Shown here: piece after piece, positions 1 through 64,000 of the stretch
How the letters are laid out: every line of letters begins with the position of its first letter
How positions within the stretch are numbered: the first letter of the stretch is position 1
Assembly (NCBI GenBank): GCA_042571645.1
Contig: JBHPFW010000004.1
Location: forward strand, 20,430 to 84,429
Source of the DNA: Nanobdellota archaeon
Lineage (GTDB): Archaea > Nanobdellota > Nanobdellia > Woesearchaeales > JBHPFW01
DNA length: 64,000 bases
Direction of reading: 5' to 3'
The notes under the pieces: generated by a model
Seen by the model: only the letters and a program-made list of their open reading frames with translations
What the model was told of the DNA's origin: nothing
Database searches by the model: none
Translations under genes and position numbers: made by a program

Positions 1-1
1 A

Positions 2-376
2 GACCACTCTTTTGTTCTAATTGATTGGAGACAGGATTTCAATGGAATTATAGATTATGGGGATATATATTATGATTTTGCAAAACTTTATCATGCACTT
101 ATAATAAATGGGGCAATAATAAGAAATAACCAGTTTGAAATAAATATAGAAAAAGATGGAATTACTTATGACTTTCTCGCAAAGGGAAACCTCTTAGAAT
201 ATAAAACTGTTTTTGAGAAATTTATTGATGATAAAGGCTATGACATAAACAAAATTAAGATCTTGACAAGTCTTATTTTCCTGAACATTGCCGCCCTTCA
301 TCATGACCCCTACAATAAGTTTTTATATTATTTAGGTAAAAGCACGCTTTTTGAAAATCTTCAGGAGGATATATAA
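2..376 (+). CDS. APH/choline-kinase-like phosphotransferase, C-terminal part (5' end lies outside the window)
   Basis: The frame is open from the window edge to TAA 374-376. The translation ...VLIDWRQDFNGIIDYGDIYYDFAKLYH... resembles the 'IDWE..GD..YD.A' C-lobe of APH-type small-molecule kinases. The stop abuts the next ATG (377). Confidence 0.5.
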   Translation, partial: DHSFVLIDWRQDFNGIIDYGDIYYDFAKLYHALIINGAIIRNNQFEINIEKDGITYDFLAKGNLLEYKTVFEKFIDDKGYDINKIKILTSLIFLNIAALHHDPYNKFLYYLGKSTLFENLQEDI

Positions 377-1033
377 ATGGCAGACGATGATAAGACAAAA
401 TCTTTATTGAAATCATATTTAGAAGAAAAAAAAGAATTATTAAATAATTTTCCAATAGAAGACGTAGAAAAAGTTATTGAACTAATTTGGTCAGCATATC
501 TTAACGATAAAACAGTTTATGCATGCGGTAATGGAGGAAACGCAGCTTATGTTGCTAATTTAATCACTGATTTATCAATGCATCCTTTTGTTTCCGAGAA
601 CAAAGACGAACCTCTGCCTGAAAATATTAAGAGAATAAGAGCCATTAATCTTGCTGAATCTCCTGCTACAATAACTGCCTTGCTAAACGATCTTGGTCCT
701 GAAGACATTTTTGCACAGCAACTGATAAATCACGGCATCAAGGAAGGGGATGTTGTGTTTGGTTTTACAGGCAGTGGAAATTCTGGGAATATCATAAGAA
801 CATTCGAAGTAGCAAAAGAACACAAGGCAATAACCATTGCCATTACTAGGGGAACAGGAGGAAAAGCTAAAGAAATGGCAGACCTTACAATCATATTACC
901 TGGTACCTCAACATTTCCTGGGCAAACAGGAGGAAATGATTTCAATTTCCACTATGAAGATGCACTATCTTCGATTGCTCATATGCTAACTGGAATTATA
1001 AAAAGCAGAGTTAAAGAAAAATATCTAAAATGA
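377..1033 (+). CDS. SIS-domain sugar-phosphate isomerase (phosphoheptose isomerase GmhA-like)
   Basis: SIS motifs VYACGNGGNAAYVANLITDL and GFTGSGNSGNI. ATGA overlap with the next gene. Confidence 0.75.
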   Translation: MADDDKTKSLLKSYLEEKKELLNNFPIEDVEKVIELIWSAYLNDKTVYACGNGGNAAYVANLITDLSMHPFVSENKDEPLPENIKRIRAINLAESPATITALLNDLGPEDIFAQQLINHGIKEGDVVFGFTGSGNSGNIIRTFEVAKEHKAITIAITRGTGGKAKEMADLTIILPGTSTFPGQTGGNDFNFHYEDALSSIAHMLTGIIKSRVKEKYLK

Positions 1034-1830
1034 ATCTTACAGATGTCGCCCTGGAAATAAGAAGAAGAACTCTTAAATCACTATATTCAGCTCAATCTGG
1101 ACATCCAGGTCCTTCACTTTCAATAGTTGAAATGTTGTCAACTCTGTTCTTTAAGGAAATGAACATCAAAGGTGAAGAGCGAGATAGATTTATCTTATCC
1201 AAAGGACACGCCGCTGCTAGTTTTTATGCTGTACTTTCTATTCTTGGACATATCTCTGAAGACCAACTACTTACTCTGCGAGAAATGGGAAGTCCCCTAC
1301 AAGGACATCCTGTCAAAGGAACATTGCCTTTAGTTGATGCAAGTACTGGTTCTTTAGGTCAGGGACTATCCATAGGTATAGGATATGCATTAGGAATAAA
1401 ACTTAAAGGACAAGACAGAAGAGTTTACGTCATTATTGGAGATGGTGAAAGCCAAGAAGGCCAGATTTGGGAAGCTGCAATGGCTGCACCAAAATTTAAG
1501 TTGGGAAATTTACTTGTCATAGTTGATTACAATAAATATCAGAATGATGGAGCAGTCAAAGATATAATGCCCTTAGACCCATTAGCAGATAAATGGAAGT
1601 CATTTGGGTGGCATGTACAGGAAGTTGATGGACATGACATGGATGCATTAACAGAAGCTTATCAAAACGCCAGAAAGGAAAGAGACAAACCCTCAGTTAT
1701 TGTTGCTAACACAATGAAAGGCAAAGGAATATCTTTTATGGAAGGAGAAATGAGCTGGCATAGTAAAGCAATGAAACCCGAAGAATATGAATCTGCGATG
1801 AATGAGTTGGGGGTAAAGCCTGATGAGTAA
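1030..1830 (+). CDS. transketolase, N-terminal (ThDP-binding) subunit
   Basis: Motifs SGHPGPSLS, LSKGHAA and IIGDGESQEGQIWEA (ThDP motif). Split-gene form typical of archaea. Confidence 0.9.
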   Translation: MNLTDVALEIRRRTLKSLYSAQSGHPGPSLSIVEMLSTLFFKEMNIKGEERDRFILSKGHAAASFYAVLSILGHISEDQLLTLREMGSPLQGHPVKGTLPLVDASTGSLGQGLSIGIGYALGIKLKGQDRRVYVIIGDGESQEGQIWEAAMAAPKFKLGNLLVIVDYNKYQNDGAVKDIMPLDPLADKWKSFGWHVQEVDGHDMDALTEAYQNARKERDKPSVIVANTMKGKGISFMEGEMSWHSKAMKPEEYESAMNELGVKPDE

Positions 1831-2755
1831 ATCCACCAGAGATGCATTTGGAGAATCACTATTAGAAGTAGGAGAGTCCAACAAAAAAATAGTTGTAGTT
1901 AGCTGTGATCTTTCTGGAGCTACCCGAACAAAAGCATTTGGAAAGAAATTTCCGGATAGATTCTTTGAAGTTGGTATTGCCGAACAAAATGGTATTTCTG
2001 TAGCAGCAGGCCTTGCAATGGAAGGTTTCAGACCTTTTATAAGCAGTTTTGGTGCATTTATTACTGGAAGATATGACCAAATAAGAATTTCATGCGCATA
2101 CACTAAAGCACCAGTAGTTATAGTTGGCACACATGCCGGTCTTGCCATTGGAAAAGATGGCGCTACACAAATGGGTATAGAAGACATAAACAAGATGTCA
2201 GGTATACCGGGAATGCAAATATTTCAACCAGCTGATGCTATTGAAACAAAACAAATAATTGAATACCTAAGTAAAAATAATGAACTTGCATATCTGAGAT
2301 TATCCAGACAGCCACAAGAAACAGTTCATAAACCAGATTACATATTTGAATTCAATAAAGGAAAAGTTCTCAAAGAAGGAAAAGATTTGACTATAATAGC
2401 AACAGGCGATACTGTGCAGTCTAGTCTTCAAAGCGCTGAAGAATTAGCAAAAAAAGGAATAGACCTGGATGTTATCAACATTTCTACATTAAAACCTATT
2501 GATAAGGAGCTAATACTAGAATATGCTAAGAAACGGCCTGGAATTATTACAGTAGAAGATCATAGTATTATAGGCGGTCTTGGGAGCAGAGTATGTGAAA
2601 TAATAGCTGAAGCTGGATTAAAAACAAAAGTTAAACGTCTGGGAATAAATGATTGCTTTGGAGAAAGCGGCAAACCAGAAGATCTTTACAGAAAACATGG
2701 ATTAGACAAAGAAGGAATCATTAAATCTATCAAAGAATTTTCTGAAAATCTTTAA
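1823..2755 (+). CDS. transketolase, C-terminal (pyrimidine-binding) subunit
   Basis: Motifs FFEVGIAEQN and GTHAGLAIGKDGATQ. Overlaps the N-terminal subunit gene by 8 nt. Confidence 0.9.
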   Translation: MSKSTRDAFGESLLEVGESNKKIVVVSCDLSGATRTKAFGKKFPDRFFEVGIAEQNGISVAAGLAMEGFRPFISSFGAFITGRYDQIRISCAYTKAPVVIVGTHAGLAIGKDGATQMGIEDINKMSGIPGMQIFQPADAIETKQIIEYLSKNNELAYLRLSRQPQETVHKPDYIFEFNKGKVLKEGKDLTIIATGDTVQSSLQSAEELAKKGIDLDVINISTLKPIDKELILEYAKKRPGIITVEDHSIIGGLGSRVCEIIAEAGLKTKVKRLGINDCFGESGKPEDLYRKHGLDKEGIIKSIKEFSENL

Positions 2756-2797
2756 GTATAAGAACCTTTATATATTACTTTGCCATCACATCTTATT

Positions 2798-3553
2798 ATG
2801 GAAAAGCTATCAGGAATAAAACATATTTGTTTTGACGTTGACGATACATTTTACCCACTTAATGAAGATCTTAATCAACAACTGTACAGAGTAGCGTATA
2901 AATGCTTCTTGCAAAAAATCAAAGAACAAACCCTTAAAGATATATCTTATGACGACTTTCTGAAACTTTATCATGAACTTGGATCAATGTCGAAACTCTA
3001 CGAAGAAAACGGACTTAATCCAAAACTAGTAGAGAGCTGTGCAGCCCATATTGATAAAACTAATTTTTTTAATAAAGATTTAAAAGTTGTTGAAACACTA
3101 AAACTATTGCGGAAAAAATACACCCTTTCTATTTATTCTAACACAACATACAAAAACATAACAAATACACTTAAACATCTTGGATTAACTGCTGAGGAAG
3201 AGGACAAAATATTTCAGGTTCCGCAAGGAACAACTCAGATAATAAGATTAGAAAACAACAATTCTGAATCAATAATAAAGGAAAGCATAATCAACAGAAA
3301 TCTTAATGTTCTTTCTGCAGAAGACGATGTTAGGTTTAAAAGACCCAACACAGAAGGATTTAAATGGATAATATCATGCCTCAAACTTAGGCCTGAAGAA
3401 ATTGTTTTTGTGGGCGATAACGACAAAAAAGATATAATTCCTGCAAAAAAGATGGGGCTGAAAACCATACAATGCTCTTGGAACAAAAGAGAAAAATCTC
3501 AGAATGCAGATGCCATAGTTGACACCTTCTACCAACTATCAAATATATTATGA
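2798..3553 (+). CDS. HAD-superfamily hydrolase
   Basis: Motif I is ICFDVDDTF and motif IV is FVGDNDKKD. I prefer ATG 2798 to the track's TTG 2780, because TTTATATA at about 2767-2774 lies ~22 nt upstream (leaderless spacing). Confidence 0.7.
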   Translation: MEKLSGIKHICFDVDDTFYPLNEDLNQQLYRVAYKCFLQKIKEQTLKDISYDDFLKLYHELGSMSKLYEENGLNPKLVESCAAHIDKTNFFNKDLKVVETLKLLRKKYTLSIYSNTTYKNITNTLKHLGLTAEEEDKIFQVPQGTTQIIRLENNNSESIIKESIINRNLNVLSAEDDVRFKRPNTEGFKWIISCLKLRPEEIVFVGDNDKKDIIPAKKMGLKTIQCSWNKREKSQNADAIVDTFYQLSNIL

Positions 3554-3711
3554 ACTTCCAAAATATATTCTTATAGCTCCCTTTTATTCTACCTAAGAGA
3601 ATATTGGTTATATGCCTTATTAAACAACTAATAAGCCATTAGAAGTATTGTATCATTAAATGATTTTTAAAGATACAAACATTTAAATATCCGAATTAAT
3701 TTCTTTAAAAA

Positions 3712-4386
3712 ATGGTTAAATCAGAAACATTTGAACAATTTTTGACAACAACCAGCGCAGATATTAATCTGATTTACGTAATCATTTCAATACTTTTAGC
3801 TGCTTTCTTGTCTTTTATATTAAGCAGGATTTACACTAAATATGGTACTTCAATATCTAATAGAAGGAAATTTGCAGGTAATTTTATTCTTCTTTCTACT
3901 ACCACTACATTAATTATAATCATTGTAAAATCCTCATTAGCGCTTTCTTTAGGCTTGGTTGGTGCTTTATCCATTGTACGATTTCGGGCTGCAATTAAAG
4001 AACCTGAAGAATTAGGATTCTTATTTTTAAATATTAGTCTTGGACTGGGTCTTGGAGCAAATCAATTTGCTGTAACAATAATTGCATTTACAATCATAAG
4101 TCTATTGATTATGCTCAGAAAGTTTTCGCATGAAAAAAATGAAAATCAAAATCTAACTCTGACTATTACAAGTCATGGTTCGGGTAGGATCTCATTAGAT
4201 AAACTTACAGGAATACTAAAAAAACATTGCGATTATGTTCATTTGAAAAGATTTGATTCAACCAAAGATTTAATTGATGCTGCTTTTTTTGTCACATTTA
4301 GTTCTTTTAGTAGATTAGACAATTTAAAGAGGGAGTTAAAGAACTTATCCAAGTCAATAAAGCTTACTTACCTTGACAAGGGATAA
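3712..4386 (+). CDS. DUF4956-family membrane protein (copy 1)
   Basis: Multi-TM protein with the family-typical LSIVRFRAAIKEPEELGFLF motif. TATA TTTAAATA lies 22 nt upstream of the ATG. Confidence 0.75.
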   Translation: MVKSETFEQFLTTTSADINLIYVIISILLAAFLSFILSRIYTKYGTSISNRRKFAGNFILLSTTTTLIIIIVKSSLALSLGLVGALSIVRFRAAIKEPEELGFLFLNISLGLGLGANQFAVTIIAFTIISLLIMLRKFSHEKNENQNLTLTITSHGSGRISLDKLTGILKKHCDYVHLKRFDSTKDLIDAAFFVTFSSFSRLDNLKRELKNLSKSIKLTYLDKG

Positions 4387-4391
4387 ACAAG

Positions 4392-7052
4392 ATGAAAATT
4401 AAGAACGAGTCTAAAAAGAAAGGTTTTTCTTCATTATCATTGAAAAGGATATTAAATAAAAAAAATCTTATCATAGTGTCTGCTTTTTTTCTAATCGGTT
4501 TTTTTGTTGTCGGTGTCTTATTCGGCATTTTCATAACAGGATTTTTTGGTACATTTGACAATCCTTCAAGTAATGCAATCAAATTGATAAATTTTTTTGG
4601 ATTTTCACCAAGCATGGGCAGTCTGCAACTATTTATGAGGGATGTTATCTCAGAAAATATCTTTATCCCTGTTAATTTTATTAAGGGAGCTTTTTCAAAT
4701 CCTGAAAAGATGTATATTGATATAAGCTTCAAGAATTATGAGAAACTACTGCATAAAAGAGAACAAAGTTTGAAATTAGGTATTCTTTTTTCTTCAGAAG
4801 AGGATTATGTTCCTGCAAAAATTAGATTCAACGATCAAATTGTAGATGTAAAACTAAGGCTAAAAGGAGATGCCTTAGACCATATAAAAGGTGAAAGATG
4901 GTCTTTCAGAATAAAAGTTAAAGGCGACGAAACTCTTTTTGGTATGGAAGTCTTATCAATACAAGATCCAAAAACAAGGAACTTTTTAAATGAGTTTATT
5001 TTTCAAGAAGCATTAAGAAGAGAGGGAGTAATCTCACTAAGAACCAAATTTATAGAAGTTTTTATAAATGGAGAAAGCAGAGGAATATATGAATTAGAAG
5101 AACATTTTGATAAAAGATTGATTGAAAATAATAATCTCAGAGAAGGACCGATAATAAAATTTAATGAAGGGTTATTTTATGACAGAAAAGTTTTTGGACC
5201 TACAATAGAACAGAAGACAAATGCTAAAGACTCTTATTTTAACACAGACATAGATTCTTTTCAAACTAAAAGAATAATGAATGATTCTATTAAATATGAA
5301 CAATATCTAAAGGCGAAGAATCTCCTAGAATCCTTCCGACAAGGAAAGCTAAATTCAAGTGAAGTTTTTGATTTAGAAAAACAAACAAGATTTTTCGCGA
5401 TATCCGAACTTATGGATGCCCATCACGGATTACATTCTAATAATGTTAGGTATTATTATAATCCCGTGACTTCAAAACTCGAACCCATCGGTTTTGATGG
5501 CGACGCAGGAGAATGGAATCAAGACAAGATTTTTCTTACTGATAAATATACTCCATTTGTACAAAGATTCTTTAAAGACAATATCTTCTTTGAAACATAT
5601 ATAAAAGAGCTCAGAAGAGTTTCACAAAAATCATATCTTGATAAACTTTTTTCTGAAATAGATGAGGAACTTGAAGATAACCTGAACATCATACATAAAG
5701 AGTATCAAAGTTACCATTTCTCAAAAGAAGATTATTATAAAAATCAAGAAGACATAAGGAAATATCTAGAACCCATACAACCTCTGCAAGCTTATTTTTA
5801 TAAAAAAACCTCAAATAGCAGCCTAATCATTCAAATTGCAAATACGCAGGAAATTCCAATAAAAATTCGAGACCTGATTTATAAGGGAATAATATTGAGA
5901 ACAAAGAAGGATATCATAATGAACTCTAAGAAGATAGGCGACCCATTAAAATTCAGATATGTTGAATTCTTCTTCCCTGAGAATTTCGAATGGTCTGAGG
6001 ACATTATAAGAAATATTGAACTAAGTTATCAGATTATCGGAATAGATGAACTAAAAAAGACAAATGTATATCCCTGGGCGAGACTTGATGAAAACTTTAT
6101 AGAAAATGACTTTATTAGGAAAAAACCGAATATTAATGAATTTGATTTCTTAGCTATTGATGAATCTAAAAAAATAATACATATAAAAAAAGGTAGTTGG
6201 ATAATAGATAGAAACCTAATTATACCGCAGGGGTTTATTGTATCAAGCAATAAAGGAACAGTAATGGATCTTAAAAATAATTCAATCATACTTTCTTATT
6301 CACGCTTTAATATTAGTGGAACTAAAGAAGAACCAATAAAAATAGAATCTTCAGACGGGACTGGACAAGGAATAGCATTATTAAATACGGACGAAAATTC
6401 TATTTTAAAATATGTAATTTTTGACAATCTTGCAGCACCATCTTTTAACGGATGGGAACTTACAGGAGCAGTCACATTTTACGAGTCTCCTGTTTATCTC
6501 GAGTCTTGTCACTTCATTAACATCCGATCTGAAGATGCACTAAACATAATAAGGTCTTCATTTGCTATGAAAAACTCATTCTTCAATAACACACTGTCAG
6601 ATTGTTTTGATGGAGACTTTGTTAGTGGATCTATTGTGAAATCTTCATTTTTTGAATGCGGTAATGATGCTGTGGACTTATCAGGAAGCGAAATCAAGAT
6701 AGATGGCATCAAAATCATTGATGCAGGAGATAAGGGACTAAGTTTTGGAGAAAAAAGCAAATTGCAGGCAGAAGATGTCTTTATAAAAAATAGCTATATT
6801 GGCGTTGCCTCCAAAGATCAAAGCCAAGTGAAAATAAAAAACTTGAATATATCAAACTCAGAATATGGTATTGCGTCTTATGAAAAAAAATCAGAATTTG
6901 GACCTGCAAGTATCAACATAACAGGTGTTTTAGAGCTGAATGATATTAAAACAGGATTTATTTTAGAAAAAGGTTCGGAAATAGAAGTTAACGGAATAGG
7001 CATTAAAGATTTTCAAACCGAAGTCTATAAAAAATTATATCCTAACGAATAA
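4392..7052 (+). CDS. CotH-kinase-family protein with N-terminal TM anchor and C-terminal parallel-beta-helix-like repeats (copy 1)
   Basis: The N-terminal TM is LIIVSAFFLIGFFVVGVLFGIF. CotH-like core motifs are ERWSFRIKVKG and HSNNVRYYYNP...PIGFDGD. The C-terminal ~280 aa consist of short repeats rich in N/S/G/D. Confidence 0.75.
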   Translation: MKIKNESKKKGFSSLSLKRILNKKNLIIVSAFFLIGFFVVGVLFGIFITGFFGTFDNPSSNAIKLINFFGFSPSMGSLQLFMRDVISENIFIPVNFIKGAFSNPEKMYIDISFKNYEKLLHKREQSLKLGILFSSEEDYVPAKIRFNDQIVDVKLRLKGDALDHIKGERWSFRIKVKGDETLFGMEVLSIQDPKTRNFLNEFIFQEALRREGVISLRTKFIEVFINGESRGIYELEEHFDKRLIENNNLREGPIIKFNEGLFYDRKVFGPTIEQKTNAKDSYFNTDIDSFQTKRIMNDSIKYEQYLKAKNLLESFRQGKLNSSEVFDLEKQTRFFAISELMDAHHGLHSNNVRYYYNPVTSKLEPIGFDGDAGEWNQDKIFLTDKYTPFVQRFFKDNIFFETYIKELRRVSQKSYLDKLFSEIDEELEDNLNIIHKEYQSYHFSKEDYYKNQEDIRKYLEPIQPLQAYFYKKTSNSSLIIQIANTQEIPIKIRDLIYKGIILRTKKDIIMNSKKIGDPLKFRYVEFFFPENFEWSEDIIRNIELSYQIIGIDELKKTNVYPWARLDENFIENDFIRKKPNINEFDFLAIDESKKIIHIKKGSWIIDRNLIIPQGFIVSSNKGTVMDLKNNSIILSYSRFNISGTKEEPIKIESSDGTGQGIALLNTDENSILKYVIFDNLAAPSFNGWELTGAVTFYESPVYLESCHFINIRSEDALNIIRSSFAMKNSFFNNTLSDCFDGDFVSGSIVKSSFFECGNDAVDLSGSEIKIDGIKIIDAGDKGLSFGEKSKLQAEDVFIKNSYIGVASKDQSQVKIKNLNISNSEYGIASYEKKSEFGPASINITGVLELNDIKTGFILEKGSEIEVNGIGIKDFQTEVYKKLYPNE

Positions 7053-7054
7053 AA

Positions 7055-7744
7055 ATGATTCATCATAAAAACGACTCAGATATGCGCTATGAAAGAAAAT
7101 TCGTCATTGAAGAATTAGACAAACAAGAAGTAGAATCCATAATAAAGCATAATCCTGGTATGTTCTCTGAGATATATCATGAAAGAGTTGTGAATAACAT
7201 CTACCTTGACTCAGAAAGCCTAGAAAATTACAATGACAATTTAATTGGCATGGGTCAAAGACTAAAAGTTCGTATAAGATGGTATGGGGAAACTAGGGGT
7301 CTAGTAAAAAAACCGGTTCTCGAGATAAAAATAAAGAGTAATGAACTAGGTACAAAACGATCTTTTCCTTTAAAACCATTTAAGGTCGATAAGAATCTGT
7401 CTTTAAGTTTTATTATTGAAAAAGTTATTTCAGAATCAAACTTGCCTTTAGATGTTATTGAACACCTAAAAAGCTTAAAATTTGCTTTATTAAACAAATA
7501 CAAACGTAAATATTTCAGTTCTCACGATAAAAAATATAGGATGACACTTGACTTTGATCTGGAATTTTATACAATCCATCAACATAGCAACCCTTTTATT
7601 GAAAGAATTAAATCTGATTTTGTCATATTAGAAGTTAAGTATTCTAAATCAGACGATGATGGGGCTGAAAATATAATAAACAATCTTCCATTTAGATTAA
7701 CAAAAAGCTCAAAATACGTTTCAGGAATAGACGAGTTATACTAA
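7055..7744 (+). CDS. VTC-domain (triphosphate-tunnel, polyphosphate-polymerase-like) protein (copy 1)
   Basis: MRYERKF... (EXEXK-like TTM signature), NNIYLDS and RLKVRIRWY, as in bacterial VTC-domain proteins. Starts 2 nt after the CotH stop. Confidence 0.7.
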   Translation: MIHHKNDSDMRYERKFVIEELDKQEVESIIKHNPGMFSEIYHERVVNNIYLDSESLENYNDNLIGMGQRLKVRIRWYGETRGLVKKPVLEIKIKSNELGTKRSFPLKPFKVDKNLSLSFIIEKVISESNLPLDVIEHLKSLKFALLNKYKRKYFSSHDKKYRMTLDFDLEFYTIHQHSNPFIERIKSDFVILEVKYSKSDDDGAENIINNLPFRLTKSSKYVSGIDELY

Positions 7745-7785
7745 GTAGTGTGGTAGATATGATGAAGGGATATTTATAAAAAATT

Positions 7786-7869
7786 CAATGTTCCTGGAAT
7801 AAAAGACCAAAATCCGAAGATGCAGATGTTATAGTGCCCAGTTTTTATAATCTTTCTGAAGTTTTATAA
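7786..7869 (+). pseudogene. relic 3' end of a second HAD hydrolase gene (paralog of 2798..3553)
   Basis: Translates to QCSWNKRPKSEDADVIVPSFYNLSEVL*. The C-terminus of the 2798..3553 protein is QCSWNKREKSQNADAIVDTFYQLSNIL* (17/27 identical). Weaker similarity runs upstream to ~7760 but is interrupted by an in-frame TAA, and no upstream ORF exists. Confidence 0.7.
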
Positions 7870-7872
7870 GTC

Positions 7873-9402
7873 TTATAAATCACTTTTCCTTCTAATTATA
7901 TTCATTACAAAAAAGATCTTATCTTTTGTAATAACCTTGAAAAGGAATAAAGAAATTATGTAAATAATGCTGCTCATTGATAATACAATGAAGCCCTCGC
8001 CCATAATTGCAAAAAGTGAATTCCCAAAAAATATGAACTTTTGAAGGATGGTTGATGAAATTCCAAATAAAATACAAGAAGCCAAAGTACCGAGAATAGC
8101 TGAGATATCAAGTTTTATATTAATTGATTTCATTATTATTCTCATAGTAAGATAGGCCATAACAATAAAACCAATTCCTGTTGCTATGGCTGCTCCAAGA
8201 TAATCAAAATAATAAATGAGGATGAAATCGAGAATCAGGTTAATAAAAGCACCATAATACATTATTCTTGATCTTTCCCTGGCTTTTCCAATAGCTGCAA
8301 TTACTGCAAAATTTATGCTTCTTAAAGCAATGAATACAAAAAACAAGATATAGACTTTCAGTACAAATGTGGCAGGTATGTATTTTGCTCCAAAAAGAAA
8401 AGCTATTATTTCCTTAGAATATAAAAAAAATAATATTGCGATTGGAAGAGTTACTATGAGTAGATTGTTGTACAGTGATGATACTACCTTAGATAACATC
8501 TTCGAGTCTTTTTTATGGTAAAAATTGCTTAATACAGGGAAAAGTACTGATGCTAACGGCGTTATCATAACTAAAATTACATTCAAGCTTGGAACAACAA
8601 CATTGTAATAACCAACAGACTCTGTACCTTTCATCCATGTTAGAACAAGATTGTCTGTGTAAAACAATAGTATTGTTGCAAAGCTCGAGAAAAGTATGGG
8701 TAAAGCATAACCAAATATCTTTTTAGTCATTTTAACATCATAATATGCTTTCACACACATCTCTTTTATCAGCAGTTTGTAGAGTATATAATGGATTATT
8801 ACAAGAAAGAATGCTGCTGCTAAATATGCATAGACTGTTGAATTTATTCCAAAACCAAGATAAAAAAACAAAAGTGAAAAAAGAAAGATTAAAGTCATAT
8901 TGACATAATTCTTCATATTAAAGATCACTAATCTTTGGAATGCGCCAAATACAGCTGACAAAGTGGGCACAAGGGTCCCAAATAAGAACATTATCAGCAA
9001 TATATCAATTAGAAAGTCAGCTTTTGGGTTCCTGAAAAAATTGAGCACTAGATAGCCCTTAACAATATAGACTATTCCTGCTATGACAAAACCAAAAATA
9101 AGCTGAGGCAATAAAGATATCCAAAGCACACCCTTTGCCTTTTTATAATCCTTTTTTGCGACATACTTGCTCATGAAGAATATCTCGCTCTCATACATTC
9201 CGAGATCCCTTAGAGGAGCAAGCAGAAATATGAAAGATATTACTGCATACACTAACCCATATTCAGCAATTGTCAGCTGTCTTGAGAAAAGTATCCTTAT
9301 CAGATAGCTTGAGACACTGCCAATAAAAGCAAAGATATACACTAAAAATATTGCCTTGGAAAATTTTTTTGCGTTCATTTTGCATCTGTGTTGGATCTTC
9401 AA
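7873..9402 (-). CDS. Wzx-like polysaccharide/oligosaccharide flippase (MOP superfamily)
   Basis: About 12-14 predicted TM helices across the whole length, in the typical 'polysaccharide biosynthesis protein' layout. The true start is probably ATG 9378 (MNAKKFSKAI...). Confidence 0.7.
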   Translation of the reverse strand: MKIQHRCKMNAKKFSKAIFLVYIFAFIGSVSSYLIRILFSRQLTIAEYGLVYAVISFIFLLAPLRDLGMYESEIFFMSKYVAKKDYKKAKGVLWISLLPQLIFGFVIAGIVYIVKGYLVLNFFRNPKADFLIDILLIMFLFGTLVPTLSAVFGAFQRLVIFNMKNYVNMTLIFLFSLLFFYLGFGINSTVYAYLAAAFFLVIIHYILYKLLIKEMCVKAYYDVKMTKKIFGYALPILFSSFATILLFYTDNLVLTWMKGTESVGYYNVVVPSLNVILVMITPLASVLFPVLSNFYHKKDSKMLSKVVSSLYNNLLIVTLPIAILFFLYSKEIIAFLFGAKYIPATFVLKVYILFFVFIALRSINFAVIAAIGKARERSRIMYYGAFINLILDFILIYYFDYLGAAIATGIGFIVMAYLTMRIIMKSINIKLDISAILGTLASCILFGISSTILQKFIFFGNSLFAIMGEGFIVLSMSSIIYIISLFLFKVITKDKIFFVMNIIRRKSDL

Positions 9403-9546
9403 TTCCAGGATTTACAAATAAATATCTTTTGGCTAAATCTCTTGTTATTTCCCAAAAAGTGATAGATTTCATTATTCATCCATTCATCCTCGCATTAAAA
9501 GTATAGGTATTTTGGCAATCTTTGAAAATTTGAAAAAAATAATACC

Positions 9547-10224
9547 TCATACTGCTTCTATATCTCCCGTATAAGATATCAGAGTTGCACTGCTTATATC
9601 TTTTATATGATTGAGCTTTGAGACAAACTCGTTGCTATCTTTGTGCTTTAACCTCACTTCATAAACAGTCTCAAAATGGTTTGCTGTTGAAGTGGTGGTT
9701 CTTACTTTATGATTCCTGCAGTAATCCAGTATCACTTTCGTTATTTCAGGACCTTTATTTTTTGTTGATTTCAGGATAAGTATGTACGGCTGGCTGATCG
9801 AAATTCTTTTAGAAGCAATAACCAATATGCCTGCTATAAATACTGCGGATATGGCTGCTAATCTATAAGCTCCGACCCCGCACACAATCCCTGTCGCTAT
9901 TGACCAAAAAAGATAAGCTATGTCTTTAGGCTCTTTTACTGCTGTTCTGAATCTTACAATTGACAAAGCACCGATCATACCAAGTGACAAAGCTATATTT
10001 CCGCTTATCACCATCACAATTACAGATGTTATAACTCCAACCAATATAAGAGTAACATTAAAATTTTTAGAATACAACACTCCATCATATGTTTTTTTAT
10101 AGATATAGTAAATAAAAACTACTATTATGAGTGCTACAACCATATTCATTAACATCTCTCCTAAAGTGAGTGAACCTCCTTCAACAGATGATATCAAAAA
10201 ATCCTTAATTCCTTTCTTAAACAT
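9547..10224 (-). CDS. DUF4956-family membrane protein (copy 2)
   Basis: Motif ALSIVRFRTAVKEPKDIAYLFWSIATGIVCG. I prefer ATG 10224 (MFKKGIK...), which is preceded by GGGGGT, over the track start at 10260. Confidence 0.8.
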   Translation of the reverse strand: MFKKGIKDFLISSVEGGSLTLGEMLMNMVVALIIVVFIYYIYKKTYDGVLYSKNFNVTLILVGVITSVIVMVISGNIALSLGMIGALSIVRFRTAVKEPKDIAYLFWSIATGIVCGVGAYRLAAISAVFIAGILVIASKRISISQPYILILKSTKNKGPEITKVILDYCRNHKVRTTTSTANHFETVYEVRLKHKDSNEFVSKLNHIKDISSATLISYTGDIEAV

Positions 10225-10235
10225 TTTTTTACCCC

Positions 10236-10922
10236 CTAATCGATTGTTCTTGACATGCAAAATTTGCTTATCGCAGACCTGAAAAAGCTATGCACCTGCA
10301 ATATATCTTTAACTTCTTCAGGTATCCCTTTATTAAACTTGATCTCCATTATGACAAGATTATTGTTTCTAATAGACCTCTTGTCTTTTGGCTCTGAAAA
10401 GATATCAGAATGTGTCTCACTGAATGAAAGCTCCTCATCAAAAGTTATCCTGAAATTATTCAGGGGAAATGAAAAGGCCATCCTTTTGTAATCAACCATG
10501 GTAACAGGCCTGTAATAGTCCTTCTTAAACTGAGCATAGATCTTGTTCAAGATATTATTTTTATATTTGAGCAAAACATCGAGGTTGCCTTTTATGACTT
10601 CTTTTGCATCTTTCCTTGATATTATGACTGTTTCTTTCAATATCTGGTCGTTTGACTTGTTTTTTATCTCAAATTTGACATTATGGTCATCCAAATCATA
10701 GATTCTCATCCGGTATTTGCTTCTGGACAAAAGACCTCTTATTTTTTCAAGATATGCTCTGTTCATTACATTATCGAAATAAAGGCTTCTTACAAAATAA
10801 GGACCTTTTTCTGAATGCTTGTCAAAAGGAAGAACTTTTGAGAGTAGATTGCGCATTACAATATACTCAGGTCTTGTTATGTAATACTTAAGTTCATATC
10901 TCTTGAAAAATCTGGAGCTCAT
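10236..10922 (-). CDS. VTC-domain (triphosphate-tunnel, polyphosphate-polymerase-like) protein (copy 2)
   Basis: Motifs RYELKYYI, YFVRSLYFD and KYRMRIYD. ATGA overlap with the upstream CotH gene. Confidence 0.8.
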   Translation of the reverse strand: MSSRFFKRYELKYYITRPEYIVMRNLLSKVLPFDKHSEKGPYFVRSLYFDNVMNRAYLEKIRGLLSRSKYRMRIYDLDDHNVKFEIKNKSNDQILKETVIISRKDAKEVIKGNLDVLLKYKNNILNKIYAQFKKDYYRPVTMVDYKRMAFSFPLNNFRITFDEELSFSETHSDIFSEPKDKRSIRNNNLVIMEIKFNKGIPEEVKDILQVHSFFRSAISKFCMSRTID

Positions 10923-13666
10923 GAAGCTGCCTCCTTAAATCCGCTATTTCTTAATTTCTCAAAAAAGGCATCATAACCCAAAAAATCAAGTTTTGTCCTG
11001 GCAAAATCTGTATAATCTAATTCGTCAGCATCATAAATAACAGATTCCTTATCAGGATCAAATTTTTGCATATTCTTTGTAAAATCATTATCTTTGATGT
11101 AAGTTACACCTCCTCCGAATATTTGCTTTTTCCTGTATGATGAAATTGCTACGTTATTTTCTATAAAATCATTTCTTAATGCAAAAACTTCTGATAAGTC
11201 CTTAACAGCAATGCCCAAATTATTTTCTTTTATCTTATTGTTGTACAATATTGTTTTTGTATTCTCTCCAATACTTACTCCTTTGTCTTTGAAACTGTTG
11301 AACGAATTGTTCTCTAACAAGATAAGTGAACCGCTCAGATCAATCCCATCTCCATTGTCGTCCCCACCAGAATCAGTAAATTTTGAGTTATATACATAAC
11401 CTTTGCAGAAATCCAGATCTACTTGGTCTGCAAAATTATGTGAGAAATCACATTCAGATATTCTCACAGACGCTGTTTTTATATTAAGGCCGTCATCCCC
11501 TTTATTGTCATGTATAAAACAGTTATCCATTTCAACATCTGAATGGTATAAAGACAATGCACCTATACAGAATATGCCGTTTATAAAAGCATCCGATCCT
11601 CCTGAAAGATCAAGATAAGACACCTTATTGGTTGTCTTTCCATCTCCAATGACACAAAATGATCCAAATGGACCTTTTCCTTTAAAGTCAGAAATAACTA
11701 CTGGTTCTTTTTTTGTCCCTTTTATATCTAGAGGGCTGTAAGATAATATCGAAATTTCAGGCAGTATCTTTATCTCTGTTCCTGCTTCAATTATAAGAGT
11801 AAATCCTTCAGGGATCACTAGGTTTTCATCTATTTCATATGTGCCTTTTTTTATGATAATATCTGTTCTATTTAATTCTGCATCAATATTAAAATCTTCT
11901 TTAAGTGAACTGACTAAGAATTCTTTTTCAATTAAAGAATAATAAAGGTTTTGATCAGCATATTTTATTACTATGTTCTCGTCAGTTAATTCATTTCCGC
12001 TGTACGAATTTTTAGCCTCTATCTTTATGCCAGTCAGATTGATTTTTTCCCTATCCTCGAATGTTATCCTATATCTGAATTTTTTCTTCTTGGGATATAA
12101 TTCTTCATCTAAACCAGTGAATAATATCTTATCTTTAAATAAGTCCTTAAATTCTGTATCGCTTTTTTTTATTTTGTATTCTTTCTTTTCCTGTTTGTCT
12201 TCAATATCCCCAAAATCTTCAATAATTATTACTTCTTCATTAGCTAGGGGGGTATCTAAGATTAACATAAACTTTTCCATATTTATTTCTGCATTGCTAT
12301 CAGGAAAAACTGTGATATCCAGATAATTATCTTTTTGTTTTGATTCAACATAAATCATCGAATGTCTGAAATTTTTGTCAAGAAGATTGATATTGTTCAA
12401 TATTGTTTCATATTGTTTTTGGACCTCGTGTTTTATCCTTTTGCTGCCCCAAAGGATTGTATTGTCCTGAATAAGCAAAGAAGTATATTTTTTATCTAAA
12501 TAGTTATAATGATCTAAAGATTTTTCCTTATTTTTTAATAAGAAATATAATTTTTTATTACGTGATGACCTCATCTCATCTATCTTGACAAGTTCTCTCG
12601 GAAGCGCAGCAACATGATTAAGATTGTGTTCAAATCCTCCTTTTTCTGCAGTAAGAGGATTTATCGGACTTTCCAATCTTGCTATCAAAAAGAATTTTCC
12701 AGAGGAAAGGTCATAACCAATCCTGAGATTAAATAGACCTAAATCATGGTCCTTTCCGAGTATACTCTGCCATGCTAAAAAAGAGGCAGTTTTATCAGCA
12801 TCAAAAAGTTCTTCTAATTTTGCAGTATTATTTTCTGAGCTCGCATTGATCAATTCCATTACTTTTGTCAATATCTGTTTCTCATATTCGCTATCAATTT
12901 CTTCAAGACCTCCAATGCCAAAATCATCATACTCAAAAGCCACATTAATCCCGCCAATATTTTCTGTGCCAATAAGTTTATCAATAAAGCTATTGTACAA
13001 TTTAGTATTTGAATATCTTATCACAACAGAATCTGAAAGTTTGTTCTTTTCCAGGAATTCATTATCAATATTTTCTTCCATGTAATATATGCCTTGAAAA
13101 ACACCATTTTTATAGACTGCAGATAGATTCATATTCATAGAAGGCAGTTCAAGCAATTCTGCTATCTTATTTGAGAAAAGAGGTGCAAGAAGGGATCTGT
13201 CATGAGGAACTATGAAATTTATCCGTCTCATGTTGTCAATATATTCATCATTTTTTGTTTTTATCTTGAATGATTTCTTATAAAAACCGTAATGGGTTCT
13301 TGTTTCTCCGTGAAGTGCCATTTTTACATCATTGTATCTTTCCCCTTTGTAATCTAAGATAATTTTCCTGTAATCTCTTGCTTCTTCAGGTCTTGTATGG
13401 CCTTTTCCTTCTGTTTCAGATATGTTTATTGCTTTTTCAAAATACCTCATATCATTTGGAGAAAGATAAAATCTAAATGTAGGCAAATTTGCTTCAGTTA
13501 TTTGTCTTTTGTTCCTAAATATATTTATATCGTCAACAAGCTTTATCGCGATCCACCTTACCTGAATCAAATTAAAAACATTTCCTGTAAGTTCGTCTAC
13601 CTTGGGAACTACGTCAAACATAAAGACTTCGCTGTGATATAAAAATCCTAAAACTATCAAAAACAT
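10919..13666 (-). CDS. CotH-kinase-family protein with C-terminal beta-helix-like repeats (copy 2)
   Basis: CotH-like FYKKSFKIKTKNDEY. The C-terminal repeat region is paralogous to copy 1 (ILSYS..I.GTK.EP..I motif, followed by D/G/N-rich repeats). Confidence 0.75.
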   Translation of the reverse strand: MFLIVLGFLYHSEVFMFDVVPKVDELTGNVFNLIQVRWIAIKLVDDINIFRNKRQITEANLPTFRFYLSPNDMRYFEKAINISETEGKGHTRPEEARDYRKIILDYKGERYNDVKMALHGETRTHYGFYKKSFKIKTKNDEYIDNMRRINFIVPHDRSLLAPLFSNKIAELLELPSMNMNLSAVYKNGVFQGIYYMEENIDNEFLEKNKLSDSVVIRYSNTKLYNSFIDKLIGTENIGGINVAFEYDDFGIGGLEEIDSEYEKQILTKVMELINASSENNTAKLEELFDADKTASFLAWQSILGKDHDLGLFNLRIGYDLSSGKFFLIARLESPINPLTAEKGGFEHNLNHVAALPRELVKIDEMRSSRNKKLYFLLKNKEKSLDHYNYLDKKYTSLLIQDNTILWGSKRIKHEVQKQYETILNNINLLDKNFRHSMIYVESKQKDNYLDITVFPDSNAEINMEKFMLILDTPLANEEVIIIEDFGDIEDKQEKKEYKIKKSDTEFKDLFKDKILFTGLDEELYPKKKKFRYRITFEDREKINLTGIKIEAKNSYSGNELTDENIVIKYADQNLYYSLIEKEFLVSSLKEDFNIDAELNRTDIIIKKGTYEIDENLVIPEGFTLIIEAGTEIKILPEISILSYSPLDIKGTKKEPVVISDFKGKGPFGSFCVIGDGKTTNKVSYLDLSGGSDAFINGIFCIGALSLYHSDVEMDNCFIHDNKGDDGLNIKTASVRISECDFSHNFADQVDLDFCKGYVYNSKFTDSGGDDNGDGIDLSGSLILLENNSFNSFKDKGVSIGENTKTILYNNKIKENNLGIAVKDLSEVFALRNDFIENNVAISSYRKKQIFGGGVTYIKDNDFTKNMQKFDPDKESVIYDADELDYTDFARTKLDFLGYDAFFEKLRNSGFKEAAS

Positions 13667-13829
13667 GGCTAAAAAAATGCCAGTATATAATAGTAACTTC
13701 TTAGATGGTCTGCCTATATTAAAAACACCCCCGCTATGTGAAAATATTGTCGTCCAAAAAGCTTCTTTTATTCAAACTTGTGTAGTTGAATAAAACCGAT
13801 ATAAAATTATAAACTCTTGATTCTTCAAA

Positions 13830-15143
13830 CTATTTTCTCCCAACACCAACATACCTAAAACCTGTCTCTTTCATCTCCTGAGGATCCCAAATATTTCTTC
13901 CATCAACTACATTTGGCTGTTTCATCAGGAACTTTATTTTTTCCTTATCAAGTTCTCGGAATTCATCCCATTCTGTCACAACAACAAGGCAGTCGGCATT
14001 TCTAAGAACATCATAAGGTGTTTTACCATAGTCTACTTTTTTAAGGATTTTTTTGGCATTATTTATTGCAACAGGATCAAAAGCTCTGACTTTTGCGCCT
14101 TGTTTTTGAAGTGCATCAATAATTGTTATTGAAGATGCTTCTCTCATGTCGTCTGTTCTCGGTTTGAATGCCAGACCCCATATCGCTATTATCTTGCCTT
14201 TTAAACTACTGCCACAAAGATTTTTTATCTTTGGTATTATGCTAATCTTTTGCTCTTCATTAACTTCATGAACTGCTTTGAGTATCTTTAGATTCAGTTT
14301 GTTTTCCTTTGCAGTATTAATAAATCCCCTAACATCTTTCGGGAAACAACTGCCTCCATATCCGATACCTGCCTGTAGAAATCTTGAGCCTATTCTTTCA
14401 TCAAGACCCATACCTCTAGCCACTGTTTTAATATCTGCTCCTGTTTTCTCGCAAAGTCTTGATACCTCATTTATGAATGATATTTTAGTGGCCAGATAGG
14501 CGTTAGAGGCATATTTTATTGTCTCTGCACTTTTGACATCGCAGAACATTATTGGTTTTCCTGTTCGTTCTACAGGCTTGAAAAGTTTGTAGAGAATTTC
14601 TTTTGCTTTGTCATTCTCAACTCCAATTATTGTTCTGTCTGTATTGAAGAAATCCTTGACTGCCGCTCCTTCTCTAAGGAATTCCGGATTAGAAGCAACA
14701 TCAAATTTTATATCCCGTTTTCTTTTGTCAAGTTCTTTTTGGATTATTTTCTTTATCTTTTTTCCTGTTCCGACAGGTACTGTGCTTTTTGTTACTATGA
14801 CTTTATATGATTCAATAGTTTTTCCTAGTTCTTTTGCTACTGATTCAACAAAACTTAGATCAACACCGCCATCTTTTTTACTTGGTGTGCCAACCGCGAT
14901 AAAGATTACCTCTGCATTCTTAACAGCAGGTGTGCTTTTGTTTGTGAAAATAATCCTTTTTTCTTTGTGGTTTCTATCAACTAATTCTTTAAGGCCGGGC
15001 TCATATATTGGAATAATGCCTTTTTTGAGTTTTGCTAATTTTGCTTTGTCTATATCTATGCATATTACATCATTGCCTAGCTCTGCTAAACAAGTTCCTA
15101 AAACAAGGCCGACATATCCAGTGCCATAAACAGCTATCTTCAC
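13830..15143 (-). CDS. ugd: UDP-glucose 6-dehydrogenase
   Basis: MKIAVYGTGYVGLV Rossmann N-terminus and catalytic GGSCFPKD. Confidence 0.9.
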   Translation of the reverse strand: MKIAVYGTGYVGLVLGTCLAELGNDVICIDIDKAKLAKLKKGIIPIYEPGLKELVDRNHKEKRIIFTNKSTPAVKNAEVIFIAVGTPSKKDGGVDLSFVESVAKELGKTIESYKVIVTKSTVPVGTGKKIKKIIQKELDKRKRDIKFDVASNPEFLREGAAVKDFFNTDRTIIGVENDKAKEILYKLFKPVERTGKPIMFCDVKSAETIKYASNAYLATKISFINEVSRLCEKTGADIKTVARGMGLDERIGSRFLQAGIGYGGSCFPKDVRGFINTAKENKLNLKILKAVHEVNEEQKISIIPKIKNLCGSSLKGKIIAIWGLAFKPRTDDMREASSITIIDALQKQGAKVRAFDPVAINNAKKILKKVDYGKTPYDVLRNADCLVVVTEWDEFRELDKEKIKFLMKQPNVVDGRNIWDPQEMKETGFRYVGVGRK

Positions 15144-16528
15144 TTTAATACCTCTAAATTGTCTTTTATTTCTTTGAACTCTGAAAGTATTTTTAAAATT
15201 ATTCCTTTAATATCATCTAGTTTGTCTTTTGTCTTTGCTTCTGCTCTCACAATAAGCTTAGGAGATGTATTTGATGCTCTGACTAGCACCCATCCATCTT
15301 CTATTGTTGCTCTAACACCATCAATATCCAGAGTTTCATAATCTTTTTTTAGTTCTTCCTTTACTTTTTTAACAATCTCAAATTTCACATTATCTGGGCA
15401 ATCAATTCTCAATTCTGGTGTTATTGAATAGGATGGTATTTCTGCAGCCATCTGTGATAAGGTCATATCAGTATTTGAAAGGATTTCTAAGAATTTGCAG
15501 CTTGCATATATTGCATCATCAAAACCATAATAATCCTCTGCAAAGAAAAGATGACCCGACATTTCTCCAGCTAATAGAGCTTGTTCTTCTTTTAGCTTTG
15601 CTTTGATAAAGGAATGACCTGTTTTCCACATAATTGGGTGTCCGCCTTGGTCTTGAATATATTCTTGTAATGCCATTGAGCACTTAACTTCAAATATTAT
15701 TTTTGAGGCAGGTGCTCTCTTGAGAAGGTCCTTTGCCAGAATTCCTAAAAGGGTATCGCCCCATATTATGTTTCCTTGCTCATCAACTAGCCCTATTCTG
15801 TCAGCATCTCCATCATATCCTATGCCCATGTCTGCTTTATTTTCCTTTACTGCTTTTATCAGATCCTGCATGCACTCTGTTCTTGTAGGATCTGCAAGAT
15901 GATTAGGGAAATTTCCATCAGGTTCACTAAATAGCTCTATTACCTCACATCCAAGCTCTTTAATAATTTTTGGTGCTATCACTCCTGCACATCCATTTCC
16001 AGAATCAATAACAACCTTAAGTTTTTTGGCAGGATTCAAGCCTATTTTTGATTTTATCATGGCTTGATATGCTGGAACTATTTCCTCATTCTTTATTTTT
16101 CCTTTTCCTTTTACGAACTCTCCTTTTTCTGCAATCTCTCTTATTTCTTGGATTTCATCTCCAAAAAGAGCTCTAGCTTCATTTATGCAGAGTTTACAAC
16201 CATTGTATTCTTTTGGATTATGGGATGCAGTAATTTGTGCACCGCCATCTGATTTGTGATGGAATATTGAGAAATATAATGCAGGTGTAGAGCAAATGCC
16301 GACATCAATAACATTCACCCCTGTAGAAGTAATTCCTTTGATAAAGGCTTCCTTAAACTTAGGGGTGGTGGTTCTTATGTCTCCCCCAACTGTGATTGTG
16401 CCTTTGCCTTCAAGATATGTTCCAAAAGCTTTTCCAATAACAACAACTCCTTCTTCATCTATATCCTTATCAACAATGCCTCTTATGTCATAGGCTCTGA
16501 AAATTTCTGGATTAAGCATTTTAATCAA
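15140..16528 (-). CDS. phosphomannomutase/phosphoglucomutase
   Basis: Active-site TASHNP and metal loop GYDGDADR. 4 nt overlap with ugd. Confidence 0.9.
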   Translation of the reverse strand: MIKMLNPEIFRAYDIRGIVDKDIDEEGVVVIGKAFGTYLEGKGTITVGGDIRTTTPKFKEAFIKGITSTGVNVIDVGICSTPALYFSIFHHKSDGGAQITASHNPKEYNGCKLCINEARALFGDEIQEIREIAEKGEFVKGKGKIKNEEIVPAYQAMIKSKIGLNPAKKLKVVIDSGNGCAGVIAPKIIKELGCEVIELFSEPDGNFPNHLADPTRTECMQDLIKAVKENKADMGIGYDGDADRIGLVDEQGNIIWGDTLLGILAKDLLKRAPASKIIFEVKCSMALQEYIQDQGGHPIMWKTGHSFIKAKLKEEQALLAGEMSGHLFFAEDYYGFDDAIYASCKFLEILSNTDMTLSQMAAEIPSYSITPELRIDCPDNVKFEIVKKVKEELKKDYETLDIDGVRATIEDGWVLVRASNTSPKLIVRAEAKTKDKLDDIKGIILKILSEFKEIKDNLEVLK

Positions 16529-16543
16529 ATCCTCATTTGTCTT

Positions 16544-17266
16544 CTATGTTGCTGGTCTTTTCCATTCTTTTTTTACTTGTTCATATCTTTCTAATGTACC
16601 TGTGTCAAACCATCGGCCTTTGTCTTCAAAAGCAAAAAGCTTATGGTCCTTTGCCACAGCAGGAAAAATATCTGTTTCAAGCATGATTTTCTTTTTATCC
16701 TGTCTTTTTAATTCTTCAGCATATTCAAATACTTTTGGTTCAAATATGTAATAGCCAGAGCTTATTAGGTTTGATGGTGCCTCTTCTCTATTAGGTTTTT
16801 CAACAAAAGATGTTATTCTTTCACCATCAAGCTCAACAACACCATATTGGCTTGGATCTTCAACAGCTGTTAAGGCAATAGTGATTGTTGCTTTATTCTG
16901 ATCATGAAACTGAAGCATTTTTTTCAAGTCAAGATCAAAAAGGTTATCGCCATTAACAACCATGAATGTTTCCTGAAAATCTGTTTTATCCACAATATTA
17001 AGCCATCCTCCTGTTCCAAGAGGATCCTCTTCAATTAGGTAGTTTATCTTTATTCCTTCAACAGGATTTTTATCAAAATATTCTTTTATTTTGTCTGCCA
17101 TATATCCTATTGACAAATAAACTTCATTAATATCAAGTTTTTTCAAAACATCTATCACATGTTCTGTTAATGTTTTGCCATTAATGTCAATTAAGGCCTT
17201 TGGCATTTCATCTGTTAATGGTTTTAATCTCGTTCCCAAACCGCCTGCAATAATAACTGCTTTCAT
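16544..17266 (-). CDS. sugar-1-phosphate nucleotidyltransferase
   Basis: N-terminal MKAVIIAGGLGTRLKPLT signature. Confidence 0.85.
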   Translation of the reverse strand: MKAVIIAGGLGTRLKPLTDEMPKALIDINGKTLTEHVIDVLKKLDINEVYLSIGYMADKIKEYFDKNPVEGIKINYLIEEDPLGTGGWLNIVDKTDFQETFMVVNGDNLFDLDLKKMLQFHDQNKATITIALTAVEDPSQYGVVELDGERITSFVEKPNREEAPSNLISSGYYIFEPKVFEYAEELKRQDKKKIMLETDIFPAVAKDHKLFAFEDKGRWFDTGTLERYEQVKKEWKRPAT

Positions 17267-17290
17267 TTCTTATTATATTATTTTTTTAAA

Positions 17291-17932
17291 TTATTTTTTA
17301 GGCACAGACTCCCAATCTTTGAGGAATCTTTCAATTCCTTTATCAGTTAAATCATGCTTAAGCATTTCCCCAATGATTTTTGGAGGAATTGTTGCTATAT
17401 GAGCTCCAAAAAGAGCTGATTTTCTAACATGGTCCATGTTTCTTACACTGGCCACAATTATTTCTGTTTCAAAATCATAATTCTTGAATATTTCTGCTAT
17501 TTCCTTTATTAGCTGCATACCATCTTCTCCAATATCATCAAGCCTGCCAACAAATGGACTTACATATGTCGCTCCTGACTTGGCAGCAAGTAAAGCTTGA
17601 TTTGCTGAAAATACTAATGTGACATTTGTCTTTATGCCTTCTTTAGAAAGGACTTTTGTTGCCTTTAGGCCTTCTCCAGTCATTGGAATCTTTATTACAA
17701 TGTTCTTATGAATTTTTGCAAGTTCTCTGGCTTCTTCTACCATACCTTGGGATTCAAGACTTATTACCTCTGCAGAAATAGGTCCTTCAACAATGCCACA
17801 AATCTCTGTCACAACTTCCTTAAAATCTCGGCCTTCTTTGGATATTAAGCTGGGATTTGTTGTAACACCATCTGCAACATATGAATATTTTTTTATTTCT
17901 TCGACATTTGCTGTATCTATGAATATTTTCAT
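17291..17932 (-). CDS. tal: short transaldolase / fructose-6-phosphate aldolase (TalC/Fsa type)
   Basis: Motifs [22 protein letters not shown] and VIKIP. Length of 213 aa is typical of this type. Confidence 0.85.
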
Positions 17933-17946
17933 TCTAAGACCACCAC

Positions 17947-17986
17947 TTACTGTATTATTACTGTATTGTTTACTTTGTACTGTATT
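17947..17986 (-). promoter_or_regulatory. three copies of AATACAGTA(A) in the leader just upstream of the tal start codon
   Basis: The plus strand reads TTACTGTATT at 17947-17956 and 17958-17967, and GTACTGTATT at 17977-17986. Confidence 0.3.
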
Positions 17987-18141
17987 GTTTACCTTGTTTA
18001 ATTTCCAAGATTCTTAAACCTTTTTAAACCCCCCCGATTGCCTAAATAAAGGTTGTATTTAAAAAATTAACTGATAACACTGTTAAGCTAGAAGCTTCAT
18101 ACAGCTAATATGAAACCCTCGCGATTTATTCTAAATAAAGG

Positions 18142-18257
18142 TTATTGAGACTGTCAGAGCGAGTGCCAACCAATTACAGTTGCATCTCGCAATCATGAGC
18201 ATTGACGCAAAAACAAGTGATAAACAAGGGCACTCTTGGCGCTGACAGTCTCAATAA
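18142..18257. repeat. 116 bp hairpin / inverted-repeat element (MITE-like or structured RNA)
   Basis: TTATTGAGACTGTCAG (18142-18157) is the exact reverse complement of 18242-18257 (16 bp). The helix extends through GC (18159-60 / 18239-40) and GAGTGCC/GGCACTC (18161-67 / 18229-35). The loop is 61 nt. Confidence 0.6.
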
Positions 18258-18348
18258 TACCAGAAATAGAGTGTTTATATTAGCCGCTTCATGCAAAACC
18301 TTTATAAATCCATATTTTTCCTGGCTGATGAAGATGGGGGAATTTTGA

Positions 18349-21300
18349 ATGAGTAAGGAAAATGATGATGAGATTACTCTTGATCTAAGCAAGATTTTTG
18401 GTTTTTTAAAACCTAGCAAAAAACCAGAATCAGATGATTCAGAAAGCAAAAGCAAAGAAAGAGAGAGTAAAGAAAAAGAAAGTAAAAAACATCATACTAA
18501 AGAACATTCTGATGCTAATTCTGAAACTCATCATACAGAACACAAGAAAGAACATCATAAAGCAGAACATCATAAGGAACATAAAACAGAACACCATCAT
18601 AAAGCAGAGGAAAGCTCTCATTCTAAAAGTAAAAAAGAAGAGCAGGATGAAATTAGCATTGACATCCAAAGCATTAAAAAATTTCTAGTCAAACACAAAA
18701 CTTTGATTCTTTTGCTTATTCCTTTAATTTTTTCTTTATTCTTGAGAGTCCAAACTGCTGATTTGGGTGCTACAGATGTTTGGGCTGCAAATAGTGTTTA
18801 TGGGGGCATGAAGTCAAACATCGAAAAACAGATTAATCAACAATACCCTAATTTGCCTCCGCAGAGCAGAAGTGAACTTGTAAATGAGAATTTTGAAAAA
18901 CTAAAATCAGAGCATAAAGAAGAAATAAATCAGCAAATAAAACAAGCTTCTGATTATTACAAAAGCAGGTTTCAGGATGAAAATGGCGATCCTTATATTT
19001 TGGATTTAGATTCTTATTTTTGGATTAGATATGTTGAAAATATTGTTGAGAAAGGTTATCCTGCTGATGAAAAATTACCAGATGGAACTTATAGGGATAA
19101 TCACATGTGGGCACCAAAAGGAGTCAAGTATAATCCCTCTCTTCATCCCTGGTCTGGTGCTATATTCCATAAGATATGGAGCATATTTAATTCTAAAGCA
19201 ACTCCTATGAGGTCATTCTTTTTCATATCTTTGCCATTTGCATTATTAACTGTTTTGGGAGCATTTTTTATTGGAAGACGATTTGGTGGAGATTTAACTG
19301 GGTTCTTTGTGGGATTAATAATGTCAGTTCATCCAAGTTTACTTTCAAGAACACTCACTCCAGATACAGATGTCTACTCTATATTTTTCCCAGTTATGAT
19401 AGTATTATTTTTCCTGGAAGGCTTTGAAGCTGAAAATCTGAAAAAAGGCCTAATTTTTATGAGCATTGCAGGATTATTTTGCGGGCTTTACAGCTTTACT
19501 TGGGGTGGCTGGTGGTTTTTATTTGATTTGTTATTAGCTGCTCTAGGAATTGTATTGTTGCACAGAATAATTGAAGACATGTTTCATCAAAAGAAAAAAG
19601 GCCGCGGCTTTAAATTACCATTTGAGAAATTAAAAATCCCTATTATTCTTGGATTAGTATTTATTGTGTCATCAGCAATATTTGTTAGCATTTTTTTGGA
19701 GCCTTCAAGTTTGCAGAATGCATTAAGTGGGCCTTTAGGAAGATTACATATCAAGGATGCAGCTAAGGTATCTTACTGGCCAAATGTTTTTACAACAGTT
19801 GCAGAATTAAATCCCGCAAGTATCAAAACCGCGATTAATAATCTTGGCGGAAATTTCTTTTTTGGTCTTGCTTTATTGGGTGTGTTGTTTACTTTGCGTA
19901 AGAAAGAAGATGGAACTAGAGATATAAAATATGCCATAATTTTGATAATCTGGTTTGCAGGAACAATTTTCATGACAACAAAAGGAGTGAGGTTTTTGCT
20001 GTTAACAACTCCTGCTTTTTGTATTGCTCTTGGAATTTTCTTTGGCTCATTTTACAAGATTTTGGTTAAGTGGATATCTAAGTTGATTGATGCGAAAAAA
20101 GGATTAATTATAAGCGGTATTAAAGCAATATGCATATTGTTCTTTTTGCTTTTGCTTGGTTTTTCACCAATACCAAAATGCAATGAGCAAGGATGCAGTT
20201 TCATGGCTTTTGGGATGGCAGCACAGGCAAAAGCTTCAGTAAACGGTCGTGTTCCACTGATTAATGATGCCTGGGTTGAGAGCTTGCAGAACATAGATAC
20301 CATAGCAGCACCTGATGCAATAGTAAATTCATGGTGGGATTATGGGCATTGGTTCAAATATTGGGCAGATAGAGCAGTCACTTTTGATGGAGCTTCCCAG
20401 AACAGTCCTCCTGCTCATTGGGTAGGAAAAGTTTTGTCTACTGATAATGAAGATTTGGCAGTTGGCATTTTGAGAATGCTTGACTGTGGATCAAATGATG
20501 CTTATGATTATTTATTCAAGACTTTAAAAGTGCATCCTTTAGATGCTGTTGAAATTTTTAATGAGATACTTGTAGTGGATAGAGATGAAGCCAAAGAAAT
20601 CCTTAAAGATTGGGATATCTCTGATAAAGATATTGATAATATTTTGGAATTAAGTCATTGCGAGCCGCCTGAGAATTATTTTATCACTAGCCAGGATATG
20701 GTTGGGAAAGCTGGAGTCTGGGCCCATTTTGGAAATTGGAATTTTACTAAAGCATTTATATGGCAGAATACAAAAGGCAAAACTGCAGCAGAAGCTATTG
20801 ATTTAATTGTTGATGAATTAGGGTATTCCGAAGAAAAGGCAAATGATATTTATTATGAAGTGAGTGGTTTGATTGGTGAGGATCAGGCAAATGCTTGGAT
20901 TAGTCCTTGGCCTAATTTCTTATCTGCTACTTTGAGACCATGCAATTTAGAAAGTGATAATGAGACCTTGATCTGCAGGCACAATACCCAGATCAGCAGA
21001 GATTCAAGACAGTCTGTAAATTTGGACAGCATTGAAATAAATTTATCAGCACCTTCTGAATCTAAATTGAAATTTGTTGGAAGAGATAGGCAATCTGGTG
21101 TGGTTGTTGGTGAATCAGAAGGTAAACCTTCAGCAGTCATAATAATTAAGAATAATGAATTATTTGAGTATAAATCAAATGGAACAACTTTTGATTATGA
21201 TTTTGTTGTTATGCAAGGTTCTGATGGGAGTTATGGTTGTTTAGGTGCTCATCCTTTATTAGCTAAATCCTTATTTGCAAGGTTGTTTTATTTTAATGGG

Positions 21301-21660
21301 GCTGCCACAAAACATTTTGAACCTATTTCAGAAAAGCAAGCAATAAACGGAGAAAAGATAATTGTTTGGAAAGTTAATTGGGAAGGAATAGAAAAACCCA
21401 TTATAGAGGAAATAGAAGAAGACTCAGATACAGAATCTGATAATGAAATTGAATTGGTTGAACTGGAAGAAGAAACAGCAAGTAATGAAACAGATAGTGA
21501 GTCAGAGAGTGATGGAATCATTGCAGATACTGAAACCACAGAATTAAATGAATCCAATGATTCAGAAGATGATTTAGAAGATTCTGATAATGTGATAGAT
21601 AATGAAACATCTGAATCAGATATATCTTATGTTGGAAATGAATCAAATGAATCTAATTGA
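18349..21660 (+). CDS. aglB: archaeal oligosaccharyltransferase AglB (STT3 family) with N- and C-terminal low-complexity tails
   Basis: WWDYGHW motif and a multi-TM N-terminal half. Total length 1103 aa. Confidence 0.9.
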   Translation: MSKENDDEITLDLSKIFGFLKPSKKPESDDSESKSKERESKEKESKKHHTKEHSDANSETHHTEHKKEHHKAEHHKEHKTEHHHKAEESSHSKSKKEEQDEISIDIQSIKKFLVKHKTLILLLIPLIFSLFLRVQTADLGATDVWAANSVYGGMKSNIEKQINQQYPNLPPQSRSELVNENFEKLKSEHKEEINQQIKQASDYYKSRFQDENGDPYILDLDSYFWIRYVENIVEKGYPADEKLPDGTYRDNHMWAPKGVKYNPSLHPWSGAIFHKIWSIFNSKATPMRSFFFISLPFALLTVLGAFFIGRRFGGDLTGFFVGLIMSVHPSLLSRTLTPDTDVYSIFFPVMIVLFFLEGFEAENLKKGLIFMSIAGLFCGLYSFTWGGWWFLFDLLLAALGIVLLHRIIEDMFHQKKKGRGFKLPFEKLKIPIILGLVFIVSSAIFVSIFLEPSSLQNALSGPLGRLHIKDAAKVSYWPNVFTTVAELNPASIKTAINNLGGNFFFGLALLGVLFTLRKKEDGTRDIKYAIILIIWFAGTIFMTTKGVRFLLLTTPAFCIALGIFFGSFYKILVKWISKLIDAKKGLIISGIKAICILFFLLLLGFSPIPKCNEQGCSFMAFGMAAQAKASVNGRVPLINDAWVESLQNIDTIAAPDAIVNSWWDYGHWFKYWADRAVTFDGASQNSPPAHWVGKVLSTDNEDLAVGILRMLDCGSNDAYDYLFKTLKVHPLDAVEIFNEILVVDRDEAKEILKDWDISDKDIDNILELSHCEPPENYFITSQDMVGKAGVWAHFGNWNFTKAFIWQNTKGKTAAEAIDLIVDELGYSEEKANDIYYEVSGLIGEDQANAWISPWPNFLSATLRPCNLESDNETLICRHNTQISRDSRQSVNLDSIEINLSAPSESKLKFVGRDRQSGVVVGESEGKPSAVIIIKNNELFEYKSNGTTFDYDFVVMQGSDGSYGCLGAHPLLAKSLFARLFYFNGAATKHFEPISEKQAINGEKIIVWKVNWEGIEKPIIEEIEEDSDTESDNEIELVELEEETASNETDSESESDGIIADTETTELNESNDSEDDLEDSDNVIDNETSESDISYVGNESNESN

Positions 21661-21814
21661 TGTGGGAATTATGGGAGACTCTAAGGAAAAAATTCAAAGA
21701 GTTTTCTCTGGTGATGATGAGTATTATAGTGATGAAGAAGAATAAGAGTAATAATAATTCTGAATACCTGTATGGTATGATATATAAAATAAATATGAAC
21801 TAAATACTAAATAA

Positions 21815-23047
21815 CTATAACAAGCCTTTAATCATCATCTTCAATCCAAATAATGCTAGTTTTGGATTGGAAAAAATCATTCTTGGAACCATCTTTGTTA
21901 TATTATCTCTATCGATATTCTCAATTATATTCTTTGTTTTCTGTTTTTGGCAGAGAGTAAACATTTTTTCATAATCTTTTTTTGAGAACTTGTTCATCAT
22001 GGCTCTTATTCTTAGAGACATATTCAGTTCTCTTGCAACACCTTTTTTAATACACTGTTCATAATCAAGTGGCTTATTTCTTATTATTGCTTGTGAAAGG
22101 CACTTTGCTGCTCTAAAAGAGGGGATTATTCCTCCGTATGTTGTTGCTTTAACCTGTCCAGCAGCATCACCAAGAAGATAAACATGTTTTGAGTTATGTT
22201 TTGATCCAATTCTCTTATAGAGATTTTGTTTTGGATTATATATTGGAATTGGGCCTCCTTGAAAAAGATCTTTAGTCTGTTTTGAAATCCTTTTGGAGTT
22301 ACTTTTGGAATTATATATACTTAGATCTATGCTGCATTTTTCTTTTAGAAATCTAGAGAATTCTGAATAACCATTCTTTCTGCTGACTAAGCCTATTCTT
22401 GAAATGCTTTCAGATTCAGGCACAATCCACGCAAACTCGCCATGGTCAAGCCAGACTTTTATTGTGTCTTTGTCTGTTTGGTAGTTTGTGCGTATTTGAT
22501 ATCCAGGTATTATTCTTTGTTTTTTATAAACTCTATTGTGCCTGGCAACTGAAGATAAAGCCCCATCACAGCCAATAAGGTGTGAGTATGATTTTTTTAT
22601 TATTTTATTTTTATGAGGATTTTTTTTATCAACTTTTTCAACCTTTTTCAGTTCAATATAATTTTGTGTGTTTTTTAAGAATTTAGACCCTAAGTTGAAT
22701 TGAGCTCCTGCATCTTGAGCAAGTCCTTTAATATAATTGTCAAATTTATCTCTATGGACAATGTAGTCTGGGTTTTTAAGCTTAAAAACCACATTTTCGT
22801 TGTTTGGGCTAAATACCTCTATTTTTTTAATTCTATTAGCTACAATACCTCTTTTTGAACTATTTGAGCTATTAGGGCTGTTTTTGAGGTTTATAAACTT
22901 CTCAATACTTGATGTGAGAATGCCTGTACAGCTTATTGGAGTGCCTATTTTGTGCTTTGTGTCATAAACCTCAACAGAAATGCCCTCAGAGGCTAATAAA
23001 TAAGCCAGAAAGCTTCCTGCTGGTCCAGCACCTATAATCGTTTTCAT
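21815..23047 (-). CDS. geranylgeranyl reductase-family FAD-dependent oxidoreductase
   Basis: N-terminal IIGAGPAGSFLAYLLA FAD fingerprint, plus later LIGCDGA and LLGDAAG motifs. Confidence 0.8.
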   Translation of the reverse strand: MKTIIGAGPAGSFLAYLLASEGISVEVYDTKHKIGTPISCTGILTSSIEKFINLKNSPNSSNSSKRGIVANRIKKIEVFSPNNENVVFKLKNPDYIVHRDKFDNYIKGLAQDAGAQFNLGSKFLKNTQNYIELKKVEKVDKKNPHKNKIIKKSYSHLIGCDGALSSVARHNRVYKKQRIIPGYQIRTNYQTDKDTIKVWLDHGEFAWIVPESESISRIGLVSRKNGYSEFSRFLKEKCSIDLSIYNSKSNSKRISKQTKDLFQGGPIPIYNPKQNLYKRIGSKHNSKHVYLLGDAAGQVKATTYGGIIPSFRAAKCLSQAIIRNKPLDYEQCIKKGVARELNMSLRIRAMMNKFSKKDYEKMFTLCQKQKTKNIIENIDRDNITKMVPRMIFSNPKLALFGLKMMIKGLL

Positions 23048-23186
23048 CTGAGAATAAGTGTTTAGAGGCTATTTAAATTTCTTTTTAAGGATATGATTTT
23101 AAGGATGTTAAAACCCGAAAAAATCAAAAAGCATTTATAACTTAAAAATAGTCAACTTGTTTAATCACTTCAATATGCTAACTGCA

Positions 23187-23202
23187 ACGAAAGGTTTATA
23201 TA
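23187..23202 (+). promoter_or_regulatory. BRE/TATA promoter box (ACGAAAGGTTTATATA)
   Basis: Near-identical to the boxes at 25694, 52899(-) and 44647(-). The downstream gene has GGAGGT 8 nt before its ATG (23300). Confidence 0.5.
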
Positions 23203-23299
23203 TTAGGTGTAATTACTGAATGGCAACATAATTTAAAGATGTTTGGGGGTCGAATAAGGTTTTATTTTATACTCAAGACTCATTCGGAGGTAATTCAAG

Positions 23300-24670
23300 A
23301 TGATTAAAGGAAAAATGAGCGTTTTTAGCCTTTTAGCAGTGATTCTAATGGCTAGTTTTGCACAGTTCGTTCTCGCTGAGGATGAATATGGTTCTATAAC
23401 AGGAACACAACTTCCTGTGAAAGTGATAAAAGTCAAAATTAATGACAATCTAATCAGTTATGAAGGGGAATCCATAACAGAGTTCAAAAGAAAGAATGAA
23501 CTTGATATTATGGTGCAGGTTCAAGGCGAAGCCGATCTAGAAGATGTGGAAATAATTGCCATAGTTACTGGAGAGGAATATGAAGAAGTCTCTGAAACCT
23601 CTGAAACCTTCGATGTGACAAACAACACAATCTATACAAAGGATTTTACTCTTGAATTACCATCCTTCATGGAAACAGGTCATTATAAGCTAAGGCTTAT
23701 TGTGGCAGATAAGAATGGAATAGAGAGAGTATACAGATACAATATGGAGATTGCAGCTGAGAAGCACGATATCATAATTGAGGATGTTGCTCTAAATCCA
23801 GCATATGAAGTTAAATCTGGCAGATATCTTACAGGTGTTGTAAGAGTTGAAAATGTCGGAAAAAACGAGGAAGAGAGTGTAAAGATTTCTATTTCAGTTC
23901 CAGAGCTTGGTGTGAAAGCAATTGATTATATTGATGAGATTGATGCAGATGATGCAGAAAGTTCAGAGGAAATCTTCTTGAAGATACCTGATTGTGCAGA
24001 CCCAGGCAATTATGATGTTGAAGTAAGAGTTGATTACAACAGAAAGAAGGATCACGCAACTCAGATGCATTCAATAGAGGTTGTTGCTGATGAGACTTGT
24101 GAAGCAATACCTACTACAATTCCTTCAACACCAGCTACAACAACTCCTTCAGTACCTCAAACTCAAACTCCAAAAACAGTAATTACTGCAGGACCTGCAA
24201 CACAGCAAGTAACAGCAGGCGAAGGTGGAGTAATTTATCCAGTGACAATTCTTAACCAGGGCAGTTCAGCAAAGACATATGGCATAGCTGTTCAGGGAAC
24301 TCAGGATTGGGCTGAAGTAAGAGCATCTCCTGGTACATTGATAACAGTTGAACCAAATGGACAGGAAACTGTTTATCTTTATGTTGCTGCTAAAGAGGGT
24401 GCAGAAGGCACAAGAACATTCAGTGTTGATGTAAAGCTTGGCGAAGATATACTTGAGCAGATTTCATTAACATCTGTTGTTATTAGCGGAGATTCTACTG
24501 CTGGTGCATCAGGTAAATTCGTAAAAGGTCTTCAGGTTGCGATTGTAGTATTGTTCATAATCCTTGTGATTGTTGGATTGATACTATTGTTCACAAAGAT
24601 GAAAGGCGAAGGCGAAGATGAAGGCGATTTTTCATCTGATGAAAGTCTAAATGCTCAGACATATTATTAA
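23300..24670 (+). CDS. secreted surface protein with Ig/CARDB-like domains, a T/P linker and a C-terminal TM anchor
   Basis: The signal peptide is MSVFSLLAVILMASFAQFVLA. A PTTIPSTPATTTPSVPQTQTP linker follows. The C-terminal TM is VAIVVLFIILVIVGLILLF, followed by an acidic tail. Confidence 0.6.
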   Translation: MIKGKMSVFSLLAVILMASFAQFVLAEDEYGSITGTQLPVKVIKVKINDNLISYEGESITEFKRKNELDIMVQVQGEADLEDVEIIAIVTGEEYEEVSETSETFDVTNNTIYTKDFTLELPSFMETGHYKLRLIVADKNGIERVYRYNMEIAAEKHDIIIEDVALNPAYEVKSGRYLTGVVRVENVGKNEEESVKISISVPELGVKAIDYIDEIDADDAESSEEIFLKIPDCADPGNYDVEVRVDYNRKKDHATQMHSIEVVADETCEAIPTTIPSTPATTTPSVPQTQTPKTVITAGPATQQVTAGEGGVIYPVTILNQGSSAKTYGIAVQGTQDWAEVRASPGTLITVEPNGQETVYLYVAAKEGAEGTRTFSVDVKLGEDILEQISLTSVVISGDSTAGASGKFVKGLQVAIVVLFIILVIVGLILLFTKMKGEGEDEGDFSSDESLNAQTYY

Positions 24671-24737
24671 TTTTTTTTAATAATTTAATTTTAATTCTCG
24701 GTCTTCTCTTAGTGTTTAAAATATAGATGTGTTTAAA

Positions 24738-25658
24738 ATGACAAATAAAGTAACAACTACTGCATTATCATTATTATTAGCTTCTTATTTGAGTTCTTGT
24801 AATATTGTTAATATAAAAGCTGATTCTGATGTTAAGAATAGTGGGGGGTCTATTGCGGGCAGCCTCGAAAAAACATTGGATTTAGGAACTTCTTGGGAAA
24901 ATCTTGTTAATGGTTCAAAAGTTTATGAAATCAGAAATTATGTGCATTTTCAAGCGGAATTATCCGAAATGAGTGGGTCTGCTGATTCGGAAAATATGCG
25001 TTTTTCTGAAATAGGAGTTTTCAATAATAAATATCAGGGAACCTATGATGTGCTGATTAAATCTAGGTATGGTGCAAGAATGCACATTACTTATGGAAAA
25101 GATAGTGAAAAATTAACAAGAGTTGCTTATTGGGAGCCAAATGCAAGAGTGCCAACACAGATCATTCATGGAGATTATCATAACCAACCAGAGAAAATAA
25201 AGAGGCTTTTTGATGCATTGGGTGCAGGTCAAGATCAGGGTGTAATGTTTTCTGATGCTCGAGGATCATTAACTAATGTTGATGGTTGGTGCGAGGATGT
25301 TTTGGATTTAGGCAGTCATCCAGATGCTTCAAGAATTTTTTTTGATTTTGAAACTGGAATTGTGACAGTTGAATGTAAAACAAACGATTATGATGGTCTA
25401 GATAATGCAGTTGATTCAAATGCAGTGGGTTTTTATGATTTTGATAAAGGTCCTGTTTTGAATGTATCATCTCGACCAGGAGTTGTTCAGAAAACAATTG
25501 CTGATTTAGCTGGGAAATATGGTTCGGTTATGGGAGATAGTCATTTATCTAGATTTAATGGTTTTGTGTCTGCTATTGACAATAAGTTAAAAGAACAAGC
25601 CCCATTCAATAAAAGATATGACCGCAAACCTAGGACTTATGATAGAAATGGAAAATAA
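24738..25658 (+). CDS. putative lipoprotein, function unknown
   Basis: MTNKVTTTALSLLLASYLSSC has a lipobox-like LSSC. I prefer ATG 24738 to the track's GTG 24729. Confidence 0.5.
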   Translation: MTNKVTTTALSLLLASYLSSCNIVNIKADSDVKNSGGSIAGSLEKTLDLGTSWENLVNGSKVYEIRNYVHFQAELSEMSGSADSENMRFSEIGVFNNKYQGTYDVLIKSRYGARMHITYGKDSEKLTRVAYWEPNARVPTQIIHGDYHNQPEKIKRLFDALGAGQDQGVMFSDARGSLTNVDGWCEDVLDLGSHPDASRIFFDFETGIVTVECKTNDYDGLDNAVDSNAVGFYDFDKGPVLNVSSRPGVVQKTIADLAGKYGSVMGDSHLSRFNGFVSAIDNKLKEQAPFNKRYDRKPRTYDRNGK

Positions 25659-25693
25659 TTTCTTTTTAATTCTTCTTTGTTATCCCAAAGTAA

Positions 25694-25709
25694 CCGAAAG
25701 GTTTATATA
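25694..25709 (+). promoter_or_regulatory. BRE/TATA promoter box (CCGAAAGGTTTATATA) of the AbrB/RelE operon
   Basis: Exact consensus 16-mer, ending 33 nt before ATG 25742. Confidence 0.55.
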
Positions 25710-25713
25710 CTAG

Positions 25714-25729
25714 GTAAGATTAATCTTAC
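25714..25729. promoter_or_regulatory. 16 bp perfect palindrome, candidate antitoxin operator
   Basis: GTAAGATTAATCTTAC lies between the TATA box and the antitoxin start codon. Confidence 0.45.
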
Positions 25730-25741
25730 TTGGTTAGAAAT

Positions 25742-26008
25742 ATGGATATTGCTATAACTAAAATAAGCTCAAAAGGTCAAGTTGTGATTCCTGCAGAGCT
25801 AAGAGGGGACTTGCACGAAGGAGATAAACTTATTATTATTAAGAACAAGAAACAATTGGTTATGAAAAAAGCTAGTGACTTGGATATAAACTTAGCTGAG
25901 GACTTAGAATTTGCCAAAAGAACTGAAGAAGCATGGAAAAGTTATGAAAAAGGCGAGTTCAAAAGTATGGACTCTAAGGATTTCTTGAAAGCTCTAGACA
26001 AATGGTAA
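25742..26008 (+). CDS. AbrB/SpoVT/MazE-family antitoxin
   Basis: MDIAITKISSKGQVVIPAELR matches the swapped-hairpin (SpoVT-AbrB) signature. The track start at 25730 is a TTG, and I prefer ATG 25742. Confidence 0.75.
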   Translation: MDIAITKISSKGQVVIPAELRGDLHEGDKLIIIKNKKQLVMKKASDLDINLAEDLEFAKRTEEAWKSYEKGEFKSMDSKDFLKALDKW

Positions 26009-26250
26009 AAGTAGTTTTTCATCCTTCTTTTAAGAGATTAGTCTCTAAAATTAAAGATGCTTCTATGAAGGATAAGGTTAAAAAACAAATAACTAAGATG
26101 ATGGAGAATCCTGAATTAGGAAAACCAATGAAATTTGCTAGAAAAGGAACTCGTGAAGTTTATATTACACCATATAGATTATCATATATTTATTATAAAA
26201 AAGAAGATAAACTTATTTTTCTTGATTTGTATCATAAAGATGAACAGTAA
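26002..26250 (+). CDS. RelE/ParE-family toxin
   Basis: 82 aa and basic, with ...REVYITPYRLSYIYYKKEDKLIFLDLYHKDEQ typical of RelE-like toxins. ATGGTAA overlap with the antitoxin gene. Confidence 0.75.
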   Translation: MVKVVFHPSFKRLVSKIKDASMKDKVKKQITKMMENPELGKPMKFARKGTREVYITPYRLSYIYYKKEDKLIFLDLYHKDEQ

Positions 26251-26263
26251 TTTGTAATTTTAG

Positions 26264-27127
26264 TTACCTAAAAACAATAGCACCATAACCTACTGCATTC
26301 TCGTAATCTCCGACAATATCTCCAGAAGTATAGTAATTTAATAATTTAACATCTGCTTCTCCTTCCATTAATGATAATAGAAGTGCAGTTGGGTATTTAC
26401 CGCAGATAGTTGATTTATTATTCTTGCAGTATTTTAGAAATCCCAGGGGATTTGTTTTTGTTATGAATTCTATTGCATCTTTGTCCATCTTATAGAGGCT
26501 TTCTTTGATATTATAAACAAATGGCACATAGCCATAATTTGGGCCGTAATGAGTAAAGTCTGTGCTTACTATAAAACAAACATTCTTTCTATTTATAGCT
26601 TTCAAAGCTTTATTTATCTTTTCTGCAGTTGTTTCAAAATTATCATCACCTATGACCATAGGAACAATTTTTAGTTTACTTAGATGTTCTTTATTTTGCT
26701 GATAAATAAACTGAAGCCATGGCAATTGAACTTCAATTGAATGTTCTTGTGTAAAGAATTTTGCATTTTGGGTTATACCTGATTGCACCATTGCTTCAAC
26801 AAGTTCTTTATCACAACTTATCTTGCCAAGAGGAGTTTCCCAGTCATCCATCATAACAGCAGTATCTGCGCCTATATGAGAAGTTCCCAGTATGATGAAT
26901 GTATTCGGCATTTCTGATTCTGCTAATTCCTTATATGCCCAAGCTGCACAAGGTCCTGAATAAATAAATCCTGCATGAGGTACTATCAAAGCCTTAATTT
27001 TTCCAGATTGTTTTCTTAAAGGAACATCTCCAGGCCCAAGCTTGTGCTCAAAGCATTCTTTAAGTTGTTTTTTCAGCTGTTCAGGATCAGCTTCATAAAA
27101 CATCCCTGCTACAATAGGTTTTCTCAT
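26264..27127 (-). CDS. MEMO1-family protein (AmmeMemoRadiSam system protein B)
   Basis: Motifs PIVAGMFYEADP and VPHAGFIYSGPCAAWAY. Confidence 0.85.
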   Translation of the reverse strand: MRKPIVAGMFYEADPEQLKKQLKECFEHKLGPGDVPLRKQSGKIKALIVPHAGFIYSGPCAAWAYKELAESEMPNTFIILGTSHIGADTAVMMDDWETPLGKISCDKELVEAMVQSGITQNAKFFTQEHSIEVQLPWLQFIYQQNKEHLSKLKIVPMVIGDDNFETTAEKINKALKAINRKNVCFIVSTDFTHYGPNYGYVPFVYNIKESLYKMDKDAIEFITKTNPLGFLKYCKNNKSTICGKYPTALLLSLMEGEADVKLLNYYTSGDIVGDYENAVGYGAIVFR

Positions 27128-27202
27128 AAGAACAAATCCAGAATCAAGTTTTTATTAAGTTTGTTGTTTTTGGGCTATGTAGAAAATCGAAGTCACTGAC
27201 AA

Positions 27203-27523
27203 CTATCTCTTCTTTTTTCTAGAAGTCTTTTTTGGAGCTTTCTTAGTGGCTTTCTTCTTTGTTGCCTTTTTTTTGGCAGCACTTTCTTGAAGTTTACGGT
27301 GATGGCCATTAAGGTCTTCTCTGAGTAGTTTTGTTTCAAGTAATTGTTCTTTATTTATCTCTCTTAATACTTGGATTTCTTTAACTTGTTCCTTAATCAC
27401 GATTCCAAGCTCTTCTTTGATGCTTTCATTGCTGTCTGTTAGGATTACAATGAAAATAAGCAGCAACCATAAGAATATACAAATAATTAAATCCCAGCTG
27501 ACTCCAGGATTTCTCTTATACAT
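27203..27523 (-). CDS. small membrane protein with a coiled coil and a lysine-rich C-terminal tail
   Basis: The TM is LIICIFLWLLLIFIVIL and the tail is AAKKKATKKKATKKAPKKTSRKKKR. The reading frame stays open and hydrophobic upstream of the ATG (see findings). Confidence 0.5.
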   Translation of the reverse strand: MYKRNPGVSWDLIICIFLWLLLIFIVILTDSNESIKEELGIVIKEQVKEIQVLREINKEQLLETKLLREDLNGHHRKLQESAAKKKATKKKATKKAPKKTSRKKKR

Positions 27524-27683
27524 TAGATTTATGAAGTAGAATCCTACAATAGTAATGCCTATTCCTATAATAAGCAGAAGCTTTTCAAATAATGTTGATT
27601 TTCTGAACTCCAGCTGAAACCACCCCTTTTTAAATTAAATCGGAACTACTGCTTTATATATTTTTTCCTAGTTTTATACTTTT

Positions 27684-29219
27684 TTATATTGTTTTTGTGT
27701 CTTTCTGAGGTTTTAATTCATTATAGACCTCTTTAGCAAATATCACAAAAGAGCTGAAATAGAACACTATTGTTATGACAAGAACAAAAAACATGTATGC
27801 ACCAGACCAGATCTGATAGCTTTGAAGAAGTCTTACTGTTCCAGATATTAAGTGAGTTGAGTAGCTGTAGAAAAACAGTCCAATATAAAGTCCAAAAACA
27901 CTAAAACTTATTATTGCCATAAAATAGTTTTCAAGCTCTCCGAGGAATTTTGCTGCTAAATATGAAATAACCAGAACAGCAAGACAGATTATTATTGCAG
28001 TGTGCAAGTAAGTAGTATCAATTGGCATTGTTTGTATGTCAACACCTCTTAAGTTTTGTGATGTAATTGTTGTTAACTTATAGATTGGAGTTAAAGAAAA
28101 TGCTGCAACTGCAGTAAAAAATACACTGTCTATATAGCTGGGAATGTCTATTTTCTCATCCTTTCTTATTTTATACCAGAAATAACCTGGCAGGAGCATT
28201 ATAAACAGAATTCCGACGAGATTCAGCAAGTAAAGAGCAACAACTATTATCTTATCTAGCATTCCAGATATTTCAGATAACTGTTCTCCAAGTAAACTAA
28301 ATATTGGTTCATGTAATTTTTCAGGCAGCTGTTCTATATATAAACTTTCAATGTTTAGTGTAGTTGGAATAATGAAATTTCCAACATCTGTGACTATGTG
28401 CAGAACCAGCAATCCAGACAAAGCAATCATTAATCCTTTTTTTGAGTGGAAAAGCTCGACGAATTTTTCATATGCTTCTTCTGTGGAAGAGCTCATTCTA
28501 TAAAGAAGAGTATCTGCATGGAATTTTTTGCCTTGTTTAACAATAACAAAAAGATATGCCAGAATAATTAGCACCAGAATTGTGGAATCAATTGATATGG
28601 CCAGCCATTCTATTGCTAAGCTTACTACAATAACTGCAAAAGCATTAAGAACAAAGAATATGATAAAGAATCTCCATAACCTTGTTAAAATATTTGTTTC
28701 TGGTTCTCCGGTTTCTCCAAGAGCAGATAAAAGAGAAGGTGATTTTATATCAATATTTCTTAGAAGATAATATATTGATACAGCAAATAAAATAAAAATC
28801 CCAATCATTATTGCATAGTTTTCAATTAAAACTACATTGTCAAGTATGCTCTTATAGAAACACTGCAGCGAAGAAGTGCATTTTTCTATAATTCCTTTCT
28901 CAAGTATCAGTTCATAATCAAAACCACCAGTGTGTTTTATTGCTACATATACAAACCCTATGAGTTTGTTTATTGATAGAAGCAGAAAAGAAATGACAAT
29001 AAATGAATCAGTTATTCTATTATCTTCACCAAAAAATATTCTTGTCAATCTTACTTTATAGAGAAGATATGTGAAAGCAGTAATAGATAGAGCTTTTTGC
29101 AGAAAATTAAGCCATGGTGTGAGCATTCCTAGGAATTCAGCAATTCCCCAGATAATAACAGCAAACAAGAGAACTTCTTCAATGCCAAAACCTATTTTTT
29201 TTATAAGGCTATTGTCCAT
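27684..29219 (-). CDS. polytopic membrane protein, function unknown
   Basis: 511 aa with more than 10 hydrophobic segments. I recognised no motif. Confidence 0.6.
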   Translation of the reverse strand: MDNSLIKKIGFGIEEVLLFAVIIWGIAEFLGMLTPWLNFLQKALSITAFTYLLYKVRLTRIFFGEDNRITDSFIVISFLLLSINKLIGFVYVAIKHTGGFDYELILEKGIIEKCTSSLQCFYKSILDNVVLIENYAIMIGIFILFAVSIYYLLRNIDIKSPSLLSALGETGEPETNILTRLWRFFIIFFVLNAFAVIVVSLAIEWLAISIDSTILVLIILAYLFVIVKQGKKFHADTLLYRMSSSTEEAYEKFVELFHSKKGLMIALSGLLVLHIVTDVGNFIIPTTLNIESLYIEQLPEKLHEPIFSLLGEQLSEISGMLDKIIVVALYLLNLVGILFIMLLPGYFWYKIRKDEKIDIPSYIDSVFFTAVAAFSLTPIYKLTTITSQNLRGVDIQTMPIDTTYLHTAIIICLAVLVISYLAAKFLGELENYFMAIISFSVFGLYIGLFFYSYSTHLISGTVRLLQSYQIWSGAYMFFVLVITIVFYFSSFVIFAKEVYNELKPQKDTKTI

Positions 29220-29266
29220 TTATCATCAGGCCATTGAATTTGACTTTTATTATAATTTACTTTTGA

Positions 29267-29476
29267 TTATTTTAGAATTATGATTGCTAAAATAAAACCT
29301 AAGATTAAGCCCATTAATAATCCGTGAATTAGTTCTTTTAGGCCATATTCTATTTCTTCAAGTCTTTCAAGCTCTCTTGCTATTCTTTCTTCTTGTGCAA
29401 GTTCGCTTTTCTTGAATTCTTTGATGTTCATTATTACACCTGTTATTTTATTATAGTTTTTTTCCTGGTGTGACAT
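29267..29476 (-). CDS. small tail-anchored coiled-coil protein (hypothetical)
   Basis: The C-terminal TM is LLMGLILGFILAIIIL. A likely internal start gives MNIKEFKK.... Confidence 0.4.
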   Translation of the reverse strand: MSHQEKNYNKITGVIMNIKEFKKSELAQEERIARELERLEEIEYGLKELIHGLLMGLILGFILAIIILK

Positions 29477-29690
29477 ATTTTAGTTCAATTTTGCCTAAAG
29501 CCCATAAAACAGAGCCAACACCAAAAAACAAGGGAAATATTACAAAGCCTCCTCCTCTTAATATCTGATTGAGTTCTCCATAGAAATTAGCCATGTAAAA
29601 AGTAATGTAAATGCCAGCTCCAAAACAAGTGCCAGCTAAAAATAGCATAATCAATCCAATAATCTCATGTTTTCTTAGATTTGATACCAT
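29451..29690 (-). CDS. small two-TM membrane protein (hypothetical)
   Basis: Two hydrophobic helices. Overlaps the downstream ORF, which suggests an operon. Confidence 0.45.
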   Translation of the reverse strand: MVSNLRKHEIIGLIMLFLAGTCFGAGIYITFYMANFYGELNQILRGGGFVIFPLFFGVGSVLWALGKIELKYVTPGKKL

Positions 29691-29906
29691 TAGGTTGCAT
29701 TTATAAGCTTGATTATTTAAATTTTGTTGAGTATGGCTTTGTAGAGAACTTTTAATTGGTTAATTGATCTATTGATCTAGAAAAAGGGAATGATGCTTAG
29801 AATATTCAGGAATTGACTTATTATTGACTGTGAGCATCAGTAAACTATTTAAATGGTCCATTTTACTGCAAAATATATAAATATTGAGTAAGAAAGGTTA
29901 AATAAC

Positions 29907-30620
29907 ATGGCTAAAAAGGTAACAAAGAAGACTACAGTCTCTAATTGGAAAAGAAAGCGTTGGTATAAGCTTATAGCTCCAAAGATCTTTAATGAGTCTT
30001 TTTTAGGTGAAACACCGGCTTTAGAAGCTTCTAGTTTGCTGGGTAGGACTGTAAAGGTTAATTTAATGAATCTGACTGGCGATATGAAAAAGCAGAATAT
30101 AAGTGTCACATTTAAGATTATAAGATTAGCTGCTGATAAAGCCCAAACAGAGCTCAAAAAATATGAAATGGGCTCTAGCAACCTGAAAAGGATTGTTAGA
30201 AGAGGCAAAGATAGGATAGATCAGTCTGTGATCTGTCAAACAAAGGATGGCAGAAGTGTAAGAATAAAGCCTTTGCTTCTCACAAGATCAAACACAACAG
30301 GTTTAAGATTAAGATCATTGCGTAAAGAGGTTTTAGCTATTATTGATGATGTTGTTAACACTATAACACTTGATGAATTAGCTCAGGATATTGTATCAAA
30401 TAAATTCCAGAAACATCTGAAGCAGATTTTGAGTAAAGTATATCCTTTGAGAATCTGTGATATCAGGATGTTAGTTGTATTAGATGAAGCTTCTCCTTCT
30501 GAGAAAAAAGAAGTAGTTGAAGGAGAAAAGTCTGAAGAACAAAAACCATTAGAAGTTAAAGAAGCTCCTGCAAAAGTTGAACCTCAAGCTGAAGCTCCTA
30601 AAGCTGCTGAAGCAAAATAA
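29907..30620 (+). CDS. rps3ae: 30S ribosomal protein S3Ae (eS1) with a K/E/A/P-rich C-terminal tail
   Basis: MAKKVTKKTTVSNWKRKRWYKLIAPKIFNE... is the typical S3Ae N-terminus. Confidence 0.9.
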   Translation: MAKKVTKKTTVSNWKRKRWYKLIAPKIFNESFLGETPALEASSLLGRTVKVNLMNLTGDMKKQNISVTFKIIRLAADKAQTELKKYEMGSSNLKRIVRRGKDRIDQSVICQTKDGRSVRIKPLLLTRSNTTGLRLRSLRKEVLAIIDDVVNTITLDELAQDIVSNKFQKHLKQILSKVYPLRICDIRMLVVLDEASPSEKKEVVEGEKSEEQKPLEVKEAPAKVEPQAEAPKAAEAK

Positions 30621-30726
30621 ATTCTGTAATATACTATTACCCACAATAGCTATTTCTAAATATGTTATCCTGTTGGTAAATACTTTTAAACGGATTGAAA
30701 ACTTCTGAATAAAAGACACTAATAAA

Positions 30727-30960
30727 ATGACATCAGATTATAATTTAAAAAAAGGCATGGAACAATATTGTCGTAATCAAAATTCAGGCGATCTTATTAG
30801 AGGATATCCTGACTTAGATGCAACAAGATGTGGTTCTTGTAATATAGCTCCTTATTGCACTCCTAAATACAATATAGTTACTGATCGTTTTCAACCAGCA
30901 CCAAAAGATATTCAAGCAGTTGATGCTGTAGATAGAATTTTGAGTCAGAGATTTTCTTAA
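30727..30960 (+). CDS. hypothetical small protein
   Basis: 77 aa ORF containing CGSCNIAPYC. No family recognised. Confidence 0.4.
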   Translation: MTSDYNLKKGMEQYCRNQNSGDLIRGYPDLDATRCGSCNIAPYCTPKYNIVTDRFQPAPKDIQAVDAVDRILSQRFS

Positions 30961-31007
30961 TATTAATATCAAAACCTTTTTATAACTCCTAATTATCCTT
31001 GTTTTCT

Positions 31008-31634
31008 ATGAAAAAGATATCTCAAGGTGCAGAAGCTACAATCCATTCAGATAAGAAAAAAGTAGTAAAGCACAGGACAAAGAAAACTTATCGTCATCCG
31101 GATATAGATGATAAACTAAGAAAATCCAGGACTAGGCGCGAAGCCAAAGTAATTGAGAAACTTTCTTCACTAAATTTTCCCGGTCCTAAGTTGCATGATG
31201 TTTGTGATGTTGAAATGAAAATTACAATGGATCATATTCACGGAGATAAATTAAGAGATTCTTTAGGTAAAGTAGAAAAAGAAAAAAAGATTTTTAGAAA
31301 GTTATCTAAAGAAATTGGCAAACTAGTTGCAAAATTGCATGACAATGACATTGTTCATGGTGATTTAACAACATCAAATATGATTTTGCATGAAGATCCC
31401 AAAAAAGGAATTTATTTTATTGATTTTGGCTTGAGCTTTTTCTCTTCAAGAGATGAAGACAAAGCAGTAGATTTACATTTACTAAAGCAAGCATTAGAAT
31501 CAAAACATCATAACATATTTGAAGAAGCATTTGATCATGTTCTAAAAGGCTATGGTGATTACAAGTTCTCTGGTAAAATAATTGATAGATTGAAGAAAGT
31601 AGAAGCCAGAGGCAGGAATAAAGGTAAGCATTAA
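31008..31634 (+). CDS. bud32: KEOPS-complex kinase Bud32
   Basis: Motifs ISQGAEA, HGDLTTSNMIL and IDFGLS. ATG 31008 lies ~24 nt downstream of the TATA box (TTTTTATAA, about 30977-30985), so I prefer it to TTG 30999. Confidence 0.85.
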   Translation: MKKISQGAEATIHSDKKKVVKHRTKKTYRHPDIDDKLRKSRTRREAKVIEKLSSLNFPGPKLHDVCDVEMKITMDHIHGDKLRDSLGKVEKEKKIFRKLSKEIGKLVAKLHDNDIVHGDLTTSNMILHEDPKKGIYFIDFGLSFFSSRDEDKAVDLHLLKQALESKHHNIFEEAFDHVLKGYGDYKFSGKIIDRLKKVEARGRNKGKH

Positions 31635-31672
31635 CCAAAATAAATTTAAATAGACGCGCTCTAAAGAACAAA

Positions 31673-32392
31673 ATGAGATCTGCTAACCCAGCTTTAAACA
31701 AAAACACCTTCGCGCACATATCACATCATCCACATGAAAGGATGACTCTAAACGGCACTGTCAATAAAACAATGATCCTGCTTATACTTCTTCTTTTCAC
31801 AGCATCTTTGACTTGGGGTTCTACTTTAGGAATTATGCTTATTTTTCCTGCAGCAATAATTGGTTTAATAGTAGCTATAATCACAGTATTTAAAAGAGAA
31901 TGGTCGCCAGTTACTGCACCAATCTATGCATTAGTTGAAGGTGCAATGCTTGGAGCATTATCTTCGTTTTTTGAGGCAATGTTTCCAGGAATAGTAATCC
32001 AAGCAGTACTCTTGACTTTTGGTATATTATTTAGTCTGTTATTTGCATACAAATCAAGATTAATCAAACCAACAGAAAATTTTAAGCTTGGAATTGTAGC
32101 AGCAACAGGAGGGATAGCATTAGTTTATATAATTAGTATGGTGCTTGGTTTTTTCGGTACACAAATACCTTTAATTCATGGTAGCGGCTGGGTTGGAATA
32201 GGCTTTAGTGTTTTTGTTGTAATCATTGCTTCACTGAATTTAGTTCTTGACTTTGATTTCATTGAAGACGGAGCAGAAAAAGGTGCACCAAAATACATGG
32301 AATGGTATGCTTCATTTGGTTTAATGGTAACATTAATATGGTTGTATATAGAAATTCTACATTTATTGTCTAAGTTAAGAAGTAGGAATTGA
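31673..32392 (+). CDS. Bax-inhibitor-1/YccA-like membrane protein
   Basis: MRSANPALNKNTF N-terminus followed by 6-7 TM helices, typical of this family. Confidence 0.7.
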   Translation: MRSANPALNKNTFAHISHHPHERMTLNGTVNKTMILLILLLFTASLTWGSTLGIMLIFPAAIIGLIVAIITVFKREWSPVTAPIYALVEGAMLGALSSFFEAMFPGIVIQAVLLTFGILFSLLFAYKSRLIKPTENFKLGIVAATGGIALVYIISMVLGFFGTQIPLIHGSGWVGIGFSVFVVIIASLNLVLDFDFIEDGAEKGAPKYMEWYASFGLMVTLIWLYIEILHLLSKLRSRN

Positions 32393-32488
32393 TTAATTAA
32401 TTCAAGACAGAAAATTTATTGTGCCTAACAAAGTTAGGTTTCCCGAACCTGTGAGGGTCGAGGATTTTTGCGAAGCAAAAACCGGAGA

Positions 32489-32522
32489 AATCAGATTTTC
32501 ACCTAAACTGGAGGCCGGCAAA
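32489..32522. repeat. left arm of a composite inverted repeat bracketing the 32538..33867 cassette
   Basis: AATCAGATTTTCACC (32489-32503) and GGAGGCCGGCAAA (32510-32522) are exact reverse complements of 34012-34026 and 33955-33967 respectively. Confidence 0.75.
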
Positions 32523-32537
32523 AACAAAAGTGATAGT

Positions 32538-33164
32538 TTATTCAGTCAAGATAAACTTTAATTCATTCTCAGCATCGGTTTGACCTTTAGCTGTCAAAAC
32601 TATCTCCTTAGATTTTTTATATCTACCCACATCAATCTGACTTGTCTTGACAAGATCATTTACAATCTGAGACACACTTCTTCCTTTGATTTTACTCAAA
32701 GAATAAGATTCTTTTAATTCTTCTAAGCTTATGCTAGTCTTTGATAAACCAATTTCAAATAAATATATCAAGCATCTTGTTGCTGTATTAGAACTTTTAA
32801 ACTTTGTAGAATCAAATAGTTGTGGTTTATCATCCTTGAAACCAAAAACGCTAGACCCTATTAATTTCTCTGCAGATATCCCTAATTTTCTAGAAATGTT
32901 TGTAACAGGTTCGCTCATATGCTCATAAGGGTGTTGAGGCTTACTCTGAGTTGAACTTGGTTCTGATACATCTGCTTTCTTTGCTACCTTGCCAAAAATC
33001 TTTTCAATTTTATTTCTTGATTTTTCTATTGCGTCTAAGAGTTCTATCATTTTATCTTCAATAGCACCTTTCTCAGCAAAGGTTTCCAACTCTGCTGTGA
33101 AAGCAGGCAACTCCACTTTCATACATATTTTTGTTTTTTCTTTTTCCATAATATCATCCTCCAT
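32538..33164 (-). CDS. hypothetical protein with N-terminal coiled coil, S/P/Q linker and C-terminal wHTH-like domain
   Basis: 208 aa. The start overlaps the stop of the upstream gene by 11 nt. The C-terminus ...SVSQIVNDLVKTSQIDVGRYKKSKEIVLTAKGQ looks like a winged helix. Confidence 0.6.
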   Translation of the reverse strand: MEDDIMEKEKTKICMKVELPAFTAELETFAEKGAIEDKMIELLDAIEKSRNKIEKIFGKVAKKADVSEPSSTQSKPQHPYEHMSEPVTNISRKLGISAEKLIGSSVFGFKDDKPQLFDSTKFKSSNTATRCLIYLFEIGLSKTSISLEELKESYSLSKIKGRSVSQIVNDLVKTSQIDVGRYKKSKEIVLTAKGQTDAENELKFILTE

Positions 33165-33867
33165 ATATATTTAATAGTTCATAAAATATATCTTGACCTT
33201 CATCTGTAAGGGTCCAATATCTCTTAGTTTCATCAAAATAGAATAAGTGAGAGTAAGTCCTCATGTAAGTTGTAACTTTTGAGGCTGTAAAATCTTTCTT
33301 AGATCCCATCTTCTTAATACAATTTACAATTTCTCTAGAATCTTTACATTGTGAAGTTGCTATTGCAGTAATTATAACATCTTTAAGGCTATTTAGCTGA
33401 TTAATTTTAATCCTCCTTTTTTCTTCCGTTTTCATAAGACTTTTAGGCTCTTTTATCATTTCTTGACAACTAATAGAGAATAAAGTATCAAAAATATGTA
33501 TAAGTAAATTAAAAAAGTCTAGGATCCCTTTATTAGTAATAGTCTTTCCGGAATCTTCATGATAAAGACCACAACGAATTACGTAAAAATAATCTATGCT
33601 TTCCCAAATTGACTTAGGAAAATTGGTTTTTTTCTTAACAATTTTGTGTAAAGCTTCCCTATTTCTTAAGGCATTCGGATCAATTTTTTTTATACCTTCT
33701 ATATAGGTAAGGTAATCTTTAAAACCGATTTCTAAGCCACTATCCAACAGTATAAGGGCTAGACGGTTTCTTCCCTCTATAGATGAATTTAATATAAGTT
33801 TAGCTCCCGTAAGAGTATCTATAATGCCATGAATCCAAGGCGTTTTGCTAATTTCGTTCTCATCCAT
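33154..33867 (-). CDS. HEPN-like (Rx4H) protein with C-terminal wHTH-like domain
   Basis: The all-alpha N-terminal ~130 aa contain RCGLYH (codons at 33559-33576), which fits the HEPN Rx4-6H motif. The C-terminus ...FYFDETKRYWTLTDEGQDIFYELL is winged-helix-like. Its own TATA box (TTTATAAA, minus strand) lies at about 33916-33923. Confidence applies to the CDS call, and the HEPN assignment is weaker (~0.4). Confidence 0.6.
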   Translation of the reverse strand: MDENEISKTPWIHGIIDTLTGAKLILNSSIEGRNRLALILLDSGLEIGFKDYLTYIEGIKKIDPNALRNREALHKIVKKKTNFPKSIWESIDYFYVIRCGLYHEDSGKTITNKGILDFFNLLIHIFDTLFSISCQEMIKEPKSLMKTEEKRRIKINQLNSLKDVIITAIATSQCKDSREIVNCIKKMGSKKDFTASKVTTYMRTYSHLFYFDETKRYWTLTDEGQDIFYELLNIYGG

Positions 33868-33954
33868 GAAATATCACATATTAATTTTCTTATTTTAGGG
33901 GGGAAAATAAAGCATTTATAAAATTTTCGGATATTTATACGAATAGTTAAACTA

Positions 33955-34026
33955 TTTGCCGGCCTCCAAAAGCATAATGCTTGCTTTTCAAGCAATATCC
34001 AATAAAATTCGGGTGAAAATCTGATT
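33955..34026. repeat. right arm of the composite inverted repeat (with a 44 nt insert carrying two small hairpins)
   Basis: TTTGCCGGCCTCC (33955-33967) and GGTGAAAATCTGATT (34012-34026). Between them lie the hairpins AAGCAT-A-ATGCTT and TTGCTT-TTC-AAGCAA. Confidence 0.75.
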
Positions 34027-34386
34027 GCACATAACGCCATATATACATTAAATTGAATATTTATGCTTTATAGGCGTTTGCTTTGTTGAATTCTTAATAT
34101 CATAAAGTAATTTTTAGTAACCCCTGCTAAGTTTGAAATCCAAACTCTTAAATACCTTTATAGCATCTTATTATTTGATACAAATGGCAAGAGTTGATTG
34201 TTTTCACTGTTAGCAAAGTCGATCTAGTCTTTATTAGCCAGAACTCTGCCCGTACTTCTTCAGGTTTTCATTGTCATTAGAGAATTCTCTGTCATTTACC
34301 TTAAAAACCATTAAATCATTTTTATTTTTAAATTAACACTAAATTCGGGCGTTTTAGTCTCTGAAAGTAGCGAAAAGGCTTACACA

Positions 34387-34420
34387 ATATTTAAAAAAAC
34401 AAAATACCCTCTGATGGAGG
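34387..34420 (+). promoter_or_regulatory. putative his-operon TATA box plus Shine-Dalgarno sequence
   Basis: ATATTTAAAA at 34387-34396 and GGAGG at 34416-34420, 7 nt before the hisI ATG. Confidence 0.4.
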
Positions 34421-34427
34421 TGGGGAA

Positions 34428-34808
34428 ATGGTTAAAATCAACTATGACAAGCTGAATGGCTTAATTCCAGCCGTTATACAGGATATAGACACAGATGAAG
34501 TGCTCATGCTTGGCTTTATGAATCAGGAAGCTTTAGATAAAACTCTAGAATCTGGAAAAACTTGGTTCTATAGCAGGTCTAAGCAGAGATTATGGCAGAA
34601 AGGAGAGCAGTCTGGCAATACACAGGAAGTTAAGGAAATTTTAGTAGATTGTGATGAAGACACAGTATTAGTCAAAGTCAAGCAAAAAGGTCCTGGATGC
34701 TGTCATGAAGGATATAAAAGTTGTTTCTTTAGAAAATTAGAAAATGGAGAATTAAAAACAATTGCTGAAAAAACTTACAAACCAGAAGAGGTGTATAAAA
34801 ATGATTAA
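34428..34808 (+). CDS. hisI: phosphoribosyl-AMP cyclohydrolase
   Basis: Motifs GLIPAVIQD, FYSRSKQRLWQKGEQSGN and CDEDTVL...GPGCCH. Confidence 0.9.
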   Translation: MVKINYDKLNGLIPAVIQDIDTDEVLMLGFMNQEALDKTLESGKTWFYSRSKQRLWQKGEQSGNTQEVKEILVDCDEDTVLVKVKQKGPGCCHEGYKSCFFRKLENGELKTIAEKTYKPEEVYKND

Positions 34809-35664
34809 ATTAGCAGTACCAAACAAAGGGAGATTATCAGATAAGACTGTTGCCATACTAAACAGGGCAGGTTTTAAATTCAATAACGTTACTAGAAGAT
34901 TATCTTCTAGAGTAAAAAATTATGACATGGAGATAATATTTGCCAGAGCTAGAGATATTCCTGAGTTTTTATCAAAAGGTACAGTTGATATGGGAATTAC
35001 AGGATTGGATGTTGTTTTTGAAAAGAAATCTGATGCAAGAAAGCTGCTTGATTTAGATTATGGCGGGTGCGAATTAGTTTTAGCTGCACCAAAAACAAAG
35101 AAGATAAAAACAATTGCAGAATTAAAAAAGATAAAAAATTCCAGAATAGCAACTTCTTTTCCGAATATAACCAAAACTTTTCTTGATTTGAATAAAGTAA
35201 AAGCAGAGATTATTGAGATGTCAGGAGCAGTAGAACTAGCCCCTAAGTTAGGTATAGCTGATGCAATTGTCGACTTAAGCAGTTCAGGGGAAACACTGAA
35301 GATAAATGATTTAGCTCCAGTCCAGACAATAATGGAGTCAACTGCTTGTTTATTTGCAAACAAAGATTCAATGAAAAAGAAAAAGGATGATGTTAACAGA
35401 GTAAAAACAGCATTGGACTCAGTGCTTTTTGCAGACGAAAAGAAATATTTGATGGCTAATATACCGAAAAAATCAATGGGCAAAGTAAAAACAATCATTC
35501 CAGGCTTAAGCAGCCCAACAATAATGCCATTAATGGGGACAGATGATCTTTTTGCAGTCCAAGCAGTGGTGGATGAAAAAGACACAGCAAATATTGTTGA
35601 GAAACTTAAGAAATTGGGAGCAACAGGAATATTGATTCTTAATATAGAACAATTGACCCCATGA
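34801..35664 (+). CDS. hisG: ATP phosphoribosyltransferase, long form with C-terminal regulatory domain
   Basis: MIKLAVPNKGRLS N-terminus, plus a HisG_C-like C-terminus. ATG 34801 overlaps the hisI stop. The track start at 34762 is probably too far upstream. Confidence 0.9.
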   Translation: MIKLAVPNKGRLSDKTVAILNRAGFKFNNVTRRLSSRVKNYDMEIIFARARDIPEFLSKGTVDMGITGLDVVFEKKSDARKLLDLDYGGCELVLAAPKTKKIKTIAELKKIKNSRIATSFPNITKTFLDLNKVKAEIIEMSGAVELAPKLGIADAIVDLSSSGETLKINDLAPVQTIMESTACLFANKDSMKKKKDDVNRVKTALDSVLFADEKKYLMANIPKKSMGKVKTIIPGLSSPTIMPLMGTDDLFAVQAVVDEKDTANIVEKLKKLGATGILILNIEQLTP

Positions 35665-35679
35665 CTTAATTGACAGTTT

Positions 35680-35967
35680 ATGGTGAAAGAAATGGAAATA
35701 CTAACCGAATTAGAAAAAGTCATTGAAGACAGAAAACAAAATCCAAAAGAAGGATCATACACAAACAAATTACTTGAAGATAAGAGTTTGTCTGAAAGAA
35801 AAGTTAGTGAGGAAAGTTTTGAAGTGATAGAAGCATCAAAAGACAATGACAAGAAACAAGTAATTTACGAGGCGGGAGATTTATTGTATCATTTATTGGT
35901 TTTGTTGAATAATAATGGAGTTAAATTAGAAGAAGTTGAGGAAGAACTGAAGAATAGAAGGAAATGA
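35680..35967 (+). CDS. hisE: phosphoribosyl-ATP pyrophosphatase
   Basis: Motifs GSYTNKLL, EESFEVIEA and EAGDLLYHLLVLL. Confidence 0.85.
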   Translation: MVKEMEILTELEKVIEDRKQNPKEGSYTNKLLEDKSLSERKVSEESFEVIEASKDNDKKQVIYEAGDLLYHLLVLLNNNGVKLEEVEEELKNRRK

Positions 35968-37241
35968 AGATGATTAAAACAATAAAATCAGACAACAACA
36001 AAGAGATTGAAGCTCTCAAAGAAAGAAAATCTGATTTAACTAGTGCAATCAAGATAGTTCAACCTATAATCAATGATGTCAAAAAGAACAAAGACAAGGC
36101 ATTAAAGAAATATGCAAAGAAGTTTGACAAAATTTCTCTCACCAAGATTGAAATTTCCAGAAGTAAAATTAAAGCAGCTTATAAGAAAGTAGATAAGAAA
36201 ATAATAACTGCACTAAAGCAAGCTGCAAAAAATATTGAAAAATACCACGAACTGCAGATGCCGAAAGAGTGGATGAAAGAAATCTCACCAGGAGTAAAAG
36301 CAGGAATTATTGTCAGGCCTCTTGAGAGTGTTGGTTGTTATGTTCCTGGGGGCAAATATCCTTTAATTTCATCTGTGTTAATGAATGCTTTGCCAGCAAA
36401 AGTGGCAGGAGTAAAAAATATCATAATATGCACGCCTAATCCAGTAGATGAAATACTAGCAGCAGCAGATATTGCTGGAGTTAGCAAAGTATTCCAAATT
36501 GGAGGAGCCCAGGCAATAGCAGCAATGGCTTATGGTACGGAAACTATTCCGAAAACAAATAAGATTGTCGGTCCTGGAAATGTTTTTGTAACAGCAGCAA
36601 AAAAACTAGTCTATGGGGATGTTGGTGTGGATTTTATTGCAGGACCGAGTGAAATATTAATAATAGCAGACAAAAACTCAGATCCTGAATTTATTGCAGC
36701 AGATATGTTAAGCCAAGCAGAGCATGATGAAGTTTCAGCGTCAATATTAATAACTCCTGCAAAGGAAATCCCTGGAAAGGTAAATAAGGAATTAAAGAAA
36801 CAATTAGCTAATCTATCAACAAAAAGAATTGCAGGTACTGCTCTAAAGAATAATGGAATAATTATACTTACTAAGGATATTGATGAATCTGTTAAAATCT
36901 CAAATAATATTGCACCAGAACACTTGGAGATAATGATTGATGATGAAAATACTCAGAAGAAAATATTGAAAAGGATAAATAATGCAGGTGCAGTCTTTGT
37001 CGGCAGTTACAGTGTAGAGGCAGCAGGAGACTATGCTTCTGGACCAAACCATGTACTGCCAACAGGCGGATTTGCAAAAGCAAGAGCAGGGCTAAGTATT
37101 GTGGATTTCATAAAAACACCAACAATACAAAAACTAAGCAAGCCAGGCTTAAAAGCTTTAGAAAAAACAATAACAACTATAGCAGAAGCAGAAGGCCTAA
37201 TAGCGCACTCAAACTCTGCCAAAATAAGATTCAAAAAATAG
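35964..37241 (+). CDS. hisD: histidinol dehydrogenase
   Basis: Motifs GPGNVFVTAAK, SQAEHD and IAPEHLE. Confidence 0.9.
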   Translation: MKMIKTIKSDNNKEIEALKERKSDLTSAIKIVQPIINDVKKNKDKALKKYAKKFDKISLTKIEISRSKIKAAYKKVDKKIITALKQAAKNIEKYHELQMPKEWMKEISPGVKAGIIVRPLESVGCYVPGGKYPLISSVLMNALPAKVAGVKNIIICTPNPVDEILAAADIAGVSKVFQIGGAQAIAAMAYGTETIPKTNKIVGPGNVFVTAAKKLVYGDVGVDFIAGPSEILIIADKNSDPEFIAADMLSQAEHDEVSASILITPAKEIPGKVNKELKKQLANLSTKRIAGTALKNNGIIILTKDIDESVKISNNIAPEHLEIMIDDENTQKKILKRINNAGAVFVGSYSVEAAGDYASGPNHVLPTGGFAKARAGLSIVDFIKTPTIQKLSKPGLKALEKTITTIAEAEGLIAHSNSAKIRFKK

Positions 37242-37262
37242 AGATAAAATAAGGAGATAACC

Positions 37263-38984
37263 ATGATAAAACCAAAGAGAACAGTACAAAAAATGAGGTC
37301 TTATGTCCCTCCAAAAGAAGAGAGAGAAAAATATATGCGGCTTGATTTCAATGAGAGCACTATAGGTGCCAGCCCCAAAGTAATTGAAGCTATACAAAAT
37401 ATATCTGCAGAAGAAATAGCCACTTATCCTGAATATAATGACTTTATTAAGCAGCTTGCAAAATTTGCTAAAGTTAAACAAAATGAAGTGTTAGCAACAA
37501 ACGGCAGTGATGAGGCAATAAAGCTGATTATGGATACTTATTTAGAGGAAGGGGATGAAATAGTGTTGCCTGTTCCAACTTTTGACATGATTGATATTTA
37601 TGCCACAGCTGTAGGAGCAAAGGTAAATAAAATTAATTATGATGATAACTTGAATTTCCCTACCGAGAATGTATTAAAATCACTGAACTCAAAAACAAAG
37701 ATAGTTGTGTTGGTCAATCCAAATAATCCAACTGGAACATCAATTAAAAGGGAGGATATAGAAAAAATTCTCAAAAAAGCAAAAAAAGCACTTGTTTTCA
37801 TTGATGAAGCATATTATCCTTTTTCTAAACAAACTGCAATTGATTTAATAAAAAATTATGATAACCTGATAATAGCAAGAACATTTTCAAAAGCATTTGG
37901 TTTAGCAGGGTTAAGAGTAGGGTTTTTGGTTTCAGCATCTGTAAACATAGAGAACATGGAAAAAGTTCTCTCTCCATACAGTGTAAACAGGGTAGCAGTA
38001 ATTGCAGCAGTAGCAACTCTTCAGGATATCCAGTATGTTGAGAATTATGCAGATGAAGTCAGGGTCTCAAAAGAACTTTTGTATGAATTCCTGGAAAGCA
38101 AAGGCATCGACTATTGGAATAGTGCAGCCAACTTTGTATTGGCTAATTTTGGCAAGGACTGTGATAAAACCGAGAAAAAACTTAAGGCAAATGGAATACT
38201 TGTCAGAAGCAGAACAAATGATGTTATGCTGGAAGGTTGTCTTAGAATTACTGTTGGTACAAAAGCACAGACAAAACAACTCATTGCAATACTTGAATCA
38301 ATAAAAGAAGGAAAAAAGAAAGGCTTAATATTTGACATGGATGGAGTTCTCGTTGATGTGAGAGAGTCATATAGGGAGAGTATAAAGAAAACAGCAGAAT
38401 TTTTCTTAGGGAGACTAATAGAAATGGAAGTAGTAGAAGAGATAAAAAACAAGCCAGGATATAATGATGATTATGATGCTGTTGAGGGAATTCTTGAGAA
38501 GGAGGAACGCTTTATAGAAAGGGATAATGTAGTAAAGAAGTTTCAGGAGTATTATCTTGGCAGGAACTTCTGCGGATTTGTAAGAAATGAGAAGCCGCTA
38601 ATAACCGAGGACAGACTAAAAAAACTCAGAACAAGATTTAAGCTAGGCATTGTTACCGGCAGAAACAGAATGGAAGCTAAATACGCTTTGGAAATGTTTG
38701 GTTTGTCGCAGTATTTTGATGCAATAATAACCAGGGATGATGTTGTTAATCCAAAACCAGATCCTGAAGGTTTAGTGAAAGCAATGGAAAAATTAAAAGT
38801 TACAGAAGCAGTTTATGTGGGAGACAATATCGATGATGCTGCAGCTGCAAAAACTGCAAAAGTAGATTTTTTGGGTGTTATTGCGCCAGGAACAGATCCA
38901 AAAAAATCAACTAGAGCATTAAAAAGTAAAGGTGCCAAAAAAATAATTGAAAGTATGGATAAACTTGAAGAGGGATTAGTATGA
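37263..38984 (+). CDS. hisC: histidinol-phosphate aminotransferase fused to a C-terminal HAD phosphatase domain
   Basis: The aminotransferase part has NPNNPTG and RTFSKAFGLAGLRVGF. From about aa 355 the HAD motifs appear: GLIFDMDGVLVD, VTGRNR, KPDPEG and VGDNIDD. Confidence 0.85.
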   Translation: MIKPKRTVQKMRSYVPPKEEREKYMRLDFNESTIGASPKVIEAIQNISAEEIATYPEYNDFIKQLAKFAKVKQNEVLATNGSDEAIKLIMDTYLEEGDEIVLPVPTFDMIDIYATAVGAKVNKINYDDNLNFPTENVLKSLNSKTKIVVLVNPNNPTGTSIKREDIEKILKKAKKALVFIDEAYYPFSKQTAIDLIKNYDNLIIARTFSKAFGLAGLRVGFLVSASVNIENMEKVLSPYSVNRVAVIAAVATLQDIQYVENYADEVRVSKELLYEFLESKGIDYWNSAANFVLANFGKDCDKTEKKLKANGILVRSRTNDVMLEGCLRITVGTKAQTKQLIAILESIKEGKKKGLIFDMDGVLVDVRESYRESIKKTAEFFLGRLIEMEVVEEIKNKPGYNDDYDAVEGILEKEERFIERDNVVKKFQEYYLGRNFCGFVRNEKPLITEDRLKKLRTRFKLGIVTGRNRMEAKYALEMFGLSQYFDAIITRDDVVNPKPDPEGLVKAMEKLKVTEAVYVGDNIDDAAAAKTAKVDFLGVIAPGTDPKKSTRALKSKGAKKIIESMDKLEEGLV

Positions 38985-39577
38985 AACAAAAAAGAACCTC
39001 TAAAATCGAGAGAAAAACAAATGAAACCAGCATTAAGATCAAGCTAAATATTGATGGCAAGGGAAAGTACAAAATTTCAACAGGAATAGGATTTCTGGAT
39101 CATATGCTGGAGACTTTTGCAAAACATGGATTGTTTGATCTTGAAATCCAGGCAAAAGGAGACTTACATGTTGACCAGCATCACTTAGTTGAGGATTTAG
39201 GCATTGTAATTGGGGAGGCGTTTGCTAATGCTTTAGGAAACAAAAAAGGAATAAATAGAACAGGATATTTTGTTTTTCCAATGGATGAGGCATTAGCTAT
39301 TGCCGCAGTTGACATAGCTAATAGGCCTTTTTTGGGTTATGATGTCAAGATAAAAAAGAAAAAATTAGGTGAATTAGAACTAGATACTTTGCCAAGTTTT
39401 TTTGAAGGGTTTGTAGATAATGCAAGAGTAAATGTTCATTTGCACATACCTTATGGCCGAGATGCACATCATATGATAGAGGCAATGTTCAAGGCATTAG
39501 CAAAAGCAATGAAAATGGCTTGCAGCACAGATCCTCGGCAGAAAGGAAAGATTCCAAGTACAAAAGGGAAGATTTAG
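38981..39577 (+). CDS. hisB: imidazoleglycerol-phosphate dehydratase (monofunctional)
   Basis: Motifs RKTNETSI, GIGFLDHML, HHLVED and HHMIEA. Confidence 0.9.
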   Translation: MKQKRTSKIERKTNETSIKIKLNIDGKGKYKISTGIGFLDHMLETFAKHGLFDLEIQAKGDLHVDQHHLVEDLGIVIGEAFANALGNKKGINRTGYFVFPMDEALAIAAVDIANRPFLGYDVKIKKKKLGELELDTLPSFFEGFVDNARVNVHLHIPYGRDAHHMIEAMFKALAKAMKMACSTDPRQKGKIPSTKGKI

Positions 39578-39588
39578 GGTAAAGATGA

Positions 39589-40188
39589 ATGAAAGTAGCT
39601 ATTGTAGATTACGGTGCTGGCAACTTAAAGTCAGTTAGTAAGGCATTAGATTTTCTTAAAGTGGAGAATATTATAACAGACAAACCAGAAGATATTCTTG
39701 AAGCTGACAAAATTATTCTGCCTGGTGTGGGTAATTTTGGAGATACAATGAAACAGCTCAAACAAAAGAATCTTATTGAGCCGATAAAGCAGGCAATTGA
39801 GTCTGGGAAGTCATATCTTGGAATTTGTTTGGGTTTGCAAATTCTCTTTGAAAAAAGCCAGGAAAGTTCTGAACTAGGTTTAGGAATATTCAAGGGAAAA
39901 GTTGTTAAATTCAATTCTGACAAACTCAAAATACCGCAGATTGGATGGAATAATATCAATATTAAGAAAGAATCAAAATTATTCGATGGAATTGATAAAG
40001 GTTATTTTTATTTTGTGCATTCATATTATGTTGTTCCAGAGGATAAAGACATAATCCTGACTACAACTGATTATGGTGGGGAGTTTGTTTCGGGGATTGA
40101 AAAAAATAATATTTATGCTGTTCAATTTCACCCTGAAAAGTCTGGTAAAGTAGGATTAAGATTACTAAGAAATTTTATTGAGCTATAA
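39589..40188 (+). CDS. hisH: imidazole glycerol phosphate synthase, glutaminase subunit
   Basis: Motifs VAIVDYGAGNL, LGICLG and VQFHPEKS. Confidence 0.9.
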   Translation: MKVAIVDYGAGNLKSVSKALDFLKVENIITDKPEDILEADKIILPGVGNFGDTMKQLKQKNLIEPIKQAIESGKSYLGICLGLQILFEKSQESSELGLGIFKGKVVKFNSDKLKIPQIGWNNINIKKESKLFDGIDKGYFYFVHSYYVVPEDKDIILTTTDYGGEFVSGIEKNNIYAVQFHPEKSGKVGLRLLRNFIEL

Positions 40189-40189
40189 A

Positions 40190-40795
40190 ATGATAAAAGC
40201 AGTAATTTTTGATATGGATGGTGTACTTACTGATTCATTTTATGCATGGTATAAAACAATAAATTATACCTCAGAAAATTTTGGGTTTGGGTCAATATCA
40301 GAAGAAAAATTCAAGAAAACATTTGGCCAATCAATTGAAACAGATGCCAAAGAACTAATGCAGGGTAAAACAGCTGAAGAAGTTGGCAAAGCTTACAGTG
40401 AAAAATTTCCAGATTTCATAACAGAAGTTAGACTAATAGATAATGCAAAAGAAACACTTAATACTCTTAATGAAAAAGGAATTAAATTAGCTATAGTCAC
40501 AAATGCAATGAGGGATGTGACAGAAAAAATACTAAAAGCAAAAGAAATAAGGGATTATTTTGAAGTAATTGTCGGGGGAGATGAGGTAAGTAATGCCAAA
40601 CCAGATCCAGAGCCTTTAAATAAAGTTTTGGAATTGCTTAATGTTTCAAAAGAAGAAGCAGTTTTTATCGGAGATACCATTTTTGATGTTCAAGCAGGAA
40701 AAAGTGCAAATATTTTTACAATTGGTTATAAAATTAATGCTGATACAAAAATTGATGATTTAATAAATATAATTAATATAATTGATGAAAAATAA
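40190..40795 (+). CDS. HAD-superfamily phosphatase (beta-PGM/PGP-like) embedded in the his operon
   Basis: Motifs MIKAVIFDMDGVLTDS, VTNA, KPDPEP and IGDTIFD. ATG 40190 lies 1 nt after the hisH stop. The track start at 40178 is a TTG. Confidence 0.8.
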   Translation: MIKAVIFDMDGVLTDSFYAWYKTINYTSENFGFGSISEEKFKKTFGQSIETDAKELMQGKTAEEVGKAYSEKFPDFITEVRLIDNAKETLNTLNEKGIKLAIVTNAMRDVTEKILKAKEIRDYFEVIVGGDEVSNAKPDPEPLNKVLELLNVSKEEAVFIGDTIFDVQAGKSANIFTIGYKINADTKIDDLINIINIIDEK

Positions 40796-40844
40796 AAAGG
40801 ATAATAAAAAAGAATTTGACAGAAATAATTAGAGAGATAATAAA

Positions 40845-41603
40845 ATGCTAGCAAAAAGAATTATTCCCTGTATGGATGTTGACAAAGGCAGAGTAGTCAA
40901 AGGAACAAAATTTGTCAATATTAGAGATGCGGGTGATCCTGTAGAGCTTGCAAAGGAATATGATAAGCAGAATGCTGATGAATTGGTTTTCTTAGATATA
41001 ACTGCAAGCCATGAACAACGTGACATAATGGTTGATGTAGTTAAGGCAGTTGCGCAGCAGGTATTTATTCCATTCATTGTAGGTGGCGGAATCAGAAACA
41101 CAGATGATATGAGAAAAATGTTGAATGCTGGGGCAGATAAAGTTGCAGTTAATACTGCTGCAGTTGAACGGCCAGAACTAATTAAGGAAGGTGCAGAAAA
41201 GTTTGGCAGTCAATGTATTGTAGTTGCAATAGATGCAAAGAAAATTGCAGAAGGGAAGTGGGAAGTTTATACTCATGGTGGTAGAACTCCTACTGGAATT
41301 GATGCAGTAGAGTGGGCAAAAAAGGTTGAGAAACTTGGTGCTGGAGAGATATTGCTCACATCAATGGACAGAGACGGCACAAAGGATGGATTTGAGCTTG
41401 ATCTTACAAAAGCAATAAGTGATGCTGTAGGAATACCAATAATTGCTTCAGGTGGTGTCGGGAATAAGGAACATTTTGCAGAAGCCTTTAAAGAAGGAAA
41501 TGCAGATGCAGCTTTGGCAGCTTCAGTATTCCACTATAAAGAACTTACTGTCAAGCAAGTTAAAGATTACCTCAAGGGAAAAAAGATTCCTGTAAGAGAG
41601 TGA
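40845..41603 (+). CDS. hisF: imidazole glycerol phosphate synthase, cyclase subunit
   Basis: Motifs [21 protein letters not shown] and GGGIR. Confidence 0.9.
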
Positions 41604-41614
41604 TGTAAGTCAAA

Positions 41615-42394
41615 ATGAGAAAGAGAGTACTTGTGCTGGATTTTGATGGGGTTATTGCAGACAGCAGATATGAGGGATTTTTGACAGCGCAGATCACATA
41701 TAATAAGTTTTTTGCAAATGGTGTTTTTAGTAATAAAGAATTAAGTTTCAAGAATTATATAAAGAATCTCAATAAAAACCAGAAAATAAAAAATAAGCTG
41801 ATCAAATTAAGGAATTACCTTGAGGAAGGCCATGATTGGTTAGTTATGATTAAGATAATTAATAGTAATATTAACATCAGAAATTTTGAGGAATTCAAGG
41901 AGTATAAGAAAAAAGTTCCTCATGATAAGAAATTACACCAGGCATTTAGAAAAACCAGAAGAGATTTCATAAAAAATCATTTTAATCAATGGGCAAGTCT
42001 TACTCCACTGTTCGAGTTTGGGGAAAAACTGCCTGAATTGGAAAAATATTTTGATATTTATGTTTCAACCAAAAACACAACTGATACAGTTGTTAAGGTT
42101 TTGAAGAAGAGCAAAATATCAATTCATCCTCACTGCATTTATGATGCAAAAAATGGCAAAAATAAGGCTGAACAAATAAAAAAGATAAAAGCAAAAACAG
42201 GATCTGCTTATAAAGACATAATTTTTATTGATGATCAAGTGACTCATTTGCTTAAGGCAAAAAACCTTGGAATAAAATGTTGCTTGCCATTGTGGGGTTA
42301 TGTTAATAAAAAGCAGATAGAGAATGCAAAGAAAAGCAGGTTTTTGTTGCTTAAGGAAAAAAATGCAGTTAATCAATTGCTGGATATAAGATGA
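41615..42394 (+). CDS. HAD-like hydrolase (divergent) embedded in the his operon
   Basis: VLVLDFDGVIADS (motif I), STKN (motif II) and IIFIDDQ (motif IV). Confidence 0.6.
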   Translation: MRKRVLVLDFDGVIADSRYEGFLTAQITYNKFFANGVFSNKELSFKNYIKNLNKNQKIKNKLIKLRNYLEEGHDWLVMIKIINSNINIRNFEEFKEYKKKVPHDKKLHQAFRKTRRDFIKNHFNQWASLTPLFEFGEKLPELEKYFDIYVSTKNTTDTVVKVLKKSKISIHPHCIYDAKNGKNKAEQIKKIKAKTGSAYKDIIFIDDQVTHLLKAKNLGIKCCLPLWGYVNKKQIENAKKSRFLLLKEKNAVNQLLDIR

Positions 42395-43122
42395 AGACAA
42401 GAGTAAGGGTAAAAATTGGCAATCATCATCTTTTGATAGGTATGATTCTATGTTTAGCAGCTTTTATTTTTATTATATTCATGATTGATAGCATTCGAAT
42501 TATCATGCTGTTTTCATTTTTGCTTATACCTGCATTTTTGCTTATGGCCTATTACTTTTATCTTAATCTGACTTTGGATGAGAGAACAGAAAAAATAGCT
42601 ATTACAATGGGAAGACTTGAGGAAAATCTTGATGAGATAAGAATAATGAAGGAAAAATACTATAGTAATCCTTATCTTCATGTTCTAAGAAGACTTTCCA
42701 CTGTTTACATCTATCTAAAGGATTACATATATCATGATCTTAAAGAAGATTTGAGTGTATTGATTGAAGAGGATAAGAAGATATATACTCCTAAAGAAAA
42801 AAACAAGATCATGGCAAAACTTGGTGAGATTGAAAAGGATGTTGAGCATTTTAGAAAGCATCTATTTGTTCCTTACAATCACCTGAATGCTTTAGAAAAT
42901 GAGATTGAGAATCTAAAGAAGAATAAAAACAATACAGATGCAGAAATAAGACTGCTTAGGTTTTCAGAGGACAAGATAATCGGTCTAAAAATGATTTCCA
43001 ATGATTTCATAGCTGAGGAAGAAGAATTCATAAAGACCGAAGAAGCAAAAGAGGAAAAATTAAAAACCCCTACGAAACCAATAAGATCACAAACAGGAGA
43101 TACATGGTTGTTCAGATATTGA
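42391..43122 (+). CDS. membrane-anchored coiled-coil protein, function unknown
   Basis: Two N-terminal TM helices followed by a charged helical region. ATGA overlap with the upstream HAD gene. Confidence 0.55.
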   Translation: MKTRVRVKIGNHHLLIGMILCLAAFIFIIFMIDSIRIIMLFSFLLIPAFLLMAYYFYLNLTLDERTEKIAITMGRLEENLDEIRIMKEKYYSNPYLHVLRRLSTVYIYLKDYIYHDLKEDLSVLIEEDKKIYTPKEKNKIMAKLGEIEKDVEHFRKHLFVPYNHLNALENEIENLKKNKNNTDAEIRLLRFSEDKIIGLKMISNDFIAEEEEFIKTEEAKEEKLKTPTKPIRSQTGDTWLFRY

Positions 43123-43127
43123 ATTGC

Positions 43128-43286
43128 TTTTTTGCAGAGTGCGGCACTGTCAATTTGCGAGGATACTGAAAAAACAAAATGAAATGAGGCCAGGGGGAAG
43201 CCCCCTACGGGGATGGCCGTTTATGAGATAATATTTGCAACAGACGAGCCCGACAGTGCCCGAGCAAAGCGAGTCTCTGCAAAAAA
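43128..43286 (+). ncRNA. GC-rich structured intergenic element of unknown class (candidate ncRNA or cis-regulatory RNA)
   Basis: 12 bp outer stem TTTTTTGCAGAG / CTCTGCAAAAAA (43128-39 / 43275-86). 9 bp stem GGCACTGTC / GACAGTGCC (43143-51 / 43252-60). Internal hairpin GGCCA-GGGGG-AAG-CCCCC-TACGGGGA-TGGCC (43188-43218). The strand is assumed from the operon context. Confidence 0.35.
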
Positions 43287-43302
43287 GTGGAGATATAATA
43301 AA

Positions 43303-44010
43303 ATGATAATACCCAGCATAGATTTAATGGATGGAAACGCAGTACAATTAGTTCAGGGTAATCCTGACAATAAAAAGATAGAATTAGATGATGTTAAAGG
43401 ATTGGCTTTCAGGTTCAGCCAAATAGGGCCAATAAATGTAATTGATTTAGATGCTGCACTTGGCAGAGGGAATAATAAGGATATTGTAAAAGACTTAGCC
43501 AAGGAAAACGAAATAAGAGTTGGTGGCGGAGTTCGTGAGATTAGTGTTGCTCAGGAATATGTAGATGCAGGTGTTAAGAAAGTCATTATTGGTTCAAGGG
43601 CATTTCAGAATGGCGGGATTGATAAGGAATTCCTTAATGAATTAAAGGAAACTATTGGAAAAGATAAAATAATTATTGCAATAGACTCAAAAGCTGGAAA
43701 AGTTGTTATTAAAGGCTGGACTGAGTCAACGGGATTAGATGCAAAGGAAATTGTTAAGGAACTTGAAGAATATTGCTCAGAGTTTTTGTATACTTATGTT
43801 GACAAAGAAGGTATGATGCAAGGCACAGATATTGAAACATTAAAAGAGCTTAAGGAATTGACTGATAATGAAATAACTGCTGCTGGCGGAATAAGTTCTA
43901 TTGAAGAAATTAAGCAGTTGGAAGAGATTGGAGTAAATAGTGTGCTTGGAATGGCCTTATACACCGGAAAGATTAAATATGAAGAGCTTTTAGAGTTGAG
44001 TAAGAAATAG
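43303..44010 (+). CDS. hisA: ProFAR isomerase
   Basis: MIIPSIDLMDGNAVQLVQG is the canonical HisA N-terminus. The track's 30-codon extension (43213) runs through the palindromic GC-rich element. Confidence 0.9.
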   Translation: MIIPSIDLMDGNAVQLVQGNPDNKKIELDDVKGLAFRFSQIGPINVIDLDAALGRGNNKDIVKDLAKENEIRVGGGVREISVAQEYVDAGVKKVIIGSRAFQNGGIDKEFLNELKETIGKDKIIIAIDSKAGKVVIKGWTESTGLDAKEIVKELEEYCSEFLYTYVDKEGMMQGTDIETLKELKELTDNEITAAGGISSIEEIKQLEEIGVNSVLGMALYTGKIKYEELLELSKK

Positions 44011-44030
44011 ATTTATTTATCTTAATCTAA

Positions 44031-44579
44031 TTAATCTTCTTCAGTTGGCTTTTTTAATAATCTTTGAATTCCAGGTGGTTCTGGAATTTGATTGTTACTA
44101 TAACCATTTTCTGTAGAATTAGCTGGAGTAATATCAATTATATTTCTTAAAGGATCTGGACGATAATCTCCCATTGATGGAGGTAAAAATTGATTAAGAA
44201 GTTCTGGTGTCATCTGGGAAGGATCAACAAGAATTGGTCCTATAACATAAATTTCAGCATGAAAACCAGGACATTCTATTTCTGCGTGTAGTGCTTCAAC
44301 TTGAGGCTCATAAATTTCTGCGTGTGGTGCTTCATCTTGAAGATCATAAACTGGATTATCAGTTACTCCTGCAAGTCTTTTTGCAGTATCTGATCTTTCA
44401 GCTAGTGCTTGTTTTAATGATTCAGCAGAAGAATAATTAGGAGTTCCAGAAGAAGATTGAGAAAGTTTGGTTGTAGAGCTAGATTTAGAATCAGGTGTTG
44501 TTCTGTTAGCAATATAGTTTGCAAGTATAGCAGCACCTAGAAGAGCTGCATAGGGTATAAGATCTGATAATTCATCCAT
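44031..44579 (-). CDS. membrane-anchored protein with an S/T-rich linker and HAEI(Y/E) repeats (hypothetical)
   Basis: The N-terminal TM is IPYAALLGAAILANYIA. A 36 nt tandem repeat occupies 44278-44349. Confidence 0.5.
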   Translation of the reverse strand: MDELSDLIPYAALLGAAILANYIANRTTPDSKSSSTTKLSQSSSGTPNYSSAESLKQALAERSDTAKRLAGVTDNPVYDLQDEAPHAEIYEPQVEALHAEIECPGFHAEIYVIGPILVDPSQMTPELLNQFLPPSMGDYRPDPLRNIIDITPANSTENGYSNNQIPEPPGIQRLLKKPTEED

Positions 44580-44646
44580 TTATATCCCTGCTATAGGCCA
44601 TAGTTATATCTAAAAGACAAATATATAGTATTTCGTTAATTACTAG

Positions 44647-44662
44647 TATATAAATCTTTCGG
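44647..44662 (-). promoter_or_regulatory. BRE/TATA promoter box (CCGAAAGATTTATATA on the minus strand)
   Basis: One mismatch to the 25694 and 52899 boxes. Lies 68 nt upstream of ATG 44579. Confidence 0.45.
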
Positions 44663-44778
44663 TTTTTAACCACTTTCAAGTGACAATGCTGTTGTGAGGA
44701 AGTTTTTGTCAAAAAATAGAAGCATTTAAATATAATATGCACTTACTATACATCAATAATACACTAAGTTGATGTAAA

Positions 44779-45027
44779 ATGAACACAAGAGTTAATATAA
44801 ACATACCTGAGGCATTGTTTGAGAAATCTCAAGAACTAGTAAAAGCTGGGTTCTTTTCTAATTTCTCTGAGTTAGTTAGAGAAGGATTAAGAAGGGAATT
44901 AGTTGAATATGAAGACAAATTTGTTAGCAAAGATGAAAAGAAACTAATGAACTTACTAAAAACCGCTGACAAAGAAGGTGTTTTACTAGAAGAAAAAGAG
45001 ATGGAAAAACATGGACTTAAGCTTTAA
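44779..45027 (+). CDS. ribbon-helix-helix (CopG/ParD-like) antitoxin
   Basis: MNTRVNINIPEALFEKSQELVKAGFFSNFSELVREGLRREL shows the RHH pattern. Confidence 0.6.
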   Translation: MNTRVNINIPEALFEKSQELVKAGFFSNFSELVREGLRRELVEYEDKFVSKDEKKLMNLLKTADKEGVLLEEKEMEKHGLKL

Positions 45028-45313
45028 GTTTACTAAACATTTTCTTGAACAGTGGAAGAATTACGACAGTAAAACTAGAAACTTAATACAGAATAAATTA
45101 AGACTTATAAAACATAATCCTTTTAGGTTTCCTAGTCATGAAGGATATAAACTTATTTTCAAAGTAAAATTATCAATAGAAAGTAAGTATTCAAGATTAA
45201 TGTATGCTGTATTTATGCCAGACTCAAAACACATTACTATATTAGGCATATTTGAGAGAAAATCTGATTATAAAGATTTTGAAAGAATATTTGAACAATT
45301 GAGAAAGAAATGA
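45011..45313 (+). CDS. RelE/ParE-like toxin
   Basis: 100 aa and basic, with ...RLMYAVFMPDSKHITILGIFERKSDY. Overlaps the antitoxin gene by 17 nt. Confidence 0.55.
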   Translation: MDLSFKFTKHFLEQWKNYDSKTRNLIQNKLRLIKHNPFRFPSHEGYKLIFKVKLSIESKYSRLMYAVFMPDSKHITILGIFERKSDYKDFERIFEQLRKK

Positions 45314-45352
45314 CCAAAACCCTTAAATATCGGTAATCACAAAAATCATAAT

Positions 45353-46600
45353 ATGGCATATCAAAACCCTAAAGGAACTGCGGATTATTATCCTGATGAG
45401 AAGAGCAGATTTAATCAGATAGCAGACTCTTTTAGGAAAACTTCTAGGAAATACGGCTTTAAGGAAGTTGAAAGCCCGGCATTTGAGAGTTTTAGTCTGC
45501 TAAAAGAGAAAGAAGGAGAAGAGATAAAAGAGCAGATATTCACTCTTGAAAAAAGAGGTAATGAAAAATTAGGCCTGAGGTTCGATCTTACTGTTCCAAT
45601 AACTAGGATGTTCATAACAAAACAAAGAGAACTGCCTAAACCAGTAAAATGGTTTTATTGCACAAGGATGTGGAGATATGAGCAGCCACAAAAAGGCAGA
45701 CTAAGAGAATTCTATCAATATGGTGTTGAGCTTTTTGGTAGTGATAAATTAGCAGCAGATGCAGAAGTAATAAGACTGGCAATAGATTCATTATTGGATT
45801 TAGGATTAACAAAAGATGATTTCTTTGTAAAACTAAATAATAGAGATTTAACAGAAGGATTTATTGAAGGTTTGGGAATTAAAAAAGTAGCAGATATAAT
45901 GAGGCTTGTTGACAAAAGAGGAAAAATAGGCAACAATGCTTTTCTAGAAGAATTAGAAAAATATGCTATTGAGCCAGAAGTTATAGAGAAGATTCAGGAA
46001 TTTCTTGAGATAACAGACATAACCCAGCTAAAGAATCTTAATGAAAAAGCACAGAAAGCATTAGAAGAGCTGAATAAATTAATGGAACTTCTTGAAGACA
46101 AGAGAGAATTCATAAAGATTGATGTCGAGACCGTAAGAGGTCTCGCATATTATACTGGTTCTGTATTTGAGATATTTGACACAGAAGAAAAATACAGAGC
46201 TTTGTGCGGTGGCGGAAGATATGATAACTTAGTGGAATTATTTGGCGGCCAGCCAACATCAGCAACAGGTTTTGGAATAGGTTTCTCAATTCTTGAATTA
46301 TTGCTTGGAGAAAAGATGAAATTGCCTGAACCTCAGCTAGAAGTTGATTATTATATTGCACCAATTGCTGAAAATACAGTGCTTGATGCTCAAAAACTTG
46401 CTAATTCTCTTAGGGAGAAAAGTTTTTCTGTAGAAATAGATCTCATGCAGAGGAGCTTAAGCAAACAGCTTGATTATGCAAATACAATAAAAGCAAAGAA
46501 TGTGGTTTTTGTCGGGGAAGATGAGATAAAAGAGAAGAAGTTCAAAGTTAAGAATATGGAATCTGGTCAAGAAGAAAAATTAAGTATTGAAGATTTCTAA
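45353..46600 (+). CDS. hisS: histidine--tRNA ligase
   Basis: Motifs PKGTADYYPDE, LRFDLTVP, MWRYEQPQKGRLREFYQ and GGGRYD. Confidence 0.9.
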   Translation: MAYQNPKGTADYYPDEKSRFNQIADSFRKTSRKYGFKEVESPAFESFSLLKEKEGEEIKEQIFTLEKRGNEKLGLRFDLTVPITRMFITKQRELPKPVKWFYCTRMWRYEQPQKGRLREFYQYGVELFGSDKLAADAEVIRLAIDSLLDLGLTKDDFFVKLNNRDLTEGFIEGLGIKKVADIMRLVDKRGKIGNNAFLEELEKYAIEPEVIEKIQEFLEITDITQLKNLNEKAQKALEELNKLMELLEDKREFIKIDVETVRGLAYYTGSVFEIFDTEEKYRALCGGGRYDNLVELFGGQPTSATGFGIGFSILELLLGEKMKLPEPQLEVDYYIAPIAENTVLDAQKLANSLREKSFSVEIDLMQRSLSKQLDYANTIKAKNVVFVGEDEIKEKKFKVKNMESGQEEKLSIEDF

Positions 46601-46663
46601 ATATACTATTTTATCAGCTAGTTCATAACAACCTTTATAAACAAAAGTTTCTAATTTTAACAT

Positions 46664-47554
46664 ATGAGATGGCATGATTCAGATCAGTATCATGAATTGA
46701 ATAGGAGAATAGGTTCTCTAGAGAATTATTCTGAAAAGCCAGAAGAATTACTTGAAATTGTAGAAGAAGAGCTTAGTTCATTGAATAAAACATTTCTTAA
46801 AATAGAAGAAGACAGGAAGAAGATCAAGAGTGCCATAAAGTCTGATGGCAAGGCAAAGAATATTGCAGATAAGATAGAAAAGATTTATTATGAGATAGCT
46901 AATTTGATACATATTTCTGAAGGTATTGGCAGTTTGCATATGAGCTTATTTACTGAATCAGACAAGCATTCTGAATTGCCTGAAAAGGGCTCTAAGCTTA
47001 AGCAATTATCAAATTTTAGTTATAAACTTTCTAGTGCTGTTAGGAAACTTAGAGAAGGTTTTTTGGAAGAGGAATCAATATTAGAACAAGTTCAGAGGCA
47101 TGTTTATGATATAGATAATATTGTAAAGGATCTTGATAGACTATTAAGAAGAGGAAAAATAAGTGCTGTTTTTAGCAGTATCACAAAGAAAGATGAGATG
47201 AAAGAAAAGTATAGAGTGGCACATCATTTATTTAATGATTCTTACAAACTGATAACAGAAGAACTAGAGTTAAGTGCACAAGATAAGAGTCTTATTGAGC
47301 ACGGTTTGGTTTTTTTGGCTGAGCTCGAATCTTATCTAAAAAAGTATGTTTTGAATATCAAAAATTTGCCTGAAGATGTAGAAAAAAATATTGAGCAAAT
47401 TGTTTCTAGTGTCAAGAAACTTGAAGAAGTTTTCAAAGAGTTATCTGCTGACGAAAAATTTGTAAAGCTAATGGATGTTAAAATTAAAACAGATTTAGCC
47501 AGAGAAGCACCGCATTTTGAACATTTTCTCAGGACTATTGATAAATTTTATTGA
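46664..47554 (+). CDS. all-alpha, coiled-coil-rich hypothetical protein
   Basis: 296 aa ORF with a TATA box (CTTTATAAA) about 30 nt upstream. No family recognised. Confidence 0.5.
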   Translation: MRWHDSDQYHELNRRIGSLENYSEKPEELLEIVEEELSSLNKTFLKIEEDRKKIKSAIKSDGKAKNIADKIEKIYYEIANLIHISEGIGSLHMSLFTESDKHSELPEKGSKLKQLSNFSYKLSSAVRKLREGFLEEESILEQVQRHVYDIDNIVKDLDRLLRRGKISAVFSSITKKDEMKEKYRVAHHLFNDSYKLITEELELSAQDKSLIEHGLVFLAELESYLKKYVLNIKNLPEDVEKNIEQIVSSVKKLEEVFKELSADEKFVKLMDVKIKTDLAREAPHFEHFLRTIDKFY

Positions 47555-47592
47555 TTCTCCTATTTAGTGATTGTTAAAAAAATCAAAGAAAA

Positions 47593-47747
47593 AAATATTG
47601 ATGGAAGTTTTCTTACCTCTTTTTTTTTATAAAATCAGTTTTTCGGGTTGGGATTTGCTGATTTTGGTTGGTTGAGATTTTCTTGCTATTCTTTCTTAAT
47701 CTTTTTGTTTGATTAAGTCAGGTATAGCTTTTCTTCCATCAATATTT
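47593..47747. repeat. 155 bp inverted-repeat (MITE-like) element
   Basis: AAATATTGATGGAAG (47593-47607) is the exact reverse complement of 47733-47747 (15 bp). There is also an inner 8 bp inverted repeat, AAAATCAG / CTGATTTT (47631-38 / 47658-65). Confidence 0.5.
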
Positions 47748-47842
47748 GAAAACGGAGGTTTTCATTTTTACCTCCTTCCTTTGTTTTGGATGGTAAATTT
47801 CTTTGCCATCCTCTTTTGTATTGTTTTCAAAGGATCGTGAGT

Positions 47843-47980
47843 TTAAAGCAAAAAAAGTATTAACGCAAAAAGGCTGACTATTATGGCCATCTTAATCTCA
47901 AGATCATATTTTCCAAAATTGAGCTTATAATAGGTGAAATCATCATAACTCTTTCCACTGTATCCTAGGTGTTCTTCCAT
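47843..47980 (-). CDS. possible 45 aa tail-anchored small protein (below the track's size cutoff)
   Basis: MEEHLGYSGKSYDDFTYYKLNFGKYDLEIKMAIIVSLFALILFLL*. An AT-rich TATA-like stretch lies about 45 nt upstream. Confidence 0.3.
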   Translation of the reverse strand: MEEHLGYSGKSYDDFTYYKLNFGKYDLEIKMAIIVSLFALILFLL

Positions 47981-48173
47981 TTTAATCAATTGAGATTAGC
48001 CCTAAGGCTTTTCATATTATAATAGGAGTCATTCATGGTATTAATACTTTTTGCAGGACATATTTGTCAAAAATAGAAATATTTATATAATAATTAACAT
48101 TATGACAAAAAATAGCTAAAGATATCAAAAAATTACAACACTATTTTTAAATCAACTAGTAAATGGATATAAA

Positions 48174-49154
48174 ATGGACATAAGGCTGAAACTGAAAAAT
48201 CGGGAAGTCTTGTATGAGCTGGATAGTAATTCTAGACAGAGCTTTTCTGATATTGCCAAGAAAGTAAATTTAAGCAAACAGGTTGTTGCCTATAATGTTA
48301 AAAACATGCTTGATTCAAGTATAATAGAAAATTTTGTCACATATATAAACACATCGAAGTTGGGATTTACAACATATAAGATTTTTCTCAAAACACAAAA
48401 TATTGGTGAGGAAAAAGAAGAAGAGATCATTAATTTTCTAAGGAATCATGATACTGTAACTTGGTGTGTAAGTTGTGATGGGATTTATGATCTTGGTTTT
48501 AATGTAATGACGCGAAATGTTTATTATCTTAATAAATTCTTGAGCGAATTCAAAGATAAATTTGAAGAATATGTTGGAGAGATGGATCTTCACATAATGT
48601 TAAAAAAAGAAATATTCAAAAGAAAATATTTAGTCGGTATGGTAAAAGAAGTGATGAAAAAGATTCCTGAAAAAACTGAAGAAGAGATATTTCAAATTGA
48701 TGAGTTAAATTCTAAGATACTTGAGAAGCTCGCGCGAAATTCAAGAACAAATACTGTTGATATTGCAAAAGCTCTTAATACCACAACTCAAACAATAACC
48801 TCAAGAATAAAAAAGATGGAAAAAAATAATATTATCACCAATTATAGTATTAATATAGATCCGAATATATTAAATCAGCTTCATCATAAAATATTATTTA
48901 AATTCCAAGATCTTTCAAGGGAAAAAGAAGAATCATTTTATGAATTCTGCAAAACCCACCCAAATATCCAGTTCTTAAGCAAAACTATTGGAAGATATGA
49001 TGCTGAAATAAATATTGAAGTGAGAACAACACCCGAATTTAGAGCAATAATGAAAGAAATAAGGAAAAATTTTTCTGATATAATAAGAGAATATCAGCTT
49101 TTGAATATATATGAGAATCATAAGGTAAATTACTGGCCAAAAGCGATTTACTGA
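48174..49154 (+). CDS. tandem (duplicated) Lrp/AsnC-family transcriptional regulator
   Basis: Two HTH_AsnC-like modules (REVLYELDSNSRQSFSDIAKKVNLSKQVVAYNVKNM and ILEKLARNSRTNTVDIAKALNTTTQTITSRIKKM), each followed by a RAM-like domain. Confidence 0.75.
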   Translation: MDIRLKLKNREVLYELDSNSRQSFSDIAKKVNLSKQVVAYNVKNMLDSSIIENFVTYINTSKLGFTTYKIFLKTQNIGEEKEEEIINFLRNHDTVTWCVSCDGIYDLGFNVMTRNVYYLNKFLSEFKDKFEEYVGEMDLHIMLKKEIFKRKYLVGMVKEVMKKIPEKTEEEIFQIDELNSKILEKLARNSRTNTVDIAKALNTTTQTITSRIKKMEKNNIITNYSINIDPNILNQLHHKILFKFQDLSREKEESFYEFCKTHPNIQFLSKTIGRYDAEINIEVRTTPEFRAIMKEIRKNFSDIIREYQLLNIYENHKVNYWPKAIY

Positions 49155-50050
49155 AGTTTTGTGGATACTTCACAGCCATCTTCTGTAACCAATAAACTGT
49201 CTTCGTGCTGGCTTATCATGCCTTGATCAGTATCGAGTAATGGTGGATAAGCTCTAATTATTTTTTCTTTAAGAAGATCATTTAATGCAAGCTTTACTTT
49301 TGGGAGAGAGAAAGTTTTTGTAAGCCATCTTGTTGTGAAAGGCAGTCCTTCATATTTGTTTATTTCTTTTAGAACTTGTCTCGTGATAATGTTTCTCACT
49401 TGTCTTTTGTTTACTACCATGAAAACTTCTGCCTGGCCTTTTTCATCCACTATGCCTGAGCCTGTACTGGCAAATGGTTCTATAGCAATTGTTTCTCCAG
49501 CTTTTAATTTGTATTGATCATCATTGTTGTAATTTGGTATGCTTGGTTTGCTGTGTATTGTGAATTTTCCAATTCCATGTCCAGAAAGATTTCTTACTGG
49601 TTTAAATCCAGCTTTTTTAATTGTTTCTTCGATAACTTCTCCTAGTTTGCAGACAGCAATTCCTGGTTTTACAAGTTCTATTGCTTTTTCTACAGCTGAT
49701 TTAGATGCTTCAATAAGTTTTTTGTATTTATTATCTTCACTTAAGTCAACAGTACTAGCATTATCTGCAACCCAGCCATTTATGTGCACACCTAAATCTA
49801 TTTTAACAATTTGTCCTTCTTGATATTTGGTTTCATCTTCTGGTCCAGAACAATAATGAGCTGCAGCTTGGTTTATTGAGGATTGTGCTGGGAAGGCTAT
49901 TTGTGCTTTATTTTCTTTGATGAAATCTTCAACTTGATTTAGAACATCAATTACCTTGGTGTTTGGTTTGATGAGTTTCCTGGCTAATTCCCTTGCTTCA
50001 GCAGCTATCCTGCCTGCTTCAAAAAAGTCTTTTTTGTCTTGTTCGTTCAT
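49148..50050 (-). CDS. map: methionine aminopeptidase, type 2 (archaeal)
   Basis: Motifs AFPAQSSINQAAAHY, DLGVHINGWVAD, GHGIG and IEPF. The 3' end overlaps the convergent Lrp gene by 7 nt. Confidence 0.9.
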   Translation of the reverse strand: MNEQDKKDFFEAGRIAAEARELARKLIKPNTKVIDVLNQVEDFIKENKAQIAFPAQSSINQAAAHYCSGPEDETKYQEGQIVKIDLGVHINGWVADNASTVDLSEDNKYKKLIEASKSAVEKAIELVKPGIAVCKLGEVIEETIKKAGFKPVRNLSGHGIGKFTIHSKPSIPNYNNDDQYKLKAGETIAIEPFASTGSGIVDEKGQAEVFMVVNKRQVRNIITRQVLKEINKYEGLPFTTRWLTKTFSLPKVKLALNDLLKEKIIRAYPPLLDTDQGMISQHEDSLLVTEDGCEVSTKLQ

Positions 50051-50188
50051 AAGATAAGGTTAGAAGAAGAGTTATTTAAATGTTATCTTAATGGTTCTTA
50101 TGGTTTATAGATCTTCTATTTGTTGAATTAGGTTGTTTGAGAGGTTAATAAACTTTATAAATATGTTTTTGTGGATTATGCTTATTAA

Positions 50189-52267
50189 ATGAAACAAGCA
50201 AAATTAAGGGAATTATTGAATGATAATAAGAAATTACTTTCTACTAAAAGAGACTTTCTTCTTGGCAAAACACCAGGAGAAGAAGGCAGATCAAAAATAG
50301 GAATACTAATAGGAATAGTTGTTATTCTTGGACTAGCAATACTAATAGCAACACAATTTGTAGGAGAAAAAGAAACATCACAAACACCAGAACAAATAAC
50401 AGATGAACAAGCACCAGAAGAAGAACAACCAGAAGAAATAGAAGAAGCACCACCTGAAGAAATACCTCCTGATATTCAACAAATGCTGAGTTTCTTGGCA
50501 ACAACAGATACCACTAATAAAATTGTTGCGTGCTATGATATTAAAACAAAAAGCCCAGAAGAATATGAGAAGTATTTTGAAGAGCATTGCGAAGTGATGT
50601 CAGAAATTGGCGGTCCATGCAAAACAAAAAGAAACTGTAAGGATGCAAATGCTTGGTGTAAAATTTCTGGAGAAGAAGAAATAGGGATCTGTCAAGAAAT
50701 AAATGAAAATATTCTTGGAAAAGAGTGCAAGTCAGGTGTTTCTTATACAAAGGGAATTAATGAATGTGATGGCTTAATATGTAATGAAGCTATTAGAAAT
50801 AGTGTTGGGAACCCAACCTGTCAGCTTCCTCAAGAAGAAGAAATAGGCTTATGTGCACTAGATTACCATTGTAAGGATGACTTAACCTGTAATACAGAGA
50901 TTAAAGAAGAAAGCCAGGATCTTGACAGTCCTTATGGAACTTGTCAGAAATCCAAAGGTGAAGGGTCTGGTTGTGTGCCACAAAAAAATATTATTGAAGA
51001 AATAAGAGATTCTGAAACAAAAGAACTAATTTTAAAGAAAGTAACTGGCAATCCTCAGTGTGGACAAAATTTAATTTGCAATTATTATTCTGATACTTGC
51101 GAAAAATTAGGTGGAACAAATAAAGTATGTGCTGGTGATACTGATTGCGATCAAGAAAAAGGTTTTTCATGCAATAAAGTTATGAAAACAAAAGAGCAAG
51201 AGCAAGATTTAGAAAAAAGTTATTTAGATGGAGGCACTTGCCAACTACCACAACCAGAAGAAGGACAATGTAAACGTGATAAAGATTGTAAAAATAAATT
51301 AAGATGTCATCCTTACTTAAACATTTGTTTGTCTGGAACAGACAAACAACCATGTCAGCGGCCTGATCCAGGATATAAAAAAGGTTTTGATTGCGTAGAT
51401 AACCTTCAGTGTACTAATTTATTCCAGATAGAGACTAATTGCGCAGATAACTTTAAATGTGATGCGGATTCATTCCCTATGGAGGCTGAAAGTTATTTTT
51501 TCCCTACCTGCGTTCCTCTGGGAAAAAGAGATGATCTATGTGGAAAATTATGTAGAAAAGGTGCGTTCTGCAGAGAAGTAATATTATGTGATGAAGAGTC
51601 TGGCTTTTTTTGCAATGAAGCGTTTAAACAAGAGTTTACTATTAAAGCGGGCGGCAAATATACTCTTGGAAAATGTATGAGATCAACTGGACAAGATACT
51701 CCTTGTTCCAGCGATGACAACTGCGAAGGCAGTTTAGCTTGTTTAAACAATAAATGTCAACTGCCTAATCTAGTTGGAGAAGGAGAGTCTTGTAGAGATA
51801 AAGAAGTAAGATGTGACAAATCACGAGGTTTGATATGTCTAGAAATATTGGACTATAAATGCGGTAAACCAAGAAAAAAGAATGAAAAAGGATCTAGTGG
51901 CGATTGCGAAGAAGGTTTGTTGCATATTAAGTTTGAAAATTTTTGTATTGTAAAAGATGGAGATATTGGTGACAAATGCTATTCTGGGGTTATGGGGGTT
52001 GGTACAGAAGGTTGCAAGGATGTACTTTTCTGTGCAGGTTCTGCCGATGATGAGGATGGAACTTCCACTTGTCAACTAGTTGACTTTTTAGGTAAATCAT
52101 GCTCTGCTAATGATATTGTCGATTTTTGTGAACAAGAAGAGCCACTATCAAGATTGCAACTACAAAAAAAATTATACCCTAACGCATTTTCTAAGTGGAA
52201 GTGTACTGACTGGGGTAATTGTAAGATACAAGGTTCTTGTGTAGAAGGCAAGTGTATATTGCAATAA
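50189..52267 (+). CDS. membrane-anchored, extremely cysteine-rich repeat protein (surface/secreted)
   Basis: N-terminal TM IGILIGIVVILGLAILIA, then an acidic P/E linker, then about 14 modules of roughly 4 Cys each. I count 58 Cys in 692 aa. Confidence 0.7.
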   Translation: MKQAKLRELLNDNKKLLSTKRDFLLGKTPGEEGRSKIGILIGIVVILGLAILIATQFVGEKETSQTPEQITDEQAPEEEQPEEIEEAPPEEIPPDIQQMLSFLATTDTTNKIVACYDIKTKSPEEYEKYFEEHCEVMSEIGGPCKTKRNCKDANAWCKISGEEEIGICQEINENILGKECKSGVSYTKGINECDGLICNEAIRNSVGNPTCQLPQEEEIGLCALDYHCKDDLTCNTEIKEESQDLDSPYGTCQKSKGEGSGCVPQKNIIEEIRDSETKELILKKVTGNPQCGQNLICNYYSDTCEKLGGTNKVCAGDTDCDQEKGFSCNKVMKTKEQEQDLEKSYLDGGTCQLPQPEEGQCKRDKDCKNKLRCHPYLNICLSGTDKQPCQRPDPGYKKGFDCVDNLQCTNLFQIETNCADNFKCDADSFPMEAESYFFPTCVPLGKRDDLCGKLCRKGAFCREVILCDEESGFFCNEAFKQEFTIKAGGKYTLGKCMRSTGQDTPCSSDDNCEGSLACLNNKCQLPNLVGEGESCRDKEVRCDKSRGLICLEILDYKCGKPRKKNEKGSSGDCEEGLLHIKFENFCIVKDGDIGDKCYSGVMGVGTEGCKDVLFCAGSADDEDGTSTCQLVDFLGKSCSANDIVDFCEQEEPLSRLQLQKKLYPNAFSKWKCTDWGNCKIQGSCVEGKCILQ

Positions 52268-52342
52268 TTCTTTTAGAATCACGAAATAAATTTTATAAAT
52301 GCAGATTCTTGAGAAGTAAATATTAGTTTATATTCTGCCTAC

Positions 52343-52873
52343 TTAATACAATATCCCGACCATGATTCCAGAAACATCTTTGAATCTTACTTTTTCAGGA
52401 TCAGGAGTTTTGTTGTTGTCGCCTTTTAGGATAAAGTATACGCCTTGTTCATCAATGTCTTTTTCTATGACTCTGTGAATAACTAAGCCATTAGCAATTT
52501 CTGAGTGATATGAAACTACATCTCCAACTTTTATCTCATCAGGAGTTTCAGGAATTATTTCTAGGCCGTTTGCTCCTGAATCAAATAATGGATCCATTGA
52601 ATTAGTATCTGTAAATGTACTCCATTCTGCATTAGTTAAATCAATGATTATTTTATCATTAAATACATGAATCTGGTCTTCTGATATATGGTCTGCTGGA
52701 GAATATCTTTCTGGGCTTTCAAAGCCAATTAAACTGTTGAATGAGAATGGTTCTTCAGTTTCTAAGCTGCTGTTATATTCAATATACACAGCATTAGCTA
52801 GCCAACCCATAGCAAACATAAATATTAGAGATATTACTGCTGTGATTCTTAGTTCTCTTATTCTGACCACCAA
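52343..52873 (-). CDS. signal peptidase I (archaeal Sec11/S26B type)
   Basis: N-terminal TM plus motifs SMDPLF, GDVVSY, VIHRV and KGDNN. The TTG/GTG start lies 26-29 nt downstream of the TATA box (leaderless). Confidence 0.75.
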   Translation of the reverse strand: MVVRIRELRITAVISLIFMFAMGWLANAVYIEYNSSLETEEPFSFNSLIGFESPERYSPADHISEDQIHVFNDKIIIDLTNAEWSTFTDTNSMDPLFDSGANGLEIIPETPDEIKVGDVVSYHSEIANGLVIHRVIEKDIDEQGVYFILKGDNNKTPDPEKVRFKDVSGIMVGILY

Positions 52874-52898
52874 TCAGTATATTTTGGGTAGTTGGTAG

Positions 52899-52914
52899 TA
52901 TATAAACCTTTCGG
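52899..52914 (-). promoter_or_regulatory. BRE/TATA promoter box (CCGAAAGGTTTATATA on the minus strand)
   Basis: Exact copy of the 25694 box. Confidence 0.55.
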
Positions 52915-53031
52915 TTATTTAATTACTCTAAAGTAGTTAAATAAGAACTGGGGATGTGATAATTATATCTTTCAATATAGAAAACAAATAACAAAATAAA
53001 TTTAAAGCCTTCTACCGCAAAACCCCATAAT

Positions 53032-53694
53032 ATGAAATACAAACTAATCTGCTTTGATTTGGATGGTACTATAATTGATGAAACTATCTTTATCTGGCAG
53101 ACATTGCATGATGAGCTGGGTACAGATCCTGTTGTCAGGAAAAAGGCAGCTGAGGATTATTATGCTGGCAGAATAACCTATGCAGAATGGGCAGAACATG
53201 ACATCAAGATGTGGAAAGAACAATCTGCTACAAAAGAAAAACTACTTCATGCAATTAGAAAACTTAAGTTGATGAAAGGTGCAAGAGAAACATTAGAAGA
53301 ACTAAAACAAAGAAAAAAACATGGATTGAAAATAGCATTGATTTCAGGAAGCTTGGATTTTGCTTTGGAATATGTCTTGCCGGATTATAAAGAAATCTTC
53401 GACGACATTTACATAAATAAAGTAGTCTTCAATGATGATGGAACTATAAATAAAATAATCCCAACTGCGCATGATCATGTTCATAAAGCAACTGCATTAA
53501 AAGAAATTTGTGAAAAAGAAAATATTTCAATAGAAGAAAGTATTTTTGTTGGGGATCATGAGAATGATATTTATATTGCAGAAACTGCTGGGTTTTCAAT
53601 AGCATTCAACTGCAAGTCAGATAAACTTGCGCAAATAAGTGATGTGGTTATAGAGAAAAAGGATTTGAGAGAGATATTGCCTTATTTTGGTTGA
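53032..53694 (+). CDS. HAD-IB phosphatase (phosphoserine-phosphatase-like)
   Basis: Motifs LICFDLDGTIIDE, LISGS and FVGDHENDI. Confidence 0.75.
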   Translation: MKYKLICFDLDGTIIDETIFIWQTLHDELGTDPVVRKKAAEDYYAGRITYAEWAEHDIKMWKEQSATKEKLLHAIRKLKLMKGARETLEELKQRKKHGLKIALISGSLDFALEYVLPDYKEIFDDIYINKVVFNDDGTINKIIPTAHDHVHKATALKEICEKENISIEESIFVGDHENDIYIAETAGFSIAFNCKSDKLAQISDVVIEKKDLREILPYFG

Positions 53695-53833
53695 TTTTGG
53701 GGAATTAATTTTCAGCACATTTGTTTTAAAAATCCTTTATAAACTCTTAAAAGGCTTTAACTATTCTGAAATAGCAAAAACCCAAAAGTTTATATATATC
53801 AATTATTCTCAAGCTTGTTATTGGGGGAATATA

Positions 53834-55384
53834 ATGGCCAACAAGCTAATATCCAGAGTTTTTATTATCGCTGTCTTTATATTGATATTCTTAGCTACTG
53901 TGATTTCTGCAAATGCTGCTGATGTGGCAGTTATTTTAGAGATGAATGACGGCAAAGTATATACTGATTGTGTGGATGTTTCAAATGATGCTAAGGCAAA
54001 GAACGCCATATCAAAGTTTGCTTCAAATCTAGGAAATGTTTCAATTTCTTTTAATGGTTCTTCTATATCTTCTATTAATGGTGTTGACAGTGGTTCTTCA
54101 AATGCATGGGGTGTTTTTTATGCAGATGATGATCTTGAGAAATTTGAAACCAGAAATGGAGACATAAATACTGAAGAGGTAGAGGATTCTGATATTTTAG
54201 GAATATCCTATACAACTTTTTCTGGTTCCACTCCAAATACGCCTCCTAGTTTCAAGAGTTTTGTAGATGTTTGTAAACATATTAAATTTGATGATTTAGA
54301 TGTAAAGTCAACTGATCAAGATAATAATGATGATGAGGTAAAACCTTATGAGGTTGTTGAGATTGAGGTGACGTTTGAAAATCCTCTTTCAGAGACAGAT
54401 GTTGAAGGTGGAGAACTGACAATTCAGTTTGAAGATGAATCAGGCAAAGAACTCAAGGATGATAATGGAAATGAGATAGAATACACTGGAGATATAATAA
54501 TAGATGCTGATGACAAAACAACAATCACATTCAATTTTACCATGCCTGTTGACATTGATAGGAATGAAGAGTATGACATGATAATAGAAATAAAAGACGC
54601 TGAATCTTCTGCAACTGATGATGAATTTGATTTTGATCTTACAAAAGAAAACGTATTCAAGGTAAAAAGAGAAACAGATGATGTTATTATTTATGAAACA
54701 AAAATATCAAAAACGGAGCTTGAATGTGATAGAGACTTCACATTCTTTTATGATATAAAAAACATAGGAACATCTGATCAAGATGATATAAATGTATCTG
54801 TGAGAATTGTTGATATCATAGGGGAAAAAACAGAGTTCTCAGATATTTTCAGTCTTGATGATGATCCCGATAAGACTTTTGAATTCTCAAAGACATATAA
54901 TTTTGAACTTCCTGATGATATTGAGCAAGGCCAATATGATGTAAGATTAAGAATGGATTATGATAATAATAAGTTGCATATAACAAAGAGTCATTTAATA
55001 ACAGCAATAGATTGTGCAGGAGGAGATCAACAGTCAGATCAAGGCTCTGATTCTTCTGATCAAGACAGCAATCAAGATAGTGGTGATGCTGATGATGGCA
55101 GTGATGATGGCAGTGATGATCCGAATGATTCTGGATCAGCAGATTCAACTACTAATACAGGTTCTGGAACATCAGCAGATGATCAAAACCAGGATTCTCA
55201 GTCTTCACAACAACAAAATACTGGAACTTCTAGTTCTGTGATCACAAAGAATTATATTCCTCCAAAAAAGTCAGATGGCTTTGGTATAGGCACAATAGTA
55301 ATTCTAGTAATCCTTGAAGTATTGCTAATAATTGGAGTTGTTTTGGCAGTATACTGGGTAATAACCAAGAGAAAGGATTTTTAG
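53834..55384 (+). CDS. secreted surface protein, paralogous in part to 23300..24670, with an acidic low-complexity stalk and C-terminal TM
   Basis: The signal peptide is MANKLISRVFIIAVFILIFLATVISANA. TTTATATA lies about 30 nt upstream of ATG 53834. The track start at 53687 overlaps the previous gene and is unlikely. Confidence 0.65.
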   Translation: MANKLISRVFIIAVFILIFLATVISANAADVAVILEMNDGKVYTDCVDVSNDAKAKNAISKFASNLGNVSISFNGSSISSINGVDSGSSNAWGVFYADDDLEKFETRNGDINTEEVEDSDILGISYTTFSGSTPNTPPSFKSFVDVCKHIKFDDLDVKSTDQDNNDDEVKPYEVVEIEVTFENPLSETDVEGGELTIQFEDESGKELKDDNGNEIEYTGDIIIDADDKTTITFNFTMPVDIDRNEEYDMIIEIKDAESSATDDEFDFDLTKENVFKVKRETDDVIIYETKISKTELECDRDFTFFYDIKNIGTSDQDDINVSVRIVDIIGEKTEFSDIFSLDDDPDKTFEFSKTYNFELPDDIEQGQYDVRLRMDYDNNKLHITKSHLITAIDCAGGDQQSDQGSDSSDQDSNQDSGDADDGSDDGSDDPNDSGSADSTTNTGSGTSADDQNQDSQSSQQQNTGTSSSVITKNYIPPKKSDGFGIGTIVILVILEVLLIIGVVLAVYWVITKRKDF

Positions 55385-55498
55385 ATAGTTAAAAACCGCA
55401 ACATTTAAATACCAGTTTGTGATCTTAGAGCTTAAATAGTTCTTTAAAGGACTTCTGATGATTAATAATGAATAATAAAAGTAATAAAGGGTGTTAGA

Positions 55499-56137
55499 AT
55501 GGGTGAAGAAGTTTTGAAAACAGGCACTACTACTGTTGGAATTGTCTGTAAGGATGGTGTTATCCTTGCTGCAGATAAAAGGGCTACAGCAGGAAATATG
55601 ATTGTGGACAAAAAAGCCCAGAAGATTCATGAAATAACAGATGCTATGGCTTTGACAACAGCTGGTACAGTGTCAGATATACAATTGCTAGTTAAGCTTA
55701 TAAGAGCAGAGATTTCTTTGAAGAAATTCAGGACTGGAAGAAAACCAACAGTAAAAGAATCAGCTAATCTATTAGCAGGAATGGTTTATCAGAACATAAG
55801 AAAGATGACCTGGATTCCTGGTGTGAGTCATTTCATTCTTGGAGGAAAGGACATATCTGGTTTTTATATTTATGACCTTTTTCCTGATGGAAGCTTAACA
55901 TTATGTGATAAATTCATCTCTTCTGGTTCAGGAAGTGTTTTTGCCTATGGTGTGTTGGAAACATTATATTCATCTGAGCTTAGTGTTGAAGATGGTGTAA
56001 AGCTTGCTGTGAAAGCAGTTAGTGCAGCATTACAGAGAGACTCTGCAAGTGGTAATGGTATTGATGTTGTGGTAATAGATGGAAAGGGTATGAGAAGAGT
56101 GATTGAAAAGGAACTTGAACTAAAATTAGAGGTTTAA
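55499..56137 (+). CDS. psmB: proteasome subunit beta
   Basis: Short propeptide followed by TTTVGIVCKDGVILAAD, with the catalytic Thr. Confidence 0.9.
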   Translation: MGEEVLKTGTTTVGIVCKDGVILAADKRATAGNMIVDKKAQKIHEITDAMALTTAGTVSDIQLLVKLIRAEISLKKFRTGRKPTVKESANLLAGMVYQNIRKMTWIPGVSHFILGGKDISGFYIYDLFPDGSLTLCDKFISSGSGSVFAYGVLETLYSSELSVEDGVKLAVKAVSAALQRDSASGNGIDVVVIDGKGMRRVIEKELELKLEV

Positions 56138-56271
56138 TAGTATAATATTGTAATGATTAATTTTTTTGTTTAAAATTCTGAAAAATTTGGAGTTCATCAA
56201 TCTTTTTGTTTAAATTTTATTTAATCACAGGAAAATAAAGTAGAAATATATAGCAGCGAGAGAAATCTAAA

Positions 56272-58173
56272 ATGGTAGACATAATAAAGGAAATATTAAA
56301 GGACTTGCCAGATGATAAAATAAGCGATGCTGGCTTTGAAGGAGCTAACATAGTTCTTTATACAAAGGATAAAGAATTTTTCCTGGATAATAAGGGAATG
56401 ATTAAAGAGATAGTTGATAAAATAAAGAAGAGAATAGAACTAAGACCTGATCCTTCAATTACTCTGGAGCAGGATAAAGCTCAGGAACAGATAAAAAAAC
56501 TTGTGCCAGAAGATGCTCCTATTGATAATATCATATTTGATCCTCAGCGTTCAAGAGTAATATTAGAAACTGAAAAACCAGGAATTGCAATTGGCAAGCA
56601 AGGTTCTGTTTTGAGAGATATTAGGGAAAAAACAACCTGGGTACCTTTGATAAGAAGAACTCCTGCAATAAGATCTCCAATAATAGAAAATATCAGAGCA
56701 GTTCTTTATCAAAACTCGGATTACAGAAGAAAATTCCTGAATAAAGCAGGCCATAGAATATATGATGGTTGGTTAAGAGAGAAAAAGCATGAATGGATTA
56801 GAACGACTTATCTTGGAGCTGCGCGTCAGGTAGGCAGAAGCGCTATATTATTGCAGACTCCTGAATCAAGAATTTTGCTTGATTGCGGTTTTGATCCTGC
56901 TAAATCTTCAGAGGAAAATGCTTATCCTTTTTTGGAGGCTCCTGAATTCAAGATTGATGAATTAGATGCTATCATAGTTACTCATGCGCATCTTGATCAT
57001 TGCGCTATGGTGCCTTTGCTTTTCAAATATGGATACAGAGGACCTGTTTACTGTACTGCTCCGACCAGAGATATAATGTCTTTGCTTATGCTTGATTTAG
57101 TGAAGATCCAGAGACATGAGGGAAATGACCCAATATATACTTCTGAAGAGATAAAAGAGATGGTAAAACATACAATCTGTCTTGATTATGAAGAAGTTTC
57201 AGATATAACTCCTGATGTCAGATTAACATTGTATAATTCAGGACATACTTTAGGAGCAGCTATGGCTCATCTTCATATAGGTAATGGTTTGCATAACCTT
57301 CTTTATACTGGTGATTTAAAGTTTGCAAGAACAGAACTTTTAGAGCAGGCAGCAACAAAGTTTCCAAGACTGGAAACAGTCATGATTGAGAGTACTTACG
57401 GAGGCAGAGAAAATATTATGCCGTTTAGAGCAGAGTCAGATGCTATGCTTGAAGAGGTTATTAAGAATACTCTTTCCAGAGGCGGTAAAATACTCATGCC
57501 TGTTTTGGGTTCTGGCAGAGCTCAAGAGGTTTTGATACTAATCTATAGACTTATGAATGAAGAAAAAATACCTAAAGTCCCAACATATATTGATGGGATG
57601 GTTTGGGACATTACAGCTATTCATACTGCTTATCCTGAATATTTAAGCAGAAATCTTAGAAAAATCATATTCCACAAAGATCAGAATCCTTTCTTATATG
57701 AAATGTTCAAAAGAGTTGGCAGTCATAAGGAAAGAAAGCAGATAATAGAAGATGAAGGTCCTTGTATAATCTTGGCCACCTCAGGCATGTTAGTTGGAGG
57801 TCCAAGTGTAGAGTATCTGAAGAATCTGGCAGAAAATAAGAAGAATACTCTTATGTTTTCCTGTTATCAGGGAGAAGGCAGTTTAGGCCAAAGAATTCAA
57901 AGAGGAGAAAAGGAAGTAGTGACTGGTTATGATACTACAGGTAAACCAGATGTATTGAAAATTAATTTGGAAGTGTTCAAACTTGAAATCACAAATCATT
58001 CTGATAGAAAGGAGCTTATGAATTTTATTGGCAGGTGTGAACCAAGGCCTAAAAAAGTTATAGTAAATCATGGTGAGAATTCAAGATGCCTAGATCTGGC
58101 TTCTTCAATCCATAAGCAGTATAGGATTGAGACAACTGCCCCTAGAAATCTTGAAGCTATAAGGATAAGGTAA
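56272..58173 (+). CDS. aCPSF1 (KH domains plus beta-CASP metallo-beta-lactamase RNase)
   Basis: N-terminal KH-like region, the HAHLDHCA (HxHxDH) motif, and a 633 aa architecture typical of archaeal CPSF1/FttA. Confidence 0.9.
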   Translation: MVDIIKEILKDLPDDKISDAGFEGANIVLYTKDKEFFLDNKGMIKEIVDKIKKRIELRPDPSITLEQDKAQEQIKKLVPEDAPIDNIIFDPQRSRVILETEKPGIAIGKQGSVLRDIREKTTWVPLIRRTPAIRSPIIENIRAVLYQNSDYRRKFLNKAGHRIYDGWLREKKHEWIRTTYLGAARQVGRSAILLQTPESRILLDCGFDPAKSSEENAYPFLEAPEFKIDELDAIIVTHAHLDHCAMVPLLFKYGYRGPVYCTAPTRDIMSLLMLDLVKIQRHEGNDPIYTSEEIKEMVKHTICLDYEEVSDITPDVRLTLYNSGHTLGAAMAHLHIGNGLHNLLYTGDLKFARTELLEQAATKFPRLETVMIESTYGGRENIMPFRAESDAMLEEVIKNTLSRGGKILMPVLGSGRAQEVLILIYRLMNEEKIPKVPTYIDGMVWDITAIHTAYPEYLSRNLRKIIFHKDQNPFLYEMFKRVGSHKERKQIIEDEGPCIILATSGMLVGGPSVEYLKNLAENKKNTLMFSCYQGEGSLGQRIQRGEKEVVTGYDTTGKPDVLKINLEVFKLEITNHSDRKELMNFIGRCEPRPKKVIVNHGENSRCLDLASSIHKQYRIETTAPRNLEAIRIR

Positions 58174-58198
58174 TTTTGTAATGAAATAACAATCCAAA

Positions 58199-58522
58199 AT
58201 GTCACGAAAAACAAAATGTTTTAATCTTTCTTGGCCTGTGCTTTTATGGTGGTTTTTGTTATCATTACCTGTTATCTTGACTTGGATTGTCAGAATATTA
58301 ATTTTTAGTTCTGAAGGAATAATAGGTCATCTTATTACTTCTGTAATTTTAATTGGTTTGTTTTATTTGTTAAGTTGTTTTTTCTTTGTACTTTCAAAGA
58401 AAAGCAAAATTGCTTTGGTGATTTTTGTAATATTAACAGTTCTTTATTATATCAGTGTATTAATAGCTTTGTTTGTATTGTATATTACAATGGGGGTAAT
58501 ACTTGGCGTAGGGAATGCTTAG
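58199..58522 (+). CDS. small membrane protein (hypothetical)
   Basis: 107 aa with 3-4 hydrophobic helices. Confidence 0.4.
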   Translation: MSRKTKCFNLSWPVLLWWFLLSLPVILTWIVRILIFSSEGIIGHLITSVILIGLFYLLSCFFFVLSKKSKIALVIFVILTVLYYISVLIALFVLYITMGVILGVGNA

Positions 58523-58579
58523 TAAGAAGTTTATTAGAACTAAATATAAAAATTGTAAAAAGAAAAAATTAAATAATAA

Positions 58580-58882
58580 TTACATGATCATTTCTTGTTT
58601 CTCTTCAACCTTTTCAAGAGCTTTTTCTACTTCTTTGTTCTTCATTTCCATTTCTTCATCTTTTTTCGGAGAAGCTTTCTGTCCTGAGCTGAATTCAGCA
58701 TAACCGCATTTTCCACAGACCTTTCTGTCTTTGTGAGATGCCATATAAACTCCTGCCCCGCATTTTGGGCAGCTTTGATTCTTTGGTTTGATTGAGTCGC
58801 CAGAAGTTTCATAAAGCTTTGAAACTCTTAGGGGATCTCCTTTTTTTTCTTCTCCCCCTTTCTTTTTGTCATCTTTTGCCAT
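58580..58882 (-). CDS. rps27ae: 30S ribosomal protein S27ae (eS31) with N- and C-terminal extensions
   Basis: Zinc ribbon CPKCGAGVYMASHKDRKVCGKCGY. Confidence 0.85.
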   Translation of the reverse strand: MAKDDKKKGGEEKKGDPLRVSKLYETSGDSIKPKNQSCPKCGAGVYMASHKDRKVCGKCGYAEFSSGQKASPKKDEEMEMKNKEVEKALEKVEEKQEMIM

Positions 58883-58916
58883 TATGATCTTTCCTCAGTT
58901 TTTTTAATTATGATAA

Positions 58917-59405
58917 TTATTCCTTTTTTTCTTCAGCAGGAGCTTCTGGTTTATCTTCCTTTACTTCTTCCTTTTTCTCTTCTTTAGCTGGCGCTTCTTT
59001 CTTTGCTTCTGGTGCTGATTCCTCTTTTGGAGATTCTTTCTCAGCTGGTTTCTCTTCTTTAGCTGGTGCTTCTTTCTTTGCTTCTGGAGCAGATCCTTTT
59101 GCTGTTTCTGTTTCTGCTTTTTCTTCTTTCTTGCCAGAATGTTTTGCAACAAGCTTTTTGTTCTCGAACTTGTTCAGTTCTTCTTCATTGTTATAAACAT
59201 GCGCAATGACCTTTGCCCATTGCTGGCCAAATCTTGTATATATGTGTTTGAGTATTACAAATTTTTCTTCTGCCTTTATTTTTTTGGCAATTTCCTTTCT
59301 TAAATCAATTCTTGAAGGAGTAGATTTATCATAGTTTACTGAGAATGTAAGTCTTTTTCTCGAGAGCAATGGTGTGTCTCTTTCTTTCAAAAGTTCTATT
59401 TCCAT
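58917..59405 (-). CDS. rps24e: 30S ribosomal protein S24e with a K/E/A/P-rich repeat tail
   Basis: Motifs NPLLSRKR-like TPLLSRKRLTF and HIYTRFG. The tail carries a 75 nt-period repeat. Confidence 0.9.
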   Translation of the reverse strand: MEIELLKERDTPLLSRKRLTFSVNYDKSTPSRIDLRKEIAKKIKAEEKFVILKHIYTRFGQQWAKVIAHVYNNEEELNKFENKKLVAKHSGKKEEKAETETAKGSAPEAKKEAPAKEEKPAEKESPKEESAPEAKKEAPAKEEKKEEVKEDKPEAPAEEKKE

Positions 59406-59412
59406 CTAATAA

Positions 59413-59607
59413 TCACCTAGTCTTTATCGCATATTCTCCATTGATCTTTGCGCCAATTTTCTTGGCAATGTCTGATTTTTCAACATTAACAATTGCAACT
59501 CTTCCTTTGAAAGTATTAACAAATTGGTTGCCGTTGCAAGCAGGACAGTTTGTTTCAGAAGCATCCATGAGATGTTTGCAGTTTTTGCAAGCTTTTTTTT
59601 TGGCCAT
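59413..59607 (-). CDS. spt4: transcription elongation factor Spt4 (RpoE'')
   Basis: 64 aa with zinc ribbon CKNC...CPAC, in the conserved position after rpoE'. Confidence 0.85.
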   Translation of the reverse strand: MAKKKACKNCKHLMDASETNCPACNGNQFVNTFKGRVAIVNVEKSDIAKKIGAKINGEYAIKTR

Positions 59608-59618
59608 TTTAATTCATC

Positions 59619-60200
59619 TTATTTTTTCTTTTCTGTTTTTTTGTCTGATTTTGGGGTTTCTTTTTTTGTACTGTCTTCTTCAAGCCATTCTAATTTTCCA
59701 AGACCTTGTTGTCTCATTGTCAGGCCTAGTTTTGGATTTGTTACATCCTTGAAGCTAGCCGCAATTATTCTGGCTACGCATACATCGCCTACTTTCAGAA
59801 TTCTTTTAGAGTCTTTGCCTGTCAATGTTTTCTCTTTGCTGAAGCTTACAAAGTCATCCATTGTCTGGCTTACATGAACCATCCCTTCAACAGGACCAAT
59901 GTTTATGAATGCACCAAAATCAGCAATGTCTTTGATTTTTCCCAAGCAGACTTCTTGGAGTTCAGGCTTGAAAGTTAATAATTCAAATTCTGTTTCATAA
60001 TAAGCTGCTCCGTCTCCAGGAATAATGATCCCTTCACCTACATCGTTTATGTCTGCCACATCTATGACAACTCCAACATTTTTTGATATAAAGCCGTCAT
60101 ATTTCTTCTTGACTCTTGCAAAAACTGCATCTTTCAGCGGCTTATGGAAGAGTTTTGGCGGTACTCTTATGAAGTCTTTAACATTGGTCTTGTAAAACAT
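59619..60200 (-). CDS. rpoE: DNA-directed RNA polymerase subunit Rpo7 (RpoE')
   Basis: MFYKTNVKDFIRVPP N-terminus and S1 domain motif GKIKDIADFGAFINIGPVEGMVHVSQ. Confidence 0.9.
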   Translation of the reverse strand: MFYKTNVKDFIRVPPKLFHKPLKDAVFARVKKKYDGFISKNVGVVIDVADINDVGEGIIIPGDGAAYYETEFELLTFKPELQEVCLGKIKDIADFGAFINIGPVEGMVHVSQTMDDFVSFSKEKTLTGKDSKRILKVGDVCVARIIAASFKDVTNPKLGLTMRQQGLGKLEWLEEDSTKKETPKSDKKTEKKK

Positions 60201-60295
60201 TTTGGCAAATCCCCCTTTTTGAGTTCTTAAAGTAATTTTGAATTCGACATTTTATTTAAATATGCTTCTTTTTAGATGGAGTTAATGACTTATTT

Positions 60296-60712
60296 TTAAG
60301 GGTTTTGTATTTGGAGGTATTTTTTCTGCCTCAGGCCTATTGTTTTTATGCCTTTTTCTGCTAGTTTGGCCTTGAGTTCTTTGTCCTGAGTGGCTATAAT
60401 GTAGTTATTAGGAGATCTGGAGGTGATTTCGACTAATATTTTATCAACATAGCTTTTTTGTGTTTCTGTTTCTATTATTTTAACTTCTTTGGCTTCTAAA
60501 AGAGCTAAAGCAAGTTTTACAGCCTTCTTATCTCCTCCAGAGCCCTCTTCGGCTATTCCTTTCAATTCTGACTGTGTTTTATCTATAATCGCAATTTCAT
60601 AGGGGAAAAGGCATATTTTGTCAATCTCTTCAAATATATCTACTCCAAATTGAGCTGGTATGAGCAGGAAATTAGTGTCTATAATTATTGTTATCTTTTC
60701 TGTTTGAGTCAT
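60296..60712 (-). CDS. PIN-domain protein (Fcf1/Utp24-like), conserved upstream partner of rpoE'
   Basis: IIIDTNFLL with acidic catalytic residues, and ATQDKELK near the C-terminus. Confidence 0.75.
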   Translation of the reverse strand: MTQTEKITIIIDTNFLLIPAQFGVDIFEEIDKICLFPYEIAIIDKTQSELKGIAEEGSGGDKKAVKLALALLEAKEVKIIETETQKSYVDKILVEITSRSPNNYIIATQDKELKAKLAEKGIKTIGLRQKKYLQIQNP

Positions 60713-60767
60713 TATATCGAAGATATGGGTGCTTGAAGAGGTTTATAAAGGTTATGAAGGCAAGGTA

Positions 60768-61979
60768 TTATTTTACTATTGTAGTGCCCAAGAAGTACTT
60801 TGACAGCCTAGCAACAACTGTGGCGAGAATTATCGAATAAACCAAGAACATCATTGCCACATTTAGTACAGTTTCTAAGCCAACTGTTACAGAACCAGCT
60901 AAAATAGTGAATACAACAACTGCTACAGCAATGCCTTTAGGAACATTCAGGGTCATGAATAATACTTGTTTTATCTTATATTCATTTCTTAATGTGATAT
61001 AGACTGAGACAAATCTAATAAGAAGATATATTGCAAATAATCCTATGCTCTGCAAATAAAACCATGGATCTGGTGTAAGTGTGATAAGCAACCCAACAAA
61101 TACAAAAACCAGAATCTCCAAAAATTTTGAGAAGATAGTTGAGAAATCAAGTATGTGTTCTTTTTGTCTAAGTGTTATCTTGCCAAATAATAATCCCAAT
61201 GTTGTTACAGCCAGCACTCCGCTTCCACCAAGATTTTCTGCTAAAACATGAGCAAGTAATGCAGCAGCAATTATTGCAATAGGTGAAAGTTGGTCTGAGT
61301 ATTTTGCTCTCATTGCTTTGAATACAATTAATCCAACCAGCACACCTGCTCCTAACCCAGCAATTATCTGCTGCAGGAATGATACGAATTCATATGTAAT
61401 AAAACTTGAAAGTCCATCTGAAATAGCTGAAGTTCCAGCGCTAATATCATTCATTAGACTTAACAGCAATAGAGGGATGATAACTGTGACTGGTGTGTTG
61501 ATTAAAGCTTCAATCTTAAGAAGTTCAATAACTTTATTTTTGCTTTCTGCCATTAATGTAAGAACAACACTTGGAGAAGTACCAGTCATCAAGCTTGCAA
61601 ATATTAAAGCAGGTAAAACATTAACTTCAAGAATAAAATAAGCTGCTACTGAAAGAAGTAAAATATTAACAATAAGGAATGTAATAGTGATTTCCAATGA
61701 TCTCAAGAAAAAATCATCTACTTCTTTAAGTTTTAGTTTTGATGTTGAATCAAAGACAATCATAACTAATGCTAAGATAGCAATACTTGTGAGAAATTCT
61801 GTAGGAAACTCAATAAGCTTGCCACCTGCATAGGGTATGTGGTTAATAACTATACCAGTCAGCACCAATAACAGAATATTAGGTATTTTCAGTTTTTGAG
61901 ATATAATAGAGCATAATAGAGCTATAAGAAGTATAACACCCAGATAAGTCAAATACACTAAAGTTGCTGTTGCCAACAA
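60768..61979 (-). CDS. cation:proton antiporter (CPA family)
   Basis: About 11-12 TM helices with an N-terminus (ISQKLKIPNILLLVLTGIVI) typical of Na+(K+)/H+ exchangers. Confidence 0.7.
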   Translation of the reverse strand: MLATATLVYLTYLGVILLIALLCSIISQKLKIPNILLLVLTGIVINHIPYAGGKLIEFPTEFLTSIAILALVMIVFDSTSKLKLKEVDDFFLRSLEITITFLIVNILLLSVAAYFILEVNVLPALIFASLMTGTSPSVVLTLMAESKNKVIELLKIEALINTPVTVIIPLLLLSLMNDISAGTSAISDGLSSFITYEFVSFLQQIIAGLGAGVLVGLIVFKAMRAKYSDQLSPIAIIAAALLAHVLAENLGGSGVLAVTTLGLLFGKITLRQKEHILDFSTIFSKFLEILVFVFVGLLITLTPDPWFYLQSIGLFAIYLLIRFVSVYITLRNEYKIKQVLFMTLNVPKGIAVAVVVFTILAGSVTVGLETVLNVAMMFLVYSIILATVVARLSKYFLGTTIVK

Positions 61980-62113
61980 ACCACCTCTTTTTATGTTATT
62001 TTGAGAGGGTTTATTTATATTTGTTTCTGTTTAAATCTTATAAACTATATTAAGAAAACCTTAAATACAACTTCTGCATACCCTTTGTTATAGCCGCTAA
62101 AACCCCCATAAAG

Positions 62114-64000
62114 GTGATTAAACTAATTTTAGGAAAGATAATAGGCACTACCACAACAACATTCTTTGAGTTTATTGTACAAAAGGACATAGAGAATTCT
62201 ATAAAGAAGTTTGAGTTCCTGCAGATTCCCCACCAAGAGCATGAATCTGTGTTAGCACAAATTATTGAGCTTTTCAGGGATAGTGAGAAAACAATAGCAA
62301 AATGTGCTGTTATTGGCTATAAAGACAAAGATCAAAAGATCAAGCAATTAAGAACTCCAATAGCAACAGGCACAGAGATCTTCCGGGCAAAAGAAGATTA
62401 TATCAAAGAGATAATAAAACTCGATCCAGGCAAAGTATCAGGGTTTATAGGTAAATTAGAAGGATATGGCATAGATATTTCTGCAGACATAGAAAAGATG
62501 ATCTCAAAGCATATAGCTGTATTGGCAAAGTCTGGTTCTGGCAAGTCATATACTGTAGGAGTGTTAGCAGAGGAATTAATGGATAAAAATGTGCCTGTTG
62601 TGATAATAGATCCCCATGGAGAATATTCCTCATTGAAATATCCTAATGAAAACACAACAGATAAGCAAAGATTTGAGGAATTCAATATAAAACCAAAATC
62701 ATTTATCCAAAATATATCTGAATATGGAGATATCAAGCTTGGATTAAAACCAATAAAGCTGAATTCAACAAACCTTAATACAGACGAGCTTATACATCTT
62801 TTGCCAGCAAAATTAAACAGCAATCAAATTAACTTATTATATACTGCACTAAGATATCTAAAAAAACCGACTTTTGAAGAACTAATAAATGAATTAGAGA
62901 TGATTGATGGTAATGCAAAATGGAGTTTAATAAATATCATAGATTATCTAAAAAAACTAGATTTATTTTCTTCAGCATCAACAGATATAAAAGAATTAGT
63001 CCAGACAGGCAAATGCTCAATAATAAATCTAAAAGGATTTAATCCAGAACTGCAGGAAATCATAGCATACAAATTAATGAATGATATTTTTGCAGAGAGA
63101 AAAAAAGGAACTATTCCGCCATTGTTAATGATTGTTGAAGAAGCACATAACTTCTGTCCAGAGAGAAGTTTTGGAGAAGCCAAATCATCAAAAATCTTAA
63201 GAACTATTGCCAGTGAAGGTAGAAAATTTGGTTTGGGATTGTGCATAGTAAGCCAGCGCCCAAGCAGAGTGGATAAATCTGTGCTAAGTCAATGCTCGAC
63301 GCAAATAATTCTAAAAATCACAAATCCAAATGACCTAAAAGCAATAACAAGTTCTGTTGAAGGAATAACTTCTGAATCGGCAGAAGAGATAATAAATCTG
63401 CCAATAGGAAATGCAATGATGACTGGTATAGTGGATATTCCGTTATTTGTTAATATCCGTCCAAGAAAAACCAAACATGGAGGCACAGGAGTAAGTATAT
63501 TTGAAGAGGAAGAAGATAGTGAAGACAATTCATTGAATAAAGAGAAAGAGGGCAGTAAAGAGAATGGAATAATGAATGAGATTGATAATTATTCTAACAG
63601 ACCAGTGCTTCCAGTAATAAAACCAGCTGCTACCAAAAAAGAACTGACTCTTATGGCAGAAAATGAGATAGAATCAATAAAGACTTTTTTGATTCCTGCA
63701 GTATTGTTTCAATGCAAGAAAAACTCAGAGACTTTTCCAGTGGTATGTGAATTAATCCAAGGAAAAATTGTGTCAAATATCCAAGAAAGCATAGCGCATG
63801 AGATTCCTGATCTATCCGGGCTTTCTTTGAGTCAGCTGGGCATATTGAATTTTTGCATTGAAAAGGTAGTTATCACCCCCGGAGATGTTATGATAGCAAA
63901 AAATATTGATTTTTCTCAGGCAGGGAAAACACTTTCAGAGCTAGAGCAAAAGAATTTCCTGGAATATGATGGTAAATACAGACTAAATAAAGCTGTGCTA
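62114..64000 (+). CDS. HerA-like (DUF87) ATPase with an extra C-terminal wHTH-like region (3' end outside the window)
   Basis: The frame is open from 62054 to the window end and is missing from the track because it has no stop. The candidate start is GTG 62114. The protein has a HAS-barrel-like N-terminus, Walker A AKSGSGKSYTVG and Walker B LLMIVEEAHNF, plus SQRP. TTAAATA lies at 62061-62067. Confidence 0.8.
   Translation, partial: MIKLILGKIIGTTTTTFFEFIVQKDIENSIKKFEFLQIPHQEHESVLAQIIELFRDSEKTIAKCAVIGYKDKDQKIKQLRTPIATGTEIFRAKEDYIKEIIKLDPGKVSGFIGKLEGYGIDISADIEKMISKHIAVLAKSGSGKSYTVGVLAEELMDKNVPVVIIDPHGEYSSLKYPNENTTDKQRFEEFNIKPKSFIQNISEYGDIKLGLKPIKLNSTNLNTDELIHLLPAKLNSNQINLLYTALRYLKKPTFEELINELEMIDGNAKWSLINIIDYLKKLDLFSSASTDIKELVQTGKCSIINLKGFNPELQEIIAYKLMNDIFAERKKGTIPPLLMIVEEAHNFCPERSFGEAKSSKILRTIASEGRKFGLGLCIVSQRPSRVDKSVLSQCSTQIILKITNPNDLKAITSSVEGITSESAEEIINLPIGNAMMTGIVDIPLFVNIRPRKTKHGGTGVSIFEEEEDSEDNSLNKEKEGSKENGIMNEIDNYSNRPVLPVIKPAATKKELTLMAENEIESIKTFLIPAVLFQCKKNSETFPVVCELIQGKIVSNIQESIAHEIPDLSGLSLSQLGILNFCIEKVVITPGDVMIAKNIDFSQAGKTLSELEQKNFLEYDGKYRLNKAVL

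Follow-up and report, generated by a model that had tools for sequence, protein, structure and literature searches.

The window, i.e., the whole 64-kb stretch of archaeal DNA analyzed here, carries two copies of a three-gene cassette coding for a DUF4956 membrane protein, a CotH-like/beta-helix protein and a VTC-type triphosphate-tunnel protein (Table 1). An earlier note on this DNA described the first copy (triad A), and its coordinates for the three plus-strand genes and its intergenic gaps of 5 and 2 nt are confirmed here; the NCBI start for the triad A VTC is Met10 (7082), which gives 220 aa and a second gap of 29 nt. The family assignments made in that note also hold, all three proteins exceeding the Pfam thresholds in profile searches. 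However, the note described one triad only and missed a second, divergent one (triad B, 13666..9547, minus strand), whose proteins are 22-26% identical to those of triad A and whose gene order is CotH-VTC-DUF4956. The two triads converge on a Wzx-like flippase that they flank on both sides and that is the final gene of the minus-strand operon holding triad B. The surface-glycan setting suggested earlier also holds; the window has a sugar block of its own with NDP-sugar, Wzx and AglB genes. An archaeal source agrees with the AglB/STT3 and ribosomal protein S3Ae genes that lie within the 64 kb, and a protein encoded here matches one from an NCBI ‘Nanoarchaeota archaeon’ MAG at 100% identity.

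Table 1. Genes of triads A and B and the intervening flippase (positions in the window).
Feature	Position	Strand	Pfam match
Triad A DUF4956 membrane protein, 224 aa	3712..4386	+	PF16316
Triad A CotH-like/beta-helix protein, type II membrane-anchored, 886 aa	4392..7052	+	PF08757
Triad A soluble VTC-type triphosphate-tunnel protein, 229 aa	7055..7744	+	PF09359
Wzx/MOP-type polysaccharide flippase, 509 aa	7873..9402	-	Polysacc_synt PF01943 E 6e-25; Polysacc_synt_3 E 5e-22
Triad B DUF4956 paralogue, 237 aa from TTG start	9547..10260	-	PF16316 E 4.9e-16
Triad B VTC paralogue, 228 aa	10236..10922	-	PF09359 E 2.8e-40
Triad B CotH-like/beta-helix paralogue, 915 aa from ATG	10919..13666	-	PF08757 E 5e-13

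The triad A DUF4956 protein (PF16316, E 2.7e-15, 56.9 bits, cut-off 30.6) has five predicted TM helices, and its N-terminus is placed outside because some homologues carry a signal peptide and a lectin domain fused at that end. The SIVRFRAAIKEPEE motif (nt 3970-4011) is found at the end of TM3/TM4 that faces the cytoplasm, and S87-I-V-R-F-R-x-A-x-K-E-P98 is invariant among 32 aligned homologues, which bears out the multi-TM protein with an invariant motif recognized earlier. The cytoplasmic C-terminal tail (residues 146-222) is modeled as a beta-alpha-beta-beta-alpha-beta ACT/PII-like domain (AF2 pLDDT 76; TM-score 0.5-0.7 against ACT/PII-like folds, with weak E-values). The triad B copy, 22% identical, retains the ALSLG..GALSIVRFRxAxKEP motif and matches Pfam MgtC weakly (E 4e-4, 21.2 bits, under the cut-off of 31.4), and homologues carry the JGI name ‘YhiD’. 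DUF4956 is MgtC-like with an ACT/PII-like tail; MgtC/YhiD, its closest named relatives, are regulators rather than channels, and neither in sequence nor in fold was a resemblance found with the Vtc1/3/4 channel or with a transporter of solved structure. Among the 150 best DUF4956 cluster representatives, 13 are about 445-500 aa long with DUF4956 in the C-terminal half. When ten of the 13 were scanned, seven had an N-terminal ConA-like lectin domain (PF06439) and three DUF4956 only; a signal peptide before the lectin domain was read in two Anaerolineales genome loci. These fusions tie DUF4956 to extracellular glycan, and no VTC-DUF4956 fusion occurs among the top matches.

The triad A VTC protein matches PF09359 over profile positions 2-234 of 235 (E 7e-28, 98.2 bits, cut-off 23) and has no predicted TM segment, in agreement with the solubility claimed for it. 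The family profile matches Vtc4 structures (E 8e-8), and direct alignment yields equivalents of Vtc4 K200, R264, R266, K294, Y359, R361 and R373; K83 can be matched to K281 only if the HMM alignment is shifted manually by one residue. Since the Vtc4 alignment ends at about residue 390, we infer that E184/K186/S210/K211 are the counterparts of E426/S457/K458. In yeast, R264/R266/E426 are the residues mutated to inactivate VTC (PMC9911596). The RYERKF strand (nt 7085-7102), which the earlier note took for an EXEXK-type signature, is instead RxExK, with an invariant Arg aligned with Vtc4 R196 at the first position and the Lys aligned with K200. The Vtc4-equivalent tunnel residues are conserved, showing no or almost no variation among 33 sequences that include the two window copies; the triad B VTC shares all invariant ones at 26% identity to the triad A VTC. 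TTM hydrolases have most of the same residues, so that this conservation is no proof of polymerase activity, and ‘polyphosphate polymerase’ is here a label given by homology.

The triad A CotH protein (PF08757, E 4e-11, 43.4 bits, cut-off 23.8) has a single TM helix (residues 23-49, nt 4458-4538) behind a Lys/Arg-rich N-terminus, which places its bulk outside, as anticipated in the earlier note. The CotH-fold domain (about residues 100-460, nt 4689-5771) is followed by a beta-sandwich (about 465-560) and by the parallel-beta-helix fusion also anticipated, which the AF2 model (pLDDT 89) resolves as a right-handed beta-helix of ~280 aa (about 590-870, nt 6159-7001). The model matches 5JDA in Foldseek (E 7e-13, TM-score 0.70) and the CotH profile matches 5JD9 (E 1e-7), while the beta-helix, with an Asp/Lys ladder more than 90% conserved, matches polysaccharide-acting enzymes, namely GH87, tailspike depolymerases, AlgG/AlgE4, PL6 and GH28. 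The conserved CotH-fold site comprises H345, N351, Y356-N357-P358, T360, E364, D369 and a basic N-lobe cluster. Within it, His345 (nt 5424-5426) is invariant and occupies the catalytic-Asp position, with Asp369 at the metal-binding position; because an invariant His replaces the catalytic Asp throughout the beta-helix-fused clade, ‘CotH kinase’ denotes a fold rather than a demonstrated activity. The triad B CotH, 25% identical, reads KDHDLGLFN in the active-site region (His then Asp), has Glu for the metal-binding Asp, and further matches Beta_helix PF13229 (E 2e-11) and NosD (E 2e-5); its frame is open upstream to 13771 and its annotated ATG lies within a predicted TM helix. Firmicutes cassette CotHs, in contrast, retain the canonical Asp, so that the chemistry may differ between the two clades, and score 140-210 bits against the Pfam CotH profile vs. 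43-50 for the window copies.

Relatives of the cassette are found in at least 570 GTDB species genomes, including Methanosarcina, Methanogenium, Methanocella, many DPANN archaea and CPR bacteria, and its archaeal occurrence is therefore not unique to this genome. Full context, taken as 4.5 kb or more on either side, is available for 40 loci; DUF4956 stands beside VTC in 39 of them and CotH lies within 8 kb in 33, the co-localization that the earlier note had anticipated; as the remaining seven loci have no CotH, it is not an obligatory member. The VTC-DUF4956 pair is also kept in distant B-like loci and on Firmicutes plasmids. Across dozens of phyla, members of the three families are neighbors with a common orientation, in three recurrent gene orders and far above chance; their identity matrices are correlated (Mantel r 0.69-0.81, the observed value being reached in 0/999 permutations), and the closest relative of each of the three triad proteins is bacterial.

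In the loci inspected, the surroundings are always surface-polysaccharide genes, be they Wzx-type clusters, Pel operons or a chitin-synthase-like GT2 operon, and in some loci MBOAT + AlgX-like O-acyltransferase pairs directly adjoin VTC-DUF4956. A same-strand metallophosphoesterase accompanies the cassette in 17 of 80 loci; it is probably extracytoplasmic and membrane-anchored, judging from the N-terminal hydrophobic segment in both copies read in sequence, and would argue for a phospho-substrate beyond the membrane. Together with the lectin-DUF4956 fusions and the MBOAT/AlgX neighbors, which modify polymers across the membrane, this partner lends circumstantial support to the mechanism proposed earlier, in which the TTM enzyme would make polyP, DUF4956 would pass it on and ecto-CotH would use it.

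Domains, co-localization and tunnel residues have thus come out as the earlier note expected, yet the cassette itself is not new, having been described in bacteria. The genes cotH/PPP/DUF4956 accompany Gram-positive pel loci as accessory genes (bioRxiv 10.1101/768473 = PMC7112168), and the triad also occurs in C. perfringens NELoc-2 (PMC2879425). The earlier statement that no function had been demonstrated stands for biochemistry but not for genetics, as deletion of DUF4956 and the CotH homologue in S. intermedius leads to less Pel and lower Pel-dependent aggregation (PMC12345266). Contrary to the mBio authors' report that the triad synteny is not found outside Pel loci, it is common there. 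In the pel operons of Streptococcus, Clostridia and Bifidobacterium (S. intermedius SIR_1594/1593/1592), genes of these three families likewise stand side by side in one orientation, next to exopolysaccharide genes and in the order of triad B; their CotH is secreted or anchored, and for their DUF4956 an MgtC-like TM domain with ACT has been described. The hosts differ, however (Gram-positive bacteria vs. an archaeon), as does CotH, with FN3 in place of the beta-helix of the ~890-aa window protein and its His for the catalytic Asp. No pel genes were found in the scanned part of the window, and no DUF4832 glycoside hydrolase, a partner at pel loci, was seen here. The triad also adjoins a polysaccharide synthase in C. 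perfringens NELoc-2, where the VTC-DUF4956 pair is likewise duplicated, and on a Planococcus maritimus plasmid (VTC - DUF4956 - CotH - hypothetical - HEAT - chitin-synthase-like GT2); from the latter layout, the NELoc-2 gene annotated ‘tubulin/FtsZ’ appears to be a mis-annotated DUF4956. Unlike in the window, these CotHs are short (472-497 aa), keep the canonical Asp and have no beta-helix, and the setting is bacterial and synthase-dependent rather than archaeal and Wzx-type.

More distant likenesses bear on mechanism. The eukaryotic VTC complex (Vtc4 TTM + Vtc1/2/3 channel; PDB 8I6V; PMC9911596) has a homologous catalytic domain with conserved tunnel residues, and it pairs a cytoplasmic polymerase with a membrane partner as the cassette would, which makes synthesis-coupled translocation the natural model. 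On the other hand, the cassette parts are separate polypeptides, DUF4956 shares neither sequence nor fold with Vtc1-type TM domains and bears an ACT/PII-like tail where VTC has an SPX sensor, and polyP would be destined for the cell exterior instead of the vacuole. The Bacillus CotH spore-coat kinase (PDB 5JD9/5JDA) has the same fold as the window CotH, with which it shares several motif residues, among them the Asn and the Asp that binds metal. Its catalytic Asp (B. subtilis D228), however, corresponds to the invariant His, and the window protein differs further in being extracytoplasmic, membrane-anchored and fused to a beta-sandwich and beta-helix. Trans-membrane polymer modification is also carried out by AlgI/AlgJ/AlgX and other MBOAT+SGNH O-acylation systems and by phosphoethanolamine transferases (e.g., BcsG), accessory modules of polysaccharide loci that pass an activated group across the membrane and modify the polymer where ATP is absent. 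Their proteins are unrelated to the cassette and what they donate is an acyl or lipid head group instead of polyP, so that the analogy is functional only.

We tentatively propose that both triads of the window are copies of one envelope-modification cassette that is horizontally mobile, whose obligate core would be the cytoplasmic Vtc4-like VTC and the five-TM MgtC-like DUF4956 with its cytoplasmic ACT/PII-like domain, and whose frequent third member would be a membrane-anchored extracytoplasmic CotH-fold enzyme with a polysaccharide-type beta-helix. VTC would polymerize polyphosphate from NTP at the inner membrane face; a DUF4956 oligomer would receive the nascent chain through an invariant basic RFRxxxKE ring at its cytoplasmic mouth, with the ACT-like tail gating transfer, and polyP would reach the cell exterior, where ATP is absent. 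There, the CotH/beta-helix protein would grip a surface polysaccharide in its conserved groove, presumably the product of the neighboring nucleotide-sugar, Wzx and AglB genes, and take polyP as phosphoryl donor or graft it onto the polysaccharide. The domain identities, the topology, the conserved residues, the conservation and co-inheritance of the cassette and its glycan setting come from the analysis itself, and polymerase activity, translocation by DUF4956 and polyP-dependent glycan modification are the parts that we infer. To this scheme, in which polyP would be synthesized at the membrane and, after export, would serve ecto-CotH in acting on surface glycan, we give somewhat less than even weight.

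A fortuitous adjacency of the three genes, or an annotation artefact, is extremely improbable; no support for it was found, and it was rejected in view of the recurrent co-orientation in dozens of phyla, the correlated divergence and the two copies in the window. A more serious contender, if still rather unlikely, is that VTC-DUF4956 exports polyP as an end product, an extracellular polyanion that would cross-link or neutralize a surface polysaccharide (e.g., cationic Pel) or sequester cations, while CotH/beta-helix or a lectin domain would only bind, anchor or trim glycan and CotH would be no phosphotransferase. The loci without CotH, where DUF4956 can bear its own extracellular lectin domain, the replaced catalytic Asp, the resemblance of the beta-helix to lyases, hydrolases and epimerases, an ecto-metallophosphoesterase that could trim free polyP, and an S. 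intermedius aggregation phenotype fitting a polyanion/polycation matrix all agree with such a role. The strong conservation of the CotH-fold site nevertheless argues for catalysis rather than a scaffold, and in Firmicutes cassette CotHs the catalytic pair of the kinases is complete.

The Ser/Thr kinase activity of canonical CotH (PMC7821199) and the control by protein phosphorylation that the Pel-paper authors proposed would suit a regulatory cassette on the cytoplasmic side, in which VTC would make intracellular polyP or consume NTP, DUF4956 would act as an MgtC-like modulator of phosphate/ATP homeostasis or of a synthase, and CotH would phosphorylate components of the glycan machinery. The weak MgtC similarity, the ACT-like ligand-binding tail and the ‘YhiD’ names point the same way, but the MgtC match falls under the Pfam cut-off, the bulk of CotH is predicted outside and joined to a polysaccharide-type beta-helix, His replaces its catalytic Asp, and the partners (lectin fusions, ecto-phosphoesterase, MBOAT/AlgX pairs) are extracytoplasmic, so that we regard this possibility as quite improbable. 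Equally doubtful to us is that the VTC-like protein, instead of polymerizing phosphate, works as a hydrolase or cyclase of the TTM type on a different triphosphate substrate (tripolyphosphate, NTP or thiamine triphosphate), in which case another phospho-compound would be delivered or removed by the cassette for envelope modification. The TTM/CYTH superfamily is functionally diverse, most of its studied prokaryotic members being hydrolases, and the bacterial/archaeal motif RYERK preserves a Glu belonging to the metal-binding ExExK, a residue missing from Vtc4. However, the closest relatives in Pfam and PDB belong specifically to VTC and not to CYTH, the first motif position holds a Vtc4-like Arg, and in having an obligate membrane partner the protein resembles VTC rather than the soluble hydrolases.

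The window carries two copies of a cassette in which a DUF4956 membrane protein, a CotH protein fused to a beta-helix and a soluble VTC protein of the triphosphate-tunnel (TTM) type are encoded by adjacent, co-oriented genes within a surface-polysaccharide gene cluster. In both triad A and triad B, searches with Pfam models placed all three families above the curated thresholds: DUF4956 (PF16316) with 56.9 bits (E 2.7e-15) in A and 59.4 bits in B for a cut-off of 30.6, CotH (PF08757) with 43.4 bits (E 4e-11) and 49.6 bits for a cut-off of 23.8, and VTC (PF09359) with 98.2 bits (E 7e-28) and 138.8 bits for a cut-off of 23, over positions 2-234 of a 235-position profile. The CotH protein of triad A (CotH_A, 886 aa) also has a sub-threshold NosD/beta-helix match, and NCBIfam holds no model for DUF4956, CotH or VTC. 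The tight spacing of the triad A genes described in the earlier note (5 and 2 nt) agrees with the ORF coordinates, and the surface-glycan setting that it proposed is borne out by the NDP-sugar, Wzx and AglB genes flanking the two copies. Both triads converge on the gene of a Wzx-like flippase. The triad B operon reads, in order, transaldolase, NTP-transferase, PGM/PMM, UDP-glucose dehydrogenase, triad B and the flippase; upstream of triad A are found a GmhA-like SIS gene, a split transketolase and a HAD phosphatase. These flanks resemble a pathway to NDP-heptose or a related sugar, with the pentose-phosphate pathway as its source. No glycosyltransferase was seen in the scanned part of the window, and a tRNA and Rfam search of the window gave no match. 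The window is archaeal DNA: all three triad A proteins have 100% identical counterparts on an 86.7-kb contig of a MAG named "Nanoarchaeota archaeon" at NCBI, and ribosomal protein S3Ae and AglB/STT3 are encoded in the window.

Coordinates of the cassette genes, their neighbors and related features in other genomes
Feature	Source	Coordinates	Strand	Remark
Triad A DUF4956	window	3712-4386	+	5-nt gap to CotH_A
Triad A CotH/beta-helix (CotH_A)	window	4392-7052	+	2-nt gap to VTC
Triad A VTC	window	7055-7744	+	
Triad B CotH and Beta_helix (CotH_B)	window	13666..10919	-	Pfam
Triad B VTC	window	10922..10236	-	Pfam
Triad B DUF4956	window	10260..9547	-	Pfam
Wzx-like flippase	window	7873-9402	-	last in triad B operon, between triads
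Sugar-metabolism flanks	window	377-3553 and 13830-17932	+ and -	GmhA-like SIS_2 to UDP-glucose dehydrogenase genes
AglB/STT3 oligosaccharyltransferase	window	18349-21660		beyond the sugar-gene flank
Metallophosphoesterase	locus L019/L088	12695-13771		
Metallophosphoesterase	locus L020	5595-6515		
Metallophosphoesterase	15 further loci			
MBOAT and AlgX-like pair beside VTC-DUF4956	locus L020	8689-11384		
MBOAT and AlgX-like pair beside VTC-DUF4956	locus L074	4393-7118		
Lectin-DUF4956 fusions (3-keto-disaccharide-hydrolase/ConA-like)	P0386, P0392, P0394, P0401, P0402, P0408, P0412			cluster representatives
Lectin-DUF4956 fusion	locus L059 (Anaerolineales)	6564-7943		signal peptide before lectin domain
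Lectin-DUF4956 fusion	locus L070 (Anaerolineales)			signal peptide before lectin domain

When a single genome was screened for each GTDB species, relatives of the cassette turned up in at least 570 species genomes, a count that covers this subfamily only. The best 80 of these loci, analyzed with our own HMMs, include Woese- and Pacearchaeota, Methanosarcina sp. Mfa9, Methanogenium marinum DSM 15558, Methanocella, CPR bacteria, Bacteroidales and Planctomycetota. Forty of these 80 loci have 4.5 kb or more of flanking sequence in each direction; DUF4956 adjoins VTC in 39 of them, and a CotH gene lies within 8 kb in 33. The co-localization of the triad holds across genomes, and the core of the cassette is the VTC-DUF4956 pair. 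The gene orders at these 40 loci are DUF4956-CotH-VTC (18), CotH-DUF4956-VTC (13, three of them with two CotH genes), DUF4956-VTC only (seven) and odd arrangements (two). Two loci, L015 and L069, are true exceptions, carrying VTC without a nearby DUF4956. Chance adjacency of the triad genes is excluded by this cross-genome linkage. The order of triad A, with a CotH protein of about 900 aa, recurs in KSB1, Chloroflexota and a TARA marine contig, each time within a glycan cluster; a Pseudobutyrivibrio plasmid bears CotH-VTC-DUF4956 within an EPS cluster, and a Planococcus plasmid bears VTC-DUF4956-CotH-hypothetical-HEAT-GT2, reproducing the layout of Clostridium perfringens NELoc-2. Across 51 loci, the identity matrices of the three proteins are correlated with r of 0.69-0.81, a value that none of 999 permutations reached. 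Each of the three window proteins is closest to its counterpart in a KSB1 bacterium, with DPANN archaea next, and this common ranking indicates that the cassette moves between domains as a unit. At one Pacearchaeota locus (L008, 6554-10709), VTC is on the opposite strand, convergent with DUF4956-CotH, an arrangement showing that VTC can be inverted within the cassette.

The VTC proteins of the window (228-229 aa) contain PF09359 alone and no predicted TM segment, in agreement with the soluble protein described earlier. A profile built from 33 homologues matches the yeast Vtc4 structures 3G3Q/8I6V at E 8e-8. In these 33 sequences, copies A and B included, R2, K6, R64, R66, K83, K92, Y140 and R142 (numbering of a 220-aa form) are invariant, and R153 is nearly so. 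Direct alignment to Vtc4 equates K6 with K200, R64 with R264, R66 with R266, K92 with K294, Y140 with Y359, R142 with R361 and R153 with R373, while K83 meets K281 only with a one-residue manual shift of the HMM alignment. Equivalents of the Vtc4 tunnel residues are present in both copies; in yeast, R264/R266/E426 were mutated to inactivate VTC (PMC9911596). The EXEXK signature claimed for the N-terminal RYERKF has to be corrected to RxExK, with a Vtc4-like Arg at the first position, and is not a full ExExK. Four further residues invariant in the 33 sequences, E184, K186, S210 and K211, probably correspond to Vtc4 E426 and S457/K458, the Vtc4 profile alignment itself ending near residue 390; a C-terminal sub-profile aimed at E426/K458 found no Vtc match in the PDB. 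Whereas a eukaryotic VTC subunit combines in one chain an SPX domain and, at its C-terminus, a TM domain of the Vtc1 type, the window VTCs have neither.

In DUF4956, the conserved core ALSLG..GALSIVRFRxAxKEP, which had been called invariant-looking, is indeed invariant across the aligned homologues, window copies included. An AF2 model (pLDDT 76) comprises five TM helices and, C-terminal to them, a beta-alpha-beta-beta-alpha-beta domain whose matches are ACT and PII-like domains (TM-score 0.5-0.7, with weak E-values), and the positive-inside rule together with the helix count places the core at the cytoplasmic face. This architecture is similar to that of MgtC/YhiD/SapB proteins (TM bundle plus C-terminal ACT-like domain), whose model PF02308 matched the triad B copy only, at 21.2 bits, below its cut-off of 31.4. 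PDB searches with DUF4956, both as profile and as AF2 model, matched the ACT/PII-like tail alone, with no match to the TM bundle and no Vtc1-like channel; single-sequence PDB searches with DUF4956 and CotH returned nothing useful, and profiles were used instead. Unlike the Vtc1-type membrane partner of eukaryotic VTC, DUF4956 resembles the Vtc chains neither in sequence nor in fold. The VTC-DUF4956 pair is analogous, not homologous, to the membrane half of the eukaryotic complex. About 4,500 clusters (50% identity, E <= 1e-10) make up the DUF4956 family. Thirteen of the 150 best cluster representatives are about 445-500 aa long with DUF4956 in the C-terminal half; seven of the ten long representatives scanned have an N-terminal ConA-like lectin domain (PF06439) and three have DUF4956 alone. 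The signal-peptide/lectin fusions of two Anaerolineales loci, both without a CotH gene nearby, put the DUF4956 N-terminus outside and tie the protein directly to extracellular glycan. No VTC-DUF4956 fusion was found among the top 120 VTC matches, the top 120 DUF4956 matches and the top 150 DUF4956 cluster representatives.

CotH_A begins with a Lys/Arg-rich N-terminus followed by a single TM helix (residues 23-49), which places the remainder of the protein outside the membrane. Its AF2 model (pLDDT 89) consists of a CotH fold, which matches 5JDA in Foldseek (E 7e-13, TM-score 0.70), a beta-sandwich and a right-handed beta-helix; TM prediction and model agree with the anchored beta-helix ectodomain that had been proposed. 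Matches of the beta-helix are GH87 glucanase, phage tailspike depolymerases, AlgG/AlgE4 alginate epimerases, PL6 lyase and GH28. Along its successive coils runs a ladder of Asp and Lys residues (D737/D740/D742; N758/D759/D762; D780/K781/E787; K808/D809; K832/K833/E835; window 6500-7000, residues ~715-870) that is more than 90% conserved in 57 cassette proteins, equal to the kinase-like site, a pattern that suggests a catalytic or polyanion-binding groove, not a generic carbohydrate-binding module. The kinase-like site itself departs from that of Bacillus subtilis CotH, which is inactivated by D228Q or D251A (PMC7821199). The D228 position is occupied by His345 in CotH_A (window 5424-5426; motif GAxH..W.N.RFYYNP), His is found there in 93% of 57 CotH/beta-helix proteins, and hhalign aligned H345 with the Asp of a canonical cassette CotH from Planococcus. 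The D251 equivalent is D369 (EPIGFD), nearly invariant in the CotH alignment and present in most of the 57 cassette proteins, and the CotH_B active site has His then Asp, with Glu at the metal-binding position. Short Firmicutes cassette CotHs, compared by eye and with hhalign (our own CotH HMM was unable to align them), retain the catalytic Asp. Because of the His at the catalytic Asp position, "CotH kinase" is a fold assignment for the clade of about 890 aa, and a role of H345 as general base or phospho-acceptor is speculation. The ectodomain location would make ATP an unlikely donor.

Two kinds of neighboring genes recur beside the cassette. At 17 of the 80 loci, a same-strand calcineurin-like metallophosphoesterase lies in or beside it. 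The two copies read have an N-terminal hydrophobic segment, and that of M. marinum also has a C-terminal TM helix, so these enzymes are probably extracytoplasmic; they are candidate ecto-polyphosphatases, absent from the window. The DUF4956-VTC-only loci of Bacteroidales and Chlorobiota adjoin an MBOAT and AlgX-like SGNH pair, the classic module for trans-membrane polysaccharide O-acylation.

The cassette itself has already been described. Its genes are the accessory genes cotH, "PPP" and DUF4956 (with DUF4832) beside Gram-positive pel exopolysaccharide operons (bioRxiv 10.1101/768473, PMC7112168), and they occur in NELoc-2 (PMC2879425). In Streptococcus intermedius, deletion of SIR_1592 (DUF4956) or SIR_1594 (CotH-FN3) reduced Pel and aggregation; the authors left the mechanism open and found no synteny outside Pel loci (PMC12345266), a statement contradicted by the cassette loci outside a Pel context. 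The ORFs scanned, from 377 to 37241 of the window, include no match to the Pel family, and there is no pelDEA(DA)FG contiguity. The earlier view that no function had been demonstrated for the triad must therefore yield to the published deletion phenotypes, and stands as regards biochemical characterization, of which none was found in the literature. The window version is new as an archaeal, duplicated, beta-helix-fused and His-bearing form outside the Pel context, and the cassette, far from being a peculiarity of the Pel loci of a few Firmicutes, is a mobile module of wide distribution.

A mobile envelope-modification cassette is the best-supported reading. The observation made in the earlier note was confirmed, in protein identities, topology, residue conservation, linkage, co-inheritance and context, and its interpretation, a polyphosphate (polyP) system serving a surface kinase, is supported in part. 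We infer polymerase activity, translocation, donor use and acceptor as follows: the VTC and DUF4956 core would make polyP at the membrane and pass it outward, and the ecto-CotH/beta-helix enzyme would use the exported polyP on surface polysaccharide. Among the rivals, most weight is given to export of polyP that itself serves as a polyanion of the matrix, the partner CotH binding or processing glycan; the polysaccharide-active relatives of the beta-helix speak for it, and the conserved CotH-fold site, D369 included, against it. A cytoplasmic regulatory role of the cassette comes next, favored by the ACT- and PII-like tail of DUF4956 and disfavored by the external bulk of CotH_A. Least weight goes to a TTM enzyme that is not a polymerase, for which the Glu retained in the RxExK motif speaks, and against which the Vtc4-like Arg at its first position does. 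The full proposal, i.e., a prokaryotic split VTC analogue with an unrelated membrane partner that secretes polyP, and a His-CotH/beta-helix protein that phosphorylates or polyP-grafts surface polysaccharide without ATP, is tentative, and we hold it to be rather unlikely in its entirety.

If true, this proposal would describe, for Bacteria and Archaea, the first system that exports polyP and the first glycan "kinase" to work outside the cytoplasm independently of ATP, spread by horizontal transfer over dozens of phyla, DPANN and CPR episymbionts included. It bears on the role of extracellular CotH-family proteins and on how phosphorylation or other chemistry is energized outside the membrane without ATP, for which a Vtc4-like polymerase, a membrane protein and an ecto-CotH in polysaccharide loci are the clearest genomic hint of a polyP answer.

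Triad B is a divergent lineage, as judged from its sequences. Its proteins share just 22-26% identity with those of triad A, which makes the two triads old paralogues of different subfamilies and no recent duplication. Its order, CotH-VTC-DUF4956, is typical of Firmicutes loci; at none of the 80 related genome loci is there a second triad within 8 kb, and a metagenome scan found no relatives of its VTC above 35% identity, the distant ones having a DUF4956 gene directly after VTC. The first canonical start of CotH_B, the ATG at 13666, splits a predicted TM helix (window 13600-13780, reverse strand), with GRPSKKLLLYTGIFLA before it and MFLIVLGFLY from it onward; if translation began at an in-frame ATA near 13717, the protein would open with MGRPSKK and run on into a TM helix of 20 residues. 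The explanation is a non-canonical start, a base error or a copy that lacks its anchor. That two copies in a reduced DPANN genome reflect the importance of surface-glycan modification to an episymbiotic lifestyle is speculation. At 3682-3689, 23 nt 5' of the triad A DUF4956 start codon, TTTAAATA resembles an archaeal TATA box by consensus match only, and the bacterial-like triad A may have its own archaeal promoter.

The biology of the cassette is now sharply testable. The residues worth mutating are K6/R64/R66 of VTC, the predicted RFRxxxKE ring of DUF4956 and H345/D369 of CotH, and the cultured archaea with the cassette, Methanosarcina and Methanogenium, are in part genetically tractable. 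Methanosarcina sp. Mfa9 (L087, CP195119.1) and M. marinum DSM 15558 (L088), cultured methanogens bearing DUF4956-CotH/beta-helix-VTC, are possible experimental hosts. The neighbors of the Methanosarcina cassette are a polysaccharide deacetylase, a FemAB-like protein, GT2, PIG-L and a Beta_helix/dockerin surface protein.

Follow-up and report, generated by a model that had tools for sequence, protein, structure and literature searches.

The window analysed here, a stretch of 64,000 nucleotides from an archaeon of the DPANN/Woesearchaeota kind, carries two complete DUF4956/CotH/VTC trios, one at 3712-7744 on the plus strand and one at 9547-13666 on the minus strand. Trio 1 begins with D1, a DUF4956 membrane protein of the subfamily described below as type A (3712..4386; PF16316, 56.9 bits), followed by C1, a signal-anchored CotH-like protein of the His-type (4392..7052; PF08757, 43.4 bits), and V1, a soluble VTC-domain polyphosphate-polymerase-like protein (7055..7744; PF09359, 98.2 bits). 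Trio 2 runs from C2, a CotH-like protein that is likewise His-type and belongs to a clade of its own (10919..13666; PF08757, 49.6 bits; Beta_helix, 44.2 bits), through V2, a type B VTC-domain polyphosphate-polymerase-like protein (10236..10922; PF09359, 138.8 bits), to D2, a type B, Bacillota-like DUF4956 membrane protein (9547..10224; PF16316, 59.4-59.6 bits). With the Pfam gathering scores as the threshold, all six proteins passed. The open reading frames and Pfam matches of trio 2 bore out an earlier sequence-only reading, as did the ATGA overlap of the C2 and V2 genes, which reads tcATGAgc and has AAGGAGG upstream. The ATG of D2 at 10224 is preceded at 6 nt by a Shine-Dalgarno-like GGGGGT motif and fits the family N-terminus; a TTG at 10260 is likewise open as a start, and an oligo-T tract follows the D2 stop.

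The two trios lie on opposite strands and are convergent, as had been proposed, with one Wzx-type polysaccharide flippase gene (7873..9402, minus strand; GC3 0.312) in the 1.8 kb between them. The flippase points in the same direction as trio 2 and was matched by Polysacc_synt (88.6 bits) and Polysacc_synt_3 (79 bits), with weak SpoVB, TuaB and MurJ matches. The trios sit in a glycan locus adjoining AglB. In the Pfam annotation of 13830..21660, which holds genes on both strands, UDP-glucose dehydrogenase, phosphogluco/mannomutase, sugar-nucleotidyltransferase and transaldolase are all encoded on the minus strand, and the AglB/STT3 oligosaccharyltransferase (18349-21660), with weak NCBIfam archaeo_STT3/PglB matches, on the plus strand. 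Glycan genes also surround four of the related loci (L001, L095, L094 and L167).

Active sites and domain structure of the trio proteins

Both V1 and V2 keep all 21 columns that are invariant in an alignment of 44 sequences (A4), and these columns map on Vtc4 K200, R264, R266, K281, Y359, R361, E426, S457 and K458. The Vtc4 residue set from K200 to K458 is required for polyphosphate (polyP) synthesis, and K458 separates active Vtc4 from inactive Vtc2/3 (bioRxiv 10.1101/2023.01.27.525886). Every Vtc4 catalytic residue is thus present in the two copies, including the K458 equivalent. As in eukaryotic VTC, the catalytic tunnel has a membrane protein as its obligatory partner. V1 and V2 are without a hydrophobic segment, and the multi-pass D proteins have 3-4. 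In contrast to eukaryotic VTC, the catalytic domain here stands alone as a 228-aa protein, with neither SPX nor TM helices fused to it; no similarity was detected between DUF4956 and the channel subunits, and nothing in VTC corresponds to CotH. D1 carries the invariant LSLG..GALSIVRFRAAIKEP motif. Searches with DUF4956 gave a weak MgtC match only; neither the Vtc1/3/4 channel nor any solved structure showed sequence similarity to it. We know of no experiment that assigns a part in polyP synthesis to a bacterial or archaeal VTC-domain protein, or a part in transport to DUF4956.

The CotH proteins have an N-terminal K/R-rich segment followed by a TM helix. In the AF2 model of C1 (pLDDT 89.9), the TM helix spans residues 23-52 and the CotH fold about 105-460, followed by a beta-sandwich (465-560) and a C-terminal right-handed beta-helix (587-870). 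The C2 model (pLDDT 69) has the same domain order, its kinase region being moderately confident. In Foldseek searches, the CotH structure 5JDA was found with C1 (E 4e-13) and C2 (E 2.8e-12), followed by polysaccharide-active beta-helix proteins (GH87, tailspike, AlgG and PL6); the beta-helix matches of C1 include the adhesin PfbA. C1 and C2 share the fold of the Bacillus CotH kinase (PDB 5JD9/5JDA; B. subtilis D228, D251; TMt about 0.66), with a profile match of E 1.8e-13 and conservation of the catalytic-loop Asn. Unlike that protein, they add the membrane anchor, beta-sandwich and beta-helix, are about 900 aa long rather than 360 aa, and occur outside a sporulation context.

In both proteins a conserved His replaces the catalytic Asp of the spore-coat CotH kinases, its position relative to B. 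cereus D224 differing by one residue between HMMER and hhalign. In C1 this is H345, with D369 at the metal Asp position; in C2, Leu-Glu stands at the type A metal Asp site, placing the Glu one residue away from the Bacillus metal Asp. Of 35 type A proteins, 33 have lost the catalytic Asp, as has the C2 family. Neither this loss in the two CotH copies nor the archaeal host figured in the sequence-only reading. Since neither CotH has the canonical catalytic Asp, both may be inactive scaffolds. Against this, conservation of the substituting His, of the loop Asn (50/52 in the C2 family and 29/35 in type A) and of an acidic metal-site residue argues for retained chemistry.

The C2 gene has no canonical start codon ahead of the membrane anchor: no in-frame ATG, GTG or TTG was found upstream of 13666, and the database gene call, which begins at the second ATG, yields a protein of 900 aa with the anchor missing. 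Read from the sequence, an in-frame ATA (13717-13715) with an SD-like GGGGGTG (13732-13726) 8 nt upstream lies in the interval 13715..13732 on the minus strand, and a start there would add MGRPSKK and a full TM helix. A strongly hydrophobic N-terminal 19-mer occurs at the matching place in 37/44 C2 relatives. The true C2 start is possibly at 13717.

Two subfamilies and the ancestry of the trios

The motifs quoted earlier as shared by the paralog pairs (ALSIVRFR.A.KEP, RYE.K and ILSYS..I.GTK.EP) were all found, and the copies are indeed old rather than a recent duplicate, the pairs being far apart in sequence. Between C1 and C2, identity is 34% in the beta-helix block of 250 aa and 25% in a 218-aa stretch of the kinase region. 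V1 and V2 gave a single BLASTP segment (29%, 78 aa, E 2e-4), and D1 and D2 are 33% identical over 120 aa (22-33% across comparisons).

Neighbor-joining trees of DUF4956 and VTC, built from 160 related loci picked by similarity to D1 or D2 among the best 600 matches listed, split cleanly into two old subfamilies, A and B, although for D (not for V or C) the gap between them is partly a sampling effect, because of this choice of loci. D1 and V1 fell on the type A side and D2 and V2 on the type B side in 200/200 bootstraps, which settles the alternative left by the sequence-only reading, ancient duplication or independent acquisition, in favour of the latter. Type A loci have the order D-C-V and occur in many bacteria and archaea; about 30 complete type A loci show this order, as do Methanosarcina and Methanogenium. 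Type B, from Bacillota, has the order V-D(-C) in 80/80 loci. With D-C-V the usual order in type A, and V followed by D the usual pair in type B, an interpretation of the permuted order as shuffling of a retained set is not supported. Judged by its sequence, trio 1 is a typical example of the type A module, which is widespread and also found in other archaea and in many bacteria. Among the matches listed, the nearest relatives of D1 are metagenome loci with 59-62% identity, including the archaeal L084, and the best relatives of D2 are Bacillota loci with 39-45% identity. Relatives were also checked for one or two trios: in the neighbourhood comparison of 162 related loci, with a flank of up to 10 kb on each side, the window alone had a second DUF4956 gene.

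Trio 2 is a mosaic by its sequence affiliations, since that of C2 differs from that of V2 and D2: the V-D pair is Bacillota type B, and the CotH is from a separate His-type beta-helix clade. D2 and V2 have the same sister set, L003+L011 (61/100 and 54/100 bootstraps, respectively), and L011, their closest relative among the matches listed, has a canonical 479-aa CotH. C2 instead groups with His-type beta-helix CotH, away from the Bacillota CotH that usually accompanies type B pairs. It is matched best by type-A-like rather than type B proteins, and a CotH encoded by the second ORF of L164 shares 35% identity with it over 756 aa. The C2 clade was supported in 100/100 bootstraps and type B CotH formed a separate group in 99/100, in a kinase-region alignment that spans very distant groups (12-20% identity). 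By hhalign, the C2 clade is closer to type A (E 2e-27) than to type B (E 3e-10), and the His at the catalytic position is common to C2 and type A CotH. GC3 of V2 (0.397) is the highest of the 32 window genes, and that of C2 is host-like. Co-divergence of the three genes held for distances within each subfamily, which correlate gene to gene (Mantel r 0.30-0.87, p <= 0.01), and failed for C2, whose history differs from that of V2 and D2; the refuting case of unrelated histories, named with the original proposal, applies in part to trio 2.

An ancient duplication within the archaeal lineage, after which one copy diverged strongly and was rearranged, would account for two trios only 1.8 kb apart that flank one flippase, for the 34% identity of the beta-helix blocks and for both CotH being His-type. 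Nevertheless, we regard it as very improbable. Nesting of D1 and V1 within type A, and of D2 and V2 within Bacillota type B, contradicts duplication for these two genes; D1 is far closer to other loci (59-62%) than to D2 (22-33%); the relatives of C1 at 42-51% identity number more than 1500, and C2 has a separate set of about 50 full-length ones at 27-39%; and the gene order of each trio fits its own subfamily. It is also quite unlikely that trio 2 has lost its function and is decaying, surviving only by chance beside a functional trio 1. The C2 call lacking a canonical start before its family-typical anchor, its Leu-Glu and its moderately confident kinase-region model point that way, but all three genes are free of frameshifts and internal stops, V2 keeps 21/21 invariant residues with a higher Pfam score than V1, and C2 deviates at only 1/56 columns conserved at >=90%, its R-x-E motif being normal for its own family (Glu in 43/52). 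The translational coupling signals (ATGA overlap, AAGGAGG and GGGGGT) are intact as well, and the in-frame ATA has an SD-like motif upstream. The possibility of a decaying duplicate, raised with the original proposal, thus found little in its favour in intact reading frames and complete VTC catalytic tunnels. We consider it rather probable that the two modules in the window, both of them versions of one conserved three-component system, were acquired independently and are not a duplicate pair.

Functional linkage and a possible role in surface glycan modification

Earlier work had already recorded the three-gene set as such in the pel and NELoc-2 loci of bacteria. Gram-positive pel loci contain an adjoining cotH, poly-phosphate polymerase and DUF4956 set, with DUF4832 (Whitfield et al., bioRxiv 10.1101/768473); as here, the three families are contiguous at an exopolysaccharide locus, and that Bacillota lineage includes the type B V-D pair of trio 2. 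In contrast to pel, the present locus is of the Wzx/AglB type, has an archaeal host and two modules, and its CotH is the long His-type beta-helix form instead of the canonical Asp-type; pel genes and DUF4832 were not found among the annotated neighbours. NELoc-2 of Clostridium perfringens reads VTC, 'tubulin/FtsZ' (DUF4956), resolvase, VTC, DUF4956, CotH, a 685-aa protein, HEAT and a chitin-synthase-like GT (PMC2879425), a layout also seen in L011 (V-D-CotH479-716aa-HEAT-GT2). It likewise has a doubled V-D pair near CotH in a surface-polymer locus, but its pairs are in tandem with a resolvase between them and one canonical CotH, whereas the modules here belong to different subfamilies, are convergent and have one CotH each.

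In 126/147 loci with enough flank (67/71 type A and 59/76 type B), a CotH gene is found no more than 4 kb from DUF4956. Together with the Mantel correlations, this upholds the proposal that the three products very probably function together, and it would agree with a machine that spans the membrane. V-D pairs without CotH occur in 17 type B loci, some of which carry a Cthe_2159 protein instead.

For the mechanism, we tentatively propose that VTC would make polyP from NTP on the cytoplasmic side of the membrane, with DUF4956 as a putative membrane partner or conduit, by analogy to the transmembrane channel of eukaryotic VTC. Outside the cell, where the CotH/beta-helix protein would have no ATP, it may draw on the exported polyP to attach phosphate to, or make some other change in, a surface glycan that the Wzx/AglB locus around the trios produces. 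Taken on its own, this whole polyP-to-surface-glycan route is possible but less probable than not being so. The xylose kinase Fam20B and POMK are secretory-pathway glycan kinases with atypical kinase folds that act on the non-cytoplasmic side. A kinase-like fold acting on glycans outside the cytoplasm is the picture proposed here for CotH/beta-helix proteins, with no homology beyond the superfamily implied; Fam20B and POMK differ in using lumenal ATP and retaining the catalytic Asp.

Two other functional readings have to be weighed. In one, CotH proteins are ATP-dependent kinases that regulate polysaccharide synthesis, and VTC/DUF4956 forms a separate MgtC-like phosphate or polyP storage-homeostasis unit merely co-regulated with envelope genes. 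CotH phosphorylation was proposed to regulate Pel synthesis (Whitfield et al., 10.1101/768473), Bacillus CotH is a protein kinase (PMC7821199), and both the weak MgtC resemblance of DUF4956 and the 17 loci without CotH, some with Cthe_2159, agree with this. It is nonetheless doubtful here, as both CotH proteins carry a signal anchor that would place the kinase fold on the outer side of the membrane, where ATP is absent, have His for the catalytic Asp and are fused to a polysaccharide-type beta-helix rather than a regulatory domain, and the three genes are translationally coupled and co-diverging. The other reading, to which we also assign a low probability, takes the His-type proteins as pseudokinase adhesins or glycan-binding scaffolds that bind or organise polyP deposited on the cell surface by VTC-DUF4956; loss of the catalytic Asp in type A and the C2 family, the PfbA match and the pairing of V-D with Cthe_2159, a non-enzymatic carbohydrate-binding family, would fit, and the strong conservation of His, loop Asn and acidic metal-site residue speaks against it. 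If the polyP-to-surface-glycan mechanism is true, the two modules would serve two different glycans or conditions.

Two convergent trios in the glycan locus of an archaeon

In trio 1, the DUF4956 gene D1 (3712-4386), the CotH gene C1 (4392-7052) and the VTC gene V1 (7055-7744) are contiguous on the forward strand, and the genes of trio 2 are likewise contiguous on the reverse strand, comprising C2 (CotH, 10919-13666), V2 (VTC, 10236-10922) and D2 (DUF4956, 9547-10224). A gene for a Wzx-type flippase (7873-9402, reverse strand) lies between the two convergent trios. All six ORFs were found at the coordinates of the sequence-only reading and all six products exceeded the Pfam gathering thresholds. 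With PF08757 (cut-off 23.8 bits), C1 scored 43.4 bits and C2 49.6 bits, the match of C2 being limited to profile positions 11-205 of 322; V1 and V2 matched PF09359 (cut-off 23) over nearly the full length with 98.2 and 138.8 bits, and D1 and D2 matched PF16316 (cut-off 30.6) with 56.9 and 59.4 bits. The ATGA overlap of C2 and V2 was confirmed, with AAGGAGG just upstream, and D2 starts with the ATG at 10224, preceded by a GGGGGT motif. The paralogs are as far apart as had been read from the sequence: identity between the CotH proteins is 34% in the beta-helix block and 25% in the kinase region, V1 and V2 are joined by a single weak BLASTP segment, and D1 and D2 are 33% identical over 120 aa. 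An alignment of 40 DUF4956 sequences including D1 and D2 showed 19 invariant columns, and the motif LSLG..GALSIVRFR.A.KEP, invariant in DUF4956, is present in both.

The trios are housed in a glycan locus with genes for UDP-glucose dehydrogenase, phosphomannomutase, a sugar nucleotidyltransferase and AglB, and their annotated neighbours are HAD, transketolase, Wzx, UGDH, PGM, NTP-transferase, transaldolase and AglB. Archaeal genes in the window (G+C about 33%) encode ribosomal protein S3Ae, the 1103-aa STT3/AglB (18349-21660), a Bud32/RIO-type kinase, Memo and FttA/aCPSF1, others of these markers lying at 26264-27127, 29907-31634 and 56272-58173. The aCPSF1, which is the one marker used for placement within the archaea by sequence, shares 70-73% identity with proteins labelled Candidatus Woesearchaeota or Nanoarchaeota, and therefore the host is a DPANN-type archaeon. 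An archaeal host of the trio modules is new. The archaeal nature of the host was absent from the sequence-only reading.

The window also contains a full histidine pathway. In its his operon (37263-38984 and 40178-42394), a HisC-like class I/II aminotransferase is fused to a HAD hydrolase in a protein of 573 aa, and two more HAD genes are present; these HAD parts are possibly the missing histidinol-phosphate phosphatase. The transketolase is split into N- and C-terminal subunits (1030-2755) and a transaldolase/FSA gene is located at 17291-17932, which together with the histidine pathway makes the metabolism rather rich by the standards of DPANN-type archaea. No Pfam match at E <= 1e-4 was obtained for the long ORFs at 27684-29219 (511 aa) and 50189-52267 (692 aa), nor for those at 53687-55384 (565 aa), 24729-25658 (309 aa) and 46664-47554 (296 aa). 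tRNA and Rfam scans of the window gave no matches, a promoter and terminator scan, whose bacterial models are not applicable to an archaeal host, stayed at chance level, and synteny of the window with related loci was negligible outside the trio.

Module types and the make-up of trio 2

Comparison loci were picked by similarity to D1 or D2 from the matches listed in genome and metagenome scans. The genome scan seeded with D2 gave at least 80 DUF4956 loci, almost all from Bacillota, with 39-45% identity and one Bathyarchaeota MAG among the loci listed; VTC was directly 5' of DUF4956 in all those listed, and CotH usually came next (V-D-C). At least 80 loci with identity of up to 62% were obtained in the metagenome scan seeded with D1-like sequences, and about 30 complete loci among those listed have the order of trio 1, namely D, a CotH of about 850-950 aa, and V. 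The closest D1-like locus among the matches listed, L084, is archaeal (DUF655 and RpoD genes), and in another, L094, an STT3 gene is found upstream of the trio. C1 has at least 1545 full-length database relatives with 42-51% identity, including proteins from KSB1, Thermotogota, Planctomycetota, Chloroflexota, Lachnospiraceae, Methanosarcina and Methanogenium, and the two methanogen genomes show the orders D-C-V and D-C-Metallophos-V, respectively. We designated the old D/V subfamily with the order D-C-V as type A and the Bacillota subfamily with the order V-D-C as type B. Each order is standard in its own subfamily, and therefore the permutation is a difference between two old module types; the earlier claim that a retained gene set had been shuffled was not borne out, as the order of each trio follows its module type.

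Neighbour-joining trees of 162 DUF4956 and 125 VTC sequences separated types A and B without exception, with D1 and V1 in type A and D2 and V2 in type B in 200/200 bootstraps. This split agrees with the earlier proposal that the two copies are no recent duplicates and, of the two origins offered there, favours independent acquisition. Within each type, the distances among the three genes were correlated (Mantel r 0.77-0.87 in type B and 0.30-0.38 in type A, all with p <= 0.01). A CotH gene occurs within 4 kb of DUF4956 in 67/71 type A and 59/76 type B loci with enough flank, as counted with a jackhmmer search from B. cereus CotH that also takes in short canonical CotH proteins (575 aa in L001, 479 aa in L011). 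Proximity and correlation together support a functional unit, in agreement with the earlier suggestion that the three products act together.

A history shared by all three genes of a trio held only in part for trio 2. The loci L003 and L011 form the sister set of both D2 (61/100 bootstraps) and V2 (54/100), indicating that D2 and V2 arrived as a pair, and C2 belongs to another CotH lineage. The best matches of C2 are type-A-like; it shares 35% identity with a CotH of L164 across 756 aa, and an exhaustive search gave about 50 full-length relatives with 27-39% identity. In the kinase-region tree, which uses score distances because Kimura distances were saturated and joins CotH groups only 12-20% identical in the alignment, the C2 clade had 100/100 support and the Bacillota CotH proteins formed a separate group with B. 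cereus CotH (99/100). Profile comparison placed the C2 clade nearer to type A (E 2e-27) than to type B (E 3e-10), and in L011, which among the matches listed holds the closest counterparts of V2 and D2, the CotH is canonical. GC3 is highest in V2 (0.397) among 32 window genes (mean about 0.25) and is also raised in D2 (0.301) and the flippase gene (0.312), with C2 and trio 1 being host-like. From these lineages and the GC3 contrast, trio 2 is, as far as sequence comparison can tell, a mosaic with a type B V-D pair beside a CotH of another lineage, and the flippase/D2/V2 block (7873-10922, reverse strand) may have arrived after C2 and trio 1. Two adjoining modules of different subfamilies and the mosaic origin of trio 2 are new.

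Several related loci depart from the plain trio. Phosphate-chemistry genes are inserted within type A trios: in Methanogenium marinum (L168, 10695-11771) a Metallophos phosphoesterase gene separates CotH from VTC, and in L002 (9129-10004) a gene for CYTH, a second tunnel enzyme, separates DUF4956 from CotH. In L001 (5546-12589), L153 and L155, a single DUF4956-VTC pair precedes two CotH genes, one for a canonical Asp-type protein of about 575 aa and one for a beta-helix form of about 860 aa with His at the canonical catalytic Asp position (His-type), which in L001 is preceded by a Wzy gene; both CotH classes can thus serve one V-D pair. L006 (9095-12584) and L024 (9986-14210) are examples of other layouts: some V-D pairs neighbour a Cthe_2159 carbohydrate-binding beta-helix protein in place of CotH, the gene being 3' of a two-component system in L006, and the Bathyarchaeota locus has a lamin-tail-domain protein between D and V. 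The closest C2 relatives, in L164 (466-5915) and L163, are tandem CotH paralogs (594 aa and >807 aa) directly 3' of a cis-prenyltransferase (UPP/DHDD synthase-like) gene on contigs that end before any V or D gene comes into view; this neighbour hints at a link to polyprenyl-phosphate-linked glycans.

Active sites of the VTC and CotH proteins

All 21 invariant columns of a 44-protein VTC alignment are kept in V1 and V2. In a profile alignment to Vtc4, the invariant columns map on K200, R264, R266, K281, Y359, R361, E426, S457 and K458, which are required for polyphosphate (polyP) synthesis, and K458 distinguishes active Vtc4 from Vtc2/3 (10.1101/2023.01.27.525886). Judged by this mapping, V1 and V2 alike keep all Vtc4 tunnel residues, and bacterial and archaeal VTC proteins retain the full Vtc4 active site. 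V1 and V2 are single-domain proteins of 228-229 aa, unlike eukaryotic VTC, in which an SPX sensor and a VTC-type transmembrane channel are fused. We considered the adjacent DUF4956 as a homolog of this channel and rejected it, since the PDB profile search gave no similarity to VTC chains or any solved structure and only a weak MgtC match was seen.

Single-sequence PDB searches with C1 and C2 gave no matches, and a profile search was required. In the AF2 model of C1 (pLDDT 89.9), a TM helix at residues 23-52 precedes a CotH fold at about 105-460, after which come a beta-sandwich at 465-560 and a right-handed beta-helix at 587-870. The top Foldseek match was B. cereus CotH (5JDA/5JD9) for both C1 (E 4e-13, target-normalised TM-score 0.67) and C2 (E 2.8e-12, target-normalised TM-score 0.66), followed for C1 by GH87 glucanase, phage tailspike depolymerases, AlgG epimerase, PL6 lyases and polygalacturonases; the C2 model (pLDDT 69) has the same domain order and matches.

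The catalytic region was compared through hhalign-merged profiles. In B. subtilis CotH the catalytic residues are D228 and D251 (PMC7821199); they probably correspond to D224 and D247 of B. cereus CotH, judging from the NFDG and PWDYD motifs conserved in 5JD9. Asp occupies both positions in 38/38 type B CotH proteins. At the catalytic Asp position, His is found in C1 (H345), C2, 33/35 type A proteins and 42/52 C2 relatives, with the His placement differing by one residue between HMMER and hhalign (the neighbouring residue in C1 being Gly) and no Asp in type A under either placement; in C2 the His is directly followed by Asp. The metal-binding Asp is kept in C1 (D369) and varies in type A (D 25, E 7, N 2). 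In C2 this column is Leu, then Glu, within an R-x-E motif typical of its clade (Glu in 43/52). The long beta-helix CotH partners therefore seem, from the aligned residues, to constitute a new His-type class distinct from canonical CotH kinases. Decay is seen in neither trio, as V1 and V2 keep their invariant residues and C2 deviates at 1/56 columns conserved at >=90% in its family.

One anomaly of C2 is the missing canonical start. An N-terminal K/R-rich stretch and TM helix occur in 37/44 C2 relatives, and in C2 the in-frame stretch ahead of the first ATG (13666) encodes this helix and contains no ATG, GTG or TTG. Translation probably begins at an ATA (13717-13715, reverse strand) that lies 8 nt downstream of an SD-like GGGGGTG and would yield MGRPSKK and the full helix; this codon may serve as a near-cognate start, or may reflect an ATG>ATA change or an error in the assembly.

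Known systems and a possible polyphosphate machine

CotH, PPP (polyphosphate polymerase) and DUF4956 have been described as accessory genes of pel loci in Gram-positive bacteria, with CotH proposed to regulate Pel synthesis (10.1101/768473). This set shares the contiguous co-directional trio with both trios of the window; however, it adjoins pelDEA(DA)FG with DUF4832, and no Pel or DUF4832 families were detected by Pfam scans of the window. C. perfringens NELoc-2 contains two V-DUF4956 pairs, with DUF4956 annotated as tubulin/FtsZ, and one CotH (PMC2879425). In the literature found, the trio and the bacterial VTC and DUF4956 proteins appear in gene lists with no function assigned. The trio is widespread and occurs in surface-polymer loci, including those for biofilm (pel) and NELoc-2.

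D1 and D2 have 3-4 hydrophobic segments and V1 and V2 have none, and from these segments and the C1 and C2 models the parts are predicted to span the membrane, with V inside, D in the membrane and C outside. In the mechanism that we favour, V would synthesize polyP, D would serve in its passage or hand-over, and the external CotH/beta-helix protein would use the polymer on a glycan. In a more speculative model, to which we assign a low probability, the trios are the prokaryotic counterpart of the eukaryotic VTC machine, extended by an external enzyme: V would act as a cytoplasmic tunnel polymerase that threads polyP outward through DUF4956, and the His-type CotH/beta-helix enzyme would take polyP, not ATP, as the phosphoryl donor to phosphorylate or polyphosphorylate a surface glycan, possibly through a phospho-histidine on the residue that replaces the kinase catalytic Asp. 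Such a model would represent a new way to energise extracellular chemistry, in more than 1000 bacterial and archaeal lineages.

The window represents a natural experiment in which a reduced archaeon gained the module twice from different lineages. Interchangeable components of one machine would be expected to leave such a pattern, in which a foreign V-D pair stands beside a CotH from another clade. The comparison also sets apart two CotH partner classes, the canonical Asp-type and the long His-type with beta-helix. Methanosarcina sp. Mfa9 (CP195119.1), a cultivated member of a genetically tractable genus, carries the trio in the order D-C-V and lends itself to experiments. Export of polyP by the trio, if confirmed, would account for the ability of prokaryotes to phosphorylate extracellular substrates and would be relevant to the origin of eukaryotic VTC.

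What the first reader, a model, noticed from the sequence alone, without database searches (positions are those of the whole stretch)
32489..34026. Two-gene HEPN-like plus wHTH cassette bracketed by long perfect inverted repeats: candidate novel defence, TA or mobile module
A 1.43 kb segment on the opposite strand to both neighbours is enclosed by a composite inverted repeat. The 15 bp pair is AATCAGATTTTCACC / GGTGAAAATCTGATT, and the 13 bp pair is GGAGGCCGGCAAA / TTTGCCGGCCTCC. The spacers are 6 nt on the left and 44 nt on the right. Inside, behind its own TATA box, are two overlapping ORFs. The first (237 aa) has an all-alpha N-domain carrying RCGLYH, which fits the Rx4-6H catalytic motif of HEPN RNases found in Abi, TA and CRISPR-accessory systems. 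The second (208 aa) has a coiled coil and a linker. Both end in winged-helix-like domains with a similar ...LT..GQ... wing (YWTLTDEGQ and IVLTAKGQ). No transposase, integrase or MNT-type antitoxin is present, so the cassette matches neither a standard IS nor a standard HEPN-MNT pair. My inference is a toxin/regulator or abortive-infection-like pair whose wHTH domains may recognise the flanking repeats. The repeats may mediate inversion or mobilisation, or form a long RNA or DNA stem.
Basis: partly seen in the sequence, partly recalled or inferred. Interest (0 to 1): 0.75.

Follow-up and report, generated by a model that had tools for sequence, protein, structure and literature searches.

The report
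HEPN RNase plus winged-helix partner cassette
A small two-gene module in a DPANN archaeon encodes a predicted HEPN-type RNase and a winged-helix partner protein from an undescribed toxin/defence-like family, and only in this genome is it bracketed by a nested perfect inverted repeat whose origin is still unexplained.

Summary
Perfect inverted repeats of 15 nt (32489-32503 / 34012-34026) and 14 nt (32509-32522 / 33955-33968) bracket two overlapping minus-strand genes. The genes lie between a BaxI-like gene and the his operon of a Nanoarchaeota (Nanobdellota) MAG.

ORF1 (237 aa) is a HEPN domain followed by a winged helix. R98/H103 (Rx4H) lie at the end of predicted helix 3, and E46x3K50 lies in helix 2. 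R35, D42, E46, R98 and H103 are invariant in 33 diverse relatives. Foldseek ranks HEPN structures among the top hits, though none is significant.

ORF2 (203-208 aa) has a beta-hairpin plus helix, a disordered linker and a MarR/AF1382-like winged helix.

The gene pair recurs in at least 8 other loci. Its neighbours there differ and are R-M, Fic, Schlafen, MazE, integrase or transposase genes. No Pfam, NCBIfam, PADLOC or PHROG model matches either protein.

None of those loci has flanking inverted repeats, so the repeats belong to this locus and not to the system. No second copy, target-site duplication, transposase or empty site was found.

Best reading: an undescribed HEPN toxin/effector plus wHTH antitoxin-like module, inserted here as a discrete 1.5 kb unit. 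The repeats may be ends of a non-autonomous mobile cassette. Moderately interesting; a new variant of a known kind.

The parts
32489..32503 (.). Outer inverted-repeat arm, left (AATCAGATTTTCACC)
   Evidence: Perfect 15-nt complement of 34012-34026. No other copy in the window.
32509..32522 (.). Inner inverted-repeat arm, left (TGGAGGCCGGCAAA), GC-rich, with the internal palindrome GCCGGC
   Evidence: Perfect 14-nt complement of 33955-33968. No other copy in the window.
32520..32533 (-). T-run directly after the ORF2 stop codon (CTTTTGTTTTT on the minus strand); likely archaeal terminator of the cassette
   Evidence: Read from the sequence. The function is inferred from general knowledge that archaeal termination uses oligo-T tracts.
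32538..33164 (-). ORF2, the partner protein (208 aa; more likely 203 aa from the ATG at 33149). Beta-hairpin plus helix (aa 10-57), disordered linker (aa 59-80), conserved FGFKxxKPQxFD hairpin, C-terminal winged helix (aa ~120-207).
   Evidence: - ORF.
- Homologues always lie downstream of an ORF1 homologue.
- AF2 pLDDT 77.
- Foldseek hits to MarR/PefR, AF1382 (TM 0.75), SSV1 F-93 and AspA.
- Weak Pfam wHTH hits.
33154..33420 (-). ORF1 C-terminal winged-helix domain (aa ~150-237)
   Evidence: AF2 model shows H-H-H-beta-beta-H. Foldseek hits to PadR, MarR and the HrcA N-domain.
33463..33867 (-). ORF1 N-terminal HEPN domain (aa 1-135). R98 is at 33574-33576, H103 at 33559-33561, and E46/K50 at 33730-32 and 33718-20.
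   Evidence: - R35, D42, E46, R98 and H103 are invariant in 33 diverse homologues.
- The R[NC]xLxH motif is present in nearly all of the 150 listed hits.
- The motif lies at the end of predicted helix 3, as defined in PMC3710099.
- HEPN structures are among the top Foldseek hits.
33913..33939 (-). BRE/TATA-like promoter elements (CGAAAATTTTATAAATG and TATAAATAT), 50-70 nt upstream of the ORF1 ATG
   Evidence: Read from the sequence. Inferred; not tested.
33942..33956 (.). Perfect 15-bp palindrome AATAGTTAAACTATT between the inner repeat arm and the promoter; candidate operator
   Evidence: The function is inferred.
33955..33968 (.). Inner inverted-repeat arm, right (TTTGCCGGCCTCCA)
33969..34011 (-). 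43-nt spacer present only in the right arm. It holds a terminator-like hairpin plus T-run on the minus strand (33978-33994).
   Evidence: Its sequence is unrelated to the 5-6 nt left spacer.
34012..34026 (.). Outer inverted-repeat arm, right (GGTGAAAATCTGATT)

Best explanation
The cassette is a self-contained two-gene conflict module of an undescribed family.

ORF1 is a HEPN-superfamily, metal-independent RNase with its own C-terminal winged helix. It is the predicted toxin or effector.

ORF2 is translationally coupled to ORF1. It is a partner protein whose N-terminal beta-hairpin/helix and conserved central hairpin would bind and mask the HEPN dimer. Its C-terminal MarR-like winged helix would bind nucleic acid, either for autoregulation or for sensing. 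In other words, it is a type II-like antitoxin or sensor.

Loss or displacement of ORF2, for example on infection or on loss of the element, would free the RNase to cleave cellular RNA and arrest growth.

The module moves horizontally. In this genome it sits as a 1.5 kb insertion between housekeeping genes. The nested perfect inverted repeats mark the limits of that insertion and are not a component of the system. Most likely they are the ends of a non-autonomous, transposase-less mobile cassette (MIC-like).

Shown: the domains, the catalytic motif, conservation of the pair, the variable defence/MGE contexts, and the absence of repeats in relatives.

Inferred: RNase activity, toxicity, neutralisation by ORF2, and the origin of the repeats.
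For: HEPN assignment:
- AF2 (pLDDT 81) predicts a four-helix domain with an insert between helices 2 and 3.
[quoted passage not shown] E46x3K50 lies in helix 2. Both match the defining description in PMC3710099.
- R35, D42, E46, R98 and H103 are invariant in 33 diverse domains.
- R[NC]xLxH is present in nearly all of the 150 listed representative hits.
- HEPN structures (8yuf, 8xdj, 4nqf, 8xeh, 1wol, 1o3u, 1wwp, 1wty, 1ylm) are interleaved with wHTH hits at the top of Foldseek.
- The best-matching families in the per-member Pfam scan include four HEPN-type families: RiboL-PSP, DUF3644, DUF4145 and NTase_sub_bind (status from PMC3710099, or the Pfam name). All are sub-threshold and single-member apart from RiboL-PSP.

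Partner protein:
- ORF2 has a wHTH with TM 0.64-0.75 to AF1382, F-93 and AspA.
- It is always immediately downstream of ORF1, abutting or overlapping it. This holds even for distant pairs (E 2e-14 and 1e-10).

Conflict context:
- Neighbours in other loci are an IS66-like transposase plus N6 MTase plus ResIII, Fic, integrase plus PDDEXK, MvaI/BcnI REase, SLFN_AlbA_2 plus MazE, and an N6 MTase plus deaminase-HATPase_c_4.
- The same HEPN domain is fused to GHKL ATPases, TPR and Mrr-like domains. One GHKL-HEPN fusion lies inside a dnd-like cluster.

Precedent:
- In the type IX retron, the HEPN gene is toxic alone and the adjacent WH protein wraps around the HEPN and neutralises it.

Repeats:
- They are real and nested.
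- They bracket the promoter-to-terminator unit exactly.
- They are absent from 8 related loci.
- The flanking genes are housekeeping.
Against: - No HEPN Pfam or PDB match reaches significance. The best Pfam E-value is 0.0016, Foldseek E-values are above 0.1, and the PDB profile search found nothing relevant.
- The position after R98 is Cys in this protein, not the typical polar N/D/H. Asn is common in relatives.
- Toxicity and neutralisation are untested. The gene order is toxin first, which is the less common order for type II TA.
- ORF1's own wHTH has no assigned role.
- For the mobile-cassette reading: there is no target-site duplication although the arms are perfect. No second copy was found in the window or in IMG/VR. 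The 11 JGI metagenome hits are chance matches inside GC-rich coding sequence. No transposase was found, and GC content does not differ (31% vs 33%).
- The two arms differ by a complete spacer replacement (5 vs 43 nt), which is unusual for simple terminal inverted repeats.
Confidence: 0.6

Rival explanations
1. The cassette inserted into the apex of a pre-existing imperfect palindrome (a long intergenic hairpin) between the BaxI-like gene and hisI. The repeat arms would then be host sequence, not the ends of the element.
For: - There is no target-site duplication and no second copy anywhere searched.
- Each arm contains small internal palindromes, and the flanks are rich in hairpins.
- Joining the arms would give a roughly 110-nt stem with an internal loop.
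Against: - No such palindrome was seen downstream of BaxI homologues in the two nearest archaeal genomes, and synteny is not conserved there.
- No known RNA family or tRNA emerges when the insert is removed in silico.
- Long perfect palindromes are not a known feature of archaeal intergenic regions (general knowledge).
Confidence: 0.15
2. The repeats are operator or architectural sites bound by the cassette's own winged-helix proteins. This would loop or insulate the operon.
For: - There are two wHTH proteins.
- Perfect blocks with completely different spacers suggest selection on the blocks rather than neutral duplication.
- The blocks contain dyad-symmetric cores, and a separate 15-bp palindrome abuts the promoter.
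Against: - None of 8 homologous cassettes has flanking inverted repeats of 12 nt or more in a nested arrangement, so it cannot be a family property.
- One site set lies downstream of the terminator.
Confidence: 0.08
3. The segment is an invertible DNA element (inverton), or the arms form a long-range RNA stem used for processing or circularisation of a transcript.
For: Inverted repeats flank a segment whose orientation is opposite to both neighbours. A read-through + strand transcript would contain both arms.
Against: - No recombinase was recognised among the ORFs listed for 30000-37000; only five of them were scanned against Pfam.
- The promoter is inside the segment and would move with the genes, so inversion would not switch expression.
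- The arms lie outside the predicted mRNA.
- The stem has 5x43 and 11x0 loops, not a bulge-helix-bulge motif.
- There is no Rfam hit.
Confidence: 0.05
4. The pair is not a toxin system. It would be a housekeeping RNA-processing or regulatory pair, with the HEPN domain acting as a non-toxic RNA-binding or processing domain and the two wHTH proteins acting as regulators.
For: HEPN domains also occur in non-toxic RNA-processing proteins (PMC3710099). Here the pair sits among housekeeping genes.
Against: - The distribution is patchy and rare. Only 6-9 close homologues were found among 5.8 billion proteins.
- The genomic contexts vary and are dominated by R-M, TA and mobile-element genes.
- The catalytic residues are strictly conserved.
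- The domain is fused to defence-type ATPases.
Confidence: 0.1

Closest known systems
Type IX retron effector pair (HEPN nuclease + WH protein, Retron-Kva2; bioRxiv 10.64898/2026.07.14.738597)
   Same: - Adjacent genes, listed by the paper in the order HEPN, WH.
- The partner has N-terminal HEPN-binding domains and a C-terminal HTH/winged helix.
- HEPN alone is toxic, and WH alone mitigates the toxicity.
   Different: - No reverse transcriptase or retron ncRNA is present in the window or in any related locus.
- The retron HEPN lacks the canonical Rx4-6H motif, whereas this one has it.
- No PADLOC model matched either protein.
- ORF1 carries its own wHTH.
HEPN-MNT type II/VII toxin-antitoxin systems
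   Same: A HEPN RNase toxin with an Rx4-6H motif sits in a compact two-gene operon that moves horizontally. Solved HEPN-MNT toxins are among the best structural matches (8yuf, 8xdj, 8xeh).
   Different: - The partner is not a nucleotidyltransferase, and no NTP_transf_2 or Polbeta hit was found.
- The HEPN gene comes first.
- The HEPN is fused to a wHTH.
- There is no significant sequence match to DUF86 or HEPN Pfam models.
HEPN families of R-M/Abi contexts in Anantharaman et al. 2013 (e.g. EC042_2821/DUF3644 with wHTH fusions, RiboL-PSP-HEPN, DUF4145)
   Same: - Rx4H with N after the R in many members.
- Ex3K in helix 2.
- Fusion to wHTH and to ATPases.
- Location next to R-M genes.
   Different: Only sub-threshold matches (E 0.0016-0.03) by single members. 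The family has no Pfam, NCBIfam or PADLOC model.
Mobile insertion cassettes (MICs) / cargo-carrying MITE-like elements (e.g. PMC5444012, PMC6542083)
   Same: Inverted repeats bracket passenger genes, and the element carries no transposase.
   Different: There is no target-site duplication, no second copy and no cognate IS. The arms are composite, with unequal spacing.

Membership tests
HEPN superfamily | [quoted passage not shown] | tested here: met
   The AF2 model has helices at 10-26, 33-56, [64-68, 70-80 as the insert], 85-101 and 112-130. HEPN structures are among the top Foldseek hits: TM normalised to target 0.45-0.61, probability 0.4-0.94 (0.69 or more for all but 1ylm and 1o3u), but E-values above 0.1. 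This is evidence from prediction only.
HEPN superfamily | [quoted passage not shown] | tested here: met
   R98-CGLY-H103 lies at the end of helix 85-101. It is invariant in A1 and A3 and present in nearly all 150 listed hits. Definition.
HEPN superfamily | Polar residue (N/D/H) immediately after the conserved Arg | tested here: inconclusive
   This protein and many close relatives have Cys. Asn is common across the wider family as R-N-x-L-x-H.
HEPN superfamily | Conserved acidic residue in helix 2, typically within Ex3[KR] | tested here: met
   E46-IGF-K50 lies in helix 33-56. E46 is invariant in 33 diverse domains.
HEPN superfamily | Significant profile match to an established HEPN family or solved HEPN structure | tested here: inconclusive
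   Only weak hits from single members: DUF3644 0.0016, RiboL-PSP 0.0053, DUF4145 0.0069, NTase_sub_bind 0.029. The profile search of PDB sequences found no HEPN.
HEPN superfamily | Metal-independent endoribonuclease activity | not testable with these tools
   Needs biochemistry.
Type II toxin-antitoxin / abortive-infection two-gene module | Two small, co-oriented, abutting or overlapping genes kept together in unrelated genomic contexts | tested here: met
   The pair is conserved in L001-L009, L101, L102 and L104 with different neighbours.
Type II toxin-antitoxin / abortive-infection two-gene module | Toxicity of one product, neutralised by the other | not testable with these tools
   Needs expression assays.
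HEPN-MNT toxin-antitoxin | Adjacent minimal nucleotidyltransferase (MNT) antitoxin | tested here: not met
   ORF2 and its homologues have no nucleotidyltransferase match. They fold as a wHTH protein.
Type IX retron | Reverse transcriptase and msr/msd ncRNA next to the HEPN and WH genes | tested here: not met
   No RT domain was found among the neighbours in any locus. The window has no Rfam hit.
Insertion sequence / mobile insertion cassette | Terminal inverted repeats at both ends | tested here: met
   15-nt and 14-nt perfect blocks.
Insertion sequence / mobile insertion cassette | Target-site duplication flanking the repeats | tested here: not met
   The flanks are ...CCGGAGA on the left and GCACATA... 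on the right. No direct repeat is present.
Insertion sequence / mobile insertion cassette | Further copies, or a cognate transposase-bearing element with the same ends | tested here: not met
   None in the 64 kb window, in IMG/VR or in JGI metagenomes, where the hits are chance matches in GC-rich coding sequence. The rest of the genome could not be searched.
Invertible DNA segment (inverton) | Site-specific recombinase nearby and both orientations present in the population | tested here: inconclusive
   No recombinase was recognised among the ORFs listed for 30000-37000; only five of them were scanned against Pfam. Orientation in reads cannot be tested here.
Archaeal bulge-helix-bulge intron / split RNA gene | BHB motif at the junctions and a recognisable RNA gene once the insert is removed | tested here: not met
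   The loops are 5x43 and 11x0 nt, not 3-nt bulges 4 bp apart. ARAGORN at its default threshold finds no tRNA in four spliced variants; only at a lowered threshold does it return low-scoring calls with long introns, in native and spliced sequence alike. There are no Rfam hits.

The most novel reading that the evidence does not exclude
The HEPN-wHTH plus wHTH-partner pair is a previously unrecognised stand-alone abortive-infection or toxin-antitoxin system, shared across phylogenetically diverse genomes. It would be mechanistically akin to the HEPN-WH effector core of type IX retrons but would work without RT or msDNA. In this DPANN genome it would additionally be packaged as a transposase-less, inverted-repeat-bounded mobile cassette. 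That would be a first example of a MIC-like defence cassette in Nanoarchaeota.
Probability: 0.25. Interest if true: 0.6.

Novelty: new variant of a known kind. Interest (0 to 1): 0.45.

Why it matters
DPANN archaea carry few recognisable defence systems and are reported to favour compact ones (PMC12988326). This would be a compact two-gene HEPN module with no model in Pfam, NCBIfam, PADLOC or PHROGs.

It would add a family to the archaeal and bacterial defence/TA inventory. It would also provide a minimal version, free of RT and msDNA, of the HEPN-WH inhibition seen in type IX retrons.

The same HEPN domain sits at the C-terminus of many GHKL ATPases, including one in a dnd-like cluster. A biochemical handle on it would therefore inform a larger set of uncharacterised systems.

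If the repeat-bounded packaging proves to be mobile, it would show how such cassettes reach housekeeping regions of streamlined genomes.

Tried and rejected
1. Split or intron-containing tRNA or other RNA gene, prompted by the GC-rich complementary 14-mers in a Nanoarchaeota genome.
   - ARAGORN finds no tRNA in the window.
   - At its default threshold it finds none in four in-silico spliced variants. At a lowered threshold it returns only low-scoring calls with very long introns, in native and spliced sequence alike.
   - Rfam gives nothing at gathering or E<=10 beyond noise.
   - The flanks do not fold better than shuffles (z -1.1 and -1.9).

2. Other copies of the repeat unit.
   - None in the window, the fetched loci or IMG/VR.
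   - The JGI metagenome scan returned 11 hits, all inside GC-rich coding sequences and unrelated.

3. Empty site or synteny.
   - The BaxI-like protein is widespread, and the nearest genomes (66% and 65% identity) have different downstream genes.
   - A faint resemblance downstream of BaxI in L010 did not survive alignment or Rfam.
   - Exact-sequence look-ups of ORF1, HisI and BaxI found no other contig.

4. Flanking repeats in homologous cassettes: none.

5. Homology between the two wHTH domains: none detectable.

6. Viral origin.
   - No relatives in IMG/VR by the pattern/tblastn scan.
   - No significant BFVD fold match.
   - No PHROG.

7. Known defence models: no convincing PADLOC, NCBIfam or Pfam hit.
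Full report
**Observation**

The window region 32489-34026 contains two perfect inverted repeats in nested, colinear order.
- The outer pair is AATCAGATTTTCACC (32489-32503) and its complement (34012-34026), 15 nt.
- The inner pair is TGGAGGCCGGCAAA (32509-32522) and its complement (33955-33968).
- The spacers between the blocks are 5 nt on the left and 43 nt on the right, and they are unrelated in sequence.
- A possible third block (ATAGTTTA, 32533-40 and 33948-55) lies 11 nt inside the left inner arm and abuts the right one. It is short enough to be chance.

A single perfect inverted repeat of 14 nt or more within 3 kb is not rare in this 33% GC window. There are about 7 distinct repeats, or 13 14-mer pairs, against a mean of 3.4 in Markov simulations. 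A nested pair, one block of which is GC-rich, is not plausibly chance. Neither block recurs in the 64 kb window beyond chance-level hits with 2-3 mismatches.

**Anatomy**

Between the arms lie two minus-strand genes.
- ORF1 is 33154-33867, 237 aa.
- ORF2 is 32538-33164, 208 aa. The more likely start is the ATG at 33149, which is preceded by GGAGGA. This gives 203 aa and is the start NCBI uses.
- On the minus strand the order is: outer arm, 43-nt spacer with a terminator-like hairpin, inner arm, a perfect 15-bp palindrome (33942-33956), BRE/TATA-like elements (33913-33939), ORF1, ORF2, a T-run directly after the stop codon (32520-32533), inner arm, outer arm.

The arms therefore bracket a complete promoter-to-terminator unit and are not expected to be part of its mRNA. 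This is an inference from the sequence.

Both neighbours are on the + strand and are housekeeping genes. Upstream are ribosomal protein S3Ae-like (identified by eye only), a Bud32/RIO-type kinase and a BaxI-like membrane protein. Downstream are hisI (Pfam) and genes I read by eye as hisG, hisE and hisD. The contig belongs to an NCBI 'Nanoarchaeota archaeon' MAG, phylum Nanobdellota. The cassette's GC content (31%) does not differ from that of the flanks (33%).

**ORF1**

No Pfam, NCBIfam, PADLOC or PHROG model matches ORF1.

AlphaFold2 on six homologues (pLDDT 81) predicts three parts:
- an N-terminal helical domain with helices at 10-26, 33-56, 85-101 and 112-130;
- a helical insert at 64-80;
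- a C-terminal helix-helix-helix-beta-beta-helix winged helix.

A HMMER profile search of 1.8 billion cluster representatives found 242 relatives at E<=1e-3. Most share only the N-domain.

In an alignment of 33 diverse N-domains, only R35, D42, E46, R98 and H103 are invariant. The motif R-[N/C]-x-L-x-H occurs in nearly all of the 150 listed hits.

Anantharaman et al. 2013 define the HEPN active site as follows:
- usually a polar residue after the R;
- a conserved acidic residue in helix 2 within an Ex3[KR] motif;
- an insert between helices 2 and 3.

ORF1 meets all of these except that Cys follows R98 in this protein. Asn is common in the family.

Foldseek against the PDB interleaves HEPN proteins with PadR/MarR winged helices at the top of the list. 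The HEPN hits include the HEPN-MNT toxins 8yuf, 8xdj and 8xeh, plus 4nqf, 1wol, 1o3u, 1wwp and 1wty. No hit has E<0.1.

Single members of the alignment give weak Pfam hits to four HEPN-type families: RiboL-PSP-HEPN, DUF3644, DUF4145 and NTase_sub_bind. Three of these are named as HEPN families in the paper.

I take the HEPN assignment as well supported, at about 85-90%, but not formally proven.

**ORF2**

AF2 (pLDDT 77) predicts the following:
- a beta-hairpin (10-31) plus a long helix (32-57);
- a disordered linker (59-80);
- two short helices;
- a strongly conserved hairpin (FGFKxxKPQxFD);
- a winged helix.

The winged helix matches MarR/PefR, AF1382 (TM 0.75, rmsd 2.8 A), SSV1 F-93 and the pNOB8 centromere-binding protein AspA. 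Weak Pfam hits are to wHTH families.

The two winged helices, one in ORF1 and one in ORF2, are not detectably related to each other.

**Conservation and context**

The ORF1-ORF2 pair is kept together, abutting or overlapping, in every related locus examined.
- L001: next to an IS66/rve-type transposase, an N6 methyltransferase and a ResIII helicase.
- L002: near Fic and an AAA ATPase.
- L003/L004: next to an integrase-like gene and a PDDEXK nuclease.
- L006: directly after an MvaI/BcnI restriction endonuclease.
- L007/L008: on a 769 kb and a 77 kb contig.
- L101: next to SLFN_AlbA_2 and MazE.
- L102: between HTH genes.
- L104: directly after an N6 methyltransferase and before a deaminase-HATPase_c_4 protein.

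The partners of distant ORF1 homologues are still ORF2 homologues (E 2e-14 and 1e-10).

Among the 150 best representatives, the architectures are as follows:
- 18 have the full HEPN+wHTH architecture.
- 29 are proteins of 450 aa or more with the HEPN domain at the C-terminus. Those tested carry an N-terminal HATPase_c_3 GHKL ATPase.
- Others are fused to TPR or Mrr-like domains.

One GHKL-HEPN protein lies inside a dnd-like cluster. This is the signature of a conflict-system effector domain. No relative was found in IMG/VR or BFVD.

**The repeats are specific to this locus**

None of eight homologous cassettes has nested flanking inverted repeats, and none contains the 15-mer or the 13-mer core of the inner repeat.

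The unit was not found in IMG/VR. The 11 JGI metagenome matches lie in GC-rich coding sequences and are unrelated.

The nearest genomes with a BaxI homologue are not syntenic. Exact-protein look-ups found no sister contig. No empty site could therefore be recovered.

There is no target-site duplication. No recombinase or transposase was recognised among the ORFs listed for 30000-37000, only five of which were scanned against Pfam. Whatever the repeats do, it is not a conserved property of the gene family.

The blocks are perfect while the spacers are entirely different. This argues that the blocks themselves are the functional or recently copied units. It fits element ends with terminal and subterminal binding sites better than a neutral inverted duplication.

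**Mechanism proposed**

ORF1 is a HEPN RNase toxin or effector. ORF2 is translationally coupled to it, binds it and holds it inactive. One or both winged helices bind nucleic acid, for autoregulation (candidate operator: the 33942-33956 palindrome) or for sensing.

The closest functional precedent is the type IX retron Retron-Kva2. There the HEPN is toxic alone, and the adjacent WH protein wraps it with N-terminal HEPN-binding domains. The WH protein carries a C-terminal HTH and alone mitigates toxicity.

That system needs an RT and msDNA, and its HEPN lacks the canonical motif. Here there is no RT or ncRNA, and the motif is canonical. This is therefore a 'works like' comparison, not membership. 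HEPN-MNT membership fails because ORF2 is not a nucleotidyltransferase.

For the repeats, I rank four readings:
- ends of a non-autonomous mobile cassette (MIC-like), about 0.3;
- insertion into a pre-existing palindrome, about 0.15;
- operator sites, about 0.08;
- inversion or an RNA stem, about 0.05.

The remainder is unexplained.

**Verdict**

The HEPN, wHTH and TA-like reading is supported, and the pair extends to a recurrent, previously unmodelled gene-pair family. The proposed functional link between the cassette's proteins and the repeats is not supported.

The novelty is a new variant within the known kind 'HEPN-based toxin/defence modules'. Interest is moderate.

Noticed in passing
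window 1-64000: ARAGORN finds no tRNA gene and Rfam gives no hit at gathering thresholds in the whole 64 kb. This may reflect divergent or intron-rich DPANN RNA genes, or simply a gene-dense coding stretch.
   Followed up: partly
window 18142-18157 and 18242-18257: A perfect 16-nt inverted repeat (TTATTGAGACTGTCAG) has its arms about 85 nt apart. It is unrelated in sequence to the cassette repeats. It could be a structured RNA or a small hairpin element.
   Followed up: no
L106 5001-6581 (GCA_004340805.1, SMGS01000002.1) and proteins P0036, P0047 etc.: The HEPN domain of ORF1's family forms the C-terminus of many GHKL (HATPase_c_3) ATPases of about 525 aa. One of these sits inside a dnd-like cluster with PAPS_reduct, AAA_23, a DndE fusion and Aminotran_5. 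No PADLOC model matches these proteins.
   Followed up: partly
L001 ~5975-6000, L002 ~5980-6000, L003 2880-2901: A conserved motif, TGTTAAAAnTnAATTGRTT, lies directly upstream of the ORF1 start codon in three related cassettes but not in the window. It may be a shared operator or 5' leader.
   Followed up: no
window 34027-34427: A 400-nt stretch between the right repeat arm and hisI has no ORF of 30 aa or more and no Rfam hit. It might be degraded remains of a larger insertion or the his promoter region.
   Followed up: partly
window 33942-33956: A perfect 15-bp palindrome, AATAGTTAAACTATT, lies between the inner right repeat arm and the BRE/TATA-like elements. It is a candidate operator for one of the winged-helix proteins.
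   Followed up: no
window 32424-32481: The 3' flank of the BaxI-like gene contains three short hairpins: CCTAAC-AAA-GTTAGG, GGTT-TCCCG-AACC and TTTTTGC-GAA-GCAAAAA. The overall fold is not better than shuffles (z -1.1). The last hairpin plus its T-run may be the BaxI terminator.
   Followed up: partly
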